DNA from: a virus
Length of the DNA stretch: 50,103 bases
Virus record (IMG/VR): IMGVR_UViG_3300045988_040880
Reading direction: 5' to 3' (one strand)
This document shows positions 1 to 50,103 of the stretch, piece after piece. The notes beneath the pieces were generated by a model that saw nothing but the letters and a program-made list of their open reading frames with translations, did not search any database and was not told where the DNA came from. The position numbers were made by a program, and so were the translations under genes. Numbering within the stretch: position 1 is the first letter of the stretch; the number at the start of each line of letters is the position of its first letter.

Positions 1-99
1 GAAGCAGAGATAATTGGTATGGTACAAGCTCATTCAATGAAGCGTCCGACCTTTTCAAGAATGGTTGGCAGTTTGGAGCTGAGGAACTTACAAAAAAAC
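1..99. repeat. Terminal duplication identical to 50005..50103, implying a circular or circularly permuted genome with a unique length of 50004 bp
   Basis: Direct comparison of the two window ends. The string gaagcagagataattggtatgg...gaggaacttacaaaaaaac occurs at both. Confidence 0.95.
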
Positions 100-686
100 T
101 CAAAATCGCTGAAACTCAGAAAGATGTTCAAACCACTTACAAGAACATATTGAGCATGGCTGGTTACCAAGCAATCGTTCCATTGTATTTGCAAGGTGTA
201 CCAAACAACATGGTGAACAAGAAAATCGTTCCGGTCAAGAACAAAGTGATTACGATAAACAAAACAATCTCTGTTAGTGCTTGTGTATCAAGTGAAACAA
301 TGAAAGCCGAGAGTGTTAAGTGCTTCCAAATCATTAAGAAGATTGAGCAATCCGGAATTCGAGTAAACCTGAACTTAATGATTAGCACTGGTCATGTATG
401 TGCTAAAATCCGTCTTAAGTCTGCAGGTGAAAAACTCAACATCAGTAAGTTGGCATTCCCACTGGTTCATCCTTCGATGTTCAGACGTTTGTACTTCAGA
501 TTCATTGAAACTTATCCAACAATTCCGAAGAGCTACAGATTCGGATACGGAAGAGTTCCTAGTGAGAGTGAGTTCAAAGCTGTATGTGGTAAAGGTGAGA
601 TTGTTCTTCCTACACTGCTCAGAGGAAACACTGAAGAAGAAATCAGTCGTTTGAGTGTTGATGAGCTTCTTGAAAAATTGAGTTAA
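1..686 (+). CDS. 3' part of a wrap-around CDS that starts at 49863 (about 275 aa once the circle is closed); hypothetical protein
   Basis: The frame of ORF 150..686 stays open back to base 3. It is in phase with the ATG at 49863 (offset 50004 is a multiple of 3), which has an AGGAGG RBS. No family recognised. Confidence 0.7.
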   Translation, partial: SRDNWYGTSSFNEASDLFKNGWQFGAEELTKKLKIAETQKDVQTTYKNILSMAGYQAIVPLYLQGVPNNMVNKKIVPVKNKVITINKTISVSACVSSETMKAESVKCFQIIKKIEQSGIRVNLNLMISTGHVCAKIRLKSAGEKLNISKLAFPLVHPSMFRRLYFRFIETYPTIPKSYRFGYGRVPSESEFKAVCGKGEIVLPTLLRGNTEEEISRLSVDELLEKLS

Positions 687-693
687 GCTTCTT

Positions 694-720
694 GGGAGGG
701 CAACCTCCCTTGAGGTTTTT
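694..720 (+). terminator. Intrinsic terminator candidate
   Basis: GGGAGG (694-699) pairs with CCTCCC (704-709) around a GCAA loop, followed by ttgaggttttt, directly after the stop at 686. Confidence 0.6.
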
Positions 721-752
721 GAAAAATATTTGAAAAACTTTCGAAAAAAGGG

Positions 753-781
753 TGTACAAATGCAAATTTACGTGGTATAAT
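753..781 (+). promoter_or_regulatory. Promoter P1: TGTACA-N17-TATAAT with TGG extended -10
   Basis: TGTACA at 753-758 and TATAAT at 776-781 with an exact 17-nt spacer. A-tract repeats (ttgaaaaactttcgaaaaaa) lie upstream. Member of an 8-copy family. Confidence 0.8.
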
Positions 782-841
782 AATCTCGTAAGGTACAAAC
801 AAACCTACTTAAAAGTTTTCAGTTGAAAAGGAGATTATATC

Positions 842-1927
842 ATGACAAACGTAAATTTCAAGGTACTCAATATCGAAAAGGCAATGAAAAAGGATTGTGT
901 AGTGGTAACACTTACATTTGATGGTTCTGACAGACAGTTCACTTACGTAAGACGTGCTTACGGTAACACAACCGTGATTGATGGTTGCAGAATTTACTTC
1001 GATACAAACTATCAGGTTGAAAAGGTTGAACGTGAATACGAAACCAAGGGTGTTAAGAAGATGTCCACTGCAAAGCAGGTTGGTACAACCTCAAACAAAA
1101 TCAAAAATGAACTTGAAGGAAAAGGAATTGAGATTCCTAAGATTCAGATTCCTCAGGTTGAAGAGAGTGGTGAAGTTCACCATGACAGATACGAAGAAAT
1201 TAAGTGCTGCCTTGAATGTGGTATTCCGGTATACCTTGCAGGTCCTGCTGGTTCTGGTAAGAATCACACAGTTGAGCAGATTGCAAACGAACTTGGTTGG
1301 AACTTCTACTTCTCCAACAGTGTACAGCAGGAATACAAACTGACTGGCTTCATTGATGCTGGGGGGGAATTCCACGAGACAGAGTTCTATAAAGCTTGTA
1401 CTGATGAGAATGAATGCATCTTCTTCCTGGACGAAATGGATGCTTCCATTCCTGAAGTTCTGGTTCTTCTCAACGCTGCAATTGCTAATGGCTACTTTGA
1501 GTTCCCTAACGGTCGAGTTGATTTTGACCATGTTCACTTCGTAGCTGCTGGTAATACAGTAGGAAATGGTGCAGACGACATGTATACTGGCCGTATGGTG
1601 CTTGACCAGGCAACACTCGATAGATTCGCAATCATTGAGTTTGACTATTGCCTTAAGATTGAAATGGCAATCACCAAGAACAATACCGAACTGGTTGAGT
1701 TTATCCACCAGATGCGTAAGGAAGCTGAGAGCAAAGGAATCAGAGCTACATTCTCTTACAGATGCATGACGATGATTACCAAGCTTGAGCGTAAGGGTAT
1801 GAACTTGGAAATGGCAATGAAGATTAGCATTGTCAAGGGATTGGATAAGGACACAATCAATACCTTCAATCCTTCCGGCAATACCAAGTATCACAATGCA
1901 CTGAGAAAAATCCAGTTGGCCGCTTAA
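842..1927 (+). CDS. AAA+ ATPase (MoxR/CobS-like, AAA_5 type)
   Basis: Walker A 'LAGPAGSGKN', Walker B 'IFFLDEMD', and 'LDRFAIIEF' sensor region. RBS aaaggaga upstream of the ATG. Confidence 0.75.
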   Translation: MTNVNFKVLNIEKAMKKDCVVVTLTFDGSDRQFTYVRRAYGNTTVIDGCRIYFDTNYQVEKVEREYETKGVKKMSTAKQVGTTSNKIKNELEGKGIEIPKIQIPQVEESGEVHHDRYEEIKCCLECGIPVYLAGPAGSGKNHTVEQIANELGWNFYFSNSVQQEYKLTGFIDAGGEFHETEFYKACTDENECIFFLDEMDASIPEVLVLLNAAIANGYFEFPNGRVDFDHVHFVAAGNTVGNGADDMYTGRMVLDQATLDRFAIIEFDYCLKIEMAITKNNTELVEFIHQMRKEAESKGIRATFSYRCMTMITKLERKGMNLEMAMKISIVKGLDKDTINTFNPSGNTKYHNALRKIQLAA

Positions 1928-1956
1928 TGCGGCCTCTGGTCTTTACAGGAGGAACG

Positions 1957-2055
1957 ATGAACAAGGACGGCAAATCATATAGCTTAGGCTACATAATCGG
2001 ATACGTACTCGGTAAGGTGATAAAACCGGTATACGAGTTACTTAGGAGGAAATGA
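1957..2055 (+). CDS. Small hypothetical protein (32 aa)
   Basis: ATG at 1957 preceded by AGGAGG (1945-1950). Fills the gap between flanking genes. Too short for the ORF track. Confidence 0.4.
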   Translation: MNKDGKSYSLGYIIGYVLGKVIKPVYELLRRK

Positions 2056-2057
2056 AA

Positions 2058-2300
2058 ATGGCAAAACGTGGAAAGGTGCTGATAAATGTAAATGACATCA
2101 TCGGCAAGCGCTTAGGAAAGCTTGAAGTCATAAGTTATGCAGGAAACAATTACGACATGACTCTTGGTGGTGAACGAATGAGACACTACTACAGAGTTGA
2201 GTGTGAATGTGGAACAACTAAGTTAGTGCAGAGAGGACAGCTTACGAGTGAGATTGTTCATAGCTGTGGTTGTGGAAGGAGGGGAAGACGTGGCTATTAA
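2058..2300 (+). CDS. Small Cys-rich (zinc-ribbon-like) protein
   Basis: ORF 2052..2300. ATG 2058 has better spacing to AGGAGG (2044-2049). Motifs 'CECG' and 'SCGCG'. Confidence 0.6.
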   Translation: MAKRGKVLINVNDIIGKRLGKLEVISYAGNNYDMTLGGERMRHYYRVECECGTTKLVQRGQLTSEIVHSCGCGRRGRRGY

Positions 2301-2301
2301 G

Positions 2302-2553
2302 ATGCGTAATAACACTAAACCGGAAGCAATCTGCTGTGAATGTGGTGAAGGCCAAAAGGAAGTTCTGAATATGTTTGACTTGTGCATTGGTGGTAACATC
2401 TTCACAATCTGTGATGTGTGTAATGAGAAGATATTCAGTAAGTGCTTGAGTGCAGAGGTCATGAAGAATGGCCGAGTAAAATCTCAGCACGATATGGCAA
2501 TCATTCGTAAGCGTAAAAATAGAATCGGCCTCCGGAACTTTGGAGGTGAGTAA
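2302..2553 (+). CDS. Small Cys-rich (zinc-ribbon-like) protein
   Basis: In-frame ATG at 2302, directly after the upstream stop, with a GGAGGGG RBS. Motifs 'CCECG' and 'CDVC'. The longer 2248 start would overlap the previous gene by 53 nt. Confidence 0.6.
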   Translation: MRNNTKPEAICCECGEGQKEVLNMFDLCIGGNIFTICDVCNEKIFSKCLSAEVMKNGRVKSQHDMAIIRKRKNRIGLRNFGGE

Positions 2554-2943
2554 ATGATAGACTTCAGTAAGTGCCCATGCATATACTGGTCTGATTCAAC
2601 TAAGATTAGTTACCTACAACGACGCATTATCGTTTACTCGATTATGTATTATGAACACGATGAGAGCTGTGTGTCAGATGCTTATTATGACAGCATATCT
2701 CGACAGTTGGTTGCATTGCAAAGAGCATGTGACCCTGCTGAGTTTAGAAAGTCAACTTACTACTATGCAATGTATGACTTCGATGGTTCAACAGGTTTTG
2801 ATATTCCATCACGTCTTACAAAGTACGATAGAGAGTATCTTACAAACATTGCATATCATGTTCATAAGTCGTGGAAGGAGCATACTTCACTAAAAGAGAG
2901 AAAGGAGCAGATAAATGCTGGAGTTAAAGGATTTAGAAAATAG
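2554..2943 (+). CDS. Hypothetical protein
   Basis: ORF abuts the previous stop, with a GGAGGTGAG RBS. No family recognised. Confidence 0.6.
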   Translation: MIDFSKCPCIYWSDSTKISYLQRRIIVYSIMYYEHDESCVSDAYYDSISRQLVALQRACDPAEFRKSTYYYAMYDFDGSTGFDIPSRLTKYDREYLTNIAYHVHKSWKEHTSLKERKEQINAGVKGFRK

Positions 2944-3253
2944 AATTTACAGTGGTAAGCAGTGTGTAGGTTTTGACTACATTCTGAAGGATGAAAAAGG
3001 TAAGCCACAGTTCGAAGCACGATTCAGACCTGGTGCTCAGGACAATGAGTGGTGTATGACCATAGTACTTGATAGAACAAGAGACGCTGATAGTCAGGTG
3101 TACAGCTTCGACTACATCATGCCTAAGTCTGGTTTGCCGATTGGCTTGATTGCAGCTACTGGTCTTAAGTACTTTCAGCTATACCTTAAGGAAGAGATTC
3201 AAACCAAGTCAGGTTATGACTTTGCTCTTGGTGAGATTCTTAGAGGTATGTAG
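2915..3253 (+). CDS. Hypothetical protein
   Basis: ORF with an AAGGAG RBS 6 nt upstream of the ATG. Confidence 0.6.
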   Translation: MLELKDLENRIYSGKQCVGFDYILKDEKGKPQFEARFRPGAQDNEWCMTIVLDRTRDADSQVYSFDYIMPKSGLPIGLIAATGLKYFQLYLKEEIQTKSGYDFALGEILRGM

Positions 3254-3255
3254 GT

Positions 3256-3741
3256 ATGGCAATGAAGAGGTCAGGTAAGTTCTACAGAAAGAATGAAGCT
3301 GAGGTGATGGAATCCCTTGGTCTTAAGCCCACAAAGAACTCAGGTTCCGGTTGGGTTGAAAAGGAAGACGGTCAGTCTGATGATGTTATTTGTCAGCTTA
3401 AGTCAACCGATGCTGAGAGTATCAGAATACATAAAAAGGACTTGGATGTGTTAAGCTACAATGCAGCCGTTGCTCACAAACTACCTGTGTTTGCGATTCA
3501 ATTTCTGCAATCCAATGAGGTTTACTTGTTAGTTAAACCGGATATGCTTTGTGAAGCAGCTCAATACATCGAGACAGGAGAATACACCAGTGCAAATGCA
3601 TTCGTAGGTGTAGATTTAAGTGAGCATGAAGATATGGTCGCAATACCAAAGCGAACAATCAAATCAAGCTCAAAAGCACGTGAACAGTTTCAAAGAGAGA
3701 ATGAACGAAAGTTCAAGAAAGAAAAGAGGTCAGCTACATGA
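3256..3741 (+). CDS. Hypothetical protein, possibly a PD-(D/E)XK-type nuclease or resolvase
   Basis: Pattern 'NSGSGW..KEDG......CQLKST' resembles a D...(E/Q)xK nuclease core. The assignment is weak. Confidence 0.3.
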   Translation: MAMKRSGKFYRKNEAEVMESLGLKPTKNSGSGWVEKEDGQSDDVICQLKSTDAESIRIHKKDLDVLSYNAAVAHKLPVFAIQFLQSNEVYLLVKPDMLCEAAQYIETGEYTSANAFVGVDLSEHEDMVAIPKRTIKSSSKAREQFQRENERKFKKEKRSAT

Positions 3742-4124
3742 TGAACGTAAAAGTTAAAGAGGTCGTGAAGTATGGTGGCCACAGCTTATCGGCAAATGGT
3801 TCGGTAAACTTCACACTTAAAGCTCAGTATTCTGAGTTGCCTAACACAATCAAGCTTATGCAGATGCTCAACAATGATGTGAACATCAAAGCGAAGGTTC
3901 CTGGTGGTAAGCCTATGAAGTTGGGCTTCTTCAGGGTAAAGCAGATTGTCATTGATGGTGATGGTGAATCTACTATCAAGTTCAACGGTCTGAATGACTA
4001 CATTGAAATGGACAATCTGAACCTGCTTCCTCTGAACACAGATGAGAACAAGGAATTTGTGGTTCTTATGGAGGCCGATATTGAAACAGATGAAATGGAG
4101 GAAACAGACGATGGCGAAGAGTAA
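3738..4124 (+). CDS. Hypothetical protein with acidic C-terminus
   Basis: ORF overlaps the upstream stop (ATGA). C-terminal 'EMEETDDGEE'. Confidence 0.6.
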   Translation: MMNVKVKEVVKYGGHSLSANGSVNFTLKAQYSELPNTIKLMQMLNNDVNIKAKVPGGKPMKLGFFRVKQIVIDGDGESTIKFNGLNDYIEMDNLNLLPLNTDENKEFVVLMEADIETDEMEETDDGEE

Positions 4125-4380
4125 AATCGAATACCGTGAGCTTTCCAGAGCTAAGGTAACCGATTCCCGTAATATTGTGGTGTCCAGTTGTTCCAAGGGT
4201 GGATTCACTATTGCCCAGCAGCTTGAGGCCAAGGAAAACGACAAGACCACTTCGGTCTTTATGAAGGGTGCATTCCATGTGGAAGATATTCATGGACTTT
4301 ACAACCTTCGTGATGCAGTAAATCTTGCGATTAAAATTTCGGAAGAAAATTCTGCAGATAATGAAGCTTGGGATGAGTAA
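4111..4380 (+). CDS. Hypothetical protein
   Basis: In-frame ATG 4111 with a GGAGGA RBS (4096-4101). Ends in 'NEAWDE'. Confidence 0.55.
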   Translation: MAKSKIEYRELSRAKVTDSRNIVVSSCSKGGFTIAQQLEAKENDKTTSVFMKGAFHVEDIHGLYNLRDAVNLAIKISEENSADNEAWDE

Positions 4381-4438
4381 AATAGGAAATAACTTGAAAA
4401 TATTTTGCAAAAAAGTTCAAAAAGTTTTCAAAAACCTA

Positions 4439-4467
4439 TGTACAAATCAAAAGTTTCGTGGTATAAT
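4439..4467 (+). promoter_or_regulatory. Promoter P2: TGTACA-N17-TATAAT
   Basis: TGTACA at 4439-4444 and TGGTATAAT ending at 4467, with a 17-nt spacer. Upstream A-tract repeats ttcaaaaagttttcaaaaa. Confidence 0.8.
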
Positions 4468-4579
4468 ATATTCAAGAGGTGGTTAAGGAATCCTCAGTCT
4501 AAACCGCATTCGGAAGATAAGTCCTGAGTTCAGGAAAAATCATCAATCAAAAATCAAAATCAGAAAAGGAGAAATCAAA

Positions 4580-5350
4580 ATGGCAAAGAATTATACTTTC
4601 AATGAGGCAGTTGCGATTATCGCAGCAGGTAAGGACATGGAGGCAATCACTGACATCGGTCGTCGTTATCCTGTTCTTGCACATAAGATTGCAGTAGTTG
4701 CTGCAAAGGCTGGTGAGGAGTTTGTTGACCTTATGGGTTACATGCCTGATTACCTCACTGCAAATAAGGTGAACACCGCTATCAAGGCTGGTATCACTGA
4801 ATCCGGTTCCGACGAGGACGACACTGAAGACGAGGCTACTGAAGCTGCAACTGAGGATGCAACTGATGGTGGTGCTGAGTGGAATGAGAGCATGAGTGCT
4901 AAGCAGCTCTGGGACATCCTTGGTAAGGCTGGTAAGCGTAAGCTCGCTAAGTCTACTAAGAAGGCTGACCTCATCGAAGCTTGTAAGCAGGCTTTCGGTG
5001 GTGCATCTGAGGATGCAGAGGATGAGGCTGAGGACGAAGCTACTGAGTCTGAAAACGCTTACGAAGGCAAGTCCGCTATGGAGCTCTTTAAGGAGTGCAA
5101 GGCTCGTAAGATTAAGGCTGCTCCTAAGAAGCCTGCTAAGTACTACATTGACCTCCTGGTTAAGGATGATGCTGCAAAGGCTGAAGCTACTGAAGCTGAG
5201 TCCGATGACGAGGACTGGGGTGACGAAGAGGCTGAGGCTCCTAAGAAGGAAGAGAAGAAGGCTGCTAAGCCTGCTGCAAAGGGTGGCAAGGCAAAGGCTG
5301 CTAAGAAGGCCGAAGCTGAATCTGAGGATGATGACGACTGGGACATTTAA
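4580..5350 (+). CDS. Highly acidic protein with two HeH/SAP-like motifs
   Basis: D/E-rich tracts; 'MSAKQLWDILGKAGKRKLAKSTKKADLIEACKQAF' and 'AMELFKECKARKIKAAPKKPAKYYIDLL'. Strong RBS AAAGGAGA. Confidence 0.6.
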   Translation: MAKNYTFNEAVAIIAAGKDMEAITDIGRRYPVLAHKIAVVAAKAGEEFVDLMGYMPDYLTANKVNTAIKAGITESGSDEDDTEDEATEAATEDATDGGAEWNESMSAKQLWDILGKAGKRKLAKSTKKADLIEACKQAFGGASEDAEDEAEDEATESENAYEGKSAMELFKECKARKIKAAPKKPAKYYIDLLVKDDAAKAEATEAESDDEDWGDEEAEAPKKEEKKAAKPAAKGGKAKAAKKAEAESEDDDDWDI

Positions 5351-5391
5351 TGTTCAGTCAATATATGAATCCGCCTCAATAGGTAGACATA

Positions 5392-5430
5392 GGCTGGGCA
5401 TGTGTTTATGAGGCATGTGTCCAGCCTTTA
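5392..5430 (+). terminator. Intrinsic terminator candidate
   Basis: GGCTGGGCATGTG...CATGTGTCCAGCC forms a stem (with G-U pairs) followed by TTTA. Confidence 0.5.
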
Positions 5431-5449
5431 CTCAATTTAGGAGGTACAA

Positions 5450-5890
5450 ATGAAAACAGAACAGATTCTTAACCTTGACTATAGAAAAGAAGAAAGTCAA
5501 GAGATAATTCAGAAGGTGTTGACGAAAATCAAACCACTTTCTAAATACTCAGATGAGTTTGTTCCTTTGGAAGCTATTGAAAAGCTTATTCGTGTGTTGT
5601 GTCAAAAGTATGAGATTACACCACAGTGGATGACCATGTCCTATCATGAACCTATTCTTGGTATTTACTCCATTGGTGTTAAGACAACCACGGACCACAA
5701 ATGGCTTGGCACTGTATATGGTATGTGTTTGTACGAAGTATTTGCTAAGCTCGCAATTAAGATGTATTCTGAAGTCAAGTCTGGCAACATTCCCATTAAG
5801 ACAATGACTAAAGAAGAAAAGCAGCGTGAGCGTATTGCTCGAAAGGTTGACGCTGAAAAGGAACAGGATGACGAAGACGATTGGAACTAA
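5450..5890 (+). CDS. Hypothetical protein
   Basis: ORF with an AGGAGG RBS. Ends in 'DDEDDWN'. Confidence 0.6.
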   Translation: MKTEQILNLDYRKEESQEIIQKVLTKIKPLSKYSDEFVPLEAIEKLIRVLCQKYEITPQWMTMSYHEPILGIYSIGVKTTTDHKWLGTVYGMCLYEVFAKLAIKMYSEVKSGNIPIKTMTKEEKQRERIARKVDAEKEQDDEDDWN

Positions 5891-5902
5891 GGAGGAAGGC
5901 CG

Positions 5903-6385
5903 GTGAAAGTAAGAATTTTTACTGACGGTGCTTGCTCAGAAAATCCGGGCCCTGGCGGTTGGGCTGCAGTATTCAATACAGCTGATAAGTGCAAGACGAT
6001 TAGTGGTAACGAGAAAATGACCACAAATAATCGTATGGAGCTTAGAGCTGTTATTGAGGCATATACGAAGGTGCTGAGTAAGAAACCTAAGACTGACGTT
6101 GAATATGAGTTGTACTCAGACAGCGCATACGTTGTTAACTCTATCAACAATGGCTGGATAGATAAGTGGCAGCAAAACAATTGGAAGACAACTAAAAATG
6201 ATGACGTCAAGAATAGAGACTTGTGGGAACAACTTGCGTTCTTACGTAACAAAGCAAGGTCACTTGGTGTTTACATAAAAATCATCAAGATTAAGGGACA
6301 TGCTGGTAACACCTTCAATGAGCTGGTTGATAAGCTGGCTAAAGAGGAATCACTCAAAGCAAAGGAAGGTGTTAACTATGATTAA
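5903..6385 (+). CDS. rnhA: Ribonuclease HI
   Basis: 'IFTDGACSENPGPGGWAAV', 'TNNRMELRAVIEA', 'SDSAYVVN', 'GHAGNTFNELVDKLA'. GTG start with an AAGGAGGA RBS. Confidence 0.85.
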   Translation: MKVRIFTDGACSENPGPGGWAAVFNTADKCKTISGNEKMTTNNRMELRAVIEAYTKVLSKKPKTDVEYELYSDSAYVVNSINNGWIDKWQQNNWKTTKNDDVKNRDLWEQLAFLRNKARSLGVYIKIIKIKGHAGNTFNELVDKLAKEESLKAKEGVNYD

Positions 6386-6761
6386 GTACTCAAGAGAGTT
6401 CTACAAAAAATCATTCACAGCCGATACTATGAAATCGGCGTACCTATCGGCTGTGAAGTGGTATTCGACGAATGTACTGAGTAAGGCTGAATTCATAAAC
6501 GTTCATGTGCAGTTTGTAAAGGACGACAAAGCTGAATTTCCAACTATTACCATGCATTTGTTCGCTGTTCAAGATGGAGAGCAGGATGTAATGACTCAGC
6601 ATTGCGCATGTTGTAAAGAGATGCATCACAGCTTCTTCATAAATGAGGACACACATTGCAGTAGATGCAGTGCTTTAGGTTTTCAAAACAGGCTTGAGCA
6701 AAAGATAAATATAAAGAAAGACTACTATAAAGAGATGCTTAGAAAGCGATTGGAGGAATAA
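6378..6761 (+). CDS. Hypothetical Cys-rich protein
   Basis: In-frame ATG 6378 with an AAGGAAGG RBS. 'CACC...HCSRC'. Confidence 0.5.
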   Translation: MIKYSREFYKKSFTADTMKSAYLSAVKWYSTNVLSKAEFINVHVQFVKDDKAEFPTITMHLFAVQDGEQDVMTQHCACCKEMHHSFFINEDTHCSRCSALGFQNRLEQKINIKKDYYKEMLRKRLEE

Positions 6762-6764
6762 CAA

Positions 6765-7160
6765 ATGAAGAGATTCATCAGAATTACGCTCGAAATCATT
6801 CTTGATATTGTACGAGCTGTTGCATATTTCATCACACATAACCTGAGAAACTTCGCATGGCTGCTCAATTTGATTCTGCCTTATGTGATGTACTTCATCG
6901 GTCAGAAAGCTTGTGCTGACAAAGGTCAGGTTGCAGTTGGTTCTGAATTGTTCATTCCTATTGTTGTATGTGTGATTATTTACTACCTTCGTTCTTATGC
7001 TAATAAGATTGGCAAAGGTCACACCATTCCGGTACCTGATAAGAGATTCACTCAGGTTGATGACTATGGTGAGGTGTCCATTGAAAACAATCGTGTGCAG
7101 GAATTGATTCTGTATCTTGCCGACCTTGAGGATTGGCTTGAACGAAAAGGCCTACTATAA
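6765..7160 (+). CDS. Membrane protein
   Basis: Two or three hydrophobic segments in the N-terminal 80 aa. Confidence 0.55.
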   Translation: MKRFIRITLEIILDIVRAVAYFITHNLRNFAWLLNLILPYVMYFIGQKACADKGQVAVGSELFIPIVVCVIIYYLRSYANKIGKGHTIPVPDKRFTQVDDYGEVSIENNRVQELILYLADLEDWLERKGLL

Positions 7161-7162
7161 AA

Positions 7163-7266
7163 GCAGATTTATCCAGATTGTCCCAGATTTAATTTTTAGG
7201 AATAAAGGTAAGGAAATATATATCTTATAAATAAAAATCAATCTGGGGTCAATCTGGAACTTCTGT
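7163..7266. repeat. Composite element A: 3x CCAGA (10-bp phase), AT-rich core, 3x TCTGG inverted
   Basis: (G/C)CAGA at 7163, 7173, 7183. TCTGG/TCTGT at 7242, 7253, 7262. Core contains tatatatcttataaat. Confidence 0.8.
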
Positions 7267-7296
7267 GAATAACAAAAGATTGGAGGCAATATACTA

Positions 7297-7827
7297 ATGG
7301 CAGCATGGGAATATTTTACCAGCCAAAAACAGTGGGAGGCATATCTTAAAGACCTCTTAAAAACAAACGACCAAGCGTTGCTCAAATCTATTGTATTGGT
7401 GTATGATAATCAGACTGATGAGGAAAAGAACAAGGGCGAAAGCATTGAAGATAACTGCATCGGATTCAGTAAGATTGATGCCAAGGAAATGGGTGACATT
7501 GCGAAAAAGATAAAAGCCGGTAAGGCGCTTACAAAAGGTGAACTTGCTAAATCACGCAATAAAATGCAGAAGTATTGGAAGCAGTTGATGATTATCAGCA
7601 AGAAGCAGGCAGAGGCCAAGAAGTTGCAGGAGCAAAAGGAACTTGAAGATAAGCTGGCTGAAGAGGTAGCCGCTATCGAAGAGGAAGATAAGTTAAAGCT
7701 TGAGCAGTTTAGGGAACATAATGAAATACTTAGACGTTGCTCTGAAGAGGGTATAGCTTGTAGTTATGGCATTTGCGATGAATGTCCCATCACTACTGGT
7801 TTTCAAATGAGAATGAACCTCGATTGA
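7297..7827 (+). CDS. Hypothetical coiled-coil protein with C-terminal Cys cluster
   Basis: ORF with a GGAGG RBS. K/E-rich helical region and 'CSYGICDEC'. Confidence 0.55.
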   Translation: MAAWEYFTSQKQWEAYLKDLLKTNDQALLKSIVLVYDNQTDEEKNKGESIEDNCIGFSKIDAKEMGDIAKKIKAGKALTKGELAKSRNKMQKYWKQLMIISKKQAEAKKLQEQKELEDKLAEEVAAIEEEDKLKLEQFREHNEILRRCSEEGIACSYGICDECPITTGFQMRMNLD

Positions 7828-7856
7828 GAGTGTTAAGAATAACGGAGGAAAGAAAG

Positions 7857-8519
7857 ATGAGAAGAACACAAATTGAAAAGCAAAGACGTATTCGTCAAAG
7901 GAATCTGGAGAGGGCAACATGCCAGAATCTTATCTATCACGTCATCATTTGTCTATTCATTATGATGGTTGCTTTGTGTGGTGCAGTTGGTAAGTGTATG
8001 GAAAATCCTGAGGATATTGTTGAATCTCAGCATGAGACCACGAGACCTCAGCCTGTTCCTACAATTCAAGTAGATACTCAAGAGGATGAAGTTAAAGCTG
8101 AGGCAGTCATTCCTATGTGTCCTAAGTTTACATATTCAAAAGACTGGGGCTATGAGGATAGCTACCTGCTGGCAAAGATTGCTATGGCAGAAGCTGAAGG
8201 CTGCAACATTCAGACTAAGACTTTGGTCATTATGACCGTGCTAAATCGTGTATGGTCTGATGAGTTTCCTGATACGATTGAAGATGTTATCTTTCAAGAG
8301 TACAATGGAGTTTATCAGTTCACACCCATTGCAAATGGACGATGGAATAGGGTGGAGCCTAATGATGATTGTTGGGAAGCTGTACAGGTAGTTATGGAAG
8401 CAGTCTATGATTATTCTGGTGGTGCACTCTACTTCGAGTCATGTGCTAATGAAGATAATTGGCATAGCAGGAATCTTGAGTTTCTATACGAATCAGATGG
8501 ATTGAGGTTTTATAAGTAA
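7857..8519 (+). CDS. Membrane-anchored SleB-family cell wall hydrolase
   Basis: ATG 7857 with a GGAGGA RBS. N-terminal hydrophobic segment 'LIYHVIICLFIMMVALCGAV'. 'AKIAMAEAEGC...VIMTVLNRV...VYQFTPIANGRW'. Confidence 0.7.
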   Translation: MRRTQIEKQRRIRQRNLERATCQNLIYHVIICLFIMMVALCGAVGKCMENPEDIVESQHETTRPQPVPTIQVDTQEDEVKAEAVIPMCPKFTYSKDWGYEDSYLLAKIAMAEAEGCNIQTKTLVIMTVLNRVWSDEFPDTIEDVIFQEYNGVYQFTPIANGRWNRVEPNDDCWEAVQVVMEAVYDYSGGALYFESCANEDNWHSRNLEFLYESDGLRFYK

Positions 8520-8788
8520 TGGCTAAATACAATACGTTTGTGGTGTGTGACTGCAGGAGGCGTAAAAACCTCCTCGTCACTTCTTCTGCAAGAAAAGCAA
8601 AAGGTGAGCTATGTACCGGTATAAAGGTTGAGGTATGGAATGAGAACACTCATATTGAGACTGTATACTCAAGAAAAGCCAAAGACCTTGATAAGTATAT
8701 CACTTTGGAAAAGCAATACATAGCTAAAAAGCAAGCAAATGCCCAAAGAAGAAATGAACAAAGAAGGAGAAAGAATCATGGCTTATGA
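8519..8788 (+). CDS. Hypothetical basic protein
   Basis: ORF coupled to the upstream stop (TAATG). Confidence 0.5.
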   Translation: MAKYNTFVVCDCRRRKNLLVTSSARKAKGELCTGIKVEVWNENTHIETVYSRKAKDLDKYITLEKQYIAKKQANAQRRNEQRRRKNHGL

Positions 8789-9332
8789 TATGAAAATTGA
8801 GATTCTTAGACATCCTGAAAAGGAAGACTGGGAACGTTGCAAAATGCTGGCACTTAACACTGTCGGTAAGAAGTATGCCGGAACAGAGATAACGGATAAT
8901 TGGAAGCATCAGATTCTGAAAGCTGAGCATTCGCCTATCAGGACTTTGATGTTTACTATTCGACTGACTATCCCATATTTTGTGTCAGTTCATCTGGTTC
9001 GTCATAAGATTGGTATTGAGCATTATGTTCAGTCCCAGCGTAACGATAGGCAGACAAACTATGACAGAGAGCTTGCACCTCAGAATGCTATGGTCAGCCA
9101 TATTATTGAAGTAAATGCAGAACAGCTTATGTTCATGGCAAGACGCAGACTGTGTGGTCAGGCTGATGCTACTACACGATTTGTGATGACTCATATCTGC
9201 ATTGAGGTATGTAAGACGAATCCTGAGTTTAAGGACTTCCTTAAGCCTATGTGTGAGTATAGAGGTGGTTGCCCTGAATTTAAGCCTTGCGGATATTGGG
9301 AGGCAAATCATCATGATGTACAAACAGATTGA
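8778..9332 (+). CDS. ThyX-like (flavin-dependent thymidylate synthase family) protein, short and divergent
   Basis: ATG 8778 with an AAGGAGA RBS. 'EHSPIRTLMFTIRL' and 'HLVRHKIGIEHYVQSQR' resemble the ThyX RHR...SxR signature. Confidence 0.5.
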   Translation: MAYDMKIEILRHPEKEDWERCKMLALNTVGKKYAGTEITDNWKHQILKAEHSPIRTLMFTIRLTIPYFVSVHLVRHKIGIEHYVQSQRNDRQTNYDRELAPQNAMVSHIIEVNAEQLMFMARRRLCGQADATTRFVMTHICIEVCKTNPEFKDFLKPMCEYRGGCPEFKPCGYWEANHHDVQTD

Positions 9333-9561
9333 GTGTCCTACATGTGGTAATGTAACGACAGCTAAGTCAATTCACGAACCTCAGAAATGCCAGTGGTGTA
9401 GAAGGTTGTTCAAGGTAACAATCACCAAAAGGAATACCAATGGTAAGAAAAGCAAGTTCAGTTGGTCTGCTGAGCCTGTTGATTTTGAGGAAGACAATCA
9501 ACCAAGACCAAGAATCCGAAGCCTGTCTGATTACAGGAATGAGGATATTTACGGTAAGTAA
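9313..9561 (+). CDS. Zinc-ribbon protein
   Basis: ATG 9313 with a GGGAGG RBS. 'CPTCGN...CQWC'. Confidence 0.55.
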   Translation: MMYKQIECPTCGNVTTAKSIHEPQKCQWCRRLFKVTITKRNTNGKKSKFSWSAEPVDFEEDNQPRPRIRSLSDYRNEDIYGK

Positions 9562-9571
9562 TTAAATAATC

Positions 9572-9672
9572 CCAGGATTAACCAGATTGACTCCAGATTG
9601 ATTCTTTGGTAATTACAATATAAATCATATAAATCAAAATGGATAAATCCAGGGACATCCTGGGACTTCTGA
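9572..9672. repeat. Composite element B: phased CCAGA array, AT-rich core, inverted array
   Basis: CCAGG/CCAGA at 9572, 9582, 9593. Core has tataaatcatataaatc. TCCAGG/CCTGG/TCTGA at 9648, 9659, 9668. Confidence 0.8.
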
Positions 9673-9748
9673 AGATAATTCCTTATGCCATCAGTTTGAT
9701 ACTGTCAAAAATAATTTGCAAAAACTTCAAAAACTTTTAAGAAAAGGG

Positions 9749-9777
9749 TGTACAAACCCAAAAGTTTGTGGTATAAT
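9749..9777 (+). promoter_or_regulatory. Promoter P3: TGTACA-N17-TATAAT
   Basis: TGTACA at 9749-9754 and TGGTATAAT ending at 9777. A-tract repeats upstream. Confidence 0.8.
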
Positions 9778-9847
9778 ATAATCAAGGTTAAGGAATGAAC
9801 CTAACCGCAAACTAAAAATCAAATTAAAAGTTCAGGAGGACAAAGTG

Positions 9848-10339
9848 ATGAAGAAAATCAATGAAATGAGTGTTAAGGAATTACGTGAGGTTGCTAAGGA
9901 AATGAATATTGCTGGTCGTTGGGATATGACTAAGGCACAACTCACTGAGGCAATCGAGAAAATTGAGAATGAGAGAAAGGCTGCAAAGCAGGTTAAGAAG
10001 GAAGCCAAAGAATCCAAGAAGGAAAAGGCAATGCGTATTCAGAGAGCATTCGTTGAGGTTGGTGAAACTCGTAAGGAAGCTTACAGATACATCACCATCA
10101 CAGTTAAGAATGTTGAGGAATCCAAAGCTGCTGAGTACATTGATTCTGTATGTGCTAAGATGCAGGAAATGGATGAAGAGTTTGGTGCTGAATATACTGC
10201 ATTGAGATGTCCTGATATTGATGAGGCAACTAAGTCTTATACAGACATGATTAGCTTCACAAAAGCTGCAGGTAAGATTGCAGTTCAGAGACAGTATGTT
10301 GGCAAACTGATGACCAAAGCTATGGCGGCATTAAAATAA
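9848..10339 (+). CDS. Protein with N-terminal Rho_N/HeH-like domain
   Basis: 'MSVKELREVAKEMNIAGRWDMTKAQLTEAI', a paralogous N-terminus to CDS 35310. AGGAGGA RBS. Confidence 0.55.
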   Translation: MKKINEMSVKELREVAKEMNIAGRWDMTKAQLTEAIEKIENERKAAKQVKKEAKESKKEKAMRIQRAFVEVGETRKEAYRYITITVKNVEESKAAEYIDSVCAKMQEMDEEFGAEYTALRCPDIDEATKSYTDMISFTKAAGKIAVQRQYVGKLMTKAMAALK

Positions 10340-10377
10340 GGTAAAGCGTAAGCAAACCAAATTGTTATAGAGGAACG

Positions 10378-10413
10378 AGCTTGGATGAGATACTCCAGGC
10401 TTTGTTCTATTTT
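10378..10413 (+). terminator. Intrinsic terminator candidate
   Basis: 8-bp stem between 10378-10385 and 10394-10401 (one G-U pair), followed by ttgttctatttt. Confidence 0.55.
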
Positions 10414-10436
10414 GGAGGAAAGGAGAACACAATCAA

Positions 10437-11156
10437 ATGGCGTCAGAAAAGAAAACTAAAAATGAGTGCATCGCCACTGAGTGGTTGGAAGAAGACAATC
10501 TGATGCTGATTGAGTGCTGGGCAAGAGACGGATATACTTTCCAGGATATTGCAAACAGAATCGGCATTGCGGTATCTACTCTTCGTGGTTGGAGAGCTCA
10601 ATATCCAGAGTTTGATGAGGCCCTTAAGAGAGGCCGAGAGATAATTGACTATAAAGTAGAAAATGCATTGCTTAAGTCTGCTTTAGGGTATAAAACAAAA
10701 GAGGTAAAGGTCACTACTACAATGCGTTATGGTAAGGTAGTTGAAACAGTTAAAGAGGTGACCGATAGAGAACAAGCACCTAACGTATCAGCTATTCAGT
10801 GTTGGTTGTATAACAGACTTCCTAATAAATGGAAGAAGAATAGAGACAACCTCATTGAGCTTGATGAAGAAGACACAAAGATTCAGGTGACAGTAACGAG
10901 AGCAAGTCAGTCGACTAAGCCAAATGCTCAGCATGATGATACAGTAGATGAAGAGTGGCAAGATGAAGTAAATCAGTCGATTGAAATTAGAAGTATGACA
11001 GAGGAAGAGCAAGCTGAAGCTGCCAAGAAAAAGGCTAAAGCTAAGAGTGAGAGCTCTCAAAAGCTATCGACTAAAGTGGAGTCTGAAGCAAACGATGAGG
11101 ACCTGGATTATTGGCCTGATGATTGGGAAGACGAAGATGAAGAATGGGAGGACTAA
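10437..11156 (+). CDS. terS: Terminase small subunit
   Basis: N-terminal HTH-like 'YTFQDIANRIGIAVSTLRGWRAQYPEFDEALKRGRE'. Located directly upstream of terL. Confidence 0.75.
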   Translation: MASEKKTKNECIATEWLEEDNLMLIECWARDGYTFQDIANRIGIAVSTLRGWRAQYPEFDEALKRGREIIDYKVENALLKSALGYKTKEVKVTTTMRYGKVVETVKEVTDREQAPNVSAIQCWLYNRLPNKWKKNRDNLIELDEEDTKIQVTVTRASQSTKPNAQHDDTVDEEWQDEVNQSIEIRSMTEEEQAEAAKKKAKAKSESSQKLSTKVESEANDEDLDYWPDDWEDEDEEWED

Positions 11157-11159
11157 GCT

Positions 11160-12524
11160 ATGAAGATTACAAAAGCAGTCAGCCCGGCATTCGAGGACTT
11201 TCTATTTGATTGGGACTATGAGAGATACTTACTAATTGGTGGGTATGGTTCAGGTAAGTCGTATCACATTGCATTCAAGATAATCATAAAGCTCTTAGAG
11301 GAGAAGAGAAAAGCATTGGTCATTAGAGAGGTGTTTGACACTATTCAGGAATCTTGCTATGACTTGATTGCAGAGATACTTGATGATATGGGTTTATTGA
11401 CTACTGACCCTAAAGAGTTCAAGCAAAGGCAAAACAAAGTCTTGGCACTTAAGAGCCCACTAAGGTTCAGGTTTAAGAATGGCAGTCAGATAATCTTTAA
11501 GGGAATGGACAAGCCTGAAAAGGTAAAGTCTATCAATGGTGTTTCTATTGTCTGGTTGGAAGAGTGTTCTGAGATTAAGTATGAAGGTTACAAAGAGTTG
11601 CTTGGTCGTATTCGTACACCAAACGTAAGTATGCACTTCATCTTAAGCTGCAACCCTATCGGAAGAGACAATTGGGTGTATAGACATTTCTTTGTAAGAC
11701 TGGATGATGAAGGCCAAGAACATGTAATGGTCGATGAGAAGAAGTTCTATGAGAAGAGATGCATAATCCATAATGGTACATACTTCCACCATAGTACACC
11801 GGATGACAATCCTTGGTTGCCTTGGCAATATCTTAAGAGACTTGACCAGCTCAAGGACTATGACTATCCTTTGTATATGGTTGCTCGTTGGGGAAGATTT
11901 GGTGCTACTGGTACGAGAGTGCTGCCTCAGTTCTTGGTGGCTCATGATAAGGGCAAGTTCAAAGCAGCTATTGCTAAGCTTGGTCCTGAGAATCAGTACT
12001 TTGGATTTGACTTTGGTTTTGAGGAATCTTTCAATGCTGTTGTGTGTATGAGTGTAGACTTGAAAAACTCCGTGCTTTATGTATGGGATGAAATCTACAT
12101 GAACCATGTGACAGATGATGTGTTTGCTAATCAGCCAGAGATGCAAGCTCTAAGGAGACGATTGAATGACCTGAATAATGCAGGTTATGCTAAAACGATT
12201 GTGGCAGATAATGAGGACCCGAAAGCAATCACTTACTACAGACAGAATGGATTTAGGATTCGTGGTTGTAGGAATAAGTTTGCAGGTTCGAGATTGTCTA
12301 ATACTCGTAAGGTAAAACGATTCAGAAAGATTGTGGTCAGCCCTAAATGCAAGAACGTTATTCGTGAGCTTAAGGACTTGACTTACAAAAAAGATGCAAA
12401 AGGTAATGTGATTTATGACCAGTTCAATATTGACCCTCACAGCTTCTCAGCTATTTGGTATGCACTTGATACTGTGACAGTTGCTGATGTTAAGCAGAAG
12501 GACTTCAATAGTAAGGCTGGTTGA
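11160..12524 (+). CDS. terL: Terminase large subunit
   Basis: Walker A 'GGYGSGKSY', 'VWLEECSE' Walker B, and a C-terminal nuclease-like region. Typical size and position. Confidence 0.85.
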   Translation: MKITKAVSPAFEDFLFDWDYERYLLIGGYGSGKSYHIAFKIIIKLLEEKRKALVIREVFDTIQESCYDLIAEILDDMGLLTTDPKEFKQRQNKVLALKSPLRFRFKNGSQIIFKGMDKPEKVKSINGVSIVWLEECSEIKYEGYKELLGRIRTPNVSMHFILSCNPIGRDNWVYRHFFVRLDDEGQEHVMVDEKKFYEKRCIIHNGTYFHHSTPDDNPWLPWQYLKRLDQLKDYDYPLYMVARWGRFGATGTRVLPQFLVAHDKGKFKAAIAKLGPENQYFGFDFGFEESFNAVVCMSVDLKNSVLYVWDEIYMNHVTDDVFANQPEMQALRRRLNDLNNAGYAKTIVADNEDPKAITYYRQNGFRIRGCRNKFAGSRLSNTRKVKRFRKIVVSPKCKNVIRELKDLTYKKDAKGNVIYDQFNIDPHSFSAIWYALDTVTVADVKQKDFNSKAG

Positions 12525-12535
12525 TGGAGGTGCTT

Positions 12536-12856
12536 ATGACAGTTCGAAGGAGACGAGAACGAAAGAGCATCTTCAAGAGAGTAAAGGAATGGATTGGCAA
12601 AATAGGTACATTGAATATCGTGCTTATTTGTGTCGGATTGTTCTTTGTCTGGTTTAACTACCAGATGTTGGAGATGTTCAAGCTTTGTGGTGCTATTCCT
12701 GAGACTTATGCATGTGCAGTCATTGCAGCTACTATTGGTGAGTGTGGAATCTGTGGATGGATAAGGACGAACAAGGATAAGAAAACACAAAGGGAATGGG
12801 ATAAAGAGGACCAAAAGGAAAGGGAATCAAATAACGAGGAAGGAGGAAAAGGATAA
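12536..12856 (+). CDS. Small membrane protein (start uncertain, 12524 or 12536)
   Basis: Two hydrophobic segments and a charged C-terminus. GGAGG at 12526-12530. Confidence 0.5.
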   Translation: MTVRRRRERKSIFKRVKEWIGKIGTLNIVLICVGLFFVWFNYQMLEMFKLCGAIPETYACAVIAATIGECGICGWIRTNKDKKTQREWDKEDQKERESNNEEGGKG

Positions 12857-13167
12857 TGACTATCGAGATTTTTCTGATGATGCTGCTTGCATGTTCTATT
12901 CTGACTACGCTCACTGTGGAAGCAATCAAGAAGATGTTTACCAATGGTGAGGCAAGAAAGGCGAACATTGTGGCTGCTGTGGTAGCTATCGTTCTGGCAG
13001 TTGCTATTGCCATTATTTATGCTATCATGTTTACTGTGACTGTGAATGCTCAGTACATCGTGATGATTATTGCTCTATGTTTCTTGTCTTGGCTGTGTGC
13101 TATGGTTGGCTATGACAAGATTGTTCAGGCGATTGCCCAGATTACAGGTAAGAACAAGGAGGGCTAA
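12856..13167 (+). CDS. Holin-like membrane protein
   Basis: 103 aa with three hydrophobic segments, immediately upstream of the endolysin. Confidence 0.6.
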   Translation: MTIEIFLMMLLACSILTTLTVEAIKKMFTNGEARKANIVAAVVAIVLAVAIAIIYAIMFTVTVNAQYIVMIIALCFLSWLCAMVGYDKIVQAIAQITGKNKEG

Positions 13168-13170
13168 GTC

Positions 13171-14727
13171 ATGTCAGCTGAGAGCATTTACAAGCAACTA
13201 AAGCAAGCTATTGGCAATGACTTTGGTGTGTTTGGTCTTATGGGTAACCTGAAGGCTGAATCGAATCTGCAAGCCAATAATCTTCAGAATACATATTCTA
13301 AGAAGTTTGGTATGACGGATGCTGAATACACTAAAGCTGTTGATGATGGTAGCTATACAAACTTCGTAAGAGACAGTGCTGGCTACGGCTTGGCACAATG
13401 GACATATTGGTCACGAAAGCAGAACTTGCTTAAGTATAAGGAAGCTTATGGTAGCTCAATCGGTGATGAGACAATGCAGGTTGCATTCATGATTGGTGAG
13501 CTTATGGCAAGTTATCCTACTGTGTGGAATGTGCTTAAGAATGCTAAGTCTGTTAGAGAAGCATCTGATGTGGTGCTTACTCAGTATGAGAGACCTGCTG
13601 ACCAGTCCGAATCCGTTAAGGTTAAACGAGCTGCTTTTGGTGAAGAGCTTATGAAGCAGTTGGTTGGTACCACAACTACCGAGGGAAAGGAGGAAACGAA
13701 AGTGGGATTTACGAATAGTCCTTTGGTAGGCTACACGAACATTAGTTCTAAAAAGACTAAAAATCGTAAGTACGATATTACACGAATCACTCCTCACTGT
13801 ATCGTTGGTCTTTGGACTGCGAAAAAGGGATGTGATTACTTTGCAACTACTGACCGTGATTGCTCGGCCAACTATGTGGTTGGTTCTGATGGTGTCATTG
13901 GTCTGAGTGTTGATGAGAAGGACAGAAGCTGGTGCAGTTCTAATGCCGATAACGACAATAGAGCGATTACCATTGAATGTGCTTCTGATGCAAGTCACCC
14001 TTACGCATTTCCTACTATCACTTACAACAAGCTCATTGACTTGTGTGAGGACATCTGTAGGAGATATGGTAAGACCAAGTTGCTTTGGTTTGGTGACAAG
14101 AATAAGTCTCTCAATTACAAGCCGGCTGCCAATGAGATGGTGCTTACTGTGCATCGTTGGTTTGCAGCTAAGAGTTGCCCTGGTGACTGGATGTATGAGA
14201 GAATGGATGACCTTGCAAATGAGGTAACCAAGAGACTTGGTGGTGCAGTTGCTACTAAGCCTGAGGAAAAGGAAGAGCCGAAGGTTGAGCCTACTACAAC
14301 TTCTATCAAGGAAGGTGATATAGTTAAGATTAAGTCTGGTGCTACTTACTACTCTGGCAAAGCAGTTCCTACATGGGTAAGGAATAAGCAGTGGATTGTC
14401 AAGGAAGTTTCTGGTAACAGAGTCGTGATTGATAAGTCTACTGATGGTAAGAACTCCATCTGCAGTCCTGTTCATGCAGACTACTTGACTGTGGTTAAGA
14501 CTACAGCTACCAAGGAACCTGAAACATTCAAACCCTACACTGTAAGGGTTAAGATTAAGGACCTCTACATTAGAAAGGGTCCTGGCACTAACTACGGAAA
14601 GAATGGATTCATTCCTGTTGGTGTTTACACTATCGTTGCAGAGTCCAGTGGAGCTGGTGCTTCTAAGTGGGGCAAGCTCAAGTCTGGCGCAGGCTGGATT
14701 AGTTTGGATTATGTAACGAAAATCTAA
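13171..14727 (+). CDS. Multidomain endolysin: lysozyme-like N-terminal domain, N-acetylmuramoyl-L-alanine amidase domain, and SH3-like repeats
   Basis: 'GLMGNLKAESNL...GYGLAQWTYWSRK'. Amidase_2-like 'ANYVVGSDG...RSWCSSNADNDNRAITIECASD'. Two C-terminal 'G...Y' SH3-like repeats. Confidence 0.8.
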   Translation: MSAESIYKQLKQAIGNDFGVFGLMGNLKAESNLQANNLQNTYSKKFGMTDAEYTKAVDDGSYTNFVRDSAGYGLAQWTYWSRKQNLLKYKEAYGSSIGDETMQVAFMIGELMASYPTVWNVLKNAKSVREASDVVLTQYERPADQSESVKVKRAAFGEELMKQLVGTTTTEGKEETKVGFTNSPLVGYTNISSKKTKNRKYDITRITPHCIVGLWTAKKGCDYFATTDRDCSANYVVGSDGVIGLSVDEKDRSWCSSNADNDNRAITIECASDASHPYAFPTITYNKLIDLCEDICRRYGKTKLLWFGDKNKSLNYKPAANEMVLTVHRWFAAKSCPGDWMYERMDDLANEVTKRLGGAVATKPEEKEEPKVEPTTTSIKEGDIVKIKSGATYYSGKAVPTWVRNKQWIVKEVSGNRVVIDKSTDGKNSICSPVHADYLTVVKTTATKEPETFKPYTVRVKIKDLYIRKGPGTNYGKNGFIPVGVYTIVAESSGAGASKWGKLKSGAGWISLDYVTKI

Positions 14728-14741
14728 GGAGGTAATGGAAG

Positions 14742-16343
14742 ATGGCTAGTGAAGAGGCTAAGGTCCAAGCGGCCGAAAACAGTACAGAAATCTTGACTGC
14801 TTTCAACCGTATTCCTTATGCATTGATAAATGCAGAAATCACCGGTGGTGCCAAGGACACTTTGGACGAGCTGACTGAAATCTGTAAATACTATAAGGTG
14901 TATAAGAAAGGTGCAAGCTTTACGGTAGAGGGAACAAATGGTGACTATGTACCTGCCAAGCTTAATTATAAGATGGCTGCTTCCCTCATCAACAAGGAAG
15001 CGAGATTCCTCTTTGCTGAGCCACCTGATATTACGGTTGAGCCTAAGGGCGATGTCGGTAAGATTACTGAAGATGCAAAGAATGCATTGACTGTCATGAA
15101 TGACTTGGTCAAAACGATTTTGGATGCCAATAAGTTTGAGGAAGCCCTGATTAAGGCTGCAAAAGACTGTTTCATTGGTAAGCGAGTTGCCGGTTTGGTA
15201 AACTTCAATGAGGATGATGGTGTAACAATCACCTTCCTTCCTTCTACGCAGTTTATCTATGAGACACGAGTTGGTAACCCGAATATCGTAACCAAGTTTG
15301 TGTGTTTTATCATTGTAAAGAATTCAATCACATTGAGTGAGAAGCGAATTTTCAAAAAGAAGTTCGAGCTTGTTACCGATGAAGATGGCAACGATGTTGT
15401 TTATCTTGAGGAAGCTCTTTATGATGGTGCCGGCAAGGAATTGGAGATTGTTACTGAATATCAGGAAACTCTGATGCCTATGATTCCGGTAAGTATTTTC
15501 ATCAACGATGGTTTGACCGGTGAGGATTCCGGTGAATCTGAAATTGACTTGCTTTCGGACTATGAGTCTTGGTACTCTAAGTTGTCCAATGCAGATATTG
15601 ATGCCGAACGTAAGTCTATGAATCCTACCAAGTATGTGGTGGATATGGAGGCAAACTCCACTAAGAAGCTTTCCACTGCTGCTGGTGCTCTGTGGGACCT
15701 TGGTTCTGACCAGAACTTGGACAAGCCTAATCCGCAGGTTGGTATCTTGGAACCGGGTATGAATTACAGTGATGCATTGAAAACTTCCCTTGATAGAATC
15801 AAGACTGTTGGTTATGAGCAGGTTGATATGCCGAACATCACACTTGAGTCTATGCAGGGAGCAATTACCTCTGGTAAAGCTCTCAAAGCTATCTACTGGC
15901 CGTTGATTGTAAGGTGTAAAGAGAAGATGAAGATGTGGGGGCCTCAGCTCAGACAGATGATTCACATCATTTTGCAGGGTGCAATGGTTTATCCTAACTG
16001 CATTACTCAGTACACAAATCATACGGTCACAGCTGTGGACTATGAAATCAAGGTTGAGCAGAATACTCCGCTGCCTGAGGATGAAATCGAAGAGAAGAAT
16101 ATGGACTTGTCTGAGGTTGAATCCAAGACTATGAGCCGCAAAGCTTATATGAAGAAGTGGAGAGGTTTGACTGATGATGAGGTTCAGGAAGAGCTTGAAC
16201 AGATTGCTTTGGAACGTCAGATGATTGAGGACAGTTCATTCAGTCCTGTTGGTGGTTCTGACAATGAGCCTTATCCTTCTGGTGGTAAGAATCCGGAAGA
16301 AGAGGTTGAGGACATCGAAGAAATCGATATGACCGAAGAATAA
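14742..16343 (+). CDS. Portal protein (SPP1 gp6-like)
   Basis: 533 aa with an acidic C-terminus. Position upstream of the MuF-like head protein. Confidence 0.7.
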   Translation: MASEEAKVQAAENSTEILTAFNRIPYALINAEITGGAKDTLDELTEICKYYKVYKKGASFTVEGTNGDYVPAKLNYKMAASLINKEARFLFAEPPDITVEPKGDVGKITEDAKNALTVMNDLVKTILDANKFEEALIKAAKDCFIGKRVAGLVNFNEDDGVTITFLPSTQFIYETRVGNPNIVTKFVCFIIVKNSITLSEKRIFKKKFELVTDEDGNDVVYLEEALYDGAGKELEIVTEYQETLMPMIPVSIFINDGLTGEDSGESEIDLLSDYESWYSKLSNADIDAERKSMNPTKYVVDMEANSTKKLSTAAGALWDLGSDQNLDKPNPQVGILEPGMNYSDALKTSLDRIKTVGYEQVDMPNITLESMQGAITSGKALKAIYWPLIVRCKEKMKMWGPQLRQMIHIILQGAMVYPNCITQYTNHTVTAVDYEIKVEQNTPLPEDEIEEKNMDLSEVESKTMSRKAYMKKWRGLTDDEVQEELEQIALERQMIEDSSFSPVGGSDNEPYPSGGKNPEEEVEDIEEIDMTEE

Positions 16344-16360
16344 GAAAGGAGGATGCCATA

Positions 16361-17287
16361 ATGGCAGGCAACAAGCTGATATTCAAGAATGCTGAAGAGG
16401 CGAGGAATGCTATTATGGCATCCCAGAAAAAAGAGATTGCCAAGCTCTATGAAGATTGGGCAGATGAGATTGGTGAGAGAGCTAACTACTACTCTCACAA
16501 ATCCACTGCAAGTGCTCCAGTGTCTGAGCGATATTACAGAGAATTGCAGAAGCAATTAAGAGCCACAAGTCAGGAAGTTTCCAATGAGGTATATAGAAAA
16601 ATCAAAACTAACATTCATACGGTTGCTGATGCAGTAATTGCCGATAATGTTAAGTGGCTTGCTGATTTTGGTTTTTCTGTGGACGGGTTGAATGCTGCGT
16701 TTAGTTATGTGCCTGATGAGATTGTACGAAATCTTATTACCGGTCAAATCTATGAAAGTGGTTGGAGTTTAAGCTCAAGAATTTGGAGTGATAATGAAGC
16801 TGCTCTCAAAGATATTTATCAGGTGATGGCAAAAGGACTTGCTGAAAATAAATCCATTTATGAGATTGCTAAGGACCTGGAATCTTATGTAAGACCAAGT
16901 GCTCGACTTCCTTGGAATCTTCGTATGAAAGATGGTGTAAAGATTTACAAAAAGCAGGTTGACTATAATGCTCAGCGATTGGCAAGGACTTTGGTCCAAC
17001 ATGGCTATCAGCAAAGCTTCATTGCAGCAACTCAGAAAAATCCATTCATTACCGAATATGTTTGGAGAAGTAATGGTAGTCGAGTTTGTGAATTGTGTGA
17101 AGCTCGTGATGGTGTTCATTATAAAAAGGATGAATTGCCTATGGACCACCCAAATGGAATGTGTACTATGGAACCTGTTGTGGTTGATAATATGGTCGAC
17201 CAACTGGCAGATTGGTTTAATAGTCCTGACGGTACCTATCCTGATATTGATGAATTTGCCAAGGACTTTGGATATAATCCAGATTAA
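16361..17287 (+). CDS. Minor head / head morphogenesis protein (Mu F / SPP1 gp7-like)
   Basis: C-terminal 'RVCELCEARDG...DHPNGMCTMEPV', typical of the family. Confidence 0.7.
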   Translation: MAGNKLIFKNAEEARNAIMASQKKEIAKLYEDWADEIGERANYYSHKSTASAPVSERYYRELQKQLRATSQEVSNEVYRKIKTNIHTVADAVIADNVKWLADFGFSVDGLNAAFSYVPDEIVRNLITGQIYESGWSLSSRIWSDNEAALKDIYQVMAKGLAENKSIYEIAKDLESYVRPSARLPWNLRMKDGVKIYKKQVDYNAQRLARTLVQHGYQQSFIAATQKNPFITEYVWRSNGSRVCELCEARDGVHYKKDELPMDHPNGMCTMEPVVVDNMVDQLADWFNSPDGTYPDIDEFAKDFGYNPD

Positions 17288-17380
17288 CTCAGATAACCCC
17301 AGAATGAATTTTAGGATATTATATTATAATTTCTATTATTAACCGGAAAGATTCATTCTGGATTAAATCTGGACCTCTGG
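17279..17380. repeat. Composite element C: phased CCAGA array, AT-rich core, inverted array
   Basis: CCAGA/TCAGA/CCAGA at 17279, 17289, 17299. Core has attatattataat. TCTGG at 17357, 17368, 17376. Confidence 0.8.
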
Positions 17381-17457
17381 AGAATATACCTCAAATTAAG
17401 GCTTTGGACATATCTGAAATAAGTTCGAAAATAATTCAAAAAGTTTTCAAAAAGATA

Positions 17458-17486
17458 TGTACAAGTCAGGAAAAATATGGTATAAT
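17458..17486 (+). promoter_or_regulatory. Promoter P4: TGTACA-N17-TATAAT
   Basis: TGTACA at 17458-17463 and TGGTATAAT ending at 17486. Upstream ttcaaaaagttttcaaaaa. Confidence 0.8.
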
Positions 17487-17536
17487 AAATACAAGTGGTT
17501 GGGAGGACCAAATGAAAATCTAAAGGAGGAAATCCG

Positions 17537-17956
17537 ATGAGTGAAATCAATCGAGAACGAATGTCCTTGATGGTTGAATGTGAGGACTGCAAACATAAGT
17601 TTGAAATTACTTCAGGTGAAGCTGCACATTCGGTAACCCACAAGAAAGAGTTCAACGTAAATGGCCAATCAATATTCCTTACATATTACGATTGTCCAAG
17701 TTGTGGCAGACGCCATTATGTCCAAATTGATGATAAGACATCGCTCAATAAATTGAGAGAAGTTTCTCAGCAGTTTGTTAAGCTGTCTGTCGCGAAGAAA
17801 AAGGGCAAAACAATTCCACAAAAGCAATCAGCTAAATTCAAGAAAGCTCGACAGCACCTGTCTGACTACAGGATGAATCTTATGAAACAATACACCGGTA
17901 AGTTGATTCACGACAACGAAACGGATTCTGATTTTGTGTTGAGGTTTTCGGTATGA
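17537..17956 (+). CDS. Zinc-ribbon protein, paralog 1
   Basis: 'CEDCKHKFEI' ... 'YDCPSCGRRHYVQIDDK'. Same architecture as the next gene. Confidence 0.6.
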   Translation: MSEINRERMSLMVECEDCKHKFEITSGEAAHSVTHKKEFNVNGQSIFLTYYDCPSCGRRHYVQIDDKTSLNKLREVSQQFVKLSVAKKKGKTIPQKQSAKFKKARQHLSDYRMNLMKQYTGKLIHDNETDSDFVLRFSV

Positions 17957-18357
17957 AGCAGAATGAATCAGAGAAAATAATTTATTGTGATGAATGCAAA
18001 CATGAGTTTCTCTTGAAAGCTGTGGAGATAAAAGAGGCCATTGTCAAAATTGGTAATGTGCCGGTTACCTTGGTTTATTTTGCGTGTCCAAAGTGTAATA
18101 AGATTTACCGTGTGTCCATTCAGGATAAACGTTATTATGAACTTAAAGAGGACCTTGAGAAAACTAAAAAGAGGATTCGAAGAAATCATGGTAGCAATAA
18201 TGTTGAGATGGCAAGAATGCTGAACTCTATGGTTGTTAAAAAGCATGAGCGATTGGCAGCCTATGTTAAGAAAGTGAATGAGACATTCAATGGAACGTTT
18301 ACCTTTGTGGCGTCTGAAAACAATCAAGAGGAAAAATCAATCATATATCTACCATGA
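17953..18357 (+). CDS. Zinc-ribbon protein, paralog 2
   Basis: 'CDECKHEFLL' ... 'FACPKCNKIYRVSIQDK'. ATGA overlap with paralog 1. Confidence 0.6.
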   Translation: MKQNESEKIIYCDECKHEFLLKAVEIKEAIVKIGNVPVTLVYFACPKCNKIYRVSIQDKRYYELKEDLEKTKKRIRRNHGSNNVEMARMLNSMVVKKHERLAAYVKKVNETFNGTFTFVASENNQEEKSIIYLP

Positions 18358-18385
18358 GTATCATGGAACAAGGAGGAAAATCAAA

Positions 18386-19096
18386 ATGGCTGACGAAACC
18401 AAGAACAACAACCTCACTGATGAGGAAATTGAAGAGAACGAGGACGTTGAAGACCAGGACAACAAGGATGATTCTGGAAAGTCCGGTGATGATAAATCCG
18501 GTAAGGGTGATGATAAGGGTTCCAAAGGTGGTAAGACCTTTACTCAGGACCAGGTAAATCGTATGATGACCCGTGAGAAAAATCAGGGTCGTAATGCTGC
18601 TTACAAGGAATTGGGTATTGACCCTAAGGACACTAAGATGGTCAATATGTTCAAAGCTTTTGTCGAAAGTCAGAAGACTGATGAGCAGAAGGCTGCCGAA
18701 AAGGAAACCGAAAATCAGACCAAAATGAACGAAGCCGAGCAGAGAGCTCAGGTTGCTGAAGCTAAGGCTGAAGCTATGATGTTGGGTGTTAAGACCCAGT
18801 ATGTGGATGATGTGGTTACTCTTGCACTTGCAAAGATGACCGAAGATTCCGACCTGAAGACTATCATCGGTGAGTTCAAGACTAAGTACCCTGTTTGGTT
18901 CGGTGAATCCGAAGAGGATGACGATAAGGGCAAGGGGAAAGACACTAAAGGTAAGACTGGCCAGAAGGGAACCGGTTCTTCTGTTAAGACTTCCAAGGAA
19001 GACAAAAAGGCAGATGAAAAAGGTTTGGGTGCACGTCTTGCCGCACAGCGCCGTGGTACTGGCAAGAAGTCCAGCTACTGGGGCAATAACAAATAA
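18386..19096 (+). CDS. Scaffolding protein
   Basis: ATG 18386 with an AGGAGG RBS. Acidic N-terminus and 'FTQDQVNRMMTREKNQGR'. Coiled, K/E-rich, upstream of the capsid genes. Confidence 0.65.
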   Translation: MADETKNNNLTDEEIEENEDVEDQDNKDDSGKSGDDKSGKGDDKGSKGGKTFTQDQVNRMMTREKNQGRNAAYKELGIDPKDTKMVNMFKAFVESQKTDEQKAAEKETENQTKMNEAEQRAQVAEAKAEAMMLGVKTQYVDDVVTLALAKMTEDSDLKTIIGEFKTKYPVWFGESEEDDDKGKGKDTKGKTGQKGTGSSVKTSKEDKKADEKGLGARLAAQRRGTGKKSSYWGNNK

Positions 19097-19112
19097 ATGG
19101 AGGTAATGAAAG

Positions 19113-19823
19113 ATGCTTAATCGTAATGGAATTTCTAAGACTACTTACGGTGCGCCTCGTCAGATTCTGGCAAACGTTGATATTCAGGCGTCTGTTGGCT
19201 GCCGCGTACCTCAGTCTATTGGTGTTGACCTTGCTGATGGCAGAAAAATTGCTAAAGCAGGTACTCCGATTATTGTAAATTTTGGCAATCTTCAGGCTGA
19301 TGTTGCTGCAACTGTTGGTCCTACTGCTGGTGTATTCACTTTGCAGATTACAACTGCATTTGCAGCTGATGAAGTTCTTACTATTGCAGGTGTTAACTAC
19401 ACTTGTGCAGCCGCAGAAGACGTCAATGGTAAGAAGTTTGCAGGTGCGGATGCTGCTGCGCAGGTAACATCTCTGCTTAAGATGGTAAAGACTGATAAGT
19501 ATGAAGTAGCTGCTGTTTCTGGTGCTACTGATAAGATTGGCTTTACTCAGAAGGTTGCTGATGTTACTGATACTGCTGGCCCTGAAGTTTCTAAGACTTC
19601 TTCGACTGGTGCTATTGGTTCTGTAACTAAGGTAACTGACCCGTCTGCTGGTACAACTGGTAATGCAGTTCTGCTTCATGACGTTGATGTTACTGCAGGT
19701 AAAGCAAACGGCACTGCTCTTTACATTGGTGTTGTTAATACCAATCGTCTTGAAGCTGACGTTAAGGCAAAGGTTGCTTATGGCGTAAACGTTGTTGGTG
19801 GCGTTTCCTTTGTTAATGCGTAA
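19113..19823 (+). CDS. Structural head protein (decoration-like), A/G/V/T-rich
   Basis: Lies between scaffold and major capsid. Composition is typical of surface head proteins. Function not proven. Confidence 0.4.
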   Translation: MLNRNGISKTTYGAPRQILANVDIQASVGCRVPQSIGVDLADGRKIAKAGTPIIVNFGNLQADVAATVGPTAGVFTLQITTAFAADEVLTIAGVNYTCAAAEDVNGKKFAGADAAAQVTSLLKMVKTDKYEVAAVSGATDKIGFTQKVADVTDTAGPEVSKTSSTGAIGSVTKVTDPSAGTTGNAVLLHDVDVTAGKANGTALYIGVVNTNRLEADVKAKVAYGVNVVGGVSFVNA

Positions 19824-19849
19824 GAAATAAGATAAGGAGGAAAACGATA

Positions 19850-20884
19850 ATGACTATTTTTGATTTGATGCAGTCTCAGGAGCTTACTGCGTACTGGGAT
19901 GAACTTATTCAGGATGAAGCTCCTTATCCTTGTGAAGAGCTGTTCCCTGATGACAAAAAGCGTGGTATTTCTCTTAAGTGGATTAAGGGCTCCAAAGGAC
20001 TCCCTGTTGTGCTTAAGACTTCTGCGTTTGATGTGCATGCAATTCCTCGTGCACGTATTGGCTTCGAAAAGCTTACCGCTGAGATGCCTTATTTTAAGGA
20101 ATCTACCTACATCGATGAAGAGCTTCGTCAGGAACTCAATCTTGTTCTTGAGACCGGCAATCAGGCTTACATCGATTCTGTGATGAACAAGATTTTTGAT
20201 GATGAGATTCGTCTGCTTCGTGGTGCTGCTGCTTCTCGTGAGAGAATGCGTATGATGGCACTCACTACCGGTATTATCTCTATGGCTGCAAATGGCCAGA
20301 GCTTCACTTTCGATTATGGTGTAACTCATAAGGGTAATGCTGCAGTTGCTTGGTCTGACCATGCTAACTCTGACCCTATCGAGGACATTCGTGTTGCTAA
20401 GGAAGCAATTCAGGACGAAACCGGTGCTGTTATCACTCGTGCTATGTGTGATGGTGCTACTTGGAGAAACATCCGCAACAATGATAAGATTAAGAAGGCA
20501 ATCTTTGTTCTTACCAACGGTGCTGGTGCTATTTCTGATAAGCAGCTTCGTCAGTACATTATGGATGAGCTCGAAATCGACGTTATGGTTAACGATAAGC
20601 GTTACAAGGATGAGAACGAGCAGACTGCTAAGTTCATGCCTTCTAACACCTTCGTTATGTTCCCTGACGGCGACCTCGGCAAGACTTGGTTCGGTACTAC
20701 TCCTGCAGAGTCTGACCTCATGTCTGGTTCTGTTGCGAACGTATCTATTACCGATACCGGTGTTGCAGTTACTACTGTTCAGAAGGCTGACCCTGTTCAG
20801 GTTGAGACTATCGTTTCTATGATTTGTCTGCCTTCCTTCGAAGCTGCTGACCAGGTTTATATCTTGGACACTACTGTAGCTTAA
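19850..20884 (+). CDS. Major capsid protein (gpE-like)
   Basis: 344 aa with an N-terminal 'IFDLMQSQELTAYWDE..PYPCEELFP' pattern of the capsid E family. Strong RBS and high-expression codon bias. Confidence 0.7.
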   Translation: MTIFDLMQSQELTAYWDELIQDEAPYPCEELFPDDKKRGISLKWIKGSKGLPVVLKTSAFDVHAIPRARIGFEKLTAEMPYFKESTYIDEELRQELNLVLETGNQAYIDSVMNKIFDDEIRLLRGAAASRERMRMMALTTGIISMAANGQSFTFDYGVTHKGNAAVAWSDHANSDPIEDIRVAKEAIQDETGAVITRAMCDGATWRNIRNNDKIKKAIFVLTNGAGAISDKQLRQYIMDELEIDVMVNDKRYKDENEQTAKFMPSNTFVMFPDGDLGKTWFGTTPAESDLMSGSVANVSITDTGVAVTTVQKADPVQVETIVSMICLPSFEAADQVYILDTTVA

Positions 20885-20900
20885 TTAAGGAGGTACGAGC

Positions 20901-21221
20901 ATGGTTAAGATTACGAATGGTGTAAATGTGTTTGAAGTGACTCGTGGTGCCTTTGACGGGATTTACTCTCGTCAGGGGTATACCATCATGAATGAGAAGG
21001 CTGCAGAGGGTGCAAAGACTCCTGAAGCTCCTAAGGCTCCTGAAAAGACTGAGGATGAGATTTTTGTGGAAGAGATTCTCGAAAAGCCTATTTCTCAGTG
21101 GAATAAGGATGAAGTGAAGCGTTTTGCTGGTATCAAGGAGATTGACATCACCGGTACTAAGAACGCCAACGAAGCCAAGGAGATTATCAAGTCCTTCCTC
21201 GAAGCTCAGGAACAGGAATAA
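20901..21221 (+). CDS. Hypothetical head-associated protein
   Basis: ORF with an AGGAGG RBS. C-terminal HeH-like 'WNKDEVKRFAGIKEIDITGTKNANEAKEIIKSFL'. Confidence 0.5.
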   Translation: MVKITNGVNVFEVTRGAFDGIYSRQGYTIMNEKAAEGAKTPEAPKAPEKTEDEIFVEEILEKPISQWNKDEVKRFAGIKEIDITGTKNANEAKEIIKSFLEAQEQE

Positions 21222-21232
21222 GAGGTGAACCC

Positions 21233-21484
21233 ATGACGGATATTGAGAGGATTAAAAAGGAAATACGAGAAGCTCAGTCTCCGTACTTTGACGAAGACGA
21301 CTTCCAGTACTACCTTGACAAGAATCATGGCAATGTGGATGCTACCATCTACGAGATGCTTATTATCAAGTCTGAAGATTCTACAATATCTGTCAGTGGT
21401 TTGTCCACTCAGGACACTTCAGCTTATTTTAAGCGTCTGGCCTCTCGTTACAAGCCCTTCAATTCTGGCATAATGCAGGATTAG
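21233..21484 (+). CDS. Head-tail connector candidate
   Basis: Size and position only. Confidence 0.35.
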   Translation: MTDIERIKKEIREAQSPYFDEDDFQYYLDKNHGNVDATIYEMLIIKSEDSTISVSGLSTQDTSAYFKRLASRYKPFNSGIMQD

Positions 21485-21494
21485 GAGGTGTCCC

Positions 21495-21878
21495 ATGATA
21501 AATACGAGATTTGAGGCTTATAAAATTAAAAGAGAGTTAAAGCGAAGCGGTATTGATTACGAGTTTAAGAGGAAGGAAAAGAATGATTTTGGTGAACCTA
21601 CTGGAGACCCGGAAGTGTTTGGTTCCCTTAAAGGGATTTACCATGAGCAGAATAGCAATATTCAGGTAACTACCGGTGATACAACTCAGGTTCGTACCAA
21701 GAAAATTCCGATGATTCTGTGCTTGTATGAAGATACCGCTCGTTTAGCTTTGGTAGTTGGTGACACTGTTACAATCAATGCCAAGACATTCAAAGTCACA
21801 GGTGTTGTAAATATCCAAGAGTGGAATCTCATCTCTGATATTTCATTGGAGGTGGTTGACGGTGGCGTTCCAGCTTAA
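21495..21878 (+). CDS. Head-tail joining / head closure candidate
   Basis: Size and position, with an AGGAGGTG RBS. Confidence 0.4.
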   Translation: MINTRFEAYKIKRELKRSGIDYEFKRKEKNDFGEPTGDPEVFGSLKGIYHEQNSNIQVTTGDTTQVRTKKIPMILCLYEDTARLALVVGDTVTINAKTFKVTGVVNIQEWNLISDISLEVVDGGVPA

Positions 21879-22224
21879 CTACAACGAAAGTACGTTGAAG
21901 AAAAATCTTGACAAGATGGGAACAAAACTTGGTGCAGTTATTTTGATGTATTCTGCAACTAAAGCAAGTGAACTTCAAAGCAAGATGAAATTGAATCGTC
22001 CTTGGACTGATAGGACCGGTATGGCAAAAGCTTTGCTGACTGCTAAAGTTTCTCAGCCAAGTCAAACTATTGTACGCATTACTCTTGCACATGGTGTTGA
22101 GTATGGTATCTGGTTGGAATTGGCACATGAGAAGAATTATGCTATTATCGCACCAACTGTCAGAGAAGAAGGTCCAAGAATTGTCGAGGACTTGGATAAT
22201 CTGATGAGTAAGTTGAAACTGTGA
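21856..22224 (+). CDS. HK97 gp10-like tail completion protein (start 21856 TTG or 21862 GTG)
   Basis: 'RPWTDRTGMAKALL...GVEYGIWLELAHEKNYAII' pattern. GGAGGTGG RBS. Confidence 0.5.
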   Translation: MTVAFQLNYNESTLKKNLDKMGTKLGAVILMYSATKASELQSKMKLNRPWTDRTGMAKALLTAKVSQPSQTIVRITLAHGVEYGIWLELAHEKNYAIIAPTVREEGPRIVEDLDNLMSKLKL

Positions 22225-22234
22225 GGTGATAAGC

Positions 22235-22609
22235 ATGATTGATGCAAGTTTTCAGTATGCTGAATCCAGATGGCAGGACATTTTCCTCCATTTGAAGAAA
22301 GAAGGATTTGATGTATATTCTCCAGGCACAAAGGTTGGTGAATGCACCGAAGAATATATTGTTGTGAAGAATGACGGTTCGTCTAAACATCCAACGGTAA
22401 GTTCTGACAATGACCTGTATGCAGTTATGTGTTATGTGCCGAAAGAGAGTTACAGCAGACTTGAGCCGATGGTTCAGGAAGTTAAAAGTGTGATGAAGGG
22501 GTTGGAGCCTATGATTCTTCCTTATGGAAGTCAGACCCCGAGTTATTATGATGATAGCTATAAGGCTCACATGATTAGTATAGAATACAAGAACTATAAG
22601 AAAATCTGA
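22235..22609 (+). CDS. Tail terminator / tail completion candidate
   Basis: ATG 22235 with a GAGGTG RBS. Position upstream of the major tail protein. Confidence 0.4.
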   Translation: MIDASFQYAESRWQDIFLHLKKEGFDVYSPGTKVGECTEEYIVVKNDGSSKHPTVSSDNDLYAVMCYVPKESYSRLEPMVQEVKSVMKGLEPMILPYGSQTPSYYDDSYKAHMISIEYKNYKKI

Positions 22610-22626
22610 TGAAGGAGGAATTGACA

Positions 22627-23193
22627 ATGTCTGTTAAGAAATCGAAAGCCGAGATTGCAACTATTGACTGTTGCCTTGTTACCATTGAAACCAATGATGG
22701 TGAATTTGGTTTTGACACTGCAAACAAGATTGAAGTTGAGCCTCAGATTGAAGAGCAGGATGCTGTTAAGCTGGTTGTAAAGGGTATTCTTCGTGCCCAG
22801 AAACCTAAGGTCAGCACCATCACAGGCAACGAAATCACCCTCACTGATAATGTGTTCAACCCTGAGCTTGTTCTTATTCTTCAGGGCGGTACTATTAAGT
22901 ACGACCCCAATGAGCCGACCAAGATTATTGGTTACACTCCTCCTGTTGCCGGTTCTTCCGACAAGGGTGAAGTATTTACGTTGAATGCATATTCTGCCCA
23001 GTACGATGCTTCTGGTCAGATTGTTCAGTACGAGAAGATTTCGTATCCTAATTGTCAGGGTGTTCCTGTTGCGTTTGGTTCTGAGGACGGTGTATTCCGT
23101 GTTCCTGAGTATACCATTAACTCTGCGCCTGCAAATGGCGAAGCACCTTATGACATCAACTATGTAGCTGAACTTCCTACTCTTGAAGATTAA
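22627..23193 (+). CDS. Major tail protein
   Basis: ATG 22627 with an AAGGAGGA RBS. Size and position upstream of the chaperone and tape measure genes. Confidence 0.6.
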   Translation: MSVKKSKAEIATIDCCLVTIETNDGEFGFDTANKIEVEPQIEEQDAVKLVVKGILRAQKPKVSTITGNEITLTDNVFNPELVLILQGGTIKYDPNEPTKIIGYTPPVAGSSDKGEVFTLNAYSAQYDASGQIVQYEKISYPNCQGVPVAFGSEDGVFRVPEYTINSAPANGEAPYDINYVAELPTLED

Positions 23194-23207
23194 GGAAGTT
23201 TAAGTAA

Positions 23208-23732
23208 ATGAAAGGAAAAGTGAGAAGCATGGATAATAGCATGTATGGAAATAACAATGGAGTTGTGAATGGTCAGTTTGGCGGTAATATGGTACCGCAG
23301 CAGATGAATAATCAGGTTCAGCCTGTAAACTGCAATCAGCCGATGAATATTACTTCTTTTGCTGACTTGCAGTCTTATGCTGCCGGTACTGTTGTCCGTT
23401 TCCCTGATTTTGCGGAAGGTCAGCCTTTCGTTGCTCGTGTTCGCAGGCCGAGTATGCTGGTGCTGGCTAAGCAGGGCAAGATTCCCAATACCTTGCTGAC
23501 TGCCGCAGGAGAACTGTTCTCCAAAGGTGGTGCAGGCATGGATTCTGACAATGAGAATATGCTTGCTGATGTGTATGGCATTTGTGAGGTAATTGCTAAG
23601 GCAACCCTTATGCAGCCTACTTACGAGGACATCACTAACGCAGGTATGGAGTTGTCTGATGACCAGATTATGGCTATCTTCAACTATACTCAGAATGGTG
23701 TAAAAGCCCTGGAATCCTTTCGTAAAGAGTAA
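23208..23732 (+). CDS. Tail assembly chaperone (gpG-like)
   Basis: Position immediately upstream of the tape measure gene. Followed by a short overlapping-frame ORF. Confidence 0.6.
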   Translation: MKGKVRSMDNSMYGNNNGVVNGQFGGNMVPQQMNNQVQPVNCNQPMNITSFADLQSYAAGTVVRFPDFAEGQPFVARVRRPSMLVLAKQGKIPNTLLTAAGELFSKGGAGMDSDNENMLADVYGICEVIAKATLMQPTYEDITNAGMELSDDQIMAIFNYTQNGVKALESFRKE

Positions 23733-23739
23733 GAAAATA

Positions 23740-23934
23740 TTGAATGTGCTAGGGCTGGCAAATGTATATCGTTGCCGCCCTAGTTTACTGTTAGACATAA
23801 CTGACCCTTACACAGCATATTGTTTTGATGAAGCTTGTGCTTATATTACTCGTCAAATGGAAGACGGTAAGGAGCCAACTTTCAAACTCAAATTCAAGTC
23901 TTTCAAAGATTTGTACAAGCACTATACTGGATAA
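23740..23934 (+). CDS. gpT-like ORF, expressed either from its own ATG or as a frameshift extension of the chaperone
   Basis: The +1 frame is open from 23704, overlapping the last 29 nt of the chaperone gene. SD upstream of ATG 23740 is weak. Confidence 0.4.
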   Translation: MNVLGLANVYRCRPSLLLDITDPYTAYCFDEACAYITRQMEDGKEPTFKLKFKSFKDLYKHYTG

Positions 23935-23943
23935 GTAAGGGAG

Positions 23944-26900
23944 GTGAGAGTTGCGGCCGTTGATGTTGGTTCTGCTGTTGGTTATCTTGACCTTGATATT
24001 TCTGGCTTTTTGGCAGGTTTAAGGTCGGCTCAAAGTGAAGCTGATACAGCAAGCAAGAATATCGCAACAAAAATTGGAAACAATCTTTCCAGTGCAGGTA
24101 AGAGCTTGACTTCTGCAGGTTCGACTCTTACCAAAAGCGTGACAGTACCGATTGTTGGTGCCGGAACAGCTGTGGTGAAATTGTCTTCTGACTTTGAATC
24201 CGCAATGTCTAAGGTATCTGCAATTTCTGGTGCTACAGGTTCAGACCTTGACGCATTAAATCAAAAAGCCCAGGAAATGGGTGCAAAAACAAAGTTCAGT
24301 GCAACTGAATCAGCCGAGGCATTTACATATATGGCTATGGCAGGCTGGAAGACCGAAGATATGCTGCAAGGTATTGACGGTATTATGGCTCTTGCTGCAG
24401 CCGATGGTTTGGACTTAGCTACAACCTCTGATATTGTAACTGATGCGCTTACTGCGTTTGGTTTGAGTGCAAGTGATTCTGGTCATTTTGCTGATGTTCT
24501 TGCGAAAGCAGCATCCAACGCAAATACAAATGTAACGTTACTCGGTGAATCTTTTAAGTATGCAGCTCCTGTTGCTGGTGCTTTAGGATATTCTGCAGAA
24601 GATACTGCAATTGCCCTTGGTCTTATGGCTAATGCCGGTATTAAGGGTTCTCAAGGCGGTACAGCTCTTCGTAGTTCTTTGTCAAGATTGATTAAGCCTA
24701 CAGATGATGCAGCCGCTTTGATGGAGAAGTATGGCTTGTCTATGACTAATGCCGATGGCTCAATGAAAAGCCTTGGTCAGGTTATGGATATGCTTCGTAA
24801 TAATATGGGTGACCTGACTGAAGCTGAACAAGCTCAAGCAGCTGCTACGTTGTTTGGTCAGGAAGCCATGTCTGGCATGCTGTCGATTATCAATGCATCT
24901 GATAAGGATTATGAGAAATTGACAAGTGCTATTTATGATGCAGATGGTGCAGCACAAGAAATGGCCGACACAATGTTGGATAACCTTGGTGGTCAGTTGA
25001 CATTGCTTAAGTCTGCATTGGAAGGACTTGCCATTCAGTTTGGTGAGATTTTACTTCCGTATATTAAGCAGTTTGTGACTTGGCTTCAGAATCTTACGCA
25101 AAAGCTACAGAATCTGACACCTGAGCAAAAGGAACAAATTGTTAAGTGGGCAGCAGTCGCTGCATCAATAGGACCGGTGTTGCTTGTTGTTGGTAAACTC
25201 GTAACAGGTATTGGTGGTTTAATTACTACACTTGGAAAAATTCCTGGTGCTGTTTCGTCTATCTCTGGCGGAATGACCAAGCTTGTAACTGGTTTTAAGA
25301 ACATTGGTGAGGGTATCACACTTGCAAAAGCTGGGTTCCCTGGAATGGCAGCTCAAGCATCTAAACTTGGTGCAGCTATTGGTGGCATTACGGCACCTGT
25401 TGCAGCTGTTATTACAATTATTGCAGTTTTGGTTGCTGCATTCGCTACGTTGTGGAAAACCAATGAGGAATTTCGCAATAAGATGACAAGTATCTGGAAT
25501 GAGATTAAGGAAACTGTAGGTGGATTCTGTGATGGAATCGTTGAGCGAATCAATTCGCTTGGCTTTGACTTCAAAAACATTACCGAAGTTCTTTGGTCTA
25601 TCTGGAAAGGTTTTTGTGACCTGCTTGCTCCTGTATTTACAGGCGTATTCCAGTATATTGCAGATACAATTGGTGTTGTGCTTGATGTAATTCTTGGCAT
25701 TTTCGATGTATTCATCTCTGTCTTCAAAGGAGATTGGGAAGGTGCATGGGAAGCTGTTAAGGGCATTTTCATGTCTGTATGGAATTATATTAAAGACTGG
25801 TTTACGAATATCCTTAACACTATCGGTGGTGTGTTGGATGCAGTTTGTGGTTGGTTTGGCACGACATGGGAAAATACATGGAACAGCATCAAGCAGTTCT
25901 TCATCGATATTTGGAATGGAATCGTCAACTTCTTCTCGAATGTGATTAGTTCCATTAAGATGGCAGTGTCCAATTTCATTACGACGATTGTAAACTTCTT
26001 TGCTCAGCTTCCTACGAACATCGCTAATTTCATCACGAATGCATATAATTCTGTGGTGACTTGGGTGTCAAACATGATTGCGAAAGCAAGGGAAATGGGA
26101 CAAAACTTCCTGAATGCAGTCGTTGAGTTCTTTACGAATCTGCCGTATAAGGTTGGTTACTTTATCGGTAACACATTGACGAACGTTGTTTTATGGGCAT
26201 CTAACATGGTGACCAAGGCTCGTGAAATGGGTACCAACTTCCTGAATAATGTTGTGGCATTCTTTACACAGCTTCCTGGTAAGGTACTTCAGTTTATTAC
26301 GAGTGCTTTGAATAACGTTCAGACATGGGCAACCAATATGGCAAATAAAGCTCGTGAGATGGGAACGAACTTCATTAACAATGTGGTAAGTTTCTTCACG
26401 CAGTTGCCTGGTAAAATTCAGCAGTTCTTATCGAGTGCATTGACAAATGTACAAAACTGGGCTACGAATATTGCCAATAAGGCAAGAGAGGCTGCTACCA
26501 ACTTCTTGAATAATGTGGTCAATACGATTACTCAGCTTCCTGGAAAGATTAAGTTGTACCTTGATAGTGCAATCACGAATCTGACTACCTGGGTGACTCA
26601 AATGGGCCAGAAAGGTAAGGAAGCAGTCAATTCGTTGATTAACAACGTAACCTCTGCTGCAAGTGGTATCGCGAGCAAGGTTGCATCTATCGGTTCCGAC
26701 ATCGTGTCTGGTGTTTGGAATGGTATTAAAAATGCAGCTGGTTGGTTTACGAGCCAAGTTAAGAGCTTCTTCTCTGGTATTGTTGATGGTGTCAAAGATG
26801 CATTAGGCATTGGTTCGCCTTCTAAGGTATTCAGAGATGAGGTTGGTCGTTGGTTGCCGCCTGGTGTGGCACAAGGTTTTGAAGCTGCATTACCTGCAGC

Positions 26901-27333
26901 TATGAAGACAATGCAAAAAGACCTCGATAAGGGAATTGGTGGTCTGGAAACTGACGATGTATCTGTTGGTGCAAATGTTACAGTTTCGAGCTTTGCCGAT
27001 AAGCTCAAGTCAATTTATGGTGATGTTGCATTGTGGTTTGAGTCCATTGAAATGCGTATTGGTAACTCTGTTTCTAAGATGATGGAATCTCTGAGTATGC
27101 TGATTGATGCAGGCCAGATGGTTGTGAATTCTGATGGAACATTAGGATATATCGGTTATAACGGCTTTACTAAGACCGGTGGGTCTGAGAAATATGTGGA
27201 CCGTGGTGATTCGAATAATCCTACTTCTGGTGGTGGTGATACGTTTATCTTCAATAGTCCTAAAGCAATTGATGAGATTGAAGCTGCTAAACAGATGAAG
27301 AAGACCAAGCAGGATATGGCTGAAGGATTCTAA
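23944..27333 (+). CDS. Tape measure protein (start codon uncertain)
   Basis: 1129 aa. 'TKFSATESAEAFTYMAMAGW' TMP core, hydrophobic central segments and tandem 44-aa repeats. Confidence 0.85.
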   Translation: MRVAAVDVGSAVGYLDLDISGFLAGLRSAQSEADTASKNIATKIGNNLSSAGKSLTSAGSTLTKSVTVPIVGAGTAVVKLSSDFESAMSKVSAISGATGSDLDALNQKAQEMGAKTKFSATESAEAFTYMAMAGWKTEDMLQGIDGIMALAAADGLDLATTSDIVTDALTAFGLSASDSGHFADVLAKAASNANTNVTLLGESFKYAAPVAGALGYSAEDTAIALGLMANAGIKGSQGGTALRSSLSRLIKPTDDAAALMEKYGLSMTNADGSMKSLGQVMDMLRNNMGDLTEAEQAQAAATLFGQEAMSGMLSIINASDKDYEKLTSAIYDADGAAQEMADTMLDNLGGQLTLLKSALEGLAIQFGEILLPYIKQFVTWLQNLTQKLQNLTPEQKEQIVKWAAVAASIGPVLLVVGKLVTGIGGLITTLGKIPGAVSSISGGMTKLVTGFKNIGEGITLAKAGFPGMAAQASKLGAAIGGITAPVAAVITIIAVLVAAFATLWKTNEEFRNKMTSIWNEIKETVGGFCDGIVERINSLGFDFKNITEVLWSIWKGFCDLLAPVFTGVFQYIADTIGVVLDVILGIFDVFISVFKGDWEGAWEAVKGIFMSVWNYIKDWFTNILNTIGGVLDAVCGWFGTTWENTWNSIKQFFIDIWNGIVNFFSNVISSIKMAVSNFITTIVNFFAQLPTNIANFITNAYNSVVTWVSNMIAKAREMGQNFLNAVVEFFTNLPYKVGYFIGNTLTNVVLWASNMVTKAREMGTNFLNNVVAFFTQLPGKVLQFITSALNNVQTWATNMANKAREMGTNFINNVVSFFTQLPGKIQQFLSSALTNVQNWATNIANKAREAATNFLNNVVNTITQLPGKIKLYLDSAITNLTTWVTQMGQKGKEAVNSLINNVTSAASGIASKVASIGSDIVSGVWNGIKNAAGWFTSQVKSFFSGIVDGVKDALGIGSPSKVFRDEVGRWLPPGVAQGFEAALPAAMKTMQKDLDKGIGGLETDDVSVGANVTVSSFADKLKSIYGDVALWFESIEMRIGNSVSKMMESLSMLIDAGQMVVNSDGTLGYIGYNGFTKTGGSEKYVDRGDSNNPTSGGGDTFIFNSPKAIDEIEAAKQMKKTKQDMAEGF
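25996..26655 (+). repeat. Five tandem 132-nt (44-aa) repeats inside the tape measure gene
   Basis: Units start at 25996, 26128, 26260, 26392, 26524. Consensus 'FFTQLPGK....F..SAL.NVQ.WATNMANKAREMGTNF.NNVV'. Confidence 0.85.
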
Positions 27334-27341
27334 AGAAAGGA

Positions 27342-28253
27342 GTGGTGAGTGTGGTTGAAGGAATCAAGCTCCAAAACGTAGAGACTAGAGCAATTCTTAC
27401 GCTCGATATGGTATCTACTCCGGATTACGTACTTAATTCTGTGGACTGGGGTGCCGTCGAAAGCACCCACCACTCCTATAAGTACGTAAATCAGATTGGT
27501 GTTTATGTAACAGGCACCAGTTTGGAAACAAGGTCTGTTGATATTTCTGGTTGGGTTATCGCAAGCACCGAAAGGGAAATGACCAATCGTAAGACTATAC
27601 TCAATAGATTCTTTAATCCACAGCAGGCAGTTGATTTGTTCTACAAAGATTATGTGTTGAGGTTCTTGCCGAATACTTCGGTTAGATATTCGACAGCTAT
27701 TGCAGAGAACAATGAGGTTGTTTGTAAGTTCAAGGTTGAGGGCTATTGCCCTGACCCGTTATTTAGCGAACAGATGGAAAGTAAGGTAGCAGCTGCAAGT
27801 ACAATTGCAATGTTCCGCTTCCCGTTGATTATTTCACAGACGCCGAATCCTCCTGGAGGCATTGTATTTGGTTTGAGACAGCCGAGTTTGATTGTTGCAA
27901 TCAATAACTCCGGTGCGGTTGATGTTGGTATGAAAATCGTATTCAAAGCTATTGGTACATTACACGGACCGAGCTTAATCAACGTTAACACACAGAAATA
28001 CTTCAAAGTCAATAAGACGATGCAAGCCGGTGAGGAAATCGTTATAAACACGACAATCGGCGAAAAGAAAATCCAAGGCACATTGAATGGTATCACAACA
28101 AACTACTTTAAGTATAGAGACCTTGATAGTGAGTGGCTTCAGCTTTCTGTAGGTGATAATCTTTTTAGATATGATGCCGAGGAAAACGTTGAAAACCTTG
28201 AGGTATATATCTACTTCAACAATAAGTATCTGGAGGTGCAGGAATGTTATTAG
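27342..28253 (+). CDS. Distal tail protein (alternative GTG starts at 27345 and 27351)
   Basis: About 300 aa, directly after the tape measure gene. Confidence 0.55.
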   Translation: MVSVVEGIKLQNVETRAILTLDMVSTPDYVLNSVDWGAVESTHHSYKYVNQIGVYVTGTSLETRSVDISGWVIASTEREMTNRKTILNRFFNPQQAVDLFYKDYVLRFLPNTSVRYSTAIAENNEVVCKFKVEGYCPDPLFSEQMESKVAAASTIAMFRFPLIISQTPNPPGGIVFGLRQPSLIVAINNSGAVDVGMKIVFKAIGTLHGPSLINVNTQKYFKVNKTMQAGEEIVINTTIGEKKIQGTLNGITTNYFKYRDLDSEWLQLSVGDNLFRYDAEENVENLEVYIYFNNKYLEVQECY

Positions 28254-29389
28254 GAAAGCAGATTCAGATACTCGTATTTAAGTTGGACGATTCCGGCACA
28301 TTTGATAACATCGGTGAGGTAAACCAATTCGATAGTTTGATATGGCCGGATAAGTTCAACGGATATGCCAGCTTTGAATTGTGGGCTCCAATCACAGATG
28401 AGAATTCTGAGTATTTTAAGAAAGGCAACATTCTTTGGTGTGGTGGTGATAATGCAGCAATGGTTGAGATTGTAAAATCTACTATTGATGATAAGGGCAC
28501 CAAAACATTCAATGTGAAAGGCCGAACACTTGAGATGCTTTTTACAACTCGAATTATTTGGGGCACATATAATGGCGTAAATAAAGTGGCATCGACTGCC
28601 ATGTATGAGATTGTAAATCAGAATTGTGTAAATCCTACGAATGCGAAACGAAAGATTCCATTCTTAGAGTTGGCTGAGGATAGGCAAATTGGTGGTTTGA
28701 TAACGATACAAAAAACTGGTGGAGAAGTATATGATGCATTAACAACGATTGCATCAAACGCCGACATTGGTTTTAATATGCTTTTCAGACCACGAGAAAA
28801 GAAAATCATCTTTGAAGTAGTTGAGGGTGTTGATAGAACGTCTGAGCAGGATGAAGTTGACCCTGTTGAGTTTAGCACAGACCTTGAAGACATTCTTTCG
28901 AGTTCTTACTATACGAATGACCAGGACAATAAGTCTGTAGCATTGGTTATGGGCGAAGGAACCGGAGCTGAAAGAAAGTCACAAGTTTCCGGTGACAATA
29001 ACTCTTATGGTCTTGGTAGGCGTGAGCTTTATGTCGATGCTCGAGACCTTCAGTCTGAAACTGTGAATGAAGACGGTTCTACTACATCGCTTACCCCTGC
29101 TGAATATAATGAAACTCTTATCAATAGAGGTGATAACAAACTTGCTGAACATAAAGTAACTGAGACTTTCGAAGCTCAGATTCGAGTGTTTGGTGAGGTT
29201 CAGTATGAGTTTGGTGTAGATTACAACAAAGGCGATAAGGTAACAATGCGAGATAAGCAGCTTGGTGTTGTTGTATCTGCACGAATCACAGAAGTCGAAG
29301 AGGACTTCGATGATGAATATGAACTTGTCTTAACGTTTGGATATTCTTATCCGACGATTATGCAAAAGGTGAAACAACAGATAACTTAA
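28244..29389 (+). CDS. Tail-associated protein (siphovirus Gp37-like)
   Basis: Position after the distal tail protein. N-terminal 'FDSLIWPDKFNGYASFELWAP' pattern. Confidence 0.5.
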   Translation: MLLGKQIQILVFKLDDSGTFDNIGEVNQFDSLIWPDKFNGYASFELWAPITDENSEYFKKGNILWCGGDNAAMVEIVKSTIDDKGTKTFNVKGRTLEMLFTTRIIWGTYNGVNKVASTAMYEIVNQNCVNPTNAKRKIPFLELAEDRQIGGLITIQKTGGEVYDALTTIASNADIGFNMLFRPREKKIIFEVVEGVDRTSEQDEVDPVEFSTDLEDILSSSYYTNDQDNKSVALVMGEGTGAERKSQVSGDNNSYGLGRRELYVDARDLQSETVNEDGSTTSLTPAEYNETLINRGDNKLAEHKVTETFEAQIRVFGEVQYEFGVDYNKGDKVTMRDKQLGVVVSARITEVEEDFDDEYELVLTFGYSYPTIMQKVKQQIT

Positions 29390-29405
29390 AGGAGGTGAAA
29401 GACGA

Positions 29406-30353
29406 ATGGAACGATGTGGATTTTTTGATGCCTATCTTGAAGGTGAAGCGTATGATAGAGTCTATTTGGCTCAGCATTTCGCAGCATACTTTGCAAGCTT
29501 TATTGCTAATGGCGTGTTTGCAGAACATTCAAATCAGCTTCAGGTAATGGCAATGCCTACGCCTCAGATGCAGATTGGTGTTGAACGAGGACAAGGCTGG
29601 ATTAACGGTTATTGGTATGAAAATACCGATGCATTGTACCTGCCTGTAGATGTTGCTGATGGTGTCTTGAATAGAATCGACTCTGTTGTGCTTCGTCTTG
29701 GATTTTCTGAAAGGAACATGTGGTTGGTCGTTAAGAAAGGAACTCCTGCGGTTAACCCTGTTGCTCCTGAAGTTACAAGAACGGCTGACTACTATGAATT
29801 GCAGCTTGCGACTATAAGCATTCCTGCGAGTTCAATCAACATTACTCAAGCTCAGATTACTGATACTCGAATGAATCAGGAAGTTTGTGGTTGGGTTACA
29901 GGTGTTGTTGAGCAGCTTGATACTACGACTTTGTTCAACCAGTTTGAAACGTATTTTGCTGAGTTCAAAGAATTCTATGAAAATGAATATGATACATGGA
30001 CTGATGAACAGAAAGCAGCTTACATTTCCTGGATTACAAATCAGGAGAATGATTTTACTGATTGGACTGATGAACAGATGGCTGAGTATGATGAGTGGTA
30101 TGCAACACACATTTTGCTGTGGCAAACTGAATTTGATACTTGGTTTGAAAATGTTAAAGGTCAGTTGAGTGAAGATGCTGCCGGTGCAATTCAAGTTGAG
30201 TTGGATGAGCAAGAGGCTCGTTTGAGTAATATTGAAAAGATGCTTATTTCTGGTAAGGCATTTGCTCCTGCTGAAATTTCTTCTGGTGAGCTGCTTGCTA
30301 CTTCCGATAATGAGGTCATTATGTTTGAGTGGCCTATTGGTTGTCAGTGTTAA
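29406..30353 (+). CDS. Tail fibre / baseplate protein
   Basis: Position. W/D/E-rich repeats 'DTWTDEQKAAY' and 'TDWTDEQMAEY', and a coiled C-terminus. Confidence 0.5.
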   Translation: MERCGFFDAYLEGEAYDRVYLAQHFAAYFASFIANGVFAEHSNQLQVMAMPTPQMQIGVERGQGWINGYWYENTDALYLPVDVADGVLNRIDSVVLRLGFSERNMWLVVKKGTPAVNPVAPEVTRTADYYELQLATISIPASSINITQAQITDTRMNQEVCGWVTGVVEQLDTTTLFNQFETYFAEFKEFYENEYDTWTDEQKAAYISWITNQENDFTDWTDEQMAEYDEWYATHILLWQTEFDTWFENVKGQLSEDAAGAIQVELDEQEARLSNIEKMLISGKAFAPAEISSGELLATSDNEVIMFEWPIGCQC

Positions 30354-30391
30354 GATGAACAATCTATCAAAATAAAGGAGGAAAATTCAAG

Positions 30392-31327
30392 ATGGCAGTA
30401 CTTTCTGTTGAAACAAAGAAAATTCCTGAGTTGGCCGCTACGCTTGACCTTGTTGATAACGATATGATTATCGTTGAGTTGGCGAATGGTGGCACGAGGA
30501 AGATGACGTATGGTGATTTTATCACCACAATCAAAGCTTCTTTGGAATATCCGGATGAAGCAGTGCTTAGTGTGGCAGATGTTGTTGATGTTCAGACAAA
30601 CGATGGAACTAAGATTCCTACAGCTAAGCTCGTATACGATATGCATCAGATTGATGTTGTAATGCGTAGAGAGATGGATTGTTTGAACGGAATCAGAGAA
30701 AAAGGAAATCTCATTAATGTTGATACATTGATGGGTTATGTAAGAGCTGGTGAGCACCATAAGTATGCTATTGGCGATTACTTTGAAGATAACGGTGTTC
30801 AGTGGGCAGTTGTAGCACGTAACTGGTACCCGGCTTGGGCATTTGGTGATGGTGTTGCGAGACCTGAGCATATTGTATGTATGCCTGTAGACTTCTTGGC
30901 AACGTCTTATCAGTTTAACACAACGAATGATAATACCGGTGGTTATGCTGCGAGCTTGATGCCTGCAAATATGGAAACTGAGTACGGTAAGCTTGGTTCC
31001 AATGTTAAGGCTTATTGCAGACAGACTCGTATTTACGAGAATAACAAAGGTGCTTGGGCTGCAGCAATGAGAAGCATGAGACTTCCTACTATTGTTGAGG
31101 TAACCGGAAATCAGGGCTGGGCAAATGAAGGATATTCTGGTGGTGTATGTAGCCAGCTGCCTTTGTGTCAGAACTCTCTTTTCAGGATTCGTTCTACATG
31201 GTATTGGTGTTTAGACCCTTCTTCTGCAAGCTCCGCGTACTTTTGCATTGTCAGCGGCAACGGCTTTGGCTACTACTACGGCGCCTCCAACTCTGGGCGG
31301 GTTCGCCCGCTAATCGTTCTTGCTTAA
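30392..31327 (+). CDS. DGR target protein: tail fibre / receptor-binding protein with C-terminal DUF1566-like (C-type lectin fold) variable domain
   Basis: 'MRLPTIVEV' ... 'YWCLDPSSASSAYFCIVSGNGFGYYYGASNSGRVRPLIV'. The VR occupies codons just before the stop. Confidence 0.8.
   Translation: MAVLSVETKKIPELAATLDLVDNDMIIVELANGGTRKMTYGDFITTIKASLEYPDEAVLSVADVVDVQTNDGTKIPTAKLVYDMHQIDVVMRREMDCLNGIREKGNLINVDTLMGYVRAGEHHKYAIGDYFEDNGVQWAVVARNWYPAWAFGDGVARPEHIVCMPVDFLATSYQFNTTNDNTGGYAASLMPANMETEYGKLGSNVKAYCRQTRIYENNKGAWAAAMRSMRLPTIVEVTGNQGWANEGYSGGVCSQLPLCQNSLFRIRSTWYWCLDPSSASSAYFCIVSGNGFGYYYGASNSGRVRPLIVLA
31230..31309 (+). repeat. DGR variable repeat (VR)
   Basis: 80 nt aligned without gaps to 31983..32062. 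15 differences, all where TR has A. Confidence 0.9.
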
Positions 31328-31336
31328 TCATCAATC

Positions 31337-31356
31337 GTGGCGGCGAAAGCCGACAC
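31337..31356 (+). promoter_or_regulatory. Hairpin with GAAA tetraloop 28 nt downstream of VR
   Basis: GTGGCGGC-GAAA-GCCGACAC, 7 bp with one G/A mismatch. Confidence 0.6.
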
Positions 31357-31381
31357 ATAATGATTCAAAGGAGGAACTAAT

Positions 31382-31948
31382 GTGAGCGTACCAAAATGGA
31401 GAAGGTCTGGGTCTAAGTTGGATGCGTTTTATGAGGCTGTTAAGTTACGACACATTGTAACGCAGATGATAATGCGTTCATACGGAATGAAAACCAAGCA
31501 TAAAAGCTTGATTCCTGATAGACTTAGAGATGAATATCATGACCTTGCAAAATTGTTTGAGAAGATTGATAAGTATCAGACAAAGGTTGAGGAAACTAAA
31601 GTGCTTAGTAAGTATGAGGATTGGATAGTTTCACGAACGAGGAATAATCTCTTTAAGTACACATCAAATTTGGTTGCTCACATCTCAGCCGCTAATGAGA
31701 TTAAGTGTACGCTTGATTTTGAGTTTAAGAAGAGAATTTCACTTGAAGATGAAGCTATAAGTGATATTGCCAATATTAGGCAGGAAGTTCAATTTGTTGA
31801 AGAGTTCTTTGACATTGATTTGAATAAGTACATGGAGTACTCCGAGCAATTGGAGAAAACAAAGAACTATTTGTATCGATGGAAAAAGTCAACTGTGAAT
31901 GAGTATAAGAAGTTCTTAGAAGAACAAAACAACGGAAACGGAGGTTAA
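31382..31948 (+). CDS. avd: Avd-like DGR accessory protein (unusually long, 188 aa)
   Basis: GTG start with an AAAGGAGGA RBS. Basic and helical, lying between VR and TR as in canonical DGRs. Sequence similarity to Avd not verified. Confidence 0.5.
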   Translation: MSVPKWRRSGSKLDAFYEAVKLRHIVTQMIMRSYGMKTKHKSLIPDRLRDEYHDLAKLFEKIDKYQTKVEETKVLSKYEDWIVSRTRNNLFKYTSNLVAHISAANEIKCTLDFEFKKRISLEDEAISDIANIRQEVQFVEEFFDIDLNKYMEYSEQLEKTKNYLYRWKKSTVNEYKKFLEEQNNGNGG

Positions 31949-31982
31949 GGGCCGTTATACCGTGTGTAGGTTATGTGCTGCC

Positions 31983-32062
31983 GCACCACGAACTTTTGCA
32001 ATGTCAACAACAACGGCAATAGCAACAACAACAACGCCTCCAACTCTGGGCGGGTTCGCCCG
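31983..32062 (+). repeat. DGR template repeat (TR)
   Basis: 25 adenines, with AAC/AAT-rich codons in the VR frame (caacaacaacggcaatagcaacaacaacaac). Non-coding position upstream of RT. Confidence 0.9.
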
Positions 32063-32231
32063 ATATCGTATTGATTTGCTAAATGTAGGCAAGAACGACC
32101 GATTAAAATCAAGAACGATAGGAGCACATGACCTTGGCGATTGAGCCTAAAGTGTTTGGTTGATGTGTTTTAGTGCTTGGGCAAAGAAAAGGCTACACTA
32201 AGTAACACTATAAACGGCCAAAATATTTATT

Positions 32232-33395
32232 ATGAGCGACTATGAAAAGATAGCTGATGCTAACAATTTGATGAGGTCAGGTAAGAGATGCATGAAGGAA
32301 ATTTCATGGAAATATTCTACACAAAACTTTTACCTTGACCGAATCAATCGCGTAAGAATCGCAAAAGAACGATTGGAATCGATGGATAGAATGTCTGATG
32401 GTTTTACTGTGTTTAAGATAAATGAACGCGGTAAGATTAGGAATATTCGTTCTGTTCATATAAATGAGCGAATGGTTCAAAAGACTCAATCTGATGTTTC
32501 ATTGATTCCGAACATAAGACCTCGTTTGATTTATGATAACTATGCATCGTTGGAGCAAAGAGGTATATCACAAGCGTTTGATAGACTTAAAGTTCATTTA
32601 CAACGATACTATAGAACTCACGGAACAAATGTTGGTTATATTGCAATGGCCGATTTGCATGCATACTTTGACAGTATAAACCATGATTGTGTGTATGAGC
32701 AATGTAAGAAAGTTCTTGGTCATGACCCGAAAAATTTGTACCTGCTTATGGACTTTGTAGATGCTTTTGGTGATAAGTCACTTGGCTTAGGTAGTCAGGT
32801 ATCTCAAATACTTGCAATCTTTTATCCAAACGAAATTGACCACTTTATCAAAGAGCAATTGAAGATAAAAGGTTATGGTCGATACATGGATGATTTTTAC
32901 ATGATTCATGAGGATAAAGAATATCTTGCTGAGTGCTTACAACTTGTTGAAGGAATGTATGCAGACCTTGGAATCGAGATGAACGTAAATAAGACGAAGA
33001 TATGTCGAATTGATAAAGGCTTCAAATTTTTGAAAGCGAAGATTCATCTCACAGAAACCGGTAAAATAATCATGAGACCTGACCATGCAAGTATTGTTCG
33101 TGAAAGACGAAAACTCAAAAAGTTGAAAGAGAAGCTCGATGCTGGTGAAATTCAGTATAATGAGATTCTTCAGCAATATAAATCATGGAGAGGTTACATG
33201 GAGCAATTTAATTCATACAAAACATTGAAAAGTATGGATGAGTTATTCGATGATTTATTCATAAGACAATGGAGGTGTCAAGAGAATGTCGAACGGAAAC
33301 AACGCAATGACTACGAGTACAGAGTCAAGTTTGGTGAAAAGCAGTATCCTGCTCGCAGACGGCACGGTCTTGAACTTGAATCTGAATGGGACTGA
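32232..33395 (+). CDS. DGR reverse transcriptase
   Basis: 'GRYMDDFYMIH' (YMDD catalytic box), 'LGLGSQVSQILAIFY' (DGR-type GxxxSQ motif), 'ADLHAYFDSINH'. No obvious SD before the ATG. Confidence 0.9.
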   Translation: MSDYEKIADANNLMRSGKRCMKEISWKYSTQNFYLDRINRVRIAKERLESMDRMSDGFTVFKINERGKIRNIRSVHINERMVQKTQSDVSLIPNIRPRLIYDNYASLEQRGISQAFDRLKVHLQRYYRTHGTNVGYIAMADLHAYFDSINHDCVYEQCKKVLGHDPKNLYLLMDFVDAFGDKSLGLGSQVSQILAIFYPNEIDHFIKEQLKIKGYGRYMDDFYMIHEDKEYLAECLQLVEGMYADLGIEMNVNKTKICRIDKGFKFLKAKIHLTETGKIIMRPDHASIVRERRKLKKLKEKLDAGEIQYNEILQQYKSWRGYMEQFNSYKTLKSMDELFDDLFIRQWRCQENVERKQRNDYEYRVKFGEKQYPARRRHGLELESEWD

Positions 33396-33645
33396 GTACG
33401 AGTCCGAAACTCCGATTGCTGATGAAGTTCTCTCCGAGGAGAATCTTTCTAATGTAACAATCGATGATGTGAATAAGGGTAAGATGAAGCTCAATTCAAA
33501 ATATCCTTATAATGGTGGCACTCGTTTCAGTTTGAGAGAAATGACCGAAGATGAAAAAACAATCGAAAGGTTGAACACAGAACTTACTCAGACTCAGGTA
33601 GGTTTGATTGAAGTGTATGAGCTTCTGTTAGGAGGTGAAATCTAA
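33286..33645 (+). CDS. Hypothetical tail-module protein (XkdW-position)
   Basis: ATG 33286 with a GGAGGTG RBS. Overlaps the RT 3' end by 110 nt in another frame. Confidence 0.55.
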   Translation: MSNGNNAMTTSTESSLVKSSILLADGTVLNLNLNGTEYESETPIADEVLSEENLSNVTIDDVNKGKMKLNSKYPYNGGTRFSLREMTEDEKTIERLNTELTQTQVGLIEVYELLLGGEI

Positions 33646-33776
33646 TGGCTGAAGTGTATGCTAGCCTTATTGTTAAAGACATCAAAACTATTGACCAGGT
33701 ACCTGCATCCATTAGAGGTGATGTGAAGCAGGTGCTCATTGATTGGGGCTATCCGGAATTGGCCGGTGATGCCTAA
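33645..33776 (+). CDS. XkdX-like small protein, copy 1 (43 aa)
   Basis: 'MAEVYASLIVKDIKTIDQVPASIRGDVKQVL'. AGGAGGTG RBS and TAATG coupling. Below the ORF-track size cutoff. Confidence 0.65.
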   Translation: MAEVYASLIVKDIKTIDQVPASIRGDVKQVLIDWGYPELAGDA

Positions 33777-33847
33777 TGGTGATGAAAATGCTGTGTAGAA
33801 TCAAGCTTTTCATATTAAGAATCCTGTTAAGAAAGGAGGAACAACAG

Positions 33848-33973
33848 ATGGCAGAAGTTTATGCTACTCTCATCGTTAAGGGTGTTCGCACCTTTGACCA
33901 GGTACCGGCTGTTATTCAGCCTAAGGTTAAGGCAGTGCTTGAAGCACTTGACCTTGGTGAGCTTGCTCAGTAA
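33848..33973 (+). CDS. XkdX-like small protein, copy 2 (41 aa)
   Basis: 'MAEVYATLIVKGVRTFDQVPAVIQPKVKAVL'. AAAGGAGGA RBS upstream of ATG 33848. Confidence 0.65.
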   Translation: MAEVYATLIVKGVRTFDQVPAVIQPKVKAVLEALDLGELAQ

Positions 33974-33994
33974 AGAACATAGGAGGACAAAGCT

Positions 33995-34303
33995 ATGGAT
34001 AGTCCAATCACTAGAGCTGAGCACGAAGAGTTCAGTAGGAGAATGGAAGAAGAACATAATCGCCAAAATAAGCGAATCGAACTTCTGGAGGAACGAACTG
34101 AGCAATTTACAGATATTGCTATCTCAGTCAAAGAGCTTGCACTTAGTGTAAAGCAAATGGCTGAAACCCAGAAATCACAAGGAGAAAAACTCGAGAAGTT
34201 AGAAGAGCGAGATGGAGAAATGTGGAGAAAAGTGGTTGGGTATATCGTAACAGCAATTGTCGGCATTGTTATCGGCTTCGTGTTCAAGCAAATTGGGATG
34301 TAA
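33995..34303 (+). CDS. XhlA-like membrane protein (coiled coil plus C-terminal TM)
   Basis: Coiled N-terminal region and C-terminal 'VVGYIVTAIVGIVIGFVF'. Follows the XkdX-like genes as in Firmicute phages. Confidence 0.55.
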   Translation: MDSPITRAEHEEFSRRMEEEHNRQNKRIELLEERTEQFTDIAISVKELALSVKQMAETQKSQGEKLEKLEERDGEMWRKVVGYIVTAIVGIVIGFVFKQIGM

Positions 34304-34390
34304 GTTGAATTTTTGATTGATGAGTGTAGGGGTGGTCAGGAGACAGTTCTGGCCGCCCTGAAACTTTTTCAAAAACTTTTCAAAAAGGGG

Positions 34391-34419
34391 TGTACAAATC
34401 AAAAATAATGTGGTATAAT
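34391..34419 (+). promoter_or_regulatory. Promoter P5: TGTACA-N17-TATAAT
   Basis: TGTACA at 34391-34396 and TGGTATAAT ending at 34419. Upstream ttcaaaaacttttcaaaaa. Confidence 0.8.
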
Positions 34420-34474
34420 ATATACAGGTTAAATGATTAGCCGAAAATACTAAAGTGTTCAGGAGGAACGAATT

Positions 34475-34744
34475 ATGATGCAGAGTTTTGGAAGAGAACG
34501 TAAGGTGTTTGTTGATGTGCACGAGGTTATCCGTTATGAAGATAAATCTGAAAACATCAAAACTGTTGAGTACACTGGTTGTGTAGGATTTGAAGTTGTT
34601 GCTGATGCAAAGAGAGTTGCTGAGATTGAAGCTGAGACCGATGGTTCTTGCATCGATGATTATCATGAGTATTTGATTCTGTATTTTGCAGATGGTGAGA
34701 CTTCTATATTCAGAAATTCTTACGTTGACTTATTCGTAATTTAA
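34475..34744 (+). CDS. Hypothetical protein
   Basis: ORF with an AGGAGGA RBS. Confidence 0.55.
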   Translation: MMQSFGRERKVFVDVHEVIRYEDKSENIKTVEYTGCVGFEVVADAKRVAEIEAETDGSCIDDYHEYLILYFADGETSIFRNSYVDLFVI

Positions 34745-34745
34745 G

Positions 34746-34768
34746 GGTGTACAAGCTTACACCTTTAT
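34746..34768 (+). terminator. Hairpin / terminator candidate overlapping the -35 of P6
   Basis: GGTGTA-CAAGCT-TACACC followed by TTTAT, starting 2 nt after the stop at 34744. Confidence 0.4.
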
Positions 34769-34776
34769 GGTATAAT
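34748..34776 (+). promoter_or_regulatory. Promoter P6: TGTACA-N17-TATAAT
   Basis: TGTACA at 34748-34753 and TGGTATAAT ending at 34776. Confidence 0.7.
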
Positions 34777-34815
34777 AAAATCACAAACAAAACAAATGCT
34801 TAGGAGGGCAAACAA

Positions 34816-35196
34816 ATGAAAAAGGTATGGATTCTTGAAAAGTTCGCAAGCAGTGAGGAAATGGCTAAATCTTTTAATGAAATGAAAGCCATGTTTGAGG
34901 ATGCAAAGAATAACAATAAAGATATGACTGAAGAGCAGATTCATTCTTTAGAACAGTCTCTTGCCAGTTATGAAAAAGTGATGAATGAAAATCCAAATGG
35001 TCGTTGGTATGGCTTTGAAGGCAAAATAATTTATCGTCAGTTTTGTGATATTGCAAAAGCTGCTATTCGCAGAAATCCTGATGGTAAGTTCAGAGTTGTT
35101 GAAGGTGAGATTGCAGATGATGCAAAGTATTGGCCTGGTTATAAGTTCGTCAAAGAGAATGAAGGTGTTCTTCGTTACTTGATGGCAACGAAATAA
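34816..35196 (+). CDS. Hypothetical protein
   Basis: ORF with a TAGGAGGG RBS. Confidence 0.55.
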   Translation: MKKVWILEKFASSEEMAKSFNEMKAMFEDAKNNNKDMTEEQIHSLEQSLASYEKVMNENPNGRWYGFEGKIIYRQFCDIAKAAIRRNPDGKFRVVEGEIADDAKYWPGYKFVKENEGVLRYLMATK

Positions 35197-35274
35197 GCTA
35201 CCCTGATGAGTCGTTGAGAATTACGACGAAAGGTTCCGCAAGGATTAAATGGACTAATGTCCAGCCTCGGTAGT
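35197..35274 (+). ncRNA. Hammerhead self-cleaving ribozyme, type I topology (predicted cleavage after C at 35268)
   Basis: GCUACC-CUGAUGA-GUCGU(loop)ACGAC-GAA-AGGUU...AGCCU-C|GGUAGU. All invariant core nucleotides and three complementary stems were read directly. Confidence 0.75.
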
Positions 35275-35309
35275 ATGCAGCTACCAAATTAACAAAGGAG
35301 GACATAGGT

Positions 35310-35825
35310 ATGTCAAGAGAAAATCTGCAGAAGAAAACCTGTAAAGAGCTCAGAGAGCTTGCCAAGGAATTGAACATCTCCGGTAGATGGGATATGACCA
35401 AGGACCAATTGATTGATGCAATCTTAGGAGCGGAAGTGGTTGAGAATACCAATGAATCTGAAAGTGCTAAAGACGAATGTAAGGTTGACAATCAGGAAAA
35501 TGTCGTAGAGGTGGAAGATAAAGTTGAGAAAGAATCCGCCAACGTCGATGTGGATATGGCTCAGAAGATGCCGTACATTGAGAACATCGAAATCGGTACT
35601 TTGGTTGCTTTCCGTCTTTCCAATGGTAAGGTAAAATCTGCTAAGGTCACTCGTAAGTCTACCAAAAATCGTAAGCTCAAGCTTGAGACCGATTATGGTG
35701 CAGAATACATCGTATCGTTTGACGATATTGTGTGGGTAAGGACTGGTAAGCGTTGGCCTCGTGGAGTTTACAAACTGTTGAAAGGACTGGTGGATGATAA
35801 TGGCAAAGAGGAACAGAAAGGCTAA
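35310..35825 (+). CDS. Protein with N-terminal Rho_N/HeH-like domain
   Basis: 'KTCKELRELAKELNISGRWDMTKDQLIDAI', paralogous to the N-terminus of CDS 9848. AAAGGAGGA RBS. Confidence 0.55.
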   Translation: MSRENLQKKTCKELRELAKELNISGRWDMTKDQLIDAILGAEVVENTNESESAKDECKVDNQENVVEVEDKVEKESANVDVDMAQKMPYIENIEIGTLVAFRLSNGKVKSAKVTRKSTKNRKLKLETDYGAEYIVSFDDIVWVRTGKRWPRGVYKLLKGLVDDNGKEEQKG

Positions 35826-36357
35826 GCTCACTGCAACTGAGTGTAGACAATCTGTTCGTAAGTTCTTTGAAAAACAGGCAAGATTCAAACAGGTGCAATC
35901 ACAGTTCAATGAATTGAAAGCACAGTTCAACAGTGATATGGAGGACTATTTTGAGTGTGAAGGCATTGACAAGTCAATGACATTCTCGTTCGATGGGTTT
36001 GTTGAAGGTGACTTGGTTGTCAATCGAATCCAGAAATCAAGCGTTGAGTTTGACCCTGATAAGCTTGAAAAAGCATTAGGTAAAAGCTTAGCAAAGCAAG
36101 TGATTATCAAACGTTACGAAGTCACTGATATGGACGCGTTGATTGCTTACTTGAAAGAATGTGATGTGGACCCTAAAATCTTTAAGTCTTTCCTGGCTGT
36201 ATCTAAATCGGTTGATACTCAGGAACTTGATAGACTGGAAGAGATTGGTAAGGTAACTACAGAACAGGTTCAAGGTTGCTACACAATAAAACGTCAGAAT
36301 CCCTACTTCACTGTTGGTGTGAAGCGAGGGCATGATGATGGAGAACAAAAATGGTGA
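35794..36357 (+). CDS. Hypothetical protein (start 35794 or 35800)
   Basis: ORF in the replication module. No family recognised. Confidence 0.5.
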   Translation: MIMAKRNRKAKLTATECRQSVRKFFEKQARFKQVQSQFNELKAQFNSDMEDYFECEGIDKSMTFSFDGFVEGDLVVNRIQKSSVEFDPDKLEKALGKSLAKQVIIKRYEVTDMDALIAYLKECDVDPKIFKSFLAVSKSVDTQELDRLEEIGKVTTEQVQGCYTIKRQNPYFTVGVKRGHDDGEQKW

Positions 36358-37327
36358 GGCGTTAGCCAAAGTATTATGGTATTATAACCTGATACCGGAC
36401 GTTGCATCATTAAGTCAGAAAATTGTCTGTCCTTTTCATGATGATGTGAATCCAAGTATGATAGTGAATTTTGAAGATGGTTCATGGTTCTGCTTCGGAT
36501 GTAATTTGACTGGTGATGCAAAGAAGTTTGTACAGCTCATGGAATCCAAACACAATGGATTAAATGACTTGCAGGCTTATCAAAAATATCTTCGTATTCT
36601 GAAATCCGATAAGTGTAGTAATATTAAATTGGATAGGTCTCTGGTAAAACAGAAACCACTCCAGAAGGACCTTTATAATGAGGCCTATGATTATTACCAC
36701 GGATTAAGAAAAGTCAACTGGAGGGATTCTGATGAACCTGAGGTGGTGGCCGCAAAAGAGTACATGACCAAGAGAGGATTCAGTCCTGAAACTCTACATA
36801 AGTGTAAGGCAAAGGTTACATATAATCGAAGTTACGGAATAATCTTCCCGATGTTGGACAATGGAAAGTTCAAAGGTTGGGTATGTCGTACGATGCTTAA
36901 GTTTATTGAAGAAAAACGAAAGTATTTGTACAATGAAGGATTTAGCCGAGCAACGACTTTGGTTGGTAACTATGGAGCCAAGGACTATGTGTTTGTGGTT
37001 GAGGGTTACATGGACCGATTGAAGTTTGTACAGTTTGGTGAAGACAATGTGGTTGCTATTTTAGGTTGGAAGATGTCGCCTCAGCAAATTCAAAAGCTGA
37101 AAGACAAAGGAATCACAAAGGTGATAAGTGCATTGGATAACGATGAATGTGGTCGTAAAGGAACTGAGTTTCTGAAGAAGCATTTCAAAGTGACGAGGTT
37201 CAAGTATCTTAAGGGTGTTAAAGACCCGGGTGATATGACTCAGGAATCGTTTGACAAGATGTTTAGAAAAACAATGAGTGAATTCAAAAGAAATCAAGGA
37301 GGAAACCAAAATGGGTTTAGTCGATAA
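36332..37327 (+). CDS. dnaG: DNA primase (CHC2 zinc finger plus Toprim)
   Basis: 'CPFHDDVNPSMIVNFEDGSWFCFGC'. Toprim 'VVEGYMD' and 'SALDNDECGRKG'. Confidence 0.8.
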   Translation: MMMENKNGEALAKVLWYYNLIPDVASLSQKIVCPFHDDVNPSMIVNFEDGSWFCFGCNLTGDAKKFVQLMESKHNGLNDLQAYQKYLRILKSDKCSNIKLDRSLVKQKPLQKDLYNEAYDYYHGLRKVNWRDSDEPEVVAAKEYMTKRGFSPETLHKCKAKVTYNRSYGIIFPMLDNGKFKGWVCRTMLKFIEEKRKYLYNEGFSRATTLVGNYGAKDYVFVVEGYMDRLKFVQFGEDNVVAILGWKMSPQQIQKLKDKGITKVISALDNDECGRKGTEFLKKHFKVTRFKYLKGVKDPGDMTQESFDKMFRKTMSEFKRNQGGNQNGFSR

Positions 37328-38147
37328 GATTAAGGCAGACGTTAAAAAGTCTGGTCAGAACAAAGGTAAGTTCATCTACTTCAGAGAAGGTCAGAAACAG
37401 AGAGTTCGTTTCTTGACTGATATGGATGACGGTATGGAGGTTACTTTCCATGATAGCTTCGAGGCAGGAATTAACGTTCCTTGTCAGGACTTGTTTGGTA
37501 AGAACTGCCCTTACTGTGACGATGAAAGCCTTCGTACTCGTTCCCAGTATATTTGGTCTGTATACAACTACGAAACAAAGGAAGTTCAGCTGTTCATGTT
37601 CCCTGTGAATAACTGTAGTCCTATTCCGGCTCTCATGGCTATGTATGAGAACTATGGTACAATCTGCGACCGTGACTACGTGATTAGTGTGTCCGGTAAG
37701 CAGCAGAACAAGACTTTCTCCGTAGTTCCTATGGATAAGGTTAAGTTCAGAAATGAGAAGGCAAAAGCATTCTCTGAAAAGGCAATTCTCAAGATGCTTG
37801 ATAAGGCATTCCCTTGTGATGAATCTGAGGATGACGAAGACGAGGATGAAGCACCTAAGAAGCGTGCACCTAAGTCTACCGGTAAGAAGGCTACTCGCAA
37901 GCCTGAACCGGAGGAAGAAGACGAGGACGATTATGATGATGAGTCCTGGGGTGAAGAGGAGGACGAAGACGTTGTGGACTATTCTGAAATGTCTGCAAAA
38001 GAATTGTACGACCTCTGTAAAGAACGCGGCATTAAGGTAGCACCTAAGAAGCCGGCTAAGTATTACATCAATCAGCTTGAGGAGTGGGATGCTGCTCAGG
38101 AAGATTGGGGTGAAGAGGAGGACGAAGATGAGTGGGAAGACGACTAA
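37311..38147 (+). CDS. Putative ssDNA-binding protein with CPYC zinc motif, HeH-like module and acidic C-terminal tail
   Basis: ATG 37311 with an AGGAGGA RBS. 'GKNCPYCDD', then 'MSAKELYDLCKERGIKVAPKKPAKYYINQL', ending 'EDEDEWEDD'. The function is an inference. Confidence 0.35.
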   Translation: MGLVDKIKADVKKSGQNKGKFIYFREGQKQRVRFLTDMDDGMEVTFHDSFEAGINVPCQDLFGKNCPYCDDESLRTRSQYIWSVYNYETKEVQLFMFPVNNCSPIPALMAMYENYGTICDRDYVISVSGKQQNKTFSVVPMDKVKFRNEKAKAFSEKAILKMLDKAFPCDESEDDEDEDEAPKKRAPKSTGKKATRKPEPEEEDEDDYDDESWGEEEDEDVVDYSEMSAKELYDLCKERGIKVAPKKPAKYYINQLEEWDAAQEDWGEEEDEDEWEDD

Positions 38148-38511
38148 TGCAGTAACATTGCAGCAGTTGTTTAACATTCAGCTCGTAACTCAAGATAAGC
38201 TCATTAGTAAAGGTGTATATAACCGATACAAAGATGAGCATACTGTAACTGTTCCGGTTGACGATGTTGGTTTGGCGTCATATCATATTCAGCAGCTTAT
38301 GTCAGAGATTGGTGAAGTTCTGGATGCTGATAAGAGATGGAAATCACATCGCAACGATAAGTGTGATAAACAGGCAAAGCTTGAGGAATTGGCTGATTGC
38401 TTTGTTGTACTTATGAATGTTGCAATGTTTTCCGGATTTGATGGGAATGACCTTGCCAAAGCTGTTGAGCAGAAACTTGGTGTTGTGTCTGACCGTCTTG
38501 GTGAACTGTAA
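38128..38511 (+). CDS. All-alpha NTP pyrophosphohydrolase (dimeric dUTPase / MazG-like)
   Basis: ATG 38128 with a GAGGAGG RBS. 'LMSEIGEVLDADKRWKSHR....KLEELADCFVVLMNVA'. Confidence 0.55.
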   Translation: MSGKTTNAVTLQQLFNIQLVTQDKLISKGVYNRYKDEHTVTVPVDDVGLASYHIQQLMSEIGEVLDADKRWKSHRNDKCDKQAKLEELADCFVVLMNVAMFSGFDGNDLAKAVEQKLGVVSDRLGEL

Positions 38512-38515
38512 GATG

Positions 38516-38535
38516 GGGAGGGGTAACCCCCTCCC
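38516..38535 (+). other. GC-rich hairpin without a U-tract
   Basis: GGGAGGGG-TAAC-CCCCTCCC, 5 nt after the stop at 38511. Resembles the hairpin at 694. Confidence 0.6.
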
Positions 38536-38564
38536 TCATACTAAACGAAAAGGAGAAATCGACG

Positions 38565-39047
38565 ATGAACGATATTAGAAATATGAAAGTGTACTTTGCA
38601 AGCCCTTGGTTCAACCCTGAACAGGCTGAAAGAGAGGACCGTGTAAAGGCTAAGTTGAGAGAGCTCGGTTTTAATGTGTGGAGCCCGAAGGAGAACAGTT
38701 CTTTGTCTCCTATCACTGACCCGGTAATTCGTGAGAAAATCTTCTCTGCGAATGTTGAACACATTAAGGAATGTGATATTATCTTTGCAATCACAGACGG
38801 TAAGGATATGGGTACCATTTGGGAGGCTGGTTTTGCTAACGGCTACAATGTCGGCATGCATGACCCTGAAACTTTCAAGCCTATCATTATTGTGTACTAC
38901 TGTGAAACTCTTGGACCTAATGGCCAGTTCAATCTGATGCTTGCTCAGTCCGGTGATGTTACTATCACAAAGTTTGAAGACCTTGACAAGCTTCCTGGAC
39001 TGATTGAGAAAGGTGAGGGACTTGCTTATGCTGGAATTGTTGAGTAA
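38565..39047 (+). CDS. Nucleoside 2-deoxyribosyltransferase family protein
   Basis: 'KVYFASPWFNPEQ' and 'IFAITDGKDMGTIWEAGFA'. Confidence 0.7.
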   Translation: MNDIRNMKVYFASPWFNPEQAEREDRVKAKLRELGFNVWSPKENSSLSPITDPVIREKIFSANVEHIKECDIIFAITDGKDMGTIWEAGFANGYNVGMHDPETFKPIIIVYYCETLGPNGQFNLMLAQSGDVTITKFEDLDKLPGLIEKGEGLAYAGIVE

Positions 39048-39555
39048 AGAATCCATAATGAGTGAGTACCCACTCAAGAAGATAATTCGATACAATCATC
39101 GTAGTCGTCTTCAGGATGAAAGTGTTGCTGAACATACATGCTTTGTATCTTTGTTCTGTTTGAAGATTATGGCTCAGCTTAATCTTACTCATGAACAGGA
39201 ACGACAGGTTCTGATTCTTGCTGCATTGCATGATACATGTGAGAGTCGTACATCTGATATTCCTCATGATGTGAAAGCAAACTACCCCGAGATGCAGGCA
39301 ATCCTTGAAAAGATTGAGCATGACTACTACGAAGAAAATTGGAAAACTTATCTCGGAGATGTGTACAAACCCGAACCGATAGTGTATAATATACTTAAGT
39401 TGGCAGATGCCTACAGTGTATACCAGTGGTGCTTGAATGAAAAAGCACTTGGTAATTCTTCTGATTGCATTACCGAAATCTATATTGAGTGTAGGAATCG
39501 TCTTAAGAAGTACATTGGTATTATCAACGAAATAATTGAGAAGGAGGCCAAATAA
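39028..39555 (+). CDS. HD-domain phosphohydrolase (YfbR-like 5'-deoxynucleotidase); start uncertain (39004, 39028 or 39058)
   Basis: 'ESVAEHTCFVS' and 'LAALHDTCESRTSDIPHD'. Confidence 0.65.
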   Translation: MLELLSKESIMSEYPLKKIIRYNHRSRLQDESVAEHTCFVSLFCLKIMAQLNLTHEQERQVLILAALHDTCESRTSDIPHDVKANYPEMQAILEKIEHDYYEENWKTYLGDVYKPEPIVYNILKLADAYSVYQWCLNEKALGNSSDCITEIYIECRNRLKKYIGIINEIIEKEAK

Positions 39556-40467
39556 ATGAATGGAATTCAGAATGGCTACAAAGGAATTGGTGTAAGCATT
39601 ATTGGCTACACAAAGCATCCTGCAAAGGTAATGTGGGATATGCTTAAGCAGACATGGATTGAGCTGCAGAATATTGAGTATGACCCGAATCTTCCTATCG
39701 TAAGGGAGTTCATTACCGGTTCGCTTGAGAGACGTCTTAATCCTACACCTCAGGAGACTGTTATGATTCAGGCAGTTTTCCATAATATTTCTCGTGTTAA
39801 CCTTGCTCAGCTTACGCGTCATCGTGGTTGGTTGTTCCAGGTTGAATCTCAGATGCCTCAGCATGTTAAGCATAATGTGGTGCTTCCTCTGAACATCGTT
39901 CAGTCTGAGTTTTATGAGAGAGCTGTTAAGCTTATCGAGGAATCTCAGAAACTGTATGATGATATGACCAGAGGAAATGATGATGGCAGAGACCATACGG
40001 TTATTCCTTATCAGGATGCACGTTATCTGTTGATGCATGGTCAGACGTGTGATGCTTCTTGTTCTTTCACTCTTCCTCAGCTGGTGAATGTTTGTGGTCA
40101 GAGACTTGAGAACAACACAGCTGATGAAATCAACTACGCATTCAGACACTTGCTTAAGGAGCTCAAAAAGGCAATTGTCCTTGATACCGAAATGGACGAG
40201 CTCGATAAGATGGTGTATGAAGTGAATCTCGGTAGATGTGATGCTTTTGGTGCAAATCAGAAGAAGTGCTTTACTGGTGATGATGTGTTTGGTAACAGCT
40301 TCAAGAGATTCCCTGATGGCAATCCTAACGTAACTAAGGTTACTGAGAATTGTAAGTTCGATTACTCCAAGTCTGCTTGGTATGCTGAGCTTAAGAGAAT
40401 CTATGATGAAGAGCCTGAGCTTCTGCTTGATGGTGAAAGAGAAATGATTGAGTCCTGGGAGGATTAA
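39556..40467 (+). CDS. ThyX-like flavin-dependent thymidylate synthase family protein (divergent signature)
   Basis: 'VFHNISRVNLAQLTRHRGWLFQVESQM' and 'YQDARYLLMHGQ...LVNVCGQRLENNTADEINYAF'. The canonical RHRxxSxxxxSxR is only partly kept. Confidence 0.6.
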   Translation: MNGIQNGYKGIGVSIIGYTKHPAKVMWDMLKQTWIELQNIEYDPNLPIVREFITGSLERRLNPTPQETVMIQAVFHNISRVNLAQLTRHRGWLFQVESQMPQHVKHNVVLPLNIVQSEFYERAVKLIEESQKLYDDMTRGNDDGRDHTVIPYQDARYLLMHGQTCDASCSFTLPQLVNVCGQRLENNTADEINYAFRHLLKELKKAIVLDTEMDELDKMVYEVNLGRCDAFGANQKKCFTGDDVFGNSFKRFPDGNPNVTKVTENCKFDYSKSAWYAELKRIYDEEPELLLDGEREMIESWED

Positions 40468-40469
40468 CT

Positions 40470-40907
40470 ATGTGGGTGATTTTTGAAGGCTTGGATAAAG
40501 CTGGTAAAGGTACCCTCGAATGGGAATTTCTTAAGGCTACAAACTTCAAGCACATGGTGATTGACAGAGGCCCTATGGGGTACATGACTTTTGATAAGCT
40601 GTTCAATCGTGAGACAAAGCTTGGCAATCAGGACTTCATTCATCAAGCTCGTAAGATTAGCAAGAATCAGGACTTCATGATTGTGTACTGTTATGCATCT
40701 GAAGATGTTGTGGCAAAACGTCTCAAGGAACATAATGAGGAATGTCCATATAATTATGGCAAAGCTCAGAAACTTCTGAGAGACAACATCAAACGATTCT
40801 ATAGTCAGGATAAGGTCATTGAGATTGATACATCGAATATGACGCCTGCTGAGTGTGTTGAACTGATTGTTGAAAAGCTTAAGGAGGTAAACAGAGGTGA
40901 ATTGTAA
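40470..40907 (+). CDS. dNMP (thymidylate-type) kinase
   Basis: P-loop 'FEGLDKAGKGT'. About 145 aa. Confidence 0.6.
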   Translation: MWVIFEGLDKAGKGTLEWEFLKATNFKHMVIDRGPMGYMTFDKLFNRETKLGNQDFIHQARKISKNQDFMIVYCYASEDVVAKRLKEHNEECPYNYGKAQKLLRDNIKRFYSQDKVIEIDTSNMTPAECVELIVEKLKEVNRGEL

Positions 40908-41664
40908 GAACGCAAACCGAGAAAAAGGTTTTGATCGATTCTCTGAATGTAACTACAATTTGCACTGGAGCTTTTCAAACTTTAATAGAATTCTTATGGT
41001 GGCTGGGCACATCGCCCAGCTGCCTACAGATTCAAGAGTATTGGAACTTGGTGCAGGTTCAAGTGACCTTGAGAATGTGGTTAAGAAAAACTTCAAACGT
41101 GACGATATTAAGTTCATGAGAGTTGATGGTGATAGACGATACGAATCTGATGCAAAGATTACCGTATCAGACATTACATCGGAAGAGTTCAATAACTTCT
41201 GCACAAAGCAAAGACCATTTGACGCTATTGTGTTCATGGAAGTGGTTGAGCATTTGGATAAGAAAATTGTTCCACTCATGTTTGAGAGGATTGCAAACTG
41301 GTTGGTACCGGAAGGAATGTTGTTGTTCACTACACCAACACCTCCTGATGAAGGTGCTTTCGAAGATAGAGTTTGGCCTGATGACCACGATTCAGAGTTT
41401 ACATTCTCTGAGATTTATGGTATAATCAATAAAGGGTTCAAAATCAATAAGGAACTTGGTTGGAGCCTTGAAGAACGTGAGTACAATAAGCTACTTGAGT
41501 CTGACCCAGTTTTGAGTGTCATGGCATCAAAGCTCAGAGGAGCATTTCCTGAAAGTTATGTAAGAGCTACGATTGCTTGTTTGTCTCCTGTTCAAGCTAA
41601 TCGACAAGTATTTTTTGTATGTAAGAAAAGGAGAGCTGCAAATGGTAGATTTACACAGACATGA
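40897..41664 (+). CDS. Class I SAM-dependent methyltransferase (substrate unknown)
   Basis: Motif I 'VLELGAGSSD' and 'FDAIVFMEVVEHL'. GTG start. Confidence 0.65.
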   Translation: MNCKNANREKGFDRFSECNYNLHWSFSNFNRILMVAGHIAQLPTDSRVLELGAGSSDLENVVKKNFKRDDIKFMRVDGDRRYESDAKITVSDITSEEFNNFCTKQRPFDAIVFMEVVEHLDKKIVPLMFERIANWLVPEGMLLFTTPTPPDEGAFEDRVWPDDHDSEFTFSEIYGIINKGFKINKELGWSLEEREYNKLLESDPVLSVMASKLRGAFPESYVRATIACLSPVQANRQVFFVCKKRRAANGRFTQT

Positions 41665-44338
41665 TGAGTGTTCGACATTTGATGGTTTTGGAAAACCTGA
41701 AGAACTTGCAGCCCTGGCCAAACAGCTGGGGCATACAAGCTTAGGCACATCAAATCATGGTAATACAAACGGATTGGTAAGACATTACTATGCATGTAAA
41801 GAGGAAGGCATCAAGCCTATCATGGGATGTGAAGGATATTTCTTGCCGAAGTATAAACCTCAGACACGAGGCTACCACTTATGTTTGTTTGCCAAAGACC
41901 GTCAAGGTTACACTAACCTGAATACACTTCAGTATGAGGGTGAGAAAATCAAATACTATAATCCGCTCTGGACATTTGAGCTTTTGGAACAGTATCATGA
42001 GGGACTTATTTGTACGAGTGCTTGTGTTGCTGGTTATCTTGCTCAGTGTATTAAGGAAGGCAAGTTAAGCCAAGCGGAGAAGTTCTTAAATAAGATGGTT
42101 GAAATCTTTGGTGATGACTTCTATATTGAGATTCAGCCATATTCAATCACTGAGCCTGGACTTCAGGAAAAGGTGAATGTTGCATCAATTAAGTTGGCAA
42201 AGAAGTTAGGCATCAAGTGCATCTTGACTTCCGATTCGCATAGAGGTGCTAAGGAAGATTTTGATACTTATATGAAAATGCATGAGGTTGCTAAACACAA
42301 CTTTGAAGACATTGAGGCAACGTATAAAGAACGTTACATGCCTACTGAAAAGGAAATCATGCAGCGATTCTATAAGATGCACAAAGGTGACTTTGGTGAA
42401 GATAAAGCTAAAGCACTGGCAAAAGAGATGATTAGGAATCTTCAGGAGATTGAGGACAAGGTTGATGGTGATATTCTTGACCAGTTGGAACTTAAGCTTC
42501 CTCAGTTTGACCCTGAAAGAGATTCATTTGAGTTACTTAAGGAAAAGATTAAAGCAGGTCTTAAGAGACGTGGCAAGTGGAATAAGCAGTATGCAGCACG
42601 AATTAAGGAAGAGCTTGAGGTTATCAAGTATCATGGTTTTGAAGACTACTTCTTGATGGTTGCTGATTATACCAACTGGGCTAAGGACCAAGGAATCTAT
42701 GTAGGCCCTGGTCGTGGTTCAGGTTGCAACTGCTTGGTGAACTATGCTTTAAGAATCACTGATGTTGACCCGATTCTGTTTGACCTTGACTTTAGCCGAT
42801 TCCTTCGTATCGATAAGAAAAAGATGCCTGATATTGACCTTGACTTTGAGACATCTCGTAGAGCTGAGGTTATCGAGTATCTGCTTAGACGATACCCAAA
42901 CAATGCAGCTCAGATTTGTTCTTATGGTTTGTATCGTGTTGACAACCTCATCAATGACCTTGCAAAGGTTTGTGGATTGGAAGGTAACAAAGATGAGATT
43001 AAGCAAATCAAGACTTTCATCAATAGTCATATCAATGAAGGTTTGCTTGACCTTGATGCAGTTGCTAAATCTGCAGAAGCAAGAATGTGGAATGCTCAGT
43101 ACGATAATATCATTAAGCACTTCTGTAAGCTGTACAACAAAATCAGATACATCGGTACTCATGCTGCTGGTGTTGCTATTACTGGTGGCAACATTCTGGA
43201 TTATACAGCCGTTCGTATTGATTCAAAGACCGGTAAGCATTTCACAAACTATGACCTGAACGATATGGAGAAGATTAAGGTTATTAAGTTCGATATTCTT
43301 GGTCTTACTACAATGTCAAGTATTGGTGAGCTTAGACAGCTTACAGGTCATGATGAGTTTGATGAAGACTGGGTAAATGATGAGAAAATCATGCAAGCAT
43401 TCTGTGAAGGCAATTGCGATGGTGTATTCCAGTTTGAAAAGAAATCGGTGCAGGATATGCTTAAGGTAATTCAAGCCGATTGCTTTGAAGATGTAATTGC
43501 AGCATCTGCTATGAACAGACCTGGACCACTTAGTTTGAAGATGCCTGAAATCTATGCAGCCAATAAGGTTGACCAAGCTCATATTGATAAGTCACTTCCT
43601 TATAGCAAATATTTGGAAAAGACTTATGGATGTGTGGTGTATCAGGAACAGGTACAAGCTATTGCAGTTAACATTGGCGGGTTGGAATGGCCTGAGGCCG
43701 ATAAGATTTTGAAGATGCAACGTGGTGGTACTGAAAAGGCAATCAGAAACTTCGAGGAATCCTATGATGTGTTTGTTAAGAAGTTCGTTGCTGGTGCTAA
43801 GCGATTCGGTATGACTAAAGAACAGGCATTCGAAATCTTTGATAAGTTCTTCAACTACGCATTCAACAAAGGACATGCTACTGGCTACAGTCTAATCTCT
43901 GTGGAAGAGATGCACTATAAGATTTACTACCCGACAGAATTCTGGTATGTGAAGATGAAGTACAGTGGTGATGAAGCTAAGATGGCAAAGTTTAAGGAAA
44001 ATGCAGTAAAGGACAATGCGGTTCTGTTCTTGCCACATGTTAACTACTCAGCAGATTATACGCTTCGCAAGGTTGAAGGTGAAGTGGTAATTCAGGAAGG
44101 CTTAAGCTCAATCAAAGGCATTGGTGAAAAGGCCGCTGCTGCGATTGAGGCTGAACGAAAAGCAAATGGTGTGTTTAGAAGCTATGATGACTTCTATGAT
44201 AGATGCAAGTCAAGGACTGTCACATCAAGAGTCATTCAGATTCTGAAAGAGCAAGGTGCTTTGGAGTTCAACAAAAAGACATACGTCAGTCGTGTGACTA
44301 AATACAACAGCACGTTGTACGCAAAATCAAATCAGTAA
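41642..44338 (+). CDS. dnaE: DNA polymerase III alpha subunit (PHP plus polymerase core)
   Basis: ATG 41642 with an AAGGAGAG RBS. 'VDLHRHDECSTFDG', 'GPGRGSGCNCLVNYALRITDVDP', 'MPDIDLDF', 'GVFQFE'. Confidence 0.9.
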   Translation: MVDLHRHDECSTFDGFGKPEELAALAKQLGHTSLGTSNHGNTNGLVRHYYACKEEGIKPIMGCEGYFLPKYKPQTRGYHLCLFAKDRQGYTNLNTLQYEGEKIKYYNPLWTFELLEQYHEGLICTSACVAGYLAQCIKEGKLSQAEKFLNKMVEIFGDDFYIEIQPYSITEPGLQEKVNVASIKLAKKLGIKCILTSDSHRGAKEDFDTYMKMHEVAKHNFEDIEATYKERYMPTEKEIMQRFYKMHKGDFGEDKAKALAKEMIRNLQEIEDKVDGDILDQLELKLPQFDPERDSFELLKEKIKAGLKRRGKWNKQYAARIKEELEVIKYHGFEDYFLMVADYTNWAKDQGIYVGPGRGSGCNCLVNYALRITDVDPILFDLDFSRFLRIDKKKMPDIDLDFETSRRAEVIEYLLRRYPNNAAQICSYGLYRVDNLINDLAKVCGLEGNKDEIKQIKTFINSHINEGLLDLDAVAKSAEARMWNAQYDNIIKHFCKLYNKIRYIGTHAAGVAITGGNILDYTAVRIDSKTGKHFTNYDLNDMEKIKVIKFDILGLTTMSSIGELRQLTGHDEFDEDWVNDEKIMQAFCEGNCDGVFQFEKKSVQDMLKVIQADCFEDVIAASAMNRPGPLSLKMPEIYAANKVDQAHIDKSLPYSKYLEKTYGCVVYQEQVQAIAVNIGGLEWPEADKILKMQRGGTEKAIRNFEESYDVFVKKFVAGAKRFGMTKEQAFEIFDKFFNYAFNKGHATGYSLISVEEMHYKIYYPTEFWYVKMKYSGDEAKMAKFKENAVKDNAVLFLPHVNYSADYTLRKVEGEVVIQEGLSSIKGIGEKAAAAIEAERKANGVFRSYDDFYDRCKSRTVTSRVIQILKEQGALEFNKKTYVSRVTKYNSTLYAKSNQ

Positions 44339-44344
44339 AAGTTC

Positions 44345-44411
44345 ATTTAGGGTATGTACAAACTTAGAAAAGTATGGTATAATATAATTAAGGGATGTAC
44401 ATACCCTAAAT
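44345..44411. promoter_or_regulatory. Perfect 16-bp inverted repeat (44345-44360 and 44396-44411) bracketing promoter P7
   Basis: The reverse complement of atttagggtatgtaca equals tgtacataccctaaat. The left arm contains the -35 hexamer. Confidence 0.85.
44355..44383 (+). promoter_or_regulatory. Promoter P7: TGTACA-N17-TATAAT
   Basis: TGTACA at 44355-44360 and TGGTATAAT ending at 44383. Confidence 0.75.
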
Positions 44412-44432
44412 TTGTTAAGGAGGAAATTGCCT

Positions 44433-44552
44433 ATGTATGTGAATCCATTTTGGGCAGGAGTTGCAACAACGATTATTGTTGAGGTTGTAATTCTTGTAGC
44501 AGCAGTAGCAATCAGTATGCACAACGATAAAAAGAAAAACGGAGGAAAGTAA
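44433..44552 (+). CDS. Small membrane protein (39 aa)
   Basis: AAGGAGGA RBS. 'FWAGVATTIIVEVVILVAAVAISM' TM segment followed by a KKK tail. Below the ORF-track cutoff. Confidence 0.55.
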   Translation: MYVNPFWAGVATTIIVEVVILVAAVAISMHNDKKKNGGK

Positions 44553-44553
44553 A

Positions 44554-44823
44554 ATGGCAAACATGATTGAGAAATTCAAAGAGAACAAGAAGGTAATGAT
44601 GATTAAGATGGACCAGGCAAATAAGATGGCAGATGAAGCTGCCGAAGAGTTCATCAGTACACTTAAGCCCCTTGTTGAAAGTGCTTCAGAGGAAGACCTT
44701 AAGACGTTTCTTCAGGCTGATGATGAGCTTATTGAAAGCGAAGACAAACTGGCCATTATTGCAGCCTATGCAGAAACGCATGACGATGTTGGTGGTATTG
44801 CTATCATCGGTATTCGTAAATAA
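44554..44823 (+). CDS. Hypothetical acidic protein
   Basis: ORF with a GGAGGAAAG RBS. Confidence 0.55.
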   Translation: MANMIEKFKENKKVMMIKMDQANKMADEAAEEFISTLKPLVESASEEDLKTFLQADDELIESEDKLAIIAAYAETHDDVGGIAIIGIRK

Positions 44824-44903
44824 ATTCTATAGATGAGAATGAAAATGGAGGGCGGTCACAGGTTGGCCGTCCCATCCAAGTAATTCAAGGAGGTACAGCC
44901 GTT

Positions 44904-45851
44904 ATGGCAAAGACAAACAAAGAAGCTATCATAAAGCTTTGCAACGACATTAACAAAAAGGAAGGTAAAGGTGCGGTATACTCAATTGGTAGTGAGCACG
45001 CAAACCTCAAAATCAATCGTTGGTCTACAGGCATTGAGGATTTAGATGCCATCATTGGTGGTGGAATGCCTGAAGGTCGAGTGGTTGAAATCTTTGGTCC
45101 TGAAAGTTCAGGCAAAACGACTCTGCTTTATCATTTGTGTGGATTGCATCCTATGTGTTTGGATATTCCTATTGAGGGAACATTCGATGCAGAAAGAGCA
45201 AAGGTCTTTGGAAACAGACCAAAACAAATGCTGATTTATCGTGCCAAGTATGGTGAGGATGCTTTCAATAAAACGATTCAGTTTGCAAAAGCAGGAATCC
45301 CTCTTATTGGTATTGATAGTGTGCCGAGTATGGTACCAAAGGAAGATGCTGAAAAGGTTCTTAAGTCTGCCGAAAAGGATTCCATTGAGGAACAGCGTAT
45401 TGGTGGTACTGCAAGACTGATGAATAAGTATCTGCCTACAATTGAGGAAATCATTGAAGTGACTGGCACAACACTTATCTTCATCAATCAGGTAAGGGAT
45501 AAGATGAATGCCATGATGTTTGGTGAGAAAACAGACACACCTGGTGGACGTAAGCTTAAGCATGCATGTTCACTTCGTATTCAGGTGGCAAGAAAAGGTT
45601 GGATTGAGATTCCGAATAAGAATCCATACAATTCAGCTACAACCGAGAAAATTGGTTTGATTATGAAGTGCAAGGTAGTCAAATCAAAGGTAAGTAACCC
45701 GATGGGGGAATGCGAAATCCCATTGTTCTTTGACAGAGGTTTTGTAAGTTTTGATGATGTTCAGTCTATTCGAAAGGAAATCATGGCACAAAGAGCTCAA
45801 CAGTTTGGTAAGCGTATTCCGAAAGAGTTCTTAGAGGATGACGACGAATGA
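44904..45851 (+). CDS. RecA-family recombinase / ATPase
   Basis: Walker A 'GPESSGKTTL', 'LIGIDSVPSM' Walker B, and 'IFINQVRDKM'. Confidence 0.75.
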   Translation: MAKTNKEAIIKLCNDINKKEGKGAVYSIGSEHANLKINRWSTGIEDLDAIIGGGMPEGRVVEIFGPESSGKTTLLYHLCGLHPMCLDIPIEGTFDAERAKVFGNRPKQMLIYRAKYGEDAFNKTIQFAKAGIPLIGIDSVPSMVPKEDAEKVLKSAEKDSIEEQRIGGTARLMNKYLPTIEEIIEVTGTTLIFINQVRDKMNAMMFGEKTDTPGGRKLKHACSLRIQVARKGWIEIPNKNPYNSATTEKIGLIMKCKVVKSKVSNPMGECEIPLFFDRGFVSFDDVQSIRKEIMAQRAQQFGKRIPKEFLEDDDE

Positions 45852-46090
45852 TTAAGTGTAAAGTTTGTGGATGTGAATTCACACCGGTAATTGATAAACA
45901 CTACATTGCAAGAGATAATGGTGAATCTGGAATCTCAACCGCTTTTAAGCATGTTGAAGGAAACACCTATGATGCATTTGATTGTCCTGCATGTGGGTGT
46001 CAGATAATCGCTCAGGAACGTAAACGAGTTTATATTGATGTTTGTATTGCAGAGGAGGTGGATGATGATGTCGAAGAATCAGACGACTAA
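45848..46090 (+). CDS. Zinc-ribbon protein
   Basis: 'CKVCGC' ... 'CPACGC'. ATGA overlap. Confidence 0.55.
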   Translation: MIKCKVCGCEFTPVIDKHYIARDNGESGISTAFKHVEGNTYDAFDCPACGCQIIAQERKRVYIDVCIAEEVDDDVEESDD

Positions 46091-46328
46091 TCCAAGTCAT
46101 GACCCTGTCAATCATCCTTCGCATTACACTCAGAATAAGTTTGAGTCAATCGATGAAATGATGATTGCATTTGGTCCTGAAGCCGTTTATCACTTCTGCA
46201 TTTGTAATGCTTGGAAGTATAAGAATAGAGCTCCATTCAAAGGTAACTTTGAAGAGGATATGAAGAAGGCCGATTGGTACCTCACCAAAGCTAAGGAGAT
46301 TAAGGGGGGGAACTTATGGCAAGAATAA
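46062..46328 (+). CDS. DUF3310-like protein
   Basis: ATG 46062 with a GAGGAGG RBS. 'VNHPSHYT...IE..D...A....E....F...NAWKYKNRA..KG'. Confidence 0.55.
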   Translation: MMMSKNQTTNPSHDPVNHPSHYTQNKFESIDEMMIAFGPEAVYHFCICNAWKYKNRAPFKGNFEEDMKKADWYLTKAKEIKGGNLWQE

Positions 46329-46777
46329 CAAAAGACGAGTATTACCTTGGCATAGCTCTTGCAGTTTCCAAACGCAGTACATGTATCAAACGTCATTATG
46401 GTTGTGTTATTGTTAAAGATGACATCATCATCGCAACCGGTTATAATGGTAGCCCAAGGGGCGAGGAAAACTGCTGTGACAGAGGTACATGTAAAAGAGC
46501 AAATGCTGAGAGGTATTCAGGATACGAAAGTTGTGATAGTGTTCATGCAGAACAGAACGCACTGATTGCCACAAGTCGAGAACGACTGATTGGTGCTACG
46601 GTTTACTTGGCATGTGAGGAATACGGATTGGATAAAGCAAAGTCCGATTTGTGGGACGAAGAGATTATTGGCTACTATGAAGACATGAATCCTGTTCCTT
46701 GTGGTATATGTGCTCGCATGCTTAAGAATGCAGGCATTGTACGAGTGGTGAACAGGAGGGGCGATGTATGTTTGTAA
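46316..46777 (+). CDS. dCMP deaminase
   Basis: 'HAEQNAL' and 'PCGICARML' zinc-binding motifs. Confidence 0.8.
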   Translation: MARITKDEYYLGIALAVSKRSTCIKRHYGCVIVKDDIIIATGYNGSPRGEENCCDRGTCKRANAERYSGYESCDSVHAEQNALIATSRERLIGATVYLACEEYGLDKAKSDLWDEEIIGYYEDMNPVPCGICARMLKNAGIVRVVNRRGDVCL

Positions 46778-47577
46778 TTGAAGTACCATATTTCAACCTC
46801 GACCAGATTTATGCCAGTGGTCAATGCCCAAGATGGATTAAGTTAAAGGAATCCAAGTATGTGATTCCATTCAGAGATAAGGCACTCAAGATTGAACAGC
46901 AACGTGACAAGTATGATTGGACACGATACCGTTTGATTATGAGTTGTACAGAAGATGACTTCTACAATGTATGGTTTAACTACCTGGATTTGAGAATGGA
47001 TTGCTTTGATGAGAACAGCAAAGTAAAGAGGCTTGGTGGTAAGTTCAAAGTTCCTGCCAATAGAGGCAATGGAATCCATATACTTCATCAGGACTATTTT
47101 GAGGCATACGTACTTGCTAAGCTCATTACATACGTTGGTTATGAAAAGGCAGCAATTGCTATGAATCACATTGCTGAAGTTTGTGGTGTTAAGCATAATC
47201 AATCGATGAGAGAGGCAGGTCGTATTACTTGGTATGAATGGCCTATACCTGAAATGATTCTTGAGCATCATCATAAGCTTGGCAAAATGGGTAAGATAAA
47301 CTCATGGCTCAAGAGATTATGTGAAGCAATAGTCAATGACGATTATGCTTACACTAAATCGGATGATGAGCTTTTCAGATTGTTTGGTATGCATGACACT
47401 ACGGTCTTTCCTTTGGTTGGCATTGAGGAAACATTGATGAAGAACTTTGGTGAGGAGCCGGAGGAATTTGCTGATTGGTACCTTGGTGACATTGAGAACA
47501 AAGGCTTGGTGTATATGTATATTGTGCATCATATTCTAAACAGACCAAAGGAGGTGACATCGTATGGGATTGGTTGA
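46768..47577 (+). CDS. OGG1/AlkA-like DNA glycosylase family protein (catalytic residues not confirmed)
   Basis: N-terminal 'FNLDQIYASGQCPRW' resembles the OGG N-domain 'SGQxFRW'. 'IHILHQDYFEAYVLAKLI' resembles the start of the HhH-GPD domain. Confidence 0.45.
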   Translation: MFVIEVPYFNLDQIYASGQCPRWIKLKESKYVIPFRDKALKIEQQRDKYDWTRYRLIMSCTEDDFYNVWFNYLDLRMDCFDENSKVKRLGGKFKVPANRGNGIHILHQDYFEAYVLAKLITYVGYEKAAIAMNHIAEVCGVKHNQSMREAGRITWYEWPIPEMILEHHHKLGKMGKINSWLKRLCEAIVNDDYAYTKSDDELFRLFGMHDTTVFPLVGIEETLMKNFGEEPEEFADWYLGDIENKGLVYMYIVHHILNRPKEVTSYGIG

Positions 47578-48436
47578 TAACATTAAAAAGGAAGCTCAAG
47601 GGAATCGCACAAAGATTCAGAGTTCTGATGCTGCAGCTCTTGAGAAAATCTTCAACAATATGTTCTACCTGCCTAAGAACATTCCTGAGGAAACAAAGTT
47701 CGTCAAGCAGGTAATGACAAGAGGTCTTGAATCCCAGGAACGAGTTGGTCTCCATGCATCTGCAATGCTTGTTGGTGATAAGGACTTCTGCTTAAGAGCT
47801 CAGGTATTGAGTTTGATTTATAAGCAGCTTCAAGGTCAGCAAACACAAGTTGGTCTGATGAGAATCTTTGAACAAGGTAATGCCATTCATGAGAAGTGGC
47901 AGAGGTTGCTTATTCGTGCTGGTTATGGTACAGCAAAGGATATGGACTACACAAGATATTGTGATGACTATATGCTTAGCTACACACCTGATATTGACTG
48001 TTCGATTCCTGAGTTCTTTGAAGGAAGAATGATTGGTGAGATTAAGTCAGTCAATACATACCAGTTTCAGAGGATGACCAAGCATCCATCGGCTTGGAAG
48101 CAGTGTCAGTGGTACATGCATCTCTGTATTAAGAAGGCAAAAGAGGAAGGAACCTGGAATGGTAAGGACTATACCAAAGGATTTGTTCTGAATGAGGATA
48201 AGAATACTCAAGAGTTCAAGCTTGAGGTGTACGATTATGAGCCTCCAAAGATTGAGCCTTTTGCCGGTAGAGCAGAATCTATCATGTTCCATTATGACCG
48301 TGTATTTGAAGAACATAAGATGGTTGCCAGACCCAAAGACGCAGGTAGCCCTACATGTAAGCGTTGCAAAGAATGTTTCATGAGGGAGGCTTGTTGGGGT
48401 ATCGGTAAAGGAAAGGTGCGTATCGATAATGGCTAA
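47564..48436 (+). CDS. PD-(D/E)XK exonuclease, Cas4/RecB-like, with C-terminal Cys cluster
   Basis: 'YTPDIDCS' ... 'GEIKSVN' nuclease core. 'CKRCKECFMREAC' plus the upstream 'FCLRAQ' cysteine. Confidence 0.65.
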   Translation: MGLVDNIKKEAQGNRTKIQSSDAAALEKIFNNMFYLPKNIPEETKFVKQVMTRGLESQERVGLHASAMLVGDKDFCLRAQVLSLIYKQLQGQQTQVGLMRIFEQGNAIHEKWQRLLIRAGYGTAKDMDYTRYCDDYMLSYTPDIDCSIPEFFEGRMIGEIKSVNTYQFQRMTKHPSAWKQCQWYMHLCIKKAKEEGTWNGKDYTKGFVLNEDKNTQEFKLEVYDYEPPKIEPFAGRAESIMFHYDRVFEEHKMVARPKDAGSPTCKRCKECFMREACWGIGKGKVRIDNG

Positions 48437-48653
48437 AGAAGTAGAACTTACTTGGGGTGAAATCTACAAAGACTTCTGTAATTGGAGTCCTGAACATGCT
48501 GCTATGGTAGTTGACTATAGACCTTGGGGTAGTACATCTATTGTGGTATGGCTCAATAATGGTCAGGCATATAAGTGTAAGCGTCATGCAGCAGACAGGT
48601 TCACTATGCAGATGGTGTCCGAAGAGGATATTAAGAAGAAATTCAATATATAA
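48429..48653 (+). CDS. Hypothetical protein
   Basis: ORF overlapping the upstream stop. Confidence 0.5.
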   Translation: MAKEVELTWGEIYKDFCNWSPEHAAMVVDYRPWGSTSIVVWLNNGQAYKCKRHAADRFTMQMVSEEDIKKKFNI

Positions 48654-48663
48654 ATTGATATTC

Positions 48664-48765
48664 CCAGAAGGTTCCAGAATTAACCAGATTGATTCAAATA
48701 TAAATAGGTATATAAATTACCATATAATAATTGGATTAAACCTGGGGACATTCTGGAATCCCTGG
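48664..48765. repeat. Composite element D: phased CCAGA array, AT-rich core, inverted array
   Basis: CCAGA at 48664, 48674, 48684. Core has tataaataggtatataaat. CTGG at 48742, 48753, 48762. Confidence 0.8.
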
Positions 48766-48795
48766 AATTAACCACATTTTAAGGAGGTATTTGTC

Positions 48796-49479
48796 ATGGG
48801 TAGACCGTGTCCTATATTAGGCACAGCTGTCTATCTGGATTGTTTAGACTGTGATGATAAGCAATGCAAGAAGCAATATAAGTACAAACGAGTCGTGATA
48901 GGCATAGACCAATCATATAACAATACCGGTATTAGTATTGCTGCAGATGGAAAGCTGGTAAAAGTACGAAGCCTACAGTTAGATACATACAAAACCAATA
49001 GTGATAAGAGGAGGGCATTGAGTAATACGCTTAGTGGTCTCCTTAGGGCAGTTTGTCCTAAAGCTAAATCTGTGGTGTGTATCATTGAGCGTATCAGACT
49101 TCGTTCTCAAGGCTTCCTTAACATTGACTACATAAAGTCCATTGGTGCACTAAATAGCATCATTGTCGATATGTGTCATGAATATTGTGTCCCAGTCTAT
49201 TCAGTTGATACCAGATGCTGGAAAGCTCAGGTAATAGGGACCAGCAAACCTATGGCAAACAAGTATGGAGTTCCAGAAGAGAAATGGCCTACAGTCAGAT
49301 GGTTGATTAAGCAAGGATGGGAAGATAGCATTCTCATACTAATAGAGGGAAGAAAGACTAAGGGTACATTCGTCAGAGATGGGCAGAAGTATATGTACAA
49401 CAACGATGCAGCAGATTCAGCAGGGATAGCTATGTTTGGATTCATAGGTGACCAGGATAAGCTGCAAGAGGAAAGGTAG
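48796..49479 (+). CDS. RuvC-like Holliday junction resolvase with N-terminal Cys motif
   Basis: 'VVIGIDQSYNNTGISI', 'IIERIRL' and 'NNDAADSAGIAMFG' carboxylates. AAGGAGG RBS. Confidence 0.65.
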   Translation: MGRPCPILGTAVYLDCLDCDDKQCKKQYKYKRVVIGIDQSYNNTGISIAADGKLVKVRSLQLDTYKTNSDKRRALSNTLSGLLRAVCPKAKSVVCIIERIRLRSQGFLNIDYIKSIGALNSIIVDMCHEYCVPVYSVDTRCWKAQVIGTSKPMANKYGVPEEKWPTVRWLIKQGWEDSILILIEGRKTKGTFVRDGQKYMYNNDAADSAGIAMFGFIGDQDKLQEER

Positions 49480-49487
49480 GAAAGTCT

Positions 49488-49697
49488 ATGGCAATAACCT
49501 GTTGCAAGAACTGTGTTCCCCCCCAAAGGCATCCAGGTTGTCATGGCACTTGTGAGCAGTACTTGAAAGAGAAAGCAGAGTATGAGAAGCAGAAAGAATA
49601 TGCCAAAGCTCATAAGACTGTTATGCTTACAAACTATGACTTTGATGAGATTGCCTATGCCAGTTCTAAGCGCCATAAGAGACGTAGCCGAGATTAA
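49488..49697 (+). CDS. Small Cys-rich protein
   Basis: 'CCKNCVPPQRHPGCHGTC'. Confidence 0.5.
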   Translation: MAITCCKNCVPPQRHPGCHGTCEQYLKEKAEYEKQKEYAKAHKTVMLTNYDFDEIAYASSKRHKRRSRD

Positions 49698-49784
49698 AGC
49701 CTAACGTTATCCCTATTTTCTTTCTTTATATATTTCTTTCTTTTATACCTCTAAAAATATTTTTAAGAAATTTCGCAAAACCTA

Positions 49785-49813
49785 TGTACAAATGAATTTA
49801 TTTGTGGTATAAT
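49785..49813 (+). promoter_or_regulatory. Promoter P8: TGTACA-N17-TATAAT
   Basis: TGTACA at 49785-49790 and TGGTATAAT ending at 49813. Confidence 0.8.
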
Positions 49814-49862
49814 AATTACAGTGGTACAGGTTACCGAATAAATCCTTAGAGGAGGAACACAC

Positions 49863-50103
49863 ATGAGAGAAACAAAAGGAATCTATACAGGTGTTGAGAA
49901 ATGGACTATATGTGAGTTTGAGAGCTTGAAAGAGTTTTACGATTACATTTGCAATCAACCGCTGAATGAAACTTTCAGATGGGGTGAGCTTAGTAGTTCA
50001 AGACGAAGCAGAGATAATTGGTATGGTACAAGCTCATTCAATGAAGCGTCCGACCTTTTCAAGAATGGTTGGCAGTTTGGAGCTGAGGAACTTACAAAAA
50101 AAC
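49863..50103 (+). CDS. 5' part of the wrap-around CDS that continues at base 1 and stops at 686
   Basis: ATG 49863 with an AGGAGGA RBS. Open to the window end and in phase with 1..686. Confidence 0.7.
   Translation, partial: MRETKGIYTGVEKWTICEFESLKEFYDYICNQPLNETFRWGELSSSRRSRDNWYGTSSFNEASDLFKNGWQFGAEELTKK

Follow-up and report, generated by a model that had tools for sequence, protein, structure and literature searches.

Palindromic intergenic elements with helically phased pentamers in a group of uncultured gut phages

Four intergenic elements and their genomic setting

The segment at 7163-7266 is an intergenic imperfect palindrome, and it is one of exactly four mutually similar elements (A to D, Table 1) that nhmmer detects in the window, which is the whole stretch of 50,103 nucleotides analysed here. 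The preliminary description had proposed four copies with one architecture and all of them were recovered. Profile HMMs built from the orthologues of each copy detect the other three with better-strand E-values of 1e-10 to 2e-4, and they reveal no fifth copy in the window. The pattern CCAGA-N5-CCAGA with at most one mismatch occurs eight times against 3.2 expected, and seven of these occurrences lie inside the elements. The four elements are a real family and not chance matches.

All genes and promoters in the window are on the + strand, and the nine promoters are near-identical, of host type, and follow one strict consensus. Each element lies in an intergenic gap directly after a stop codon, as described before; the stop codons end 2-10 nt ahead of the element or, in the case of C, overlap it. 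A heads a block with a cell-wall hydrolase, B the terminase/portal block, C the head-tail-lysis block and D a block with a RuvC-like resolvase. The distance from the last pentamer to the TGTACA -35 hexamer of the downstream late-operon promoter, earlier estimated at about 80 bp, is 76 bp for B and 77 bp for C, and it is 74-77 bp in most B- and C-type copies, divergent ones included. A and D are followed within about 15-25 nt by a ribosome-binding site and ATG, and no consensus promoter is found there, which agrees with the earlier observation that these genes have no TGTACA promoter. Besides the promoters, the elements are the only conserved non-coding signal found in the window.

No obvious regulator was seen in the window. 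Searches with Pfam and PHROGs found no gene there for a phage sigma factor or RNA polymerase, for an integrase, repressor, partition protein or transposase, or for a replicative helicase or recognisable initiator. The recombination genes encoded are RecA-like, UvsY-like and SSB-like together with two junction resolvases (3256-3741 and 48796-49479), and the replication genes comprise a primase and a DnaE-like polymerase. Canonical terminators stand ahead of the promoters at 753 and 34391, and a terminator scan of 1-20000 listed none at A, B or C. There is no T-run on the 3' side of any of the four elements, and without a U-tract they are not intrinsic terminators.

Table 1. Positions of the four elements and of the promoters that follow B and C in the window
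Feature	Coordinates	Strand	Description
Element A	7163-7266	.	Imperfect palindrome between ORF 6765-7160 and ORF 7297-7827
A left arm	7163-7187	+	GCAGA 7163 (degenerate), CCAGA 7173, CCAGA 7183; 10-bp spacing
A core	7188-7241	.	54 bp, 85% A+T; TATAAAT at 7227
A right arm	7242-7266	-	TCTGG 7242, TCTGG 7253, TCTGT 7262 (degenerate); spacing 11 + 9
Element B	9572-9672	.	After ORF ending at 9561; left-arm pentamers start at 9572 (CCAGG), 9582, 9593, right-arm pentamers at 9649 (CCAGG), 9659 (CCTGG), 9668 (TCTGA)
Consensus promoter	9749-9777	+	TGTACA-N17-TGnTATAAT, downstream of B; phased A-tract upstream region; heads terminase/portal block
Element C	17279-17380	.	Overlaps stop codon of MuF-like head-morphogenesis gene 16361-17287; left-arm pentamers start at 17279, 17289 (TCAGA), 17299, right-arm pentamers at 17357, 17368, 17376
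Consensus promoter	17458-17486	+	Downstream of C; heads head-tail-lysis block
Element D	48664-48765	.	Between ORF 48429-48653 and RuvC-like resolvase gene 48796-49479; left-arm pentamers start at 48664, 48674, 48684, right-arm pentamers at 48741 (CCTGG), 48752, 48761 (CCTGG)

Each arm of the four window elements is built up by two or three CCAGR pentamers at 9-11 bp spacing, and the arms are inverted around a core of 51-54 bp with 81-85% A+T, compared with 59% for the window. The whole element of about 105 bp forms an imperfect palindrome that is foldable on either strand, which bears out the dyad symmetry proposed earlier. The proposal of three half-sites per arm stands as regards the phased inverted arms, but several of the half-sites are degenerate. 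The repeat unit exceeds the pentamer and is approximately CCAGAWTGAY, with CCAGATTGATT as the inner unit. TTTAATT at the start of the A core and AAATCAA at its finish are extensions of the inner units.

In 36 non-redundant members of the family, adjacent pentamers are spaced by 8 bp in two pairs, 9 bp in 13, 10 bp in 37, 11 bp in 24 and 12 bp in one, so that 61 of 77 pairs have the 10-11 bp spacing. The half-site phasing first described in the window is thus conserved in related phages. The elements carry at least three conserved short units at helical spacing, as expected of iteron or operator arrays. Arms of representative elements may bear unequal numbers of pentamers, and pentamers have been flipped in place yet retained (B in relatives, L009 and L016 types). 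The inner right pentamer of B in the window has the wrong orientation for its arm, and eight exact pentamers point the wrong way across the 36 representatives. Avoidance of restriction or Dcm sites was ruled out, CCWGG not being depleted.

Distribution and conservation in related phages

The same elements are found at the same four intergenic sites in dozens of related phage contigs of about 50 kb from gut metagenomes, and about 30 distinct relatives have an orthologue of A at the same site. A 22-base composite pattern matched only this clade in IMG/VR, apart from one G+C-rich, chance-like match; in a loose three-pentamer scan of IMG/VR chance matches predominate. Apart from chance G+C-rich matches, GTDB gave only phage-like contigs, of about 3 to 50 kb, that had been placed in Clostridia MAGs; this binning points to Oscillospiraceae and other Clostridia as hosts. 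Neither the elements nor analogous palindromes with another motif were found in the three nearest phages that are cultured or deposited (Agathobaculum phage AB434P2, Clostridium phage CS266P3 and Dulem virus 36). AB434P2 carries one unrelated 65-bp palindrome.

A 6-kb query matched none of 50,697 phage records in megablast, and the phage collection searched holds no cultured representative of the clade. Rfam gave no match at gathering score for the whole window, and at E<=5 the region 7100-9800 gave only a microRNA model (E=2.8), far below its threshold. These results from Rfam and the nearest phage records agree with the earlier remark that no known family with this arrangement was recognised. 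The element family is conserved in and confined to one group of uncultured gut phages, and it has apparently not been described before.

The pentamers are kept in both arms and in the four paralogues, and also in relatives with 60-70% amino-acid identity in the neighbouring proteins; a relative at about 32% identity has a more degenerate copy. The cores diverge across relatives while the pentamers stay conserved. The elements are under constraint, for their rate of divergence is about that of the coding DNA on their flanks. Each genome has 3-5 copies, whose positions at orthologous sites are stable throughout the clade. Five relatives (L016, L017, L024, L030 and L038) have an element at the portal/head-morphogenesis junction, which is empty in the window, and three (L004, L005 and L067) have none at site C; no target-site duplication or clean empty-site footprint was seen at either place.

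Presence and absence of copies, and differing intergenic sites between lineages, would be expected if the elements were palindromic recombination linkers or selfish repeats of the PeSL, REP or MITE kind. They would then be substrates of the phage recombination system, maybe extruded as cruciforms, and mark the points where modules are swapped. Mosaic junctions do coincide with B (about 50% identity upstream and 85-88% downstream in L195 and L202), with C (53% upstream, 95% in the element and 89% downstream in L010) and with D (L212). The recombination genes in the window, an inverted paralogue, and an arm co-variation that is strand-neutral, as expected of cruciforms or arm-to-arm conversion, also fit this reading. 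However, what looks like a junction upstream of C in L010 stems from a domain inserted in frame in the upstream gene and not from an exchange at the element. The small and stable set of copies, conserved as much as coding DNA and without insertion footprints, argues against mobility, as do the failure to find a transposase and the lack of copies beyond the clade. Homologous recombination, moreover, has no need of helically phased pentamers, and a role as recombination linker or selfish repeat is considered unlikely.

PeSLs in T4-type phages combine a stem-loop, an AT-rich region, a strong sigma-70-like promoter and an SD in one intergenic cassette (PMC2839356). They are intergenic motifs of about 100 bp at indel and replacement junctions, with about 50 per genome in hyperplastic regions, short G-rich/C-rich stems and a promoter always included, and their authors speculate that the conserved stem may bind protein (PMC2839356, PMC4122927). 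B and C, with an A-tract region and a consensus promoter downstream, have the layout of such a cassette, which favours the linker reading, whereas A and D have no promoter. Unlike PeSLs, the elements have only four copies, two of them promoterless, and long arms of phased pentamers. Their positions are stable instead of clustered at hyperplastic or indel regions, although some mosaic junctions coincide with them.

REP/BIME, ERIC and Correia elements are present on chromosomes in tens to hundreds of copies, and transposases mobilise them, with target duplications. The phage elements resemble these imperfect palindromes, which are intergenic, about 100-150 bp long and conserved in the arms but variable in the A+T-rich interior; in both cases the repeats are co-transcribed and are found in either orientation. 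They also share with MITEs the terminal inverted repeats, the lack of coding capacity and a small A+T-rich body. Unlike REPs and MITEs, they are few, positionally stable and confined to a phage clade, with no duplication seen. The many copies, including those in host chromosomes, and the transposase that characterise MITEs were not found in GTDB, IMG/VR and the window.

The core and the symmetry of the arms

The preliminary description mainly took the core for a regulated promoter, middle or late, with activator or repressor sites on both sides. The genes after A and D have no consensus promoter, most cores contain TATAAAT or TATAAT, and TTGATT in the inner unit resembles a -35 hexamer. TATAAAT is present in 18 of 32 independent cores at offsets of -12 to +19 from the core centre, and the inverted motif ATTTATA in nine of the 32. 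The box reported earlier is thus frequent, but it has no fixed position over a range of about 30 bp. Read as a hexamer, TATAAAT breaks either A2 or T6 of the TATAAT consensus.

A sigma-70 scan of the + strand found no promoter with -35 and -10 hexamers 16-18 bp apart in the cores of A, B and C, and with this result and the variable offsets TATAAAT was ruled out as a positioned -10 element. In one relative (L208) the core of D matches A-type cores in inverted orientation only (score 30.5 inverted and 11.5 direct), so that a promoter in this core would face away from the genes. The nine promoters of the window are of another type and extremely uniform, and no phage sigma factor or RNA polymerase was found there. 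The description of the core as promoter-like was not supported, and a flanked, regulated promoter is highly improbable.

The hairpin reading, which like the recombination reading was absent from the preliminary description, sees the elements as co-transcribed interrupted stems. These would be cut by host RNase III, or act as attenuators or 3' stabilisers, and split long polycistronic transcripts into blocks that differ in stability. Every copy lies in a transcribed spacer right after a stop codon; A and D interrupt operons without any other signal, and B and C are at places where a terminator would be expected, such as those at the 753 and 34391 promoters. All four elements fold better than shuffles (MFE -30 to -37 kcal/mol, z -2.5 to -6.3), with the duplex of at least about 20 bp expected of a transcribed RNase III hairpin. 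The core as a structured RNA was ruled out, its mean z being only -0.78.

The two arms of an element also co-vary. In this comparison 70.7% of the cells are paired compared with 65.0% in shuffles, the covariation score is 0.264 compared with 0.186, and none of 500 shuffles reached the observed paired fraction or covariation score. The inner pair is altered on both arms in L035 and L038, and L288 has CCAGG/CCTGG. Mixed copies aligned with MAFFT yielded no consensus in RNAalifold, their arms being out of register, and the column-pair structure was instead voted from single-sequence folds. A test of arm complementarity anchored on exact pentamers gave 11.9 within and 11.1 between elements, with several arms mis-extracted, and it was rerun with anchor-free centring. 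The spacers between pentamers co-vary between both arms of one element as well. This counts against independent binding sites, from which it would not be expected unless arm-to-arm gene conversion is assumed in addition, or a hairpin or cruciform form.

No sign of RNA-strand selection was found, either as a preference for G·U over A·C or as an advantage of sense-strand folding. The + strand folds better in 32 of 60 cases and energies are equal between the strands. The predicted paired positions contain G·T in 59 cells and A·C in 60, although the pairing was taken from + strand folds; among isolated mismatches the numbers are 16 and 13, respectively. About one fifth of the arm positions are mismatched, which also argues against a selected RNA stem; A·A and T·T (U·U in RNA) are the commonest, and inspection of the arms places most of them at the degenerate W of the repeat unit. 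The symmetry belongs to the DNA and not to the + strand RNA, and the elements are orientation-independent.

Several sequence-related intergenic hairpins with internal loops are known as RNase III sites in T7 (R sites) and SP82 (early-mRNA sites). Like these, the elements lie directly after stop codons in long host-polymerase transcripts of a lytic phage. Unlike these, they are about twice as long and lack the mark of selection on the RNA strand, and the pentamer periodicity and flips are not explained by sites of this type. Selection for structure only does not account for the strict pentamer sequence, an inverted copy exists, and no Rfam family matches. The probability that the elements serve as RNA hairpins is judged to be low.

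Inverted arrays of initiator units that flank an unwinding element, as in archaeal ORB/DUE or the SV40 pentanucleotide core, would make the elements origin-like sites, either several origins or entry points for recombination-dependent replication. The elements have the layout of such origins, with inverted or direct sites beside an A+T-rich region. The arrays converge on a spacer of about 52 bp whose A+T content exceeds 80%, which is consistent with this, as are the strand-neutral symmetry and the phage's own primase, DnaE-like polymerase and T4-like recombination set; T4 uses several origins. However, the four copies are dispersed, none of them adjoins a gene recognisable as that of an initiator or a helicase, close relatives differ by gain and loss of copies, and no replicative helicase gene was found in the window. 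An origin function is very unlikely.

Proposed binding arrays for a putative clade-specific protein

Phased arrays bound by small oligomerising proteins are known from ParR/parC of plasmid R1, the omega heptads of pSM19035 and the Xis/Cox/Apl micro-filaments. The elements are like these in having at least three short units, one per helical turn, along one DNA face. As at parC, where arrays may flank an A+T-rich or promoter region, the arms enclose an A+T-rich core, and as in the omega heptads the orientation of a unit may flip within an array. Unlike these systems, the elements have inverted arrays on the two sides of a spacer, about 52 bp long and without recognisable promoter, and their arms co-vary. 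They are also dispersed, with four copies in a phage where neither an integrase nor a partition gene was seen and no cognate RHH or winged-helix gene was found.

Stoperators in Cluster A mycobacteriophages are asymmetric 13-bp sites for the lysogeny repressor, with 20-30 per genome in one orientation. The elements are similar to stoperators and to SAS/ESAS as repeated phage-specific motifs in short intergenic spaces by the stop and start codons of co-directional genes. They differ from stoperators in being symmetric and about 105 bp long with four copies, in a window where no repressor or integrase was found.

Judged by their sequence, the elements behave like strand-symmetric DNA sites for a putative protein rather than like promoters or RNA structures. 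The preferred reading, which is held tentatively, is that they are dyad-symmetric binding arrays for a putative clade-specific protein and mark the heads of four gene blocks. Up to three units of about 10 bp (CCAGAWTGAY) follow one another in each arm at intervals of one helical turn, and the two arrays so formed face each other over the A+T-rich spacer. An oligomeric protein may bind the pentamers cooperatively along one face of each arm, so that a symmetric nucleoprotein complex forms over an easily bent or melted centre.

By their place after the stop codons at the heads of the four blocks, such complexes would act as orientation-independent punctuation. They could be a roadblock or an insulator, or alternatively an architectural switch that controls read-through and the use of the two downstream promoters. 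We infer both protein binding and a transcriptional role, the latter purely so. Against the binding-array reading, only two of the four copies are near promoters, and these are upstream by too great a distance to act by simple occlusion. Cooperative binding of an oligomeric protein, suggested already in the preliminary description, is the best reading of the strand-neutral symmetry and of the flipped but retained pentamers, although no cognate protein was found.

The search for such a protein with Pfam and PHROGs gave no HTH or RHH candidate among about 70 ORFs. Filtering by co-occurrence led to the ORFs 7297-7827, 8519-8788, 49488-49697 and 2052-2300. AlphaFold models of 7297-7827 (pLDDT 78) and 8519-8788 (pLDDT 90) had no fold match in the PDB, and no recognisable fold was seen in the clade-specific small ORFs adjoining the elements (176, 89 and 69 amino acids). 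The ORFs that co-occur with the elements are missing from L222 and L223, whose clade still bears variant elements. Two proteins with an N-terminal Rho_N domain have only that motif in common.

It is also conceivable, but quite improbable, that a small protein reads the six phased pentamers and drives the A+T-rich centre into an open or cruciform state. The elements would then be a multi-copy entry point that couples recombination-dependent replication, with the RecA-like and UvsY-like proteins and the two junction resolvases, to the expression of the late blocks. If so, a site of this kind would be a DNA-structure switch and not a promoter, a terminator or a classical operator.

Identifying what binds or cuts the elements would make temporal control accessible in a phage group that is uncultured, and the few known families of intergenic repeats in phages would gain a distinct type. 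If the elements are merely RNase III sites or recombination scars, they are of local interest only. The element family is easily recognised and therefore useful as a clade marker. The clade is common in human-gut metagenomes, and the assembly collection indexes one of its proteins in 300 blocks.

Structure, placement and distribution of the elements

All four composite elements of the preliminary description are present in the window (see table). Their inverted arms carry, as proposed, three pentamers each of the CCAGR type with a spacing of 8-11 bp, some of them degenerate, around cores of 51-54 bp with an A+T content of 81-85%. The repeat unit of about 10 bp is CCAGAWTGAY; the inner unit extends to CCAGATTGATT and corresponds to AAATCAATCTGG in the opposite arm, these flanks are the most enriched k-mers of the cores, and the whole element is an imperfect palindrome. 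The triple CCAGA runs are more striking because CCAG is rare on the C-poor + strand (89 occurrences versus 195 of CTGG; C 16.6% versus G 24.5%). For each copy, a profile HMM of its orthologues detects the other three copies on both strands, with E-values of 1e-10 to 2e-4 on the better strand, and no fifth element in the window.

The placement described earlier was also confirmed. The elements start 2-10 nt past a stop codon, which C overlaps. B and C end 76-77 bp upstream of the -35 hexamers of late-gene promoters, and A and D lie directly ahead of genes lacking a TGTACA promoter, with RBS and ATG within about 15-25 nt and no consensus promoter before the next gene block.

Comparison loci were regions around homologues of three neighbouring proteins, fetched from IMG/VR and JGI metagenomes. 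Dozens of relatives carry elements at all four orthologous sites. L288, a locus whose neighbouring protein is only 65% identical, carries an element at each of sites A, B and D and a degenerate copy at C, and the more distant L030, L015, L016, L035 and L064/L065 have variant copies. In some relatives another intergenic site holds a fifth element (L198, about 4342-4457; L208, about 13163-13278). A 22-base composite pattern searched in all of IMG/VR matched this phage clade and one G+C-rich, chance-like sequence. In GTDB, with one genome per species, it matched phage-like contigs of about 3 to 50 kb binned in Oscillospiraceae, Clostridia and Eubacteriales MAGs; the remaining matches were evident chance, in G+C-rich coding DNA. 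None of the three nearest phage records (AB434P2, CS266P3 and Dulem virus 36) contains an element. Sequence divergence of the elements is similar to that of flanking coding DNA (about 80% versus about 80% identity; 91-99% versus 94-99%), so they are under constraint. The family is conserved, clade-restricted and real, and apparently undescribed. AB434P2 has a single 65-bp intergenic palindrome (9238-9302) with CTGAATGAA-like repeats and one CCAGAAAT, which is not a family member by nhmmer.

Pairing between arms and the nature of the core

Signals for pairing and for protein sites are both present in the elements. In an alignment of 21 diverse copies, 36 column pairs derived from + strand RNA folds were compared with 500 shuffles of partners among sequences. 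Standard pairs made up 70.7% of cells (shuffled 65.0 ± 1.0%), 70 cells were changed on both sides (44.8 ± 5.3) and the covariation score was 0.264 (0.186). None of the 500 shuffles reached any of these values, and slid controls gave at most 0.145. Complementarity to a given left arm is also higher for the right arm of the same element than for arms of other elements (mean rank 12.3 of 36, expected 18.5). Coordinated changes occur in L035/L038, where the inner pentamer is altered in both arms, and in L288, where CCAGG in one arm pairs with CCTGG in the other.

Such pairing might point to + strand RNA as the selected species. However, G·T and A·C are similarly frequent: 59 and 60 cells at the 36 column pairs despite their + strand derivation, 16 and 13 isolated mismatches within helices (36 non-redundant copies), and 176 and 167 among all arm mismatches, with 581 of other kinds. 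The better fold is on the + strand in only 32 of 60 copies. The sequence itself also seems to matter, since the pentamer is retained where pairing is lost, where the arms carry unequal site numbers, and where it has been inverted at its site. Inversions of this kind affect the inner left pentamer of B in relatives, the middle left pentamer of the L009 type, and L016, and among 36 representative elements eight exact pentamers have the wrong orientation. As we read the arm sequences, the W positions of the repeat unit frequently oppose each other as A·A or T·T. In L208, the D copy has a core that matches A-type cores when inverted (score 30.5; 11.5 in direct orientation), so copies or their cores can lie either way to transcription. 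Pairing, strand, sequence and orientation together argue that it is dyad-symmetric double-stranded DNA that is under constraint, and the covariation between arms is most simply explained by conversion between inverted arms or a cruciform form.

The core had been proposed to be promoter-like, and this was not borne out. A sigma-70 scan of window 1-20000 recovers the four consensus promoters in that range and no + strand promoter in the cores; its only matches at elements are a weak site in the right arm of B and a minus-strand site in C. Of 32 independent cores, 18 contain TATAAAT, at offsets ranging between -12 and +19, and nine contain its complement ATTTATA. A positioned promoter was rejected on the scan, these scattered motifs and the inverted L208 paralogue. 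Cores alone, moreover, hardly exceed shuffles in structure (mean z -0.78). The core thus has the appearance of an A+T-rich spacer carrying a loose compositional motif.

Genomic setting and possible role

The window of about 50 kb is essentially a complete phage genome with all plausible genes on the + strand. A search of 50,697 phage records gave no near DNA match. The isolates nearest to it are phages of gut Clostridia, with 58% amino-acid identity to the polymerase of Agathobaculum phage AB434P2 and 63% identity to the capsid of Clostridium phage CS266P, and human-gut assemblies commonly contain near-identical contigs of about 50 kb. Nine + strand promoters have the strict form TGTACA-N17-TGnTATAAT, where none is expected by chance. 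Their -35 hexamer is unusual in being palindromic, and they are preceded by phased A-tracts, most with two or three TTCAAAAA-like tracts. TGTACA promoters were not found in AB434P2, CS266P3 or Dulem virus 36. The promoter at 39362 falls within ORF 39004-39555.

Principal features of the window
Feature	Position	Content or remark
Element A	7163-7266	Heads block with unknown 176-aa protein and Hydrolase_2 cell-wall hydrolase
Element B	9572-9672	Heads terminase/portal block, via promoter at 9749
Element C	17279-17380	Heads head-tail-DGR-lysis block, via promoter at 17458
Element D	48664-48765	Heads block with RuvC-like resolvase
Consensus promoter starts (+ strand)	753, 4439, 9749, 17458, 34391, 34748, 39362, 44355, 49785	
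Structural/packaging genes		Small and large terminase, SPP1-type portal, MuF-like head-morphogenesis protein, scaffold, major capsid, tail genes
Replication/recombination genes		DnaE-like polymerase, DnaG-type primase and the recombination kit
T4-style recombination kit	3256-3741, 37278-38147, 44554-45851, 47564-49479	RecA-like, UvsY-like mediator, SSB-like, Cas4-like exonuclease, two different junction resolvases
Nucleotide-metabolism genes	38077-41664, 46316-47577	ThyX-like, dCMP deaminase, nucleoside 2-deoxyribosyltransferase, HD 5'-deoxynucleotidase, MazG/dUTPase-like, thymidylate-kinase-like, SAM methyltransferase, OGG_N-like
Diversity-generating retroelement (DGR)	30392-33395	
DGR reverse transcriptase	32232-33395	PHROG 1423, E 1.7e-67
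DGR variable repeat	31230-31312	83 nt, 3' end of ORF 30392-31327, among tail genes
DGR template repeat	31983-32065	81% identical to variable repeat, differences at template adenines
MuF-like protein	16361-17287	308 aa
62-nt direct repeats	33645-33706, 33848-33909	73% identical, each starting ATG

Canonical terminators are found only ahead of the promoters at 753 and 34391, and transcription from upstream early/middle promoters must therefore enter each element. The distance from element to -35 hexamer is kept at 74-77 bp in most B- and C-type copies, divergent ones included, which in part reflects common descent of the whole element and promoter module. The best interpretation of the elements is that they are dyad-symmetric DNA sites composed of phased units, with a putative function. 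The favoured reading is that a symmetric nucleoprotein complex at the elements would punctuate the one-way transcription map, possibly as a roadblock, insulator or architectural switch.

Pfam and PHROGs searches of about 70 ORFs revealed no DNA-binding domain. Filtering for window ORFs absent from element-free phages and present in distant element-bearing ones leaves 7297-7827, 8519-8788 (product very basic), 49488-49697 (product Cys-rich with a basic tail) and 2052-2300. Homology searches with the first two recovered nothing but metagenome-derived sequences, many of them on contigs of about 50 kb; the AlphaFold models of both are confident (pLDDT 78 and 90), with no solved-fold match. These candidates for the binder are lacking in L222 and L223, in whose clade variant elements nonetheless persist. 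The gene at 9848-10339, which comes first downstream of element B and its promoter, and that at 35310-35825, in the early region, encode proteins whose only common feature is an N-terminal Rho_N (helix-extension-helix) motif (46% identity over about 58 residues).

The elements resemble the promoter-early stem-loop (PeSL) cassettes of T4-type phages in having mosaic junctions and in being present or absent. Unrelated DNA upstream and homologous DNA downstream is seen at B in L195 and L202, at C in L010 and L033, and at D in L212, although the apparent junction in L010 is a domain insertion in the upstream gene. Elements occur at other intergenic junctions in other lineages, and in L004, L005 and L067 the element is missing while the promoter remains. 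Unlike PeSL-type recombination cassettes, they are low in copy number and stable in position. No target duplication was seen at the elements. The T4-style recombination kit lies in a siphovirus-like genome of about 50 kb, and no replicative helicase was recognised in the window.

Other features of the genome

The phage DNA may carry a modified base, to judge from the dense group of nucleotide-metabolism genes; a deoxyuridylate hydroxymethyltransferase appears in the annotation of the Agathobaculum relative. The MuF-like protein has long, differing C-terminal extensions in many relatives (L009-L012, L016-L034), and that of L227 (19056-20531) is 661 aa long with an ADP-ribosylating exotoxin domain. 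The two 62-nt repeats resemble the beginnings of two small paralogous genes beside a holin-like gene.

Follow-up and report, generated by a model that had tools for sequence, protein, structure and literature searches.

Does the region between positions 30,392 and 33,395 of this viral genome hold a working DGR, and, if it does, which protein is being diversified and what would the phage gain from it? The original prediction, made for a window that is the whole stretch of 50,103 nucleotides, proposed a complete cassette of BPP-1-type gene order that diversifies the C-terminal end encoded by the last tail-fibre gene. Follow-up agrees with this: all the parts are present and, among relatives, variation is found at adenine-templated positions, so that we regard the locus as very probably a complete and recently active BPP-1-type DGR, its activity being read from comparison with related sequences. 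The proposed gene order, namely target, accessory gene, TR and RT, is also that of our map of open reading frames (with an accessory product of 188 aa), and the frames for target, accessory protein and RT are intact. The core of the cassette is as follows.

30392..31327, + strand: target gene of the DGR (311 aa), closing the tail module, with the VR at its C-terminus
31230-31309, + strand: variable repeat (VR), an 80-nt ungapped match to the TR, codons 280-306 of ORF 30392-31327
31382..31948, + strand: accessory gene, 188 aa, GTG start, between VR and TR; putative Avd-like helical bundle with an N-terminal extension
31983-32062, + strand: template repeat (TR), non-coding, with 25 adenines (11 AAY codons plus ACC, ACG and AGC in the VR frame)
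32232..33395, + strand: DGR reverse transcriptase (RT), 387 aa (RVT_1, E 2.8e-14; phrog_1423, E 1.7e-67)
32787-32807 (aa 186-192 of the RT): DGR signature LGSQVSQ, within LGLGSQVSQ (aa 184-192)
32883-32894 (aa 218-221 of the RT): catalytic YMDD

The two repeats carry the first part of the argument. Realigned over 80 nt, VR and TR show no gap and 15 mismatches, and the TR has A at 15 of 15, just as had been claimed; 15 of the 25 adenines are thus altered (hypergeometric p = 4.9e-10 for 15 of 15 mismatches on 25 A of 80 positions). The breakdown of substitutions had to be corrected: the seven A to T and eight A to G given initially were swapped, and a recount yields A>T 8 and A>G 7. The AAC/AAT design of the TR reads as quoted (11 AAC/AAT codons with ACC, ACG and AGC), and in codons of this kind (AAY, ACC, ACG, AGC) adenine changes cannot reach a stop. 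The VR peptide SSAYFCIVSGNGFGYYYGA corresponds to residues 280-298 of ORF 30392-31327. Mutable VR bases span 31232-31300 (codons 281-300), the homology between TR and VR on the 5' side of the first adenine is 2 nt only, and the repeat may reach 31312. An independent repeat search indeed returned the same pair at 83 nt (31230-31312 / 31983-32065), which adds a 16th mismatch, at a TR A again (C31310 versus A32063).

Two further observations touch the repeats. A32063, which faces VR 31310, is a candidate 26th mutagenised adenine; VR 31310 varies (C, T, A), with A kept in 7 of 82 proteins and C or T being synonymous there. A second, remote VR was considered and ruled out: a pattern with N at each TR adenine matched two sites in the window, VR and TR themselves, and none in 100 shuffles, while a looser 30-mer scan of the window found no further VR.

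If the cassette has been at work, polymorphism among relatives should be limited to A-templated positions, a check that the original prediction had put forward. Variation is present in relatives and it is confined in this way. A flanking anchor recovered 15 distinct VRs, among which 25 of 25 A-templated positions vary; the VRs are all different, and the TR is identical in 13 of the 15 related cassettes, that of this genome being the same as in 12 others with distinct VRs. Ten distinct cis VR/TR pairs, which a 3' flank anchor allowed us to collect without bias, display 125 mismatches at a TR A and 4 elsewhere, those 4 located at repeat edges. The 125 divide into A>G 60, A>T 42 and A>C 23, with 50% of adenines changed, a match to the 52% measured for adenine mutagenesis by bRT-Avd (PMC7826257). 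The same picture emerges from 82 target homologues, where the 11 AAY-templated codons (283, 286, 288-290, 292, 294-297 and 300), and they alone, have a protein entropy of 2.96-3.60 bits, the values elsewhere staying at or below 1.7 bits; templated codons 281 and 282 are less variable than the others. VR divergence has reached saturation, with about 10 of 20 residues differing, even in 12 protein pairs whose backbones are identical. As an extreme illustration, contigs L015 and L017, which are colinear over 4900 nt and have identical TRs, differ at 18 of 80 VR bases (17 of them at a TR A) and at 8 of 4820 others (Fisher p 1e-27). Three loci were left out of the mismatch tallies: L002, where avd and TR are lost, and L003 and L028, whose VRs have 3-nt indels. 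System loss does occur in the clade, since L002 lacks these elements and the VR of L003 is not derived from its own TR; the three excluded loci have no bearing on this genome.

The enzyme is of the expected kind. YMDD and LGLGSQVSQ, both previously announced, are located at aa 218-221 and aa 184-192, and the latter agrees with the motif [I/V/L]GxxxSQ that defines DGR RTs (PMC7826257). Among PDB entries the closest is 8ub7_A, of 328 aa and named 'Reverse transcriptase' (E 2.5e-11), in which IGSLTSQ aligns with LGSQVSQ and R74 of bRT with R70; we identify this entry as BPP-1 bRT because R74, I181, Q187 and YMDD at 213-216 match bRT residues (PMC7826257; PMC3240598). BPP-1 bRT is thus the best solved relative of the RT. 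Other distant DGR RTs in the compared loci are 29-34% identical, and NCBIfam returned sub-threshold group II, Drt3a and retron models only.

The accessory protein is more elusive. A faint resemblance to phrog_3206, 'Avd protein of DGR' (E 0.0074 for the 188-aa protein, with 25 of 43 family members matching, best E 2.6e-6), together with its predicted fold, hints at an Avd-like protein. Its AF2 model is all-helical (pLDDT 87.5), and by TM score Foldseek places 2gsc and 2rld first, two members of the four-helix-bundle family 23S-rRNA-IVS/S23 (prob 0.99, TMt 0.79, with E only about 1). The Pfam bAvd model and NCBIfam gave no match to it, and a PDB sequence search with the protein or its profile gave nothing meaningful. 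Aligning its profile with single candidate Avds taken from distant DGR loci (L010, L014) by hhalign revealed no similarity, these candidates being barely recognisable as Avd themselves.

What, then, is the target? Its gene directly follows those for Dit, a Sipho_Gp37 tail protein and a 315-aa structural protein.

27342-28253: Dit, upstream of the target
28244-29389: Sipho_Gp37 tail protein, upstream of the target

The product is a probable tail protein, and its place in the gene order suggests a tail fibre. In its N-terminal part there appears to be an attachment or neck region, and at the C-terminus a domain of the DUF6273 (C-type-lectin-like) type, which closes with the VR. The original prediction had the VR close a DUF1566/C-type-lectin-like domain, and here its two halves part company. 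DUF1566 has to be rejected: the corresponding model (Lcl_C, PF07603) is absent from the window protein and found in 1 of 47 homologues (E 0.076), against 34 of 47 for DUF6273 (PF19789), the latter at sub-threshold scores, below the curated level (best E 1.2e-4); three homologues carry a precomputed PF19789 match. The C-type-lectin-like half is still reasonable, in line with weak Foldseek matches to Lcl-C (8q4e; E 0.029, TMt 0.48) and CD23 and with published work (PMC10743442). Structure prediction, which had been recommended, produced an AF2 model of pLDDT 83.5, devoid of Ig-like repeats. Besides these weak C-type-lectin-like matches, it recovered viral proteins named DUF6273, Receptor Binding Protein and Tail-collar fiber protein (E 1e-16 to 1e-8). 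At the fold level the DUF6273 match is strong, with E 3.5e-10 to 5e-6 for the proteins bearing that name and 4e-16 for the top, unnamed gut-phage proteins; in the PDB, the top fold match, 9qa6, is a bacterial IgA peptidase with DUF6273. On the basis of these models the domain may be taken as DUF6273, for which C-type-lectin-like is a reasonable description. Sequence searches with the window protein itself were less informative, Pfam showing neither DUF6273 at E <= 1 nor DUF1566 and a spurious CDC24 match only, while NCBIfam returned nothing, a PDB search with the target profile nothing meaningful, and an exact look-up no record of the protein. To be sure, DUF6273 domains with the VR at their C-terminal end have been described as targets of DGRs (PMC11792537; PMC10743442).

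Two elements at and beyond the end of the VR recall sites that are familiar in phage DGRs.

31295..31309, + strand: GC-rich VR 3' end GGGCGGGTTCGCCCG, identical in the TR (32048-32062); VR and TR diverge beyond it
31337..31356, + strand: hairpin or cruciform GTGGCGGC-GAAA-GCCGACAC, 27 nt past the VR end

In all related VRs GGGCGGGTTCGCCCG is invariant, with the exception of position 31309 in two of them, and by comparison with the BPP-1 IMH (PMC3240598) it may be an IMH-like element that sets the direction of transfer. The GC-rich stem of the hairpin has 8 positions, 7 of them paired and one a G/A mismatch, capped by a GAAA loop; the DNA fold of 31280-31385 has z = -4.0. This hairpin is conserved across all the relatives, its stem being perfect in the divergent L001 lineage (GTGTCGGC/GCCGACAC). 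It fits the consensus published for phage DGRs, i.e. a GC stem of 7-10 bp, a GRNA loop and a distance of 4-34 bp from the VR (PMC3240598), and would, by the same analogy, act as a target-site element.

Conserved structure is also found between TR and RT.

32063..32231, + strand: TR-RT spacer, 169 nt, counterpart of the BPP-1 'Sp' RNA (alignment, RNAalifold consensus)
32064-32069/32115-32120: invariant spacer helix UAUCGU/ACGAUA, adjoining the TR 3' end
32136-32138/32145-32147: conserved spacer helix
32165-32175/32196-32208: conserved 11-bp spacer helix
32058-32060/32216-32218: conserved helix of the TR 3' end with the distal spacer

The RNAalifold consensus was drawn from an alignment of 11 cassettes belonging to about 6 lineages: 98.9% of its cells are paired, as compared to 33-51% in slid controls, and both partners have changed in 8 pairs, 6 of which belong to the 11-bp helix. 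Rfam has no family matching 31200-32400. If BPP-1 is a guide, with its Sp A56 and TR G117, the invariant helix would make A32120 the priming nucleotide, with cDNA synthesis starting at A32063 or G32062. We also propose, tentatively and with somewhat less than even confidence, that the 169-nt spacer belongs to a conserved structured 'DGR RNA' class of Clostridia phage and prophage DGRs, which, with the enlarged Avd-like protein of 188 aa and the unusually short 5' TR-VR homology, would make a distinct mechanistic subclass of DGR ribonucleoprotein.

Put together, these elements suggest the following course of events, in which cDNA priming, the roles of Avd and of the hairpin and the consequence for receptor binding are modelled on BPP-1. 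The cassette would be transcribed with the late or tail operon, because no separate promoter stands out within it (promoter-like sites are as many as in shuffles). The RT (32232-33395) and the Avd-like protein (31382-31948) would bind an RNA consisting of the TR and its structured spacer; the TR (31983-32062) would be copied into cDNA, with a random base placed against about half of its 25 adenines; and this cDNA would replace the VR (31230-31309), the direction of transfer being set by the shared GC-rich 3' element, the divergence after it and the GAAA hairpin at 31337-31356. Fourteen codons (281-283, 286, 288-290, 292-297 and 300) would be rewritten in this way with no possible stop codon, allowing up to ~5.5e14 peptides. 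The likely effect would be a change in what the phage binds, because the target is the last protein of the tail module, and, as in BPP-1, this may amount to tropism switching.

Hypervariability might of course have a more ordinary origin, in recombination with positive selection on a receptor-binding loop, the TR-like copy then being a matter of chance or duplication. Receptor-binding proteins are commonly hypervariable and mosaic, and homologues of the target do swap N-terminal modules while keeping the C-terminal domain. Yet 125 of the 129 cis-pair mismatches lie where the second copy has an A, and this second copy is invariant, non-coding and next to an RT with the DGR signature; with a chance probability of ~5e-10 the explanation is effectively refuted. 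We also think it very improbable that the cassette is a fossil, silenced recently, whose VR/TR pattern records the past activity of its lineage. Decay in relatives (L002 without avd and TR, L003 with a VR that mismatches its own TR), the minimal TR-VR 5' homology and a TR of 80 nt, where Lachnospiraceae prophage relatives have 122-127 nt, would speak for it. However, all the parts are intact here, free of frameshifts and stops; relatives with differing VRs have an RT 100% identical to this one, the TR is shared with the 12 cassettes cited above, and among contigs that carry this short TR on near-identical backbones almost all the differences are in the VR.

A subtler alternative accepts the DGR and questions its outcome: the target would be a virion-surface adhesin of the Hoc-like or tentaclin type, meant for mucus or other glycans, and host range would not be switched. 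DUF6273 is also present in tentaclins and Hoc-like decoration proteins (PMC10743442; bioRxiv 10.64898/2026.05.08.723808), as it is in the IgA peptidase that tops the PDB fold matches (9qa6). We nevertheless hold this to be unlikely, since the target sits at the distal end of the tail module, after Dit, Sipho_Gp37 and the structural protein, since exchange of N-terminal modules around a conserved C-terminal domain is what receptor-binding proteins do, and since fold matches include the names 'Receptor Binding Protein' and 'Tail-collar fiber protein' while Ig-like repeats are missing. An active BPP-1-type DGR acting on a probable tail protein is the reading that we retain.

How close is it to systems already described? 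BPP-1 (mtd-avd-TR-brt) has the same order of target with C-terminal VR, accessory gene, TR and RT, with adenine-only mutagenesis at ~50% per adenine, AAY codons and an RT with [I/V/L]GxxxSQ and YMDD. In both systems VR and TR share a GC-rich 3' element beyond which they diverge, a GC hairpin of 8 bp, its loop GAAA, stands downstream of the VR, and the spacer RNA that separates TR from RT has a helix adjoining the TR 3' end. There are differences too. The RTs are distant (best PDB E 2.5e-11), the BPP-1 target is Mtd in place of a putative DUF6273 protein, and the accessory protein goes undetected by the Pfam bAvd model and has 188 aa, against ~128 aa in bAvd. The TR has 80 nt against 134 nt in BPP-1, and the BPP-1 hairpin stands a few nt from the VR, the present one 27 nt away; the range in the phage DGR consensus cited above is 4-34 bp. 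Finally, the host of BPP-1 is a proteobacterium, and here it is presumably a gut member of the Clostridia.

Parallels also exist in DGRs of Faecalibacterium/Oscillospiraceae and Lachnospiraceae phages and prophages, which probably share with this one DUF6273 targets and Clostridia hosts. Lelie, CP11, Roos, Pioen, FP01 and tentaclin-bearing phages have the VR at the C-terminus of a DUF6273 / C-type-lectin-like domain (PMC11792537; PMC10743442). In Lachnospiraceae prophages the layout is the same, the accessory protein is 57-64% identical, the TR core is nearly identical (ACGAACTTTTGCAAT.TCAACAACAA.GGCAA) and each cassette has A-only mismatches, in TRs that are longer than here (122-127 nt against 80 nt). 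Small CD1375-like genes come after the cassette, as in FP01, where the order is different (accessory gene, RT, target). Unlike the prophage DGRs, this one belongs to a stand-alone, circularly assembled genome of ~50 kb, which carries its own Pol III alpha, primase and RecA, and the relatives are stand-alone contigs of 47-52 kb. INPHARED phages gave no nucleotide (megablast) or protein (tblastn) match. No integrase turned up among the ORFs of 300 aa or more, seven ORFs of 187-290 aa and the 27-34 kb tail/DGR region, so that the phage may be virulent. MAG bin labels and the related cassettes in Lachnospiraceae prophages point to a host in the Clostridia, perhaps the Oscillospiraceae.

In general terms, the locus illustrates clearly a type of system that is already well known, and it leaves knowledge of DGRs unchanged. 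With it, a clade of uncultured gut Clostridia phages of ~50 kb gains a DGR that is well documented and apparently active. Many near-identical relatives are public, and the clade is therefore a convenient natural data set, in which per-adenine mutagenesis and selection might be followed in the wild, the sequence and structure rules of TR-spacer RNA and target hairpin worked out beyond the Bordetella model, and DUF6273 VR variants linked to host or glycan specificity.

The window carries a canonical and complete diversity-generating retroelement (DGR) that, judging from its relatives, is active. Its parts lie as follows:

30392-31327, target ORF
31230-31309, VR, within the target ORF
31337-31356, hairpin GTGGCGGC-GAAA-GCCGACAC, downstream of the VR, 27 nt past the repeat end
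31382-31948, accessory ORF, 188 aa, GTG start
31983-32062, TR
32063-32231, spacer
32232-33395, RT, 387 aa, matching RVT_1 and phrog_1423

VR and TR align without gaps over 80 nt and differ at 15 positions, each of them an adenine in the downstream copy, the TR. With adenines at 25 of the 80 TR positions, the chance that all 15 mismatches would fall on them is 4.9e-10. The original prediction had every mismatch at a TR adenine, which stands, but its substitution counts were interchanged: there are eight A>T and seven A>G. An independent repeat search retrieved the same pair at 83 nt, with a sixteenth mismatch, likewise at a TR adenine. A pattern with N at every TR adenine matches two sites in the window, VR and TR (none in 100 shuffles), and a looser 30-mer scan of the window adds no further copy, so that the window has one VR and one TR. 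Read in the frame of the target ORF, the TR gives ACC ACG AAC TTT TGC AAT GTC AAC AAC AAC GGC AAT AGC AAC AAC AAC AAC GCC TCC AAC, with eleven AAY codons and three single-A codons. No substitution at TR adenines can reach a stop codon, and the theoretical VR repertoire amounts to 15^11 x 4^3 = 5.5e14 peptides.

The case for activity comes from relatives. Public assemblies contain 487 homologues of the target protein, many of them on 47-52 kb contigs. When 82 full-length homologues (65-94% identical) are aligned, the columns that reach an entropy of 2.96-3.60 bits are precisely 283, 286, 288, 289, 290, 292, 294, 295, 296, 297 and 300, which are the eleven AAY codons; each remaining column has at most 1.7 bits. 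Codon 300 varies among homologues even though it is AAC in the window's VR and TR alike, which had made its variability invisible in the original prediction. Divergence of the VR has reached saturation, with about 10 of 20 residues differing independently of backbone divergence, and this includes 12 protein pairs with identical backbones. At the DNA level, two related contigs (L015 and L017) with identical TRs are colinear over 4900 nt; 18 of their 26 differences lie in the 80-nt VR (17 at TR adenines), against 8 in the other 4820 nt. Further VRs were fetched by a 3' flank anchor blind to the variable part, which guards against circularity. In ten distinct pairs, each of a VR and a TR from one and the same cassette, TR adenines account for 125 mismatches (A>G 60, A>T 42, A>C 23), and the only four at other bases all sit at the first or last repeat position. 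All 25 adenine positions are variable across 15 distinct VRs, and the TR sequence is identical in 13 of 15 cassettes. The outcomes named beforehand as contrary to a DGR were a VR that does not vary and a VR that varies outside the adenines; in relatives the VR varies, and almost only at TR adenines. Per VR, half of the adenines have been replaced (125/250), matching the 52% misincorporation found in vitro for bRT-Avd, the reverse transcriptase and accessory protein of Bordetella phage BPP-1 (PMC7826257).

Variation is uneven along the repeat. Variation at codons 281 (93% Thr) and 282 (70% Thr) falls short of the expectation of about 50%, which agrees with 5' resolution often taking place inside the repeat, for example at CTTTTGC; TR/VR identity 5' of the first adenine spans 2 nt only. 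Little variation is also found at codon 293 (AGC; 89% Ser), and this points to selection. Position 31310, opposite TR A32063, shows C/T/A variation, with A rare. It was further observed that the TR of one locus (L025, OBKS01002647.1) has GGC for AAC at the codon-300 position, as does the VR of the same contig; in a normally invariant TR this rare change could possibly stem from VR-to-TR conversion or from an assembly chimera.

The target is the fourth gene past the tape-measure gene, behind Dit (SPP1_Dit, Sipho_tail), a Sipho_Gp37 tail protein and a 315-aa structural protein. Its AF2 model (pLDDT 83.5) places the VR on strands 283-287 and 293-297 and the turn between them. Matches in the PDB are weak and comprise the Thomasclavelia ramosa IgA peptidase (E 2.8e-3), the C-terminal domain of Legionella Lcl (E 0.029), and several C-type lectins, CD23 among them; predicted viral structures match strongly, at E 4e-16 to 1e-8, and are those of gut phage proteins with names such as DUF6273, 'Receptor Binding Protein' and 'Tail-collar fiber protein'. 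Some homologues keep the C-terminal 71-74% of the protein behind different, longer N-termini, and such N-terminal exchange with a kept C-terminus is frequent in receptor-binding proteins. The original prediction called the domain DUF1566; this kind of fold was right but the name was not, for Pfam Lcl_C (DUF1566) is matched by 1 of 47 target homologues and DUF6273 by 34 of the 47, below threshold. DUF6273 is described as C-type-lectin-like, and DGR targets with the VR at the C-terminus of this domain have been documented in Faecalibacterium prophages and among tentaclins (PMC11792537, PMC10743442).

Among solved structures the RT comes closest to 8ub7_A (E 2.5e-11), a 328-aa chain named 'Reverse transcriptase' and identified as bRT because its R74, I181, Q187 and YMDD (213-216) agree with the residues quoted for that enzyme (PMC7826257, PMC3240598). 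In the alignment, LGSQVSQ (aa 186-192) falls on IGSLTSQ, R70 on R74 and YMDD on YMDD. The signature of DGR RTs is [I/V/L]GxxxSQ, in place of which QGxxxSP is found in the RTs of group II introns and retroviruses, and adenine mutagenesis by bRT is promoted by R74 and I181 (PMC7826257). Some 40 residues at the C-terminal end of the window's RT have no counterpart in 8ub7_A. The RT ORF and the next ORF overlap at 33286-33395; gene calls in relatives start the latter at the equivalent of 33334, for an overlap of 62 nt.

The accessory protein has no sequence match in Pfam, NCBIfam or the PDB. It does match phrog_3206, 'Avd protein of DGR' (E 0.0074), and within its family 25 of 43 proteins match this model too (best E 2.6e-6). 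The AF2 model is an all-helical bundle (pLDDT 87.5) with 2gsc and 2rld as top matches by TM-score (prob 0.99, TMt 0.78-0.79; Foldseek E about 1), four-helix bundles of the 23S-rRNA-IVS/S23 family, the superfamily in which Avd is placed. We regard the accessory protein as a putative Avd-like protein with an N-terminal extension.

The 169-nt spacer between TR and RT start shows block conservation across cassettes, Lachnospiraceae prophages included, that share only 57-72% identity in their RTs and accessory proteins. RNAalifold predicts 25 pairs; in the spacer alignment 98.9% of cells can pair, and sliding the 3' partners by 1-3 columns lowers this to 33-51%. Both-sided changes occur at eight pairs, six of them in one 11-bp helix (32165-32175 with 32196-32208). 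For a small sample of about six lineages, this covariation is good, though not final, evidence of structure. No Rfam family matches the spacer region. An invariant helix, UAUCGU/ACGAUA (32064-32069 with 32115-32120), begins one base past the TR/VR match. In BPP-1, the 2'-OH of spacer A56 primes cDNA synthesis; A56 pairs with TR U118, beside G117, where templating starts, and base pairing between TR and spacer is required (PMC6182149). By analogy, cDNA would be primed from A32120 and initiated at A32063 or G32062.

At the target site, the hairpin downstream of the VR is kept in all relatives, and a divergent lineage (L001) has a perfect pair in place of its single G/A mismatch. It agrees with the consensus for phage DGRs, a 7-10 bp GC-rich stem with a 4-nt GRNA loop at 4-34 bp from the VR, and BPP-1 retrohoming requires both the stem structure and the loop sequence (PMC3240598). 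The GC-rich GGGCGGGTTCGCCCG is common to the ends of VR and TR, which then diverge into CTAATCGTT and ATATCGTA, respectively, and these elements likely constitute the pair IMH / IMH*, IMH being the 3' element of the VR.

Related cassettes show other fates. In L002 (IMGVR_UViG_3300045988_034027), a deletion joins the first codons of the accessory gene to mid-spacer (in the 283 nt that precede the RT start). With avd, TR and half of the spacer gone and VR, hairpin and RT kept, this DGR has been disabled naturally and its VR is frozen. Another locus (L003 / L032, IMGVR_UViG_3300029852_000012, 2937-2998 versus 3711-3769) combines a VR of the window lineage, carrying a 3-nt insertion, with TR and RT of the L001 lineage; its 3' GC element differs, non-adenine mismatches are present, and it looks like a recombinant with VR and TR out of match. 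Loci L037-L044, in Lachnospiraceae genomes and MAGs such as Acetatifactor aquisgranensis DSM 110981 and Lachnospiraceae bacterium 50-23, lie on large bacterial contigs (61-375 kb) and are taken to be prophages. They share the cassette layout of the window, with accessory proteins 57-64% identical and nearly the same TR core, and their 10-15 TR/VR mismatches each are all at TR adenines. By contrast, their repeats extend over 122-127 nt, compared with 79-83 nt in the clade of approximately 50 kb phages (window, L001, L036), and have about 45 nt of 5' homology where the window has 2 nt upstream of its first adenine.

As to the genome itself, bases 1-99 and 50005-50103 form an exact 99-bp direct repeat, so that the window is a complete genome, either circularly assembled or terminally redundant, with a length of 50,004 bp. 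All genes lie on one strand, among them those for TerL, an SPP1-type portal, an HK97-like capsid protein, Pol III alpha, primase, RecA and ThyX. The ORFs of 300 aa or longer yielded no integrase, and contigs with a 100% identical RT (49.7-50.1 kb) are binned with Clostridia and Oscillospiraceae MAGs; from these two observations, the virulent Firmicute phage of the original prediction is plausible. A 518-aa protein with Phage_lysozyme2 and Amidase_2 (13171-14727) sits between the large terminase and portal genes, an unusual location for a lysin, and a second cell-wall hydrolase (Hydrolase_2) lies at 7782-8519. Just downstream of the RT are small paralogous genes at 33645-33776 (43 aa) and 33848-33973 (41 aa), which share MAEVYA.LIVK...DQVP and 73% identity over 62 nt; one is CD1375-like by a precomputed Pfam match in a relative, and the DGR of Faecalibacterium phage FP01 too adjoins two CD1375-family genes. 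A promoter-like repeat, consisting of A/T-rich TTCAAAAACTTTTCAAAAA, TGTACA, a 17-nt spacer and TGGTATAAT (extended -10), precedes gene modules in seven copies, none inside the DGR cassette:

about 717-790, + strand, promoter-like repeat
about 4398-4480, + strand, promoter-like repeat
about 9720-9800, + strand, promoter-like repeat
about 17417-17500, + strand, promoter-like repeat
about 34360-34440, + strand, promoter-like repeat
about 39343-39400, + strand, promoter-like repeat
about 49754-49820, + strand, promoter-like repeat

A strong terminator-like hairpin lies at 34329-34359, between the trailing small ORFs of the DGR region (last end 34303) and the next promoter-like repeat, and the late operon therefore probably ends there.

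The interpretation of the locus as a DGR holds, with the domain name and one count corrected, and diversification of the VR would bear on host range. Gut phages commonly carry DGRs with C-type-lectin-like targets, and the system of the window belongs to this well-known kind; its least familiar aspects are the class of structured spacer RNA and the enlarged Avd-like protein, which do not make it categorically new.

Follow-up and report, generated by a model that had tools for sequence, protein, structure and literature searches.

A complete type I hammerhead ribozyme motif occupies positions 35197-35274 on the plus strand of the viral genome IMG/VR IMGVR_UViG_3300045988_040880, where it takes up the 78 bases directly after the gene at 34816-35196 (the window, as the term is used here, is the whole stretch of DNA that was analyzed, 50,103 nucleotides). 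Judged by its sequence, this element is a real type I hammerhead belonging to a kind already known from phages, and it very probably self-cleaves. We also consider it likely, with somewhat less assurance, that the hammerhead is active in an early transcript, which it would cut, that the 3' product would refold, and that the downstream operon would receive a capped 5' end. Hammerheads are common in phage and prophage DNA, and their biological role is still called open (PMC6155905, PMC6765202); they flank prophage genes, and the processing of long phage transcripts has been proposed as their function (PMC3088659, PMC6765202). The present locus is a useful test case, with a single ribozyme in a phage genome of ~50 kb, ~415 nt past a putative promoter and exactly between a hypervariable cargo gene and a conserved replication operon.

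The sequence has the core and helix order of a hammerhead, including CUGAUGA, GAA, a residue other than G at position 17 and both required closing pairs (Table 1). Stem I consists of 6 bp with a G-U pair outermost and is open, stems II and III are capped by loops, and the cleavage site lies at the 3' end of the motif, which together make up type I topology. Every base and position that the initial annotation, made from the letters alone, had assigned to the hammerhead matches the sequence. A descriptor that called for CUGANGA, GAA, any residue but G at position 17 and a minimum of 4 bp in each of the three stems, with stem III opened by an A-U pair, returned 35197-35274 as the single site on both strands of the window, compared to a chance rate of 0.003 sites per window (~50 kb; 300 dinucleotide-preserving shuffles), and none of the 300 shuffles produced a site with the observed stem lengths. 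The CTGATGA heptamer is present in 30 copies in the window; none of the other 29 can form the fold, in agreement with the earlier rejection of further CUGAUGA copies. Similarly, neither the descriptor scan nor a covariance model built from relatives (R1, described below) and run with filters off detected a second ribozyme in the window.

Table 1. Coordinates of the hammerhead, the alternative hairpin and neighboring features in the window.
Feature	Position	Strand	Remark
Reverse transcriptase	32232-33395	+	
Holin-like gene	33995-34303	+	
Terminator-like hairpin	34329-34359		
Promoter-motif copy	34391-34419	+	
Promoter-like site TGTACAA-N13-TGGTATAAT (extended -10)	34748-34776	+	Sixth copy, 40 nt upstream of CDS 34816
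Upstream CDS, 126 aa	34816-35196	+	Replaceable cargo gene
UAA stop codon of CDS 34816-35196	35194-35196	+	Its AA is the conserved AA directly 5' of stem I
Stem I, 5' strand GCUACC	35197-35202	+	Pairs with 35269-35274
Catalytic core C3 U4 G5 A6 U7 G8 A9 (CUGAUGA)	35203-35209	+	
Stem II, GUCGU/ACGAC	35210-35214/35223-35227	+	5 bp, closing pair G10.1-C11.1; loop II is UGAGAAUU
Core G12 A13 A14	35228-35230	+	
Stem III (P3), AGGUU/AGCCU	35231-35235/35263-35267	+	5 bp, opened by A15.1-U16.1, one U-G pair
Stem III inner hairpin P3a, CC-GCAA-GG	35236-35243	+	
Stem III junction AUUAAAU	35244-35250	+	
Stem III inner hairpin P3b, GGAC-UAAU-GUCC	35251-35262	+	
C17	35268	+	Predicted scissile bond 35268/35269
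Stem I, 3' strand GGUAGU	35269-35274	+	Common to stem I and the alternative hairpin
Alternative hairpin GGUAGU-AUGCA-GCUACC	35269-35285	+	Predicted -7.9 kcal/mol; begins at base 1 of the 3' product
Decoy strand, second GCUACC	35280-35285	+	11 nt before GGAGG
Shine-Dalgarno GGAGG	35297-35301	+	Within conserved leader GGAGGACAUAGGUAUG
Downstream CDS, 171 aa, Rho_N (SAP-like) domain	35310-35825	+	First gene of the conserved replication block

Existing covariance models do not recover this element. Rfam 15 gave no match anywhere in the window at the gathering threshold, and across the window and 18 related loci no hammerhead model matched this motif at that threshold. The covariance-model check suggested by the initial annotation was therefore negative, the best relaxed-threshold match between 35100 and 35400 being Hammerhead_3 (RF00008) at 19.4 bits against a cut-off of 48.5, in an alignment that follows the wrong circular permutation and builds a spurious stem from coding sequence upstream. 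The scores of close relatives in which stem III is plain are no better, with 21.7 bits for Hammerhead_3 (L009; cut-off 48.5) and 21.5 bits for RAGATH-1-hammerhead (cut-off 56.3). As the whole subclass lies below the Rfam thresholds, we read this result as a gap in the models and not as evidence against the motif, bearing in mind that the models compared (RF00163, RF00008, RF02275-7, RF03152) provide a database criterion rather than a biochemical definition. The core sequence is the same in Hammerhead_1 (RF00163), Hammerhead_3 and RAGATH-1-hammerhead (RF03152) as it is here, loop II of the window resembles the Hammerhead_3 consensus loop II (UGAAAU), and RAGATH-1 has the same type I order of elements, although its upstream hairpin is absent from the window. 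An entire and abundant subclass of type I hammerheads in phages, with more than 190 loci, thus goes undetected at current Rfam thresholds. A minus-strand ssnA match at 35253-35290, at 17.1 bits against a cut-off of 37.3, was taken as chance.

To place the locus among its relatives, we searched for the two flanking proteins and for the nucleotide sequence itself. The region 34600-36000 had no match among GenBank phages (blastn, INPHARED collection). In IMG/VR, homologues of the 126-aa upstream protein were found at seven loci (44-64% identity) and homologues of the 171-aa downstream protein on 23 contigs (58-99% identity). When these relatives were scanned for CUGANGA and stem II alone, the motif appeared just upstream of the 171-aa gene in almost all of them. 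Of the 23 contigs recruited through the 171-aa protein, 22 carry it in this place; the exception, L010, begins 29 bases before the gene and the upstream region is missing. Altogether the link between the ribozyme and the Rho_N gene is kept in more than 25 related phage contigs. The core varies in some relatives, L026-L030 having U4C and L004 an insertion of 1 nt.

Within this clade, the helices vary in sequence and keep their pairing. Stem I occurs as GCUACC/GGUAGU, GUCACC/GGUGGC, AUCACC/GGUGAU and GCUGCC/GGUGGC, stem II as GUCGU/ACGAC or GUCUU/AAGAC, and stem III extends from a hairpin of 16 nt (ACCGGC-AUAA-GCCGGU) up to branched forms of 74-123 nt. At position 17, the 21 distinct clade variants have C, U or A and never G. 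In the clade alignment from which the stem III interiors were cut out (A2), 99% of cells are paired and 8 of 16 pairs have changed on both sides, compared to 15-57% pairing in slid controls. Stem I taken separately is 98% paired in the clade, with both-sided changes in three of its six pairs, and stem II shows a G-C to U-A compensation at alignment pair 20/31, in A2 as well as in the alignment of more distant members described below (A1). Four relatives (L001, L023, L024 and L025) share the stem III layout of the window with an invariant AUUAAAU, and in these both inner hairpins covary, P3b as GUACG/CGUAC and GCAUG/CAUGC and P3a as CCAC/GUGG and UCAC/GUGA.

The same architecture extends well beyond the clade. 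A search pattern derived from the window, which fixes only the core, the stem II ends and loop II, matched at least 120 viral contigs and at least 70 loci in genomes and MAGs, the latter mostly from gut Clostridia and also from Melainabacteria, Patescibacteria, Elusimicrobia and Bacteroidales. Among the 164 distinct listed matches with complete flanks, stems I and III form in register in 82%, compared to 2.0% with shuffled flanks, and 74% do so with at least 5 bp per stem, compared to 0.3%. The remaining pattern matches are mostly hammerheads of type III that share this stem II and loop II and have a conserved loop I sequence such as CCACCAAA. One subgroup lacking a type I parse, "CCACCAAAGCAC CUGAUGA", was considered as an element of tRNA 3' ends and rejected in that role, as ARAGORN found no adjacent tRNA; these are type III hammerheads with a conserved loop I.

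An alignment of 39 class members, all from outside the clade (A1), is 95.7% paired and shows compensatory changes in 13 of 17 pairs. The covariance model built from it (R1) aligns end-to-end over 35194-35274 of the window with 56.5 bits (E = 5e-14), a score that is partly circular, since the class was recruited by the window's own core, stem II and loop II, and whose independent information lies in stems I and III, position 17 and the 5' AA; elsewhere in the window R1 reaches 11.8 bits at most. With a canonical core and compensatory changes in all three helices, both in the clade and in the class, the type I identity proposed by the initial annotation is well supported. The stem II/loop II module is near-invariant across more than 190 viral and MAG loci, the stem II ends and loop II being fixed by the search pattern.

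Upstream of stem I, the class has a conserved AA that in the window is supplied by the UAA stop codon. Among 70 non-redundant members, A is found at positions -2 and -1 of stem I in 90% and 96%, compared to a background of ~40%, and type III members that have this loop II carry A residues at the equivalent place, the 3' end of their loop I. We infer that the AA is the partner of loop II, which is itself held constant by the search. Hammerheads need a tertiary contact between stem I and loop II to cleave fast at cellular Mg2+, and here stem I is short (6 bp) and has no loop or bulge that would be an obvious partner of loop II, so that such cleavage is not assured. The position of the ribozyme relative to genes is also characteristic: in 49 of 70 class members, stem I is where an ORF of 50 or more codons terminates, compared to 8.5% at random positions, in 21 of the 70 there is no gap between the stop codon and stem I, and the next start codon usually lies 30-46 nt past the cut.

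Downstream of the ribozyme, the window contains a second copy of the stem I 5' strand, which the initial annotation had proposed to pair with GGUAGU in an alternative to stem I. This decoy hairpin can form in all 21 distinct clade variants, where it begins at the first or second base of the 3' product and has a predicted energy between -4.9 and -9.6 kcal/mol, and the decoy arm changes in step with four different stem I 3' strands (GGUAGU, GGUGGC, GGUGGU and GGUGAU). On A2 the decoy helix is 93.9% paired with two pairs changed on both sides, compared to 19-65% pairing in slid controls. Of 79 distinct stem I 3' strands from outside the clade, 46.8% re-pair downstream at four or more positions. 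As a control, each 3' strand was paired with the downstream sequence of another member; re-pairing then fell to 25.1 +/- 4.3%, and 0 of 500 permutations reached the observed value. Mean decoy folding energy outside the clade is -3.54 kcal/mol, compared to -2.01 kcal/mol in the permuted sets. The proposed pairing is thus borne out in the clade, where the arms covary, and by enrichment across the class. About half of the class members have no decoy hairpin, indicating that it is not required for the general function of these ribozymes. Where stem I has GUCACC and the decoy GCUACC, both pair with GGUGGC through different G-U pairs; since the copies differ yet both pair, selection for pairing is favored over a duplication scar.

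Predicted folding is consistent with an ordered use of the two structures. The minimum-energy fold of an RNA ending at 35279 is the exact hammerhead (-23.6 kcal/mol), and in the full precursor the active fold and the decoy fold are nearly equal in predicted energy (-22.0 and -23.3 kcal/mol, respectively), in line with the earlier suggestion that the alternative fold competes with stem I. The 3' product is predicted to carry the hairpin from its first base. These energies and the order in which the strands emerge are consistent with cleavage during transcription followed by refolding; the decoy, whose predicted stability in uncleaved RNA is slightly above that of stem I, could also inhibit cleavage. 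We lean slightly towards a role of the decoy hairpin in protecting the 5' end or blocking re-ligation.

The genomic setting indicates where such a cut would fall. The promoter-like motif TGTACAA-N13-TGGTATAAT has eight exact and two near copies in the window, all on the plus strand, where 0.54 would be expected. The copy at 34748-34776 is likely the start of the transcript that carries the ribozyme, which, by the positions of the motif, would follow the first gene of an early transcript, ~415 nt from its start; this is consistent with the "P6" of the initial annotation, the copy being the sixth. Past the ribozyme, the motif next recurs at 39362. For the 126-aa protein encoded by the first gene, PHROG gave no match and Pfam a single one below threshold, to RIC3 (17.1 bits, cut-off 28.9). 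Downstream, the 171-aa gene is followed in the replication block by a 187-aa ORF, a primase (36332-37327) and an SSB-like protein. All genes of the region are on the plus strand, and a minus-strand ORF at 35198-35491 was rejected as a gene because it overlaps the conserved plus-strand gene.

Over the upstream gene, similarity is lost in phages that match the window at 94-98% identity on either side of it. In L162 similarity stops at 34467 and returns at 35192, in L153 it stops at 34478 and returns at 35193, and in L176 it stops at 34822, just past the start codon, and returns at 35192; in L008 and L012 it returns at 35194 and 35192, respectively. The right break of homology therefore falls at 35192-35194, at the stop codon beside the ribozyme. 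Across ~33 loci, the ORFs upstream of the ribozyme belong to at least ten unrelated families of small proteins without assigned function, and the constant elements are the downstream gene and its leader (hairpin, AAAUUA and GGAGGACAUAGGUAUG). The break at the stop codon marks the upstream gene as a swappable cassette and the ribozyme as the right edge of its slot. In L153 and L176, whose flanking proteins are 99-100% identical to those of the window, a plain ACCAGCC-GAAA-GGCUGGU hairpin replaces the 37-nt branched stem III of the window, so that stem III, too, can be swapped. The only hint of a host comes from phage-sized contigs binned into Clostridia and Oscillospiraceae MAGs, so that arguments involving RNase J rest on an uncertain host.

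Taken together, these observations suggest the following course of events. During transcription, the RNA would fold into the hammerhead once GGUAGU (35269-35274) has emerged, with the AA of the upstream stop codon probably touching loop II, and would cut itself between C35268 and G35269. The 5' product would be the mRNA of the variable cargo gene, ending in the compact ribozyme with a 2',3'-cyclic phosphate. The 3' product would start with a 5'-OH and refold immediately into the hairpin at 35269-35285 through the decoy GCUACC, which would take away the 3' strand of stem I and block re-ligation. In general, 5' stem-loops stabilize mRNA, and a 5' end that is paired from the first base should resist decay; with no single-stranded 5' end left, the mRNA of the replication genes would be protected from 5'-end-dependent decay. 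The conserved replication operon would thereby receive the same capped 5' end whichever cargo gene lies upstream, and a fixed 5' end makes sense given the adjoining variable cargo slot. By analogy with known systems, the ribozyme and hairpin may accordingly have a stabilizing or insulating role. Whether this holds across gut phages is a more tentative matter; we think it possible, with a little less than even confidence, that they carry a large class of type I hammerheads in which a stop-abutting ribozyme, an AA-loop II contact and a decoy together act as an insulator at a hot spot of cassette exchange. If true, the cut would be irreversible, the 5'-OH of the downstream operon mRNA would be hidden in a hairpin, and the long-open question of what phage hammerheads are for would have a concrete answer, with room left for a coupling of cleavage to termination of upstream translation. 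The conserved refolding hairpin also leads to specific predictions for mutants.

The conserved decoy could have another meaning. An active hammerhead might be opposed by the decoy GCUACC as an off-switch that competes with stem I in uncleaved RNA and limits or regulates cleavage; in a variant of this, a ribosome terminating at the UAA could cover stem I and the core and free GGUAGU for the decoy. The predicted energies of the full precursor (-23.3 kcal/mol with the decoy, -22.0 kcal/mol when active) lean this way, the minimum-energy folds of relatives have the decoy hairpin instead of stem I, and stop codons abut stem I above chance (21/70 adjacent, 49/70 ORF ends versus 8.5%). However, transcription reaches the decoy only 6-11 nt past the completion of stem I and the truncated RNA adopts the hammerhead fold, the conserved AA and dense gene packing offer another explanation for the tight fit of the stop codon, and the four relatives with a tRNA in place of the upstream gene (L001, L023-L025), where no ribosome terminates, have nevertheless kept the decoy. 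We regard regulation of this kind as improbable.

It is less probable still that the ribozyme is mainly a junction or hitch-hiking module, in which the near-invariant 29 nt of core, stem II and loop II serve as a homology patch for cassette exchange and the direct repeat GCUACC...GCUACC is an insertion footprint and not a functional hairpin. In its favor, the 5' edge of the ribozyme is exactly where the homology of near-identical phages breaks, different loci have unrelated upstream genes, stem III has been exchanged between phages with flanking proteins 99-100% identical, and the same stem II and loop II are found in bins of Clostridia, Melainabacteria, Patescibacteria, Bacteroidales and Elusimicrobia. 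A footprint would not account for repeat copies that are non-identical in relatives and both still complementary to the stem I 3' strand, and the core stays canonical with G never at position 17; a role at the junction is in any case compatible with ribozyme function. The negative Rfam result, together with the core variants in relatives (U4C, L026-L030; the 1-nt insertion, L004), could point instead to a chance or decayed motif without catalytic activity, but only 0.003 sites are expected per window, and conservation with compensatory changes extends over more than 25 loci in synteny and over a class that exceeds 190 loci, making this explanation very unlikely. The reading that we prefer remains an active hammerhead whose 3' product refolds at the head of the replication operon.

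Comparison with previously described hammerheads places the window among those of prokaryotes and phages (Perreault et al., 2011, PMC3088659; PMC6155905, PMC6765202), which have the same canonical core and three helices. Known phage hammerheads are likewise intergenic and located beside small genes without assigned function, and the processing of long transcripts proposed for them would apply here as well. The subclass of the window differs in being type I with a short open stem I lacking a loop I, in its near-invariant GUCUU-UGAAAAUU-AAGAC stem II/loop II with a conserved AA before stem I, and in often having a decoy copy of the stem I 5' strand just downstream. We did not find these three features described in PMC3088659, PMC6155905 or PMC6765202. 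In the same literature the decoy hairpin, the AA contact and the cassette boundary were not found described for hammerheads, and an earlier description is possible.

The closest functional parallel is a synthetic one. RiboJ consists of the sTRSV hammerhead followed by a 23-nt hairpin before the RBS, and it raises mRNA and protein levels (PMC6206723). The order of ribozyme, hairpin and RBS is the same in this insulator and in the window; in RiboJ, cleavage fixes the downstream 5' end regardless of what lies upstream and the terminal hairpin stays on the mRNA, and the same is predicted for the window. The layout and the variable upstream cassette both fit a RiboJ-like element, a likeness that covers arrangement and setting and not an effect on expression. 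RiboJ is type III, however, and most of the ribozyme stays on the downstream RNA, whereas in the window almost all of it would end up on the upstream RNA, and the RiboJ hairpin is independent of stem I whereas that of the window re-uses the stem I 3' strand. The likeness is functional only and not ancestral.

A natural counterpart for the fate of the 3' product is the glmS ribozyme, whose 5'-OH end, according to the account of Collins et al. (2007) given in PMC3328962, exposes the mRNA to RNase J1 in Bacillus. As in that account, self-cleavage in the window is predicted to leave a 5'-OH on a downstream mRNA in a Firmicute-type host. The glmS 5'-OH is there described as marking the mRNA for decay, whereas here the 5' end is predicted to be paired and may have the opposite effect.

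Some relatives of the locus also resemble the theta (HDV-like) ribozymes found by phage tRNAs (PMC10879173), in that a small ribozyme lies directly after a tRNA. L001 and L023-L025 have the order tRNA-Arg-CCA-AAA-hammerhead, with no stop codon before stem I; the window has no tRNA. Maturation of the tRNA 3' end by the hammerhead was considered for these four loci and rejected, since, unlike a theta ribozyme, a type I hammerhead has its cleavage site at the 3' end of the motif, here over 100 nt past the tRNA, and cannot form a mature tRNA 3' end. Related phages also carry several hammerheads, including a type II copy in L004 that scores above the Rfam threshold.

Stem III differs among close relatives of the predicted type I hammerhead ribozyme (window 35197-35274). 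In two related loci, L153 (position 4767) and L176 (position 3755), an 18-nt hairpin, ACCAGCC-GAAA-GGCUGGU, replaces the window's branched 37-nt stem III (35231-35267); flanking proteins at these loci are 99-100% identical to those of the window, and there is no change in stem I, in stem II or in the decoy, a second GCUACC that can pair with the 3' strand of stem I. Four further loci (L001, L023, L024, and L025) carry a tRNA gene beside the ribozyme, in the order tRNA-CCA-AAA-stem I. Their stem III contains branched insertions of 74-123 nt and has in common with that of the window an invariant junction, AUUAAAU.

The window's stem II and loop II also occur in type III hammerheads, at loci L096, L112, L148, L177, L101, L062, L047, L190, L187, and L219, where stem I is capped by a conserved loop, for example CCACCAAA; no tRNA was found next to any of these ten. 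Five loci from Patescibacteria and Berkelbacteria MAGs (L156, L189, L198, L212, and L214) share the arrangement AAGUGUU-CUGAUGA-GUCGU...ACGAC-GAAAGGG, with ...CCCUCAACA on its 5' side. No simple type I parse was found for this subgroup, which is probably also type III.

Variation extends to the catalytic core. A subgroup of putative ribozymes with a U4C substitution (L026-L030) keeps every helix intact and scores 68-69 bits with R1, a covariance model built from 39 hammerhead class members outside the window's clade. L004 is a distant, GC-rich relative with loci at 2458-2522 and 3375-3439. It encodes a type II hammerhead that scores 42.9 bits, above the Rfam threshold of 37, as well as a type I-like element directly 3' of its homologue of the 126-aa gene that lies upstream of the window's ribozyme; the core of this element has one extra base, CUGAAUGA, and its R1 score is 23.5 bits.

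Features of the window and of related loci
Feature	Locus	Position	Strand	Detail
TGTACAA-N13-TGGTATAAT copies	window	753, 4439, 9749, 17458, 34391, 34748, 39362, 41398, 44355, 49785	+	phage promoter-like motif
Variable repeat (VR)	window	31230-31312		at 3' end of ORF 30392-31327
Template repeat	window	31983-32065		81% identical to variable repeat
Reverse transcriptase	window	32232-33395		RVT_1, phrog_1423
tRNA-Arg(ACG), CCA encoded	L001	3699-3774		immediately 5' of hammerhead
tRNA-Arg(ACG), CCA encoded	L023, L024, L025	~2724-2842		immediately 5' of hammerhead
Subgroup of putative hammerheads, core CCGAUGA (U4C)	L026-L030	~2859-2921		stem II GUAUU/AAUAC

Comparison of the window with L162, L153, L176, L008, and L012 delimits a hypervariable gene cassette at window 34467-35194. 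Its boundary on the right is the stop codon that borders the hammerhead on the 5' side. The ORFs upstream of the hammerhead belong to at least 10 unrelated small-protein families without assigned function. Farther upstream, a 62-nt direct repeat (33645-33706 and 33848-33909; 73% identical) lies at the starts of two small adjoining ORFs, which are likely paralogous genes. A diversity-generating retroelement is also present (30392-33395), and many of the mismatches between its variable and template repeats are located at template A residues.

Because the phage-sized contigs near-identical to the window, L162 (JAZSCN010000013.1; 50,130 bp), L153 (49,732 bp), and L166 (49,025 bp), are binned into gut MAGs (animal and human) of Oscillospiraceae and Clostridia, a Clostridia host is suggested for the phage.

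A motif resembling a phage promoter, TGTACAA-N13-TGGTATAAT, occurs ten times in the window, exclusively on the + strand; chance alone would give 0.54 copies. Its -35-like element, TGTACA, is unusual. The heptamer CTGATGA is likewise in excess, with 30 copies (27 on the + strand) against 12.6 expected, which probably reflects codon usage in coding sequence rather than any link to ribozymes.
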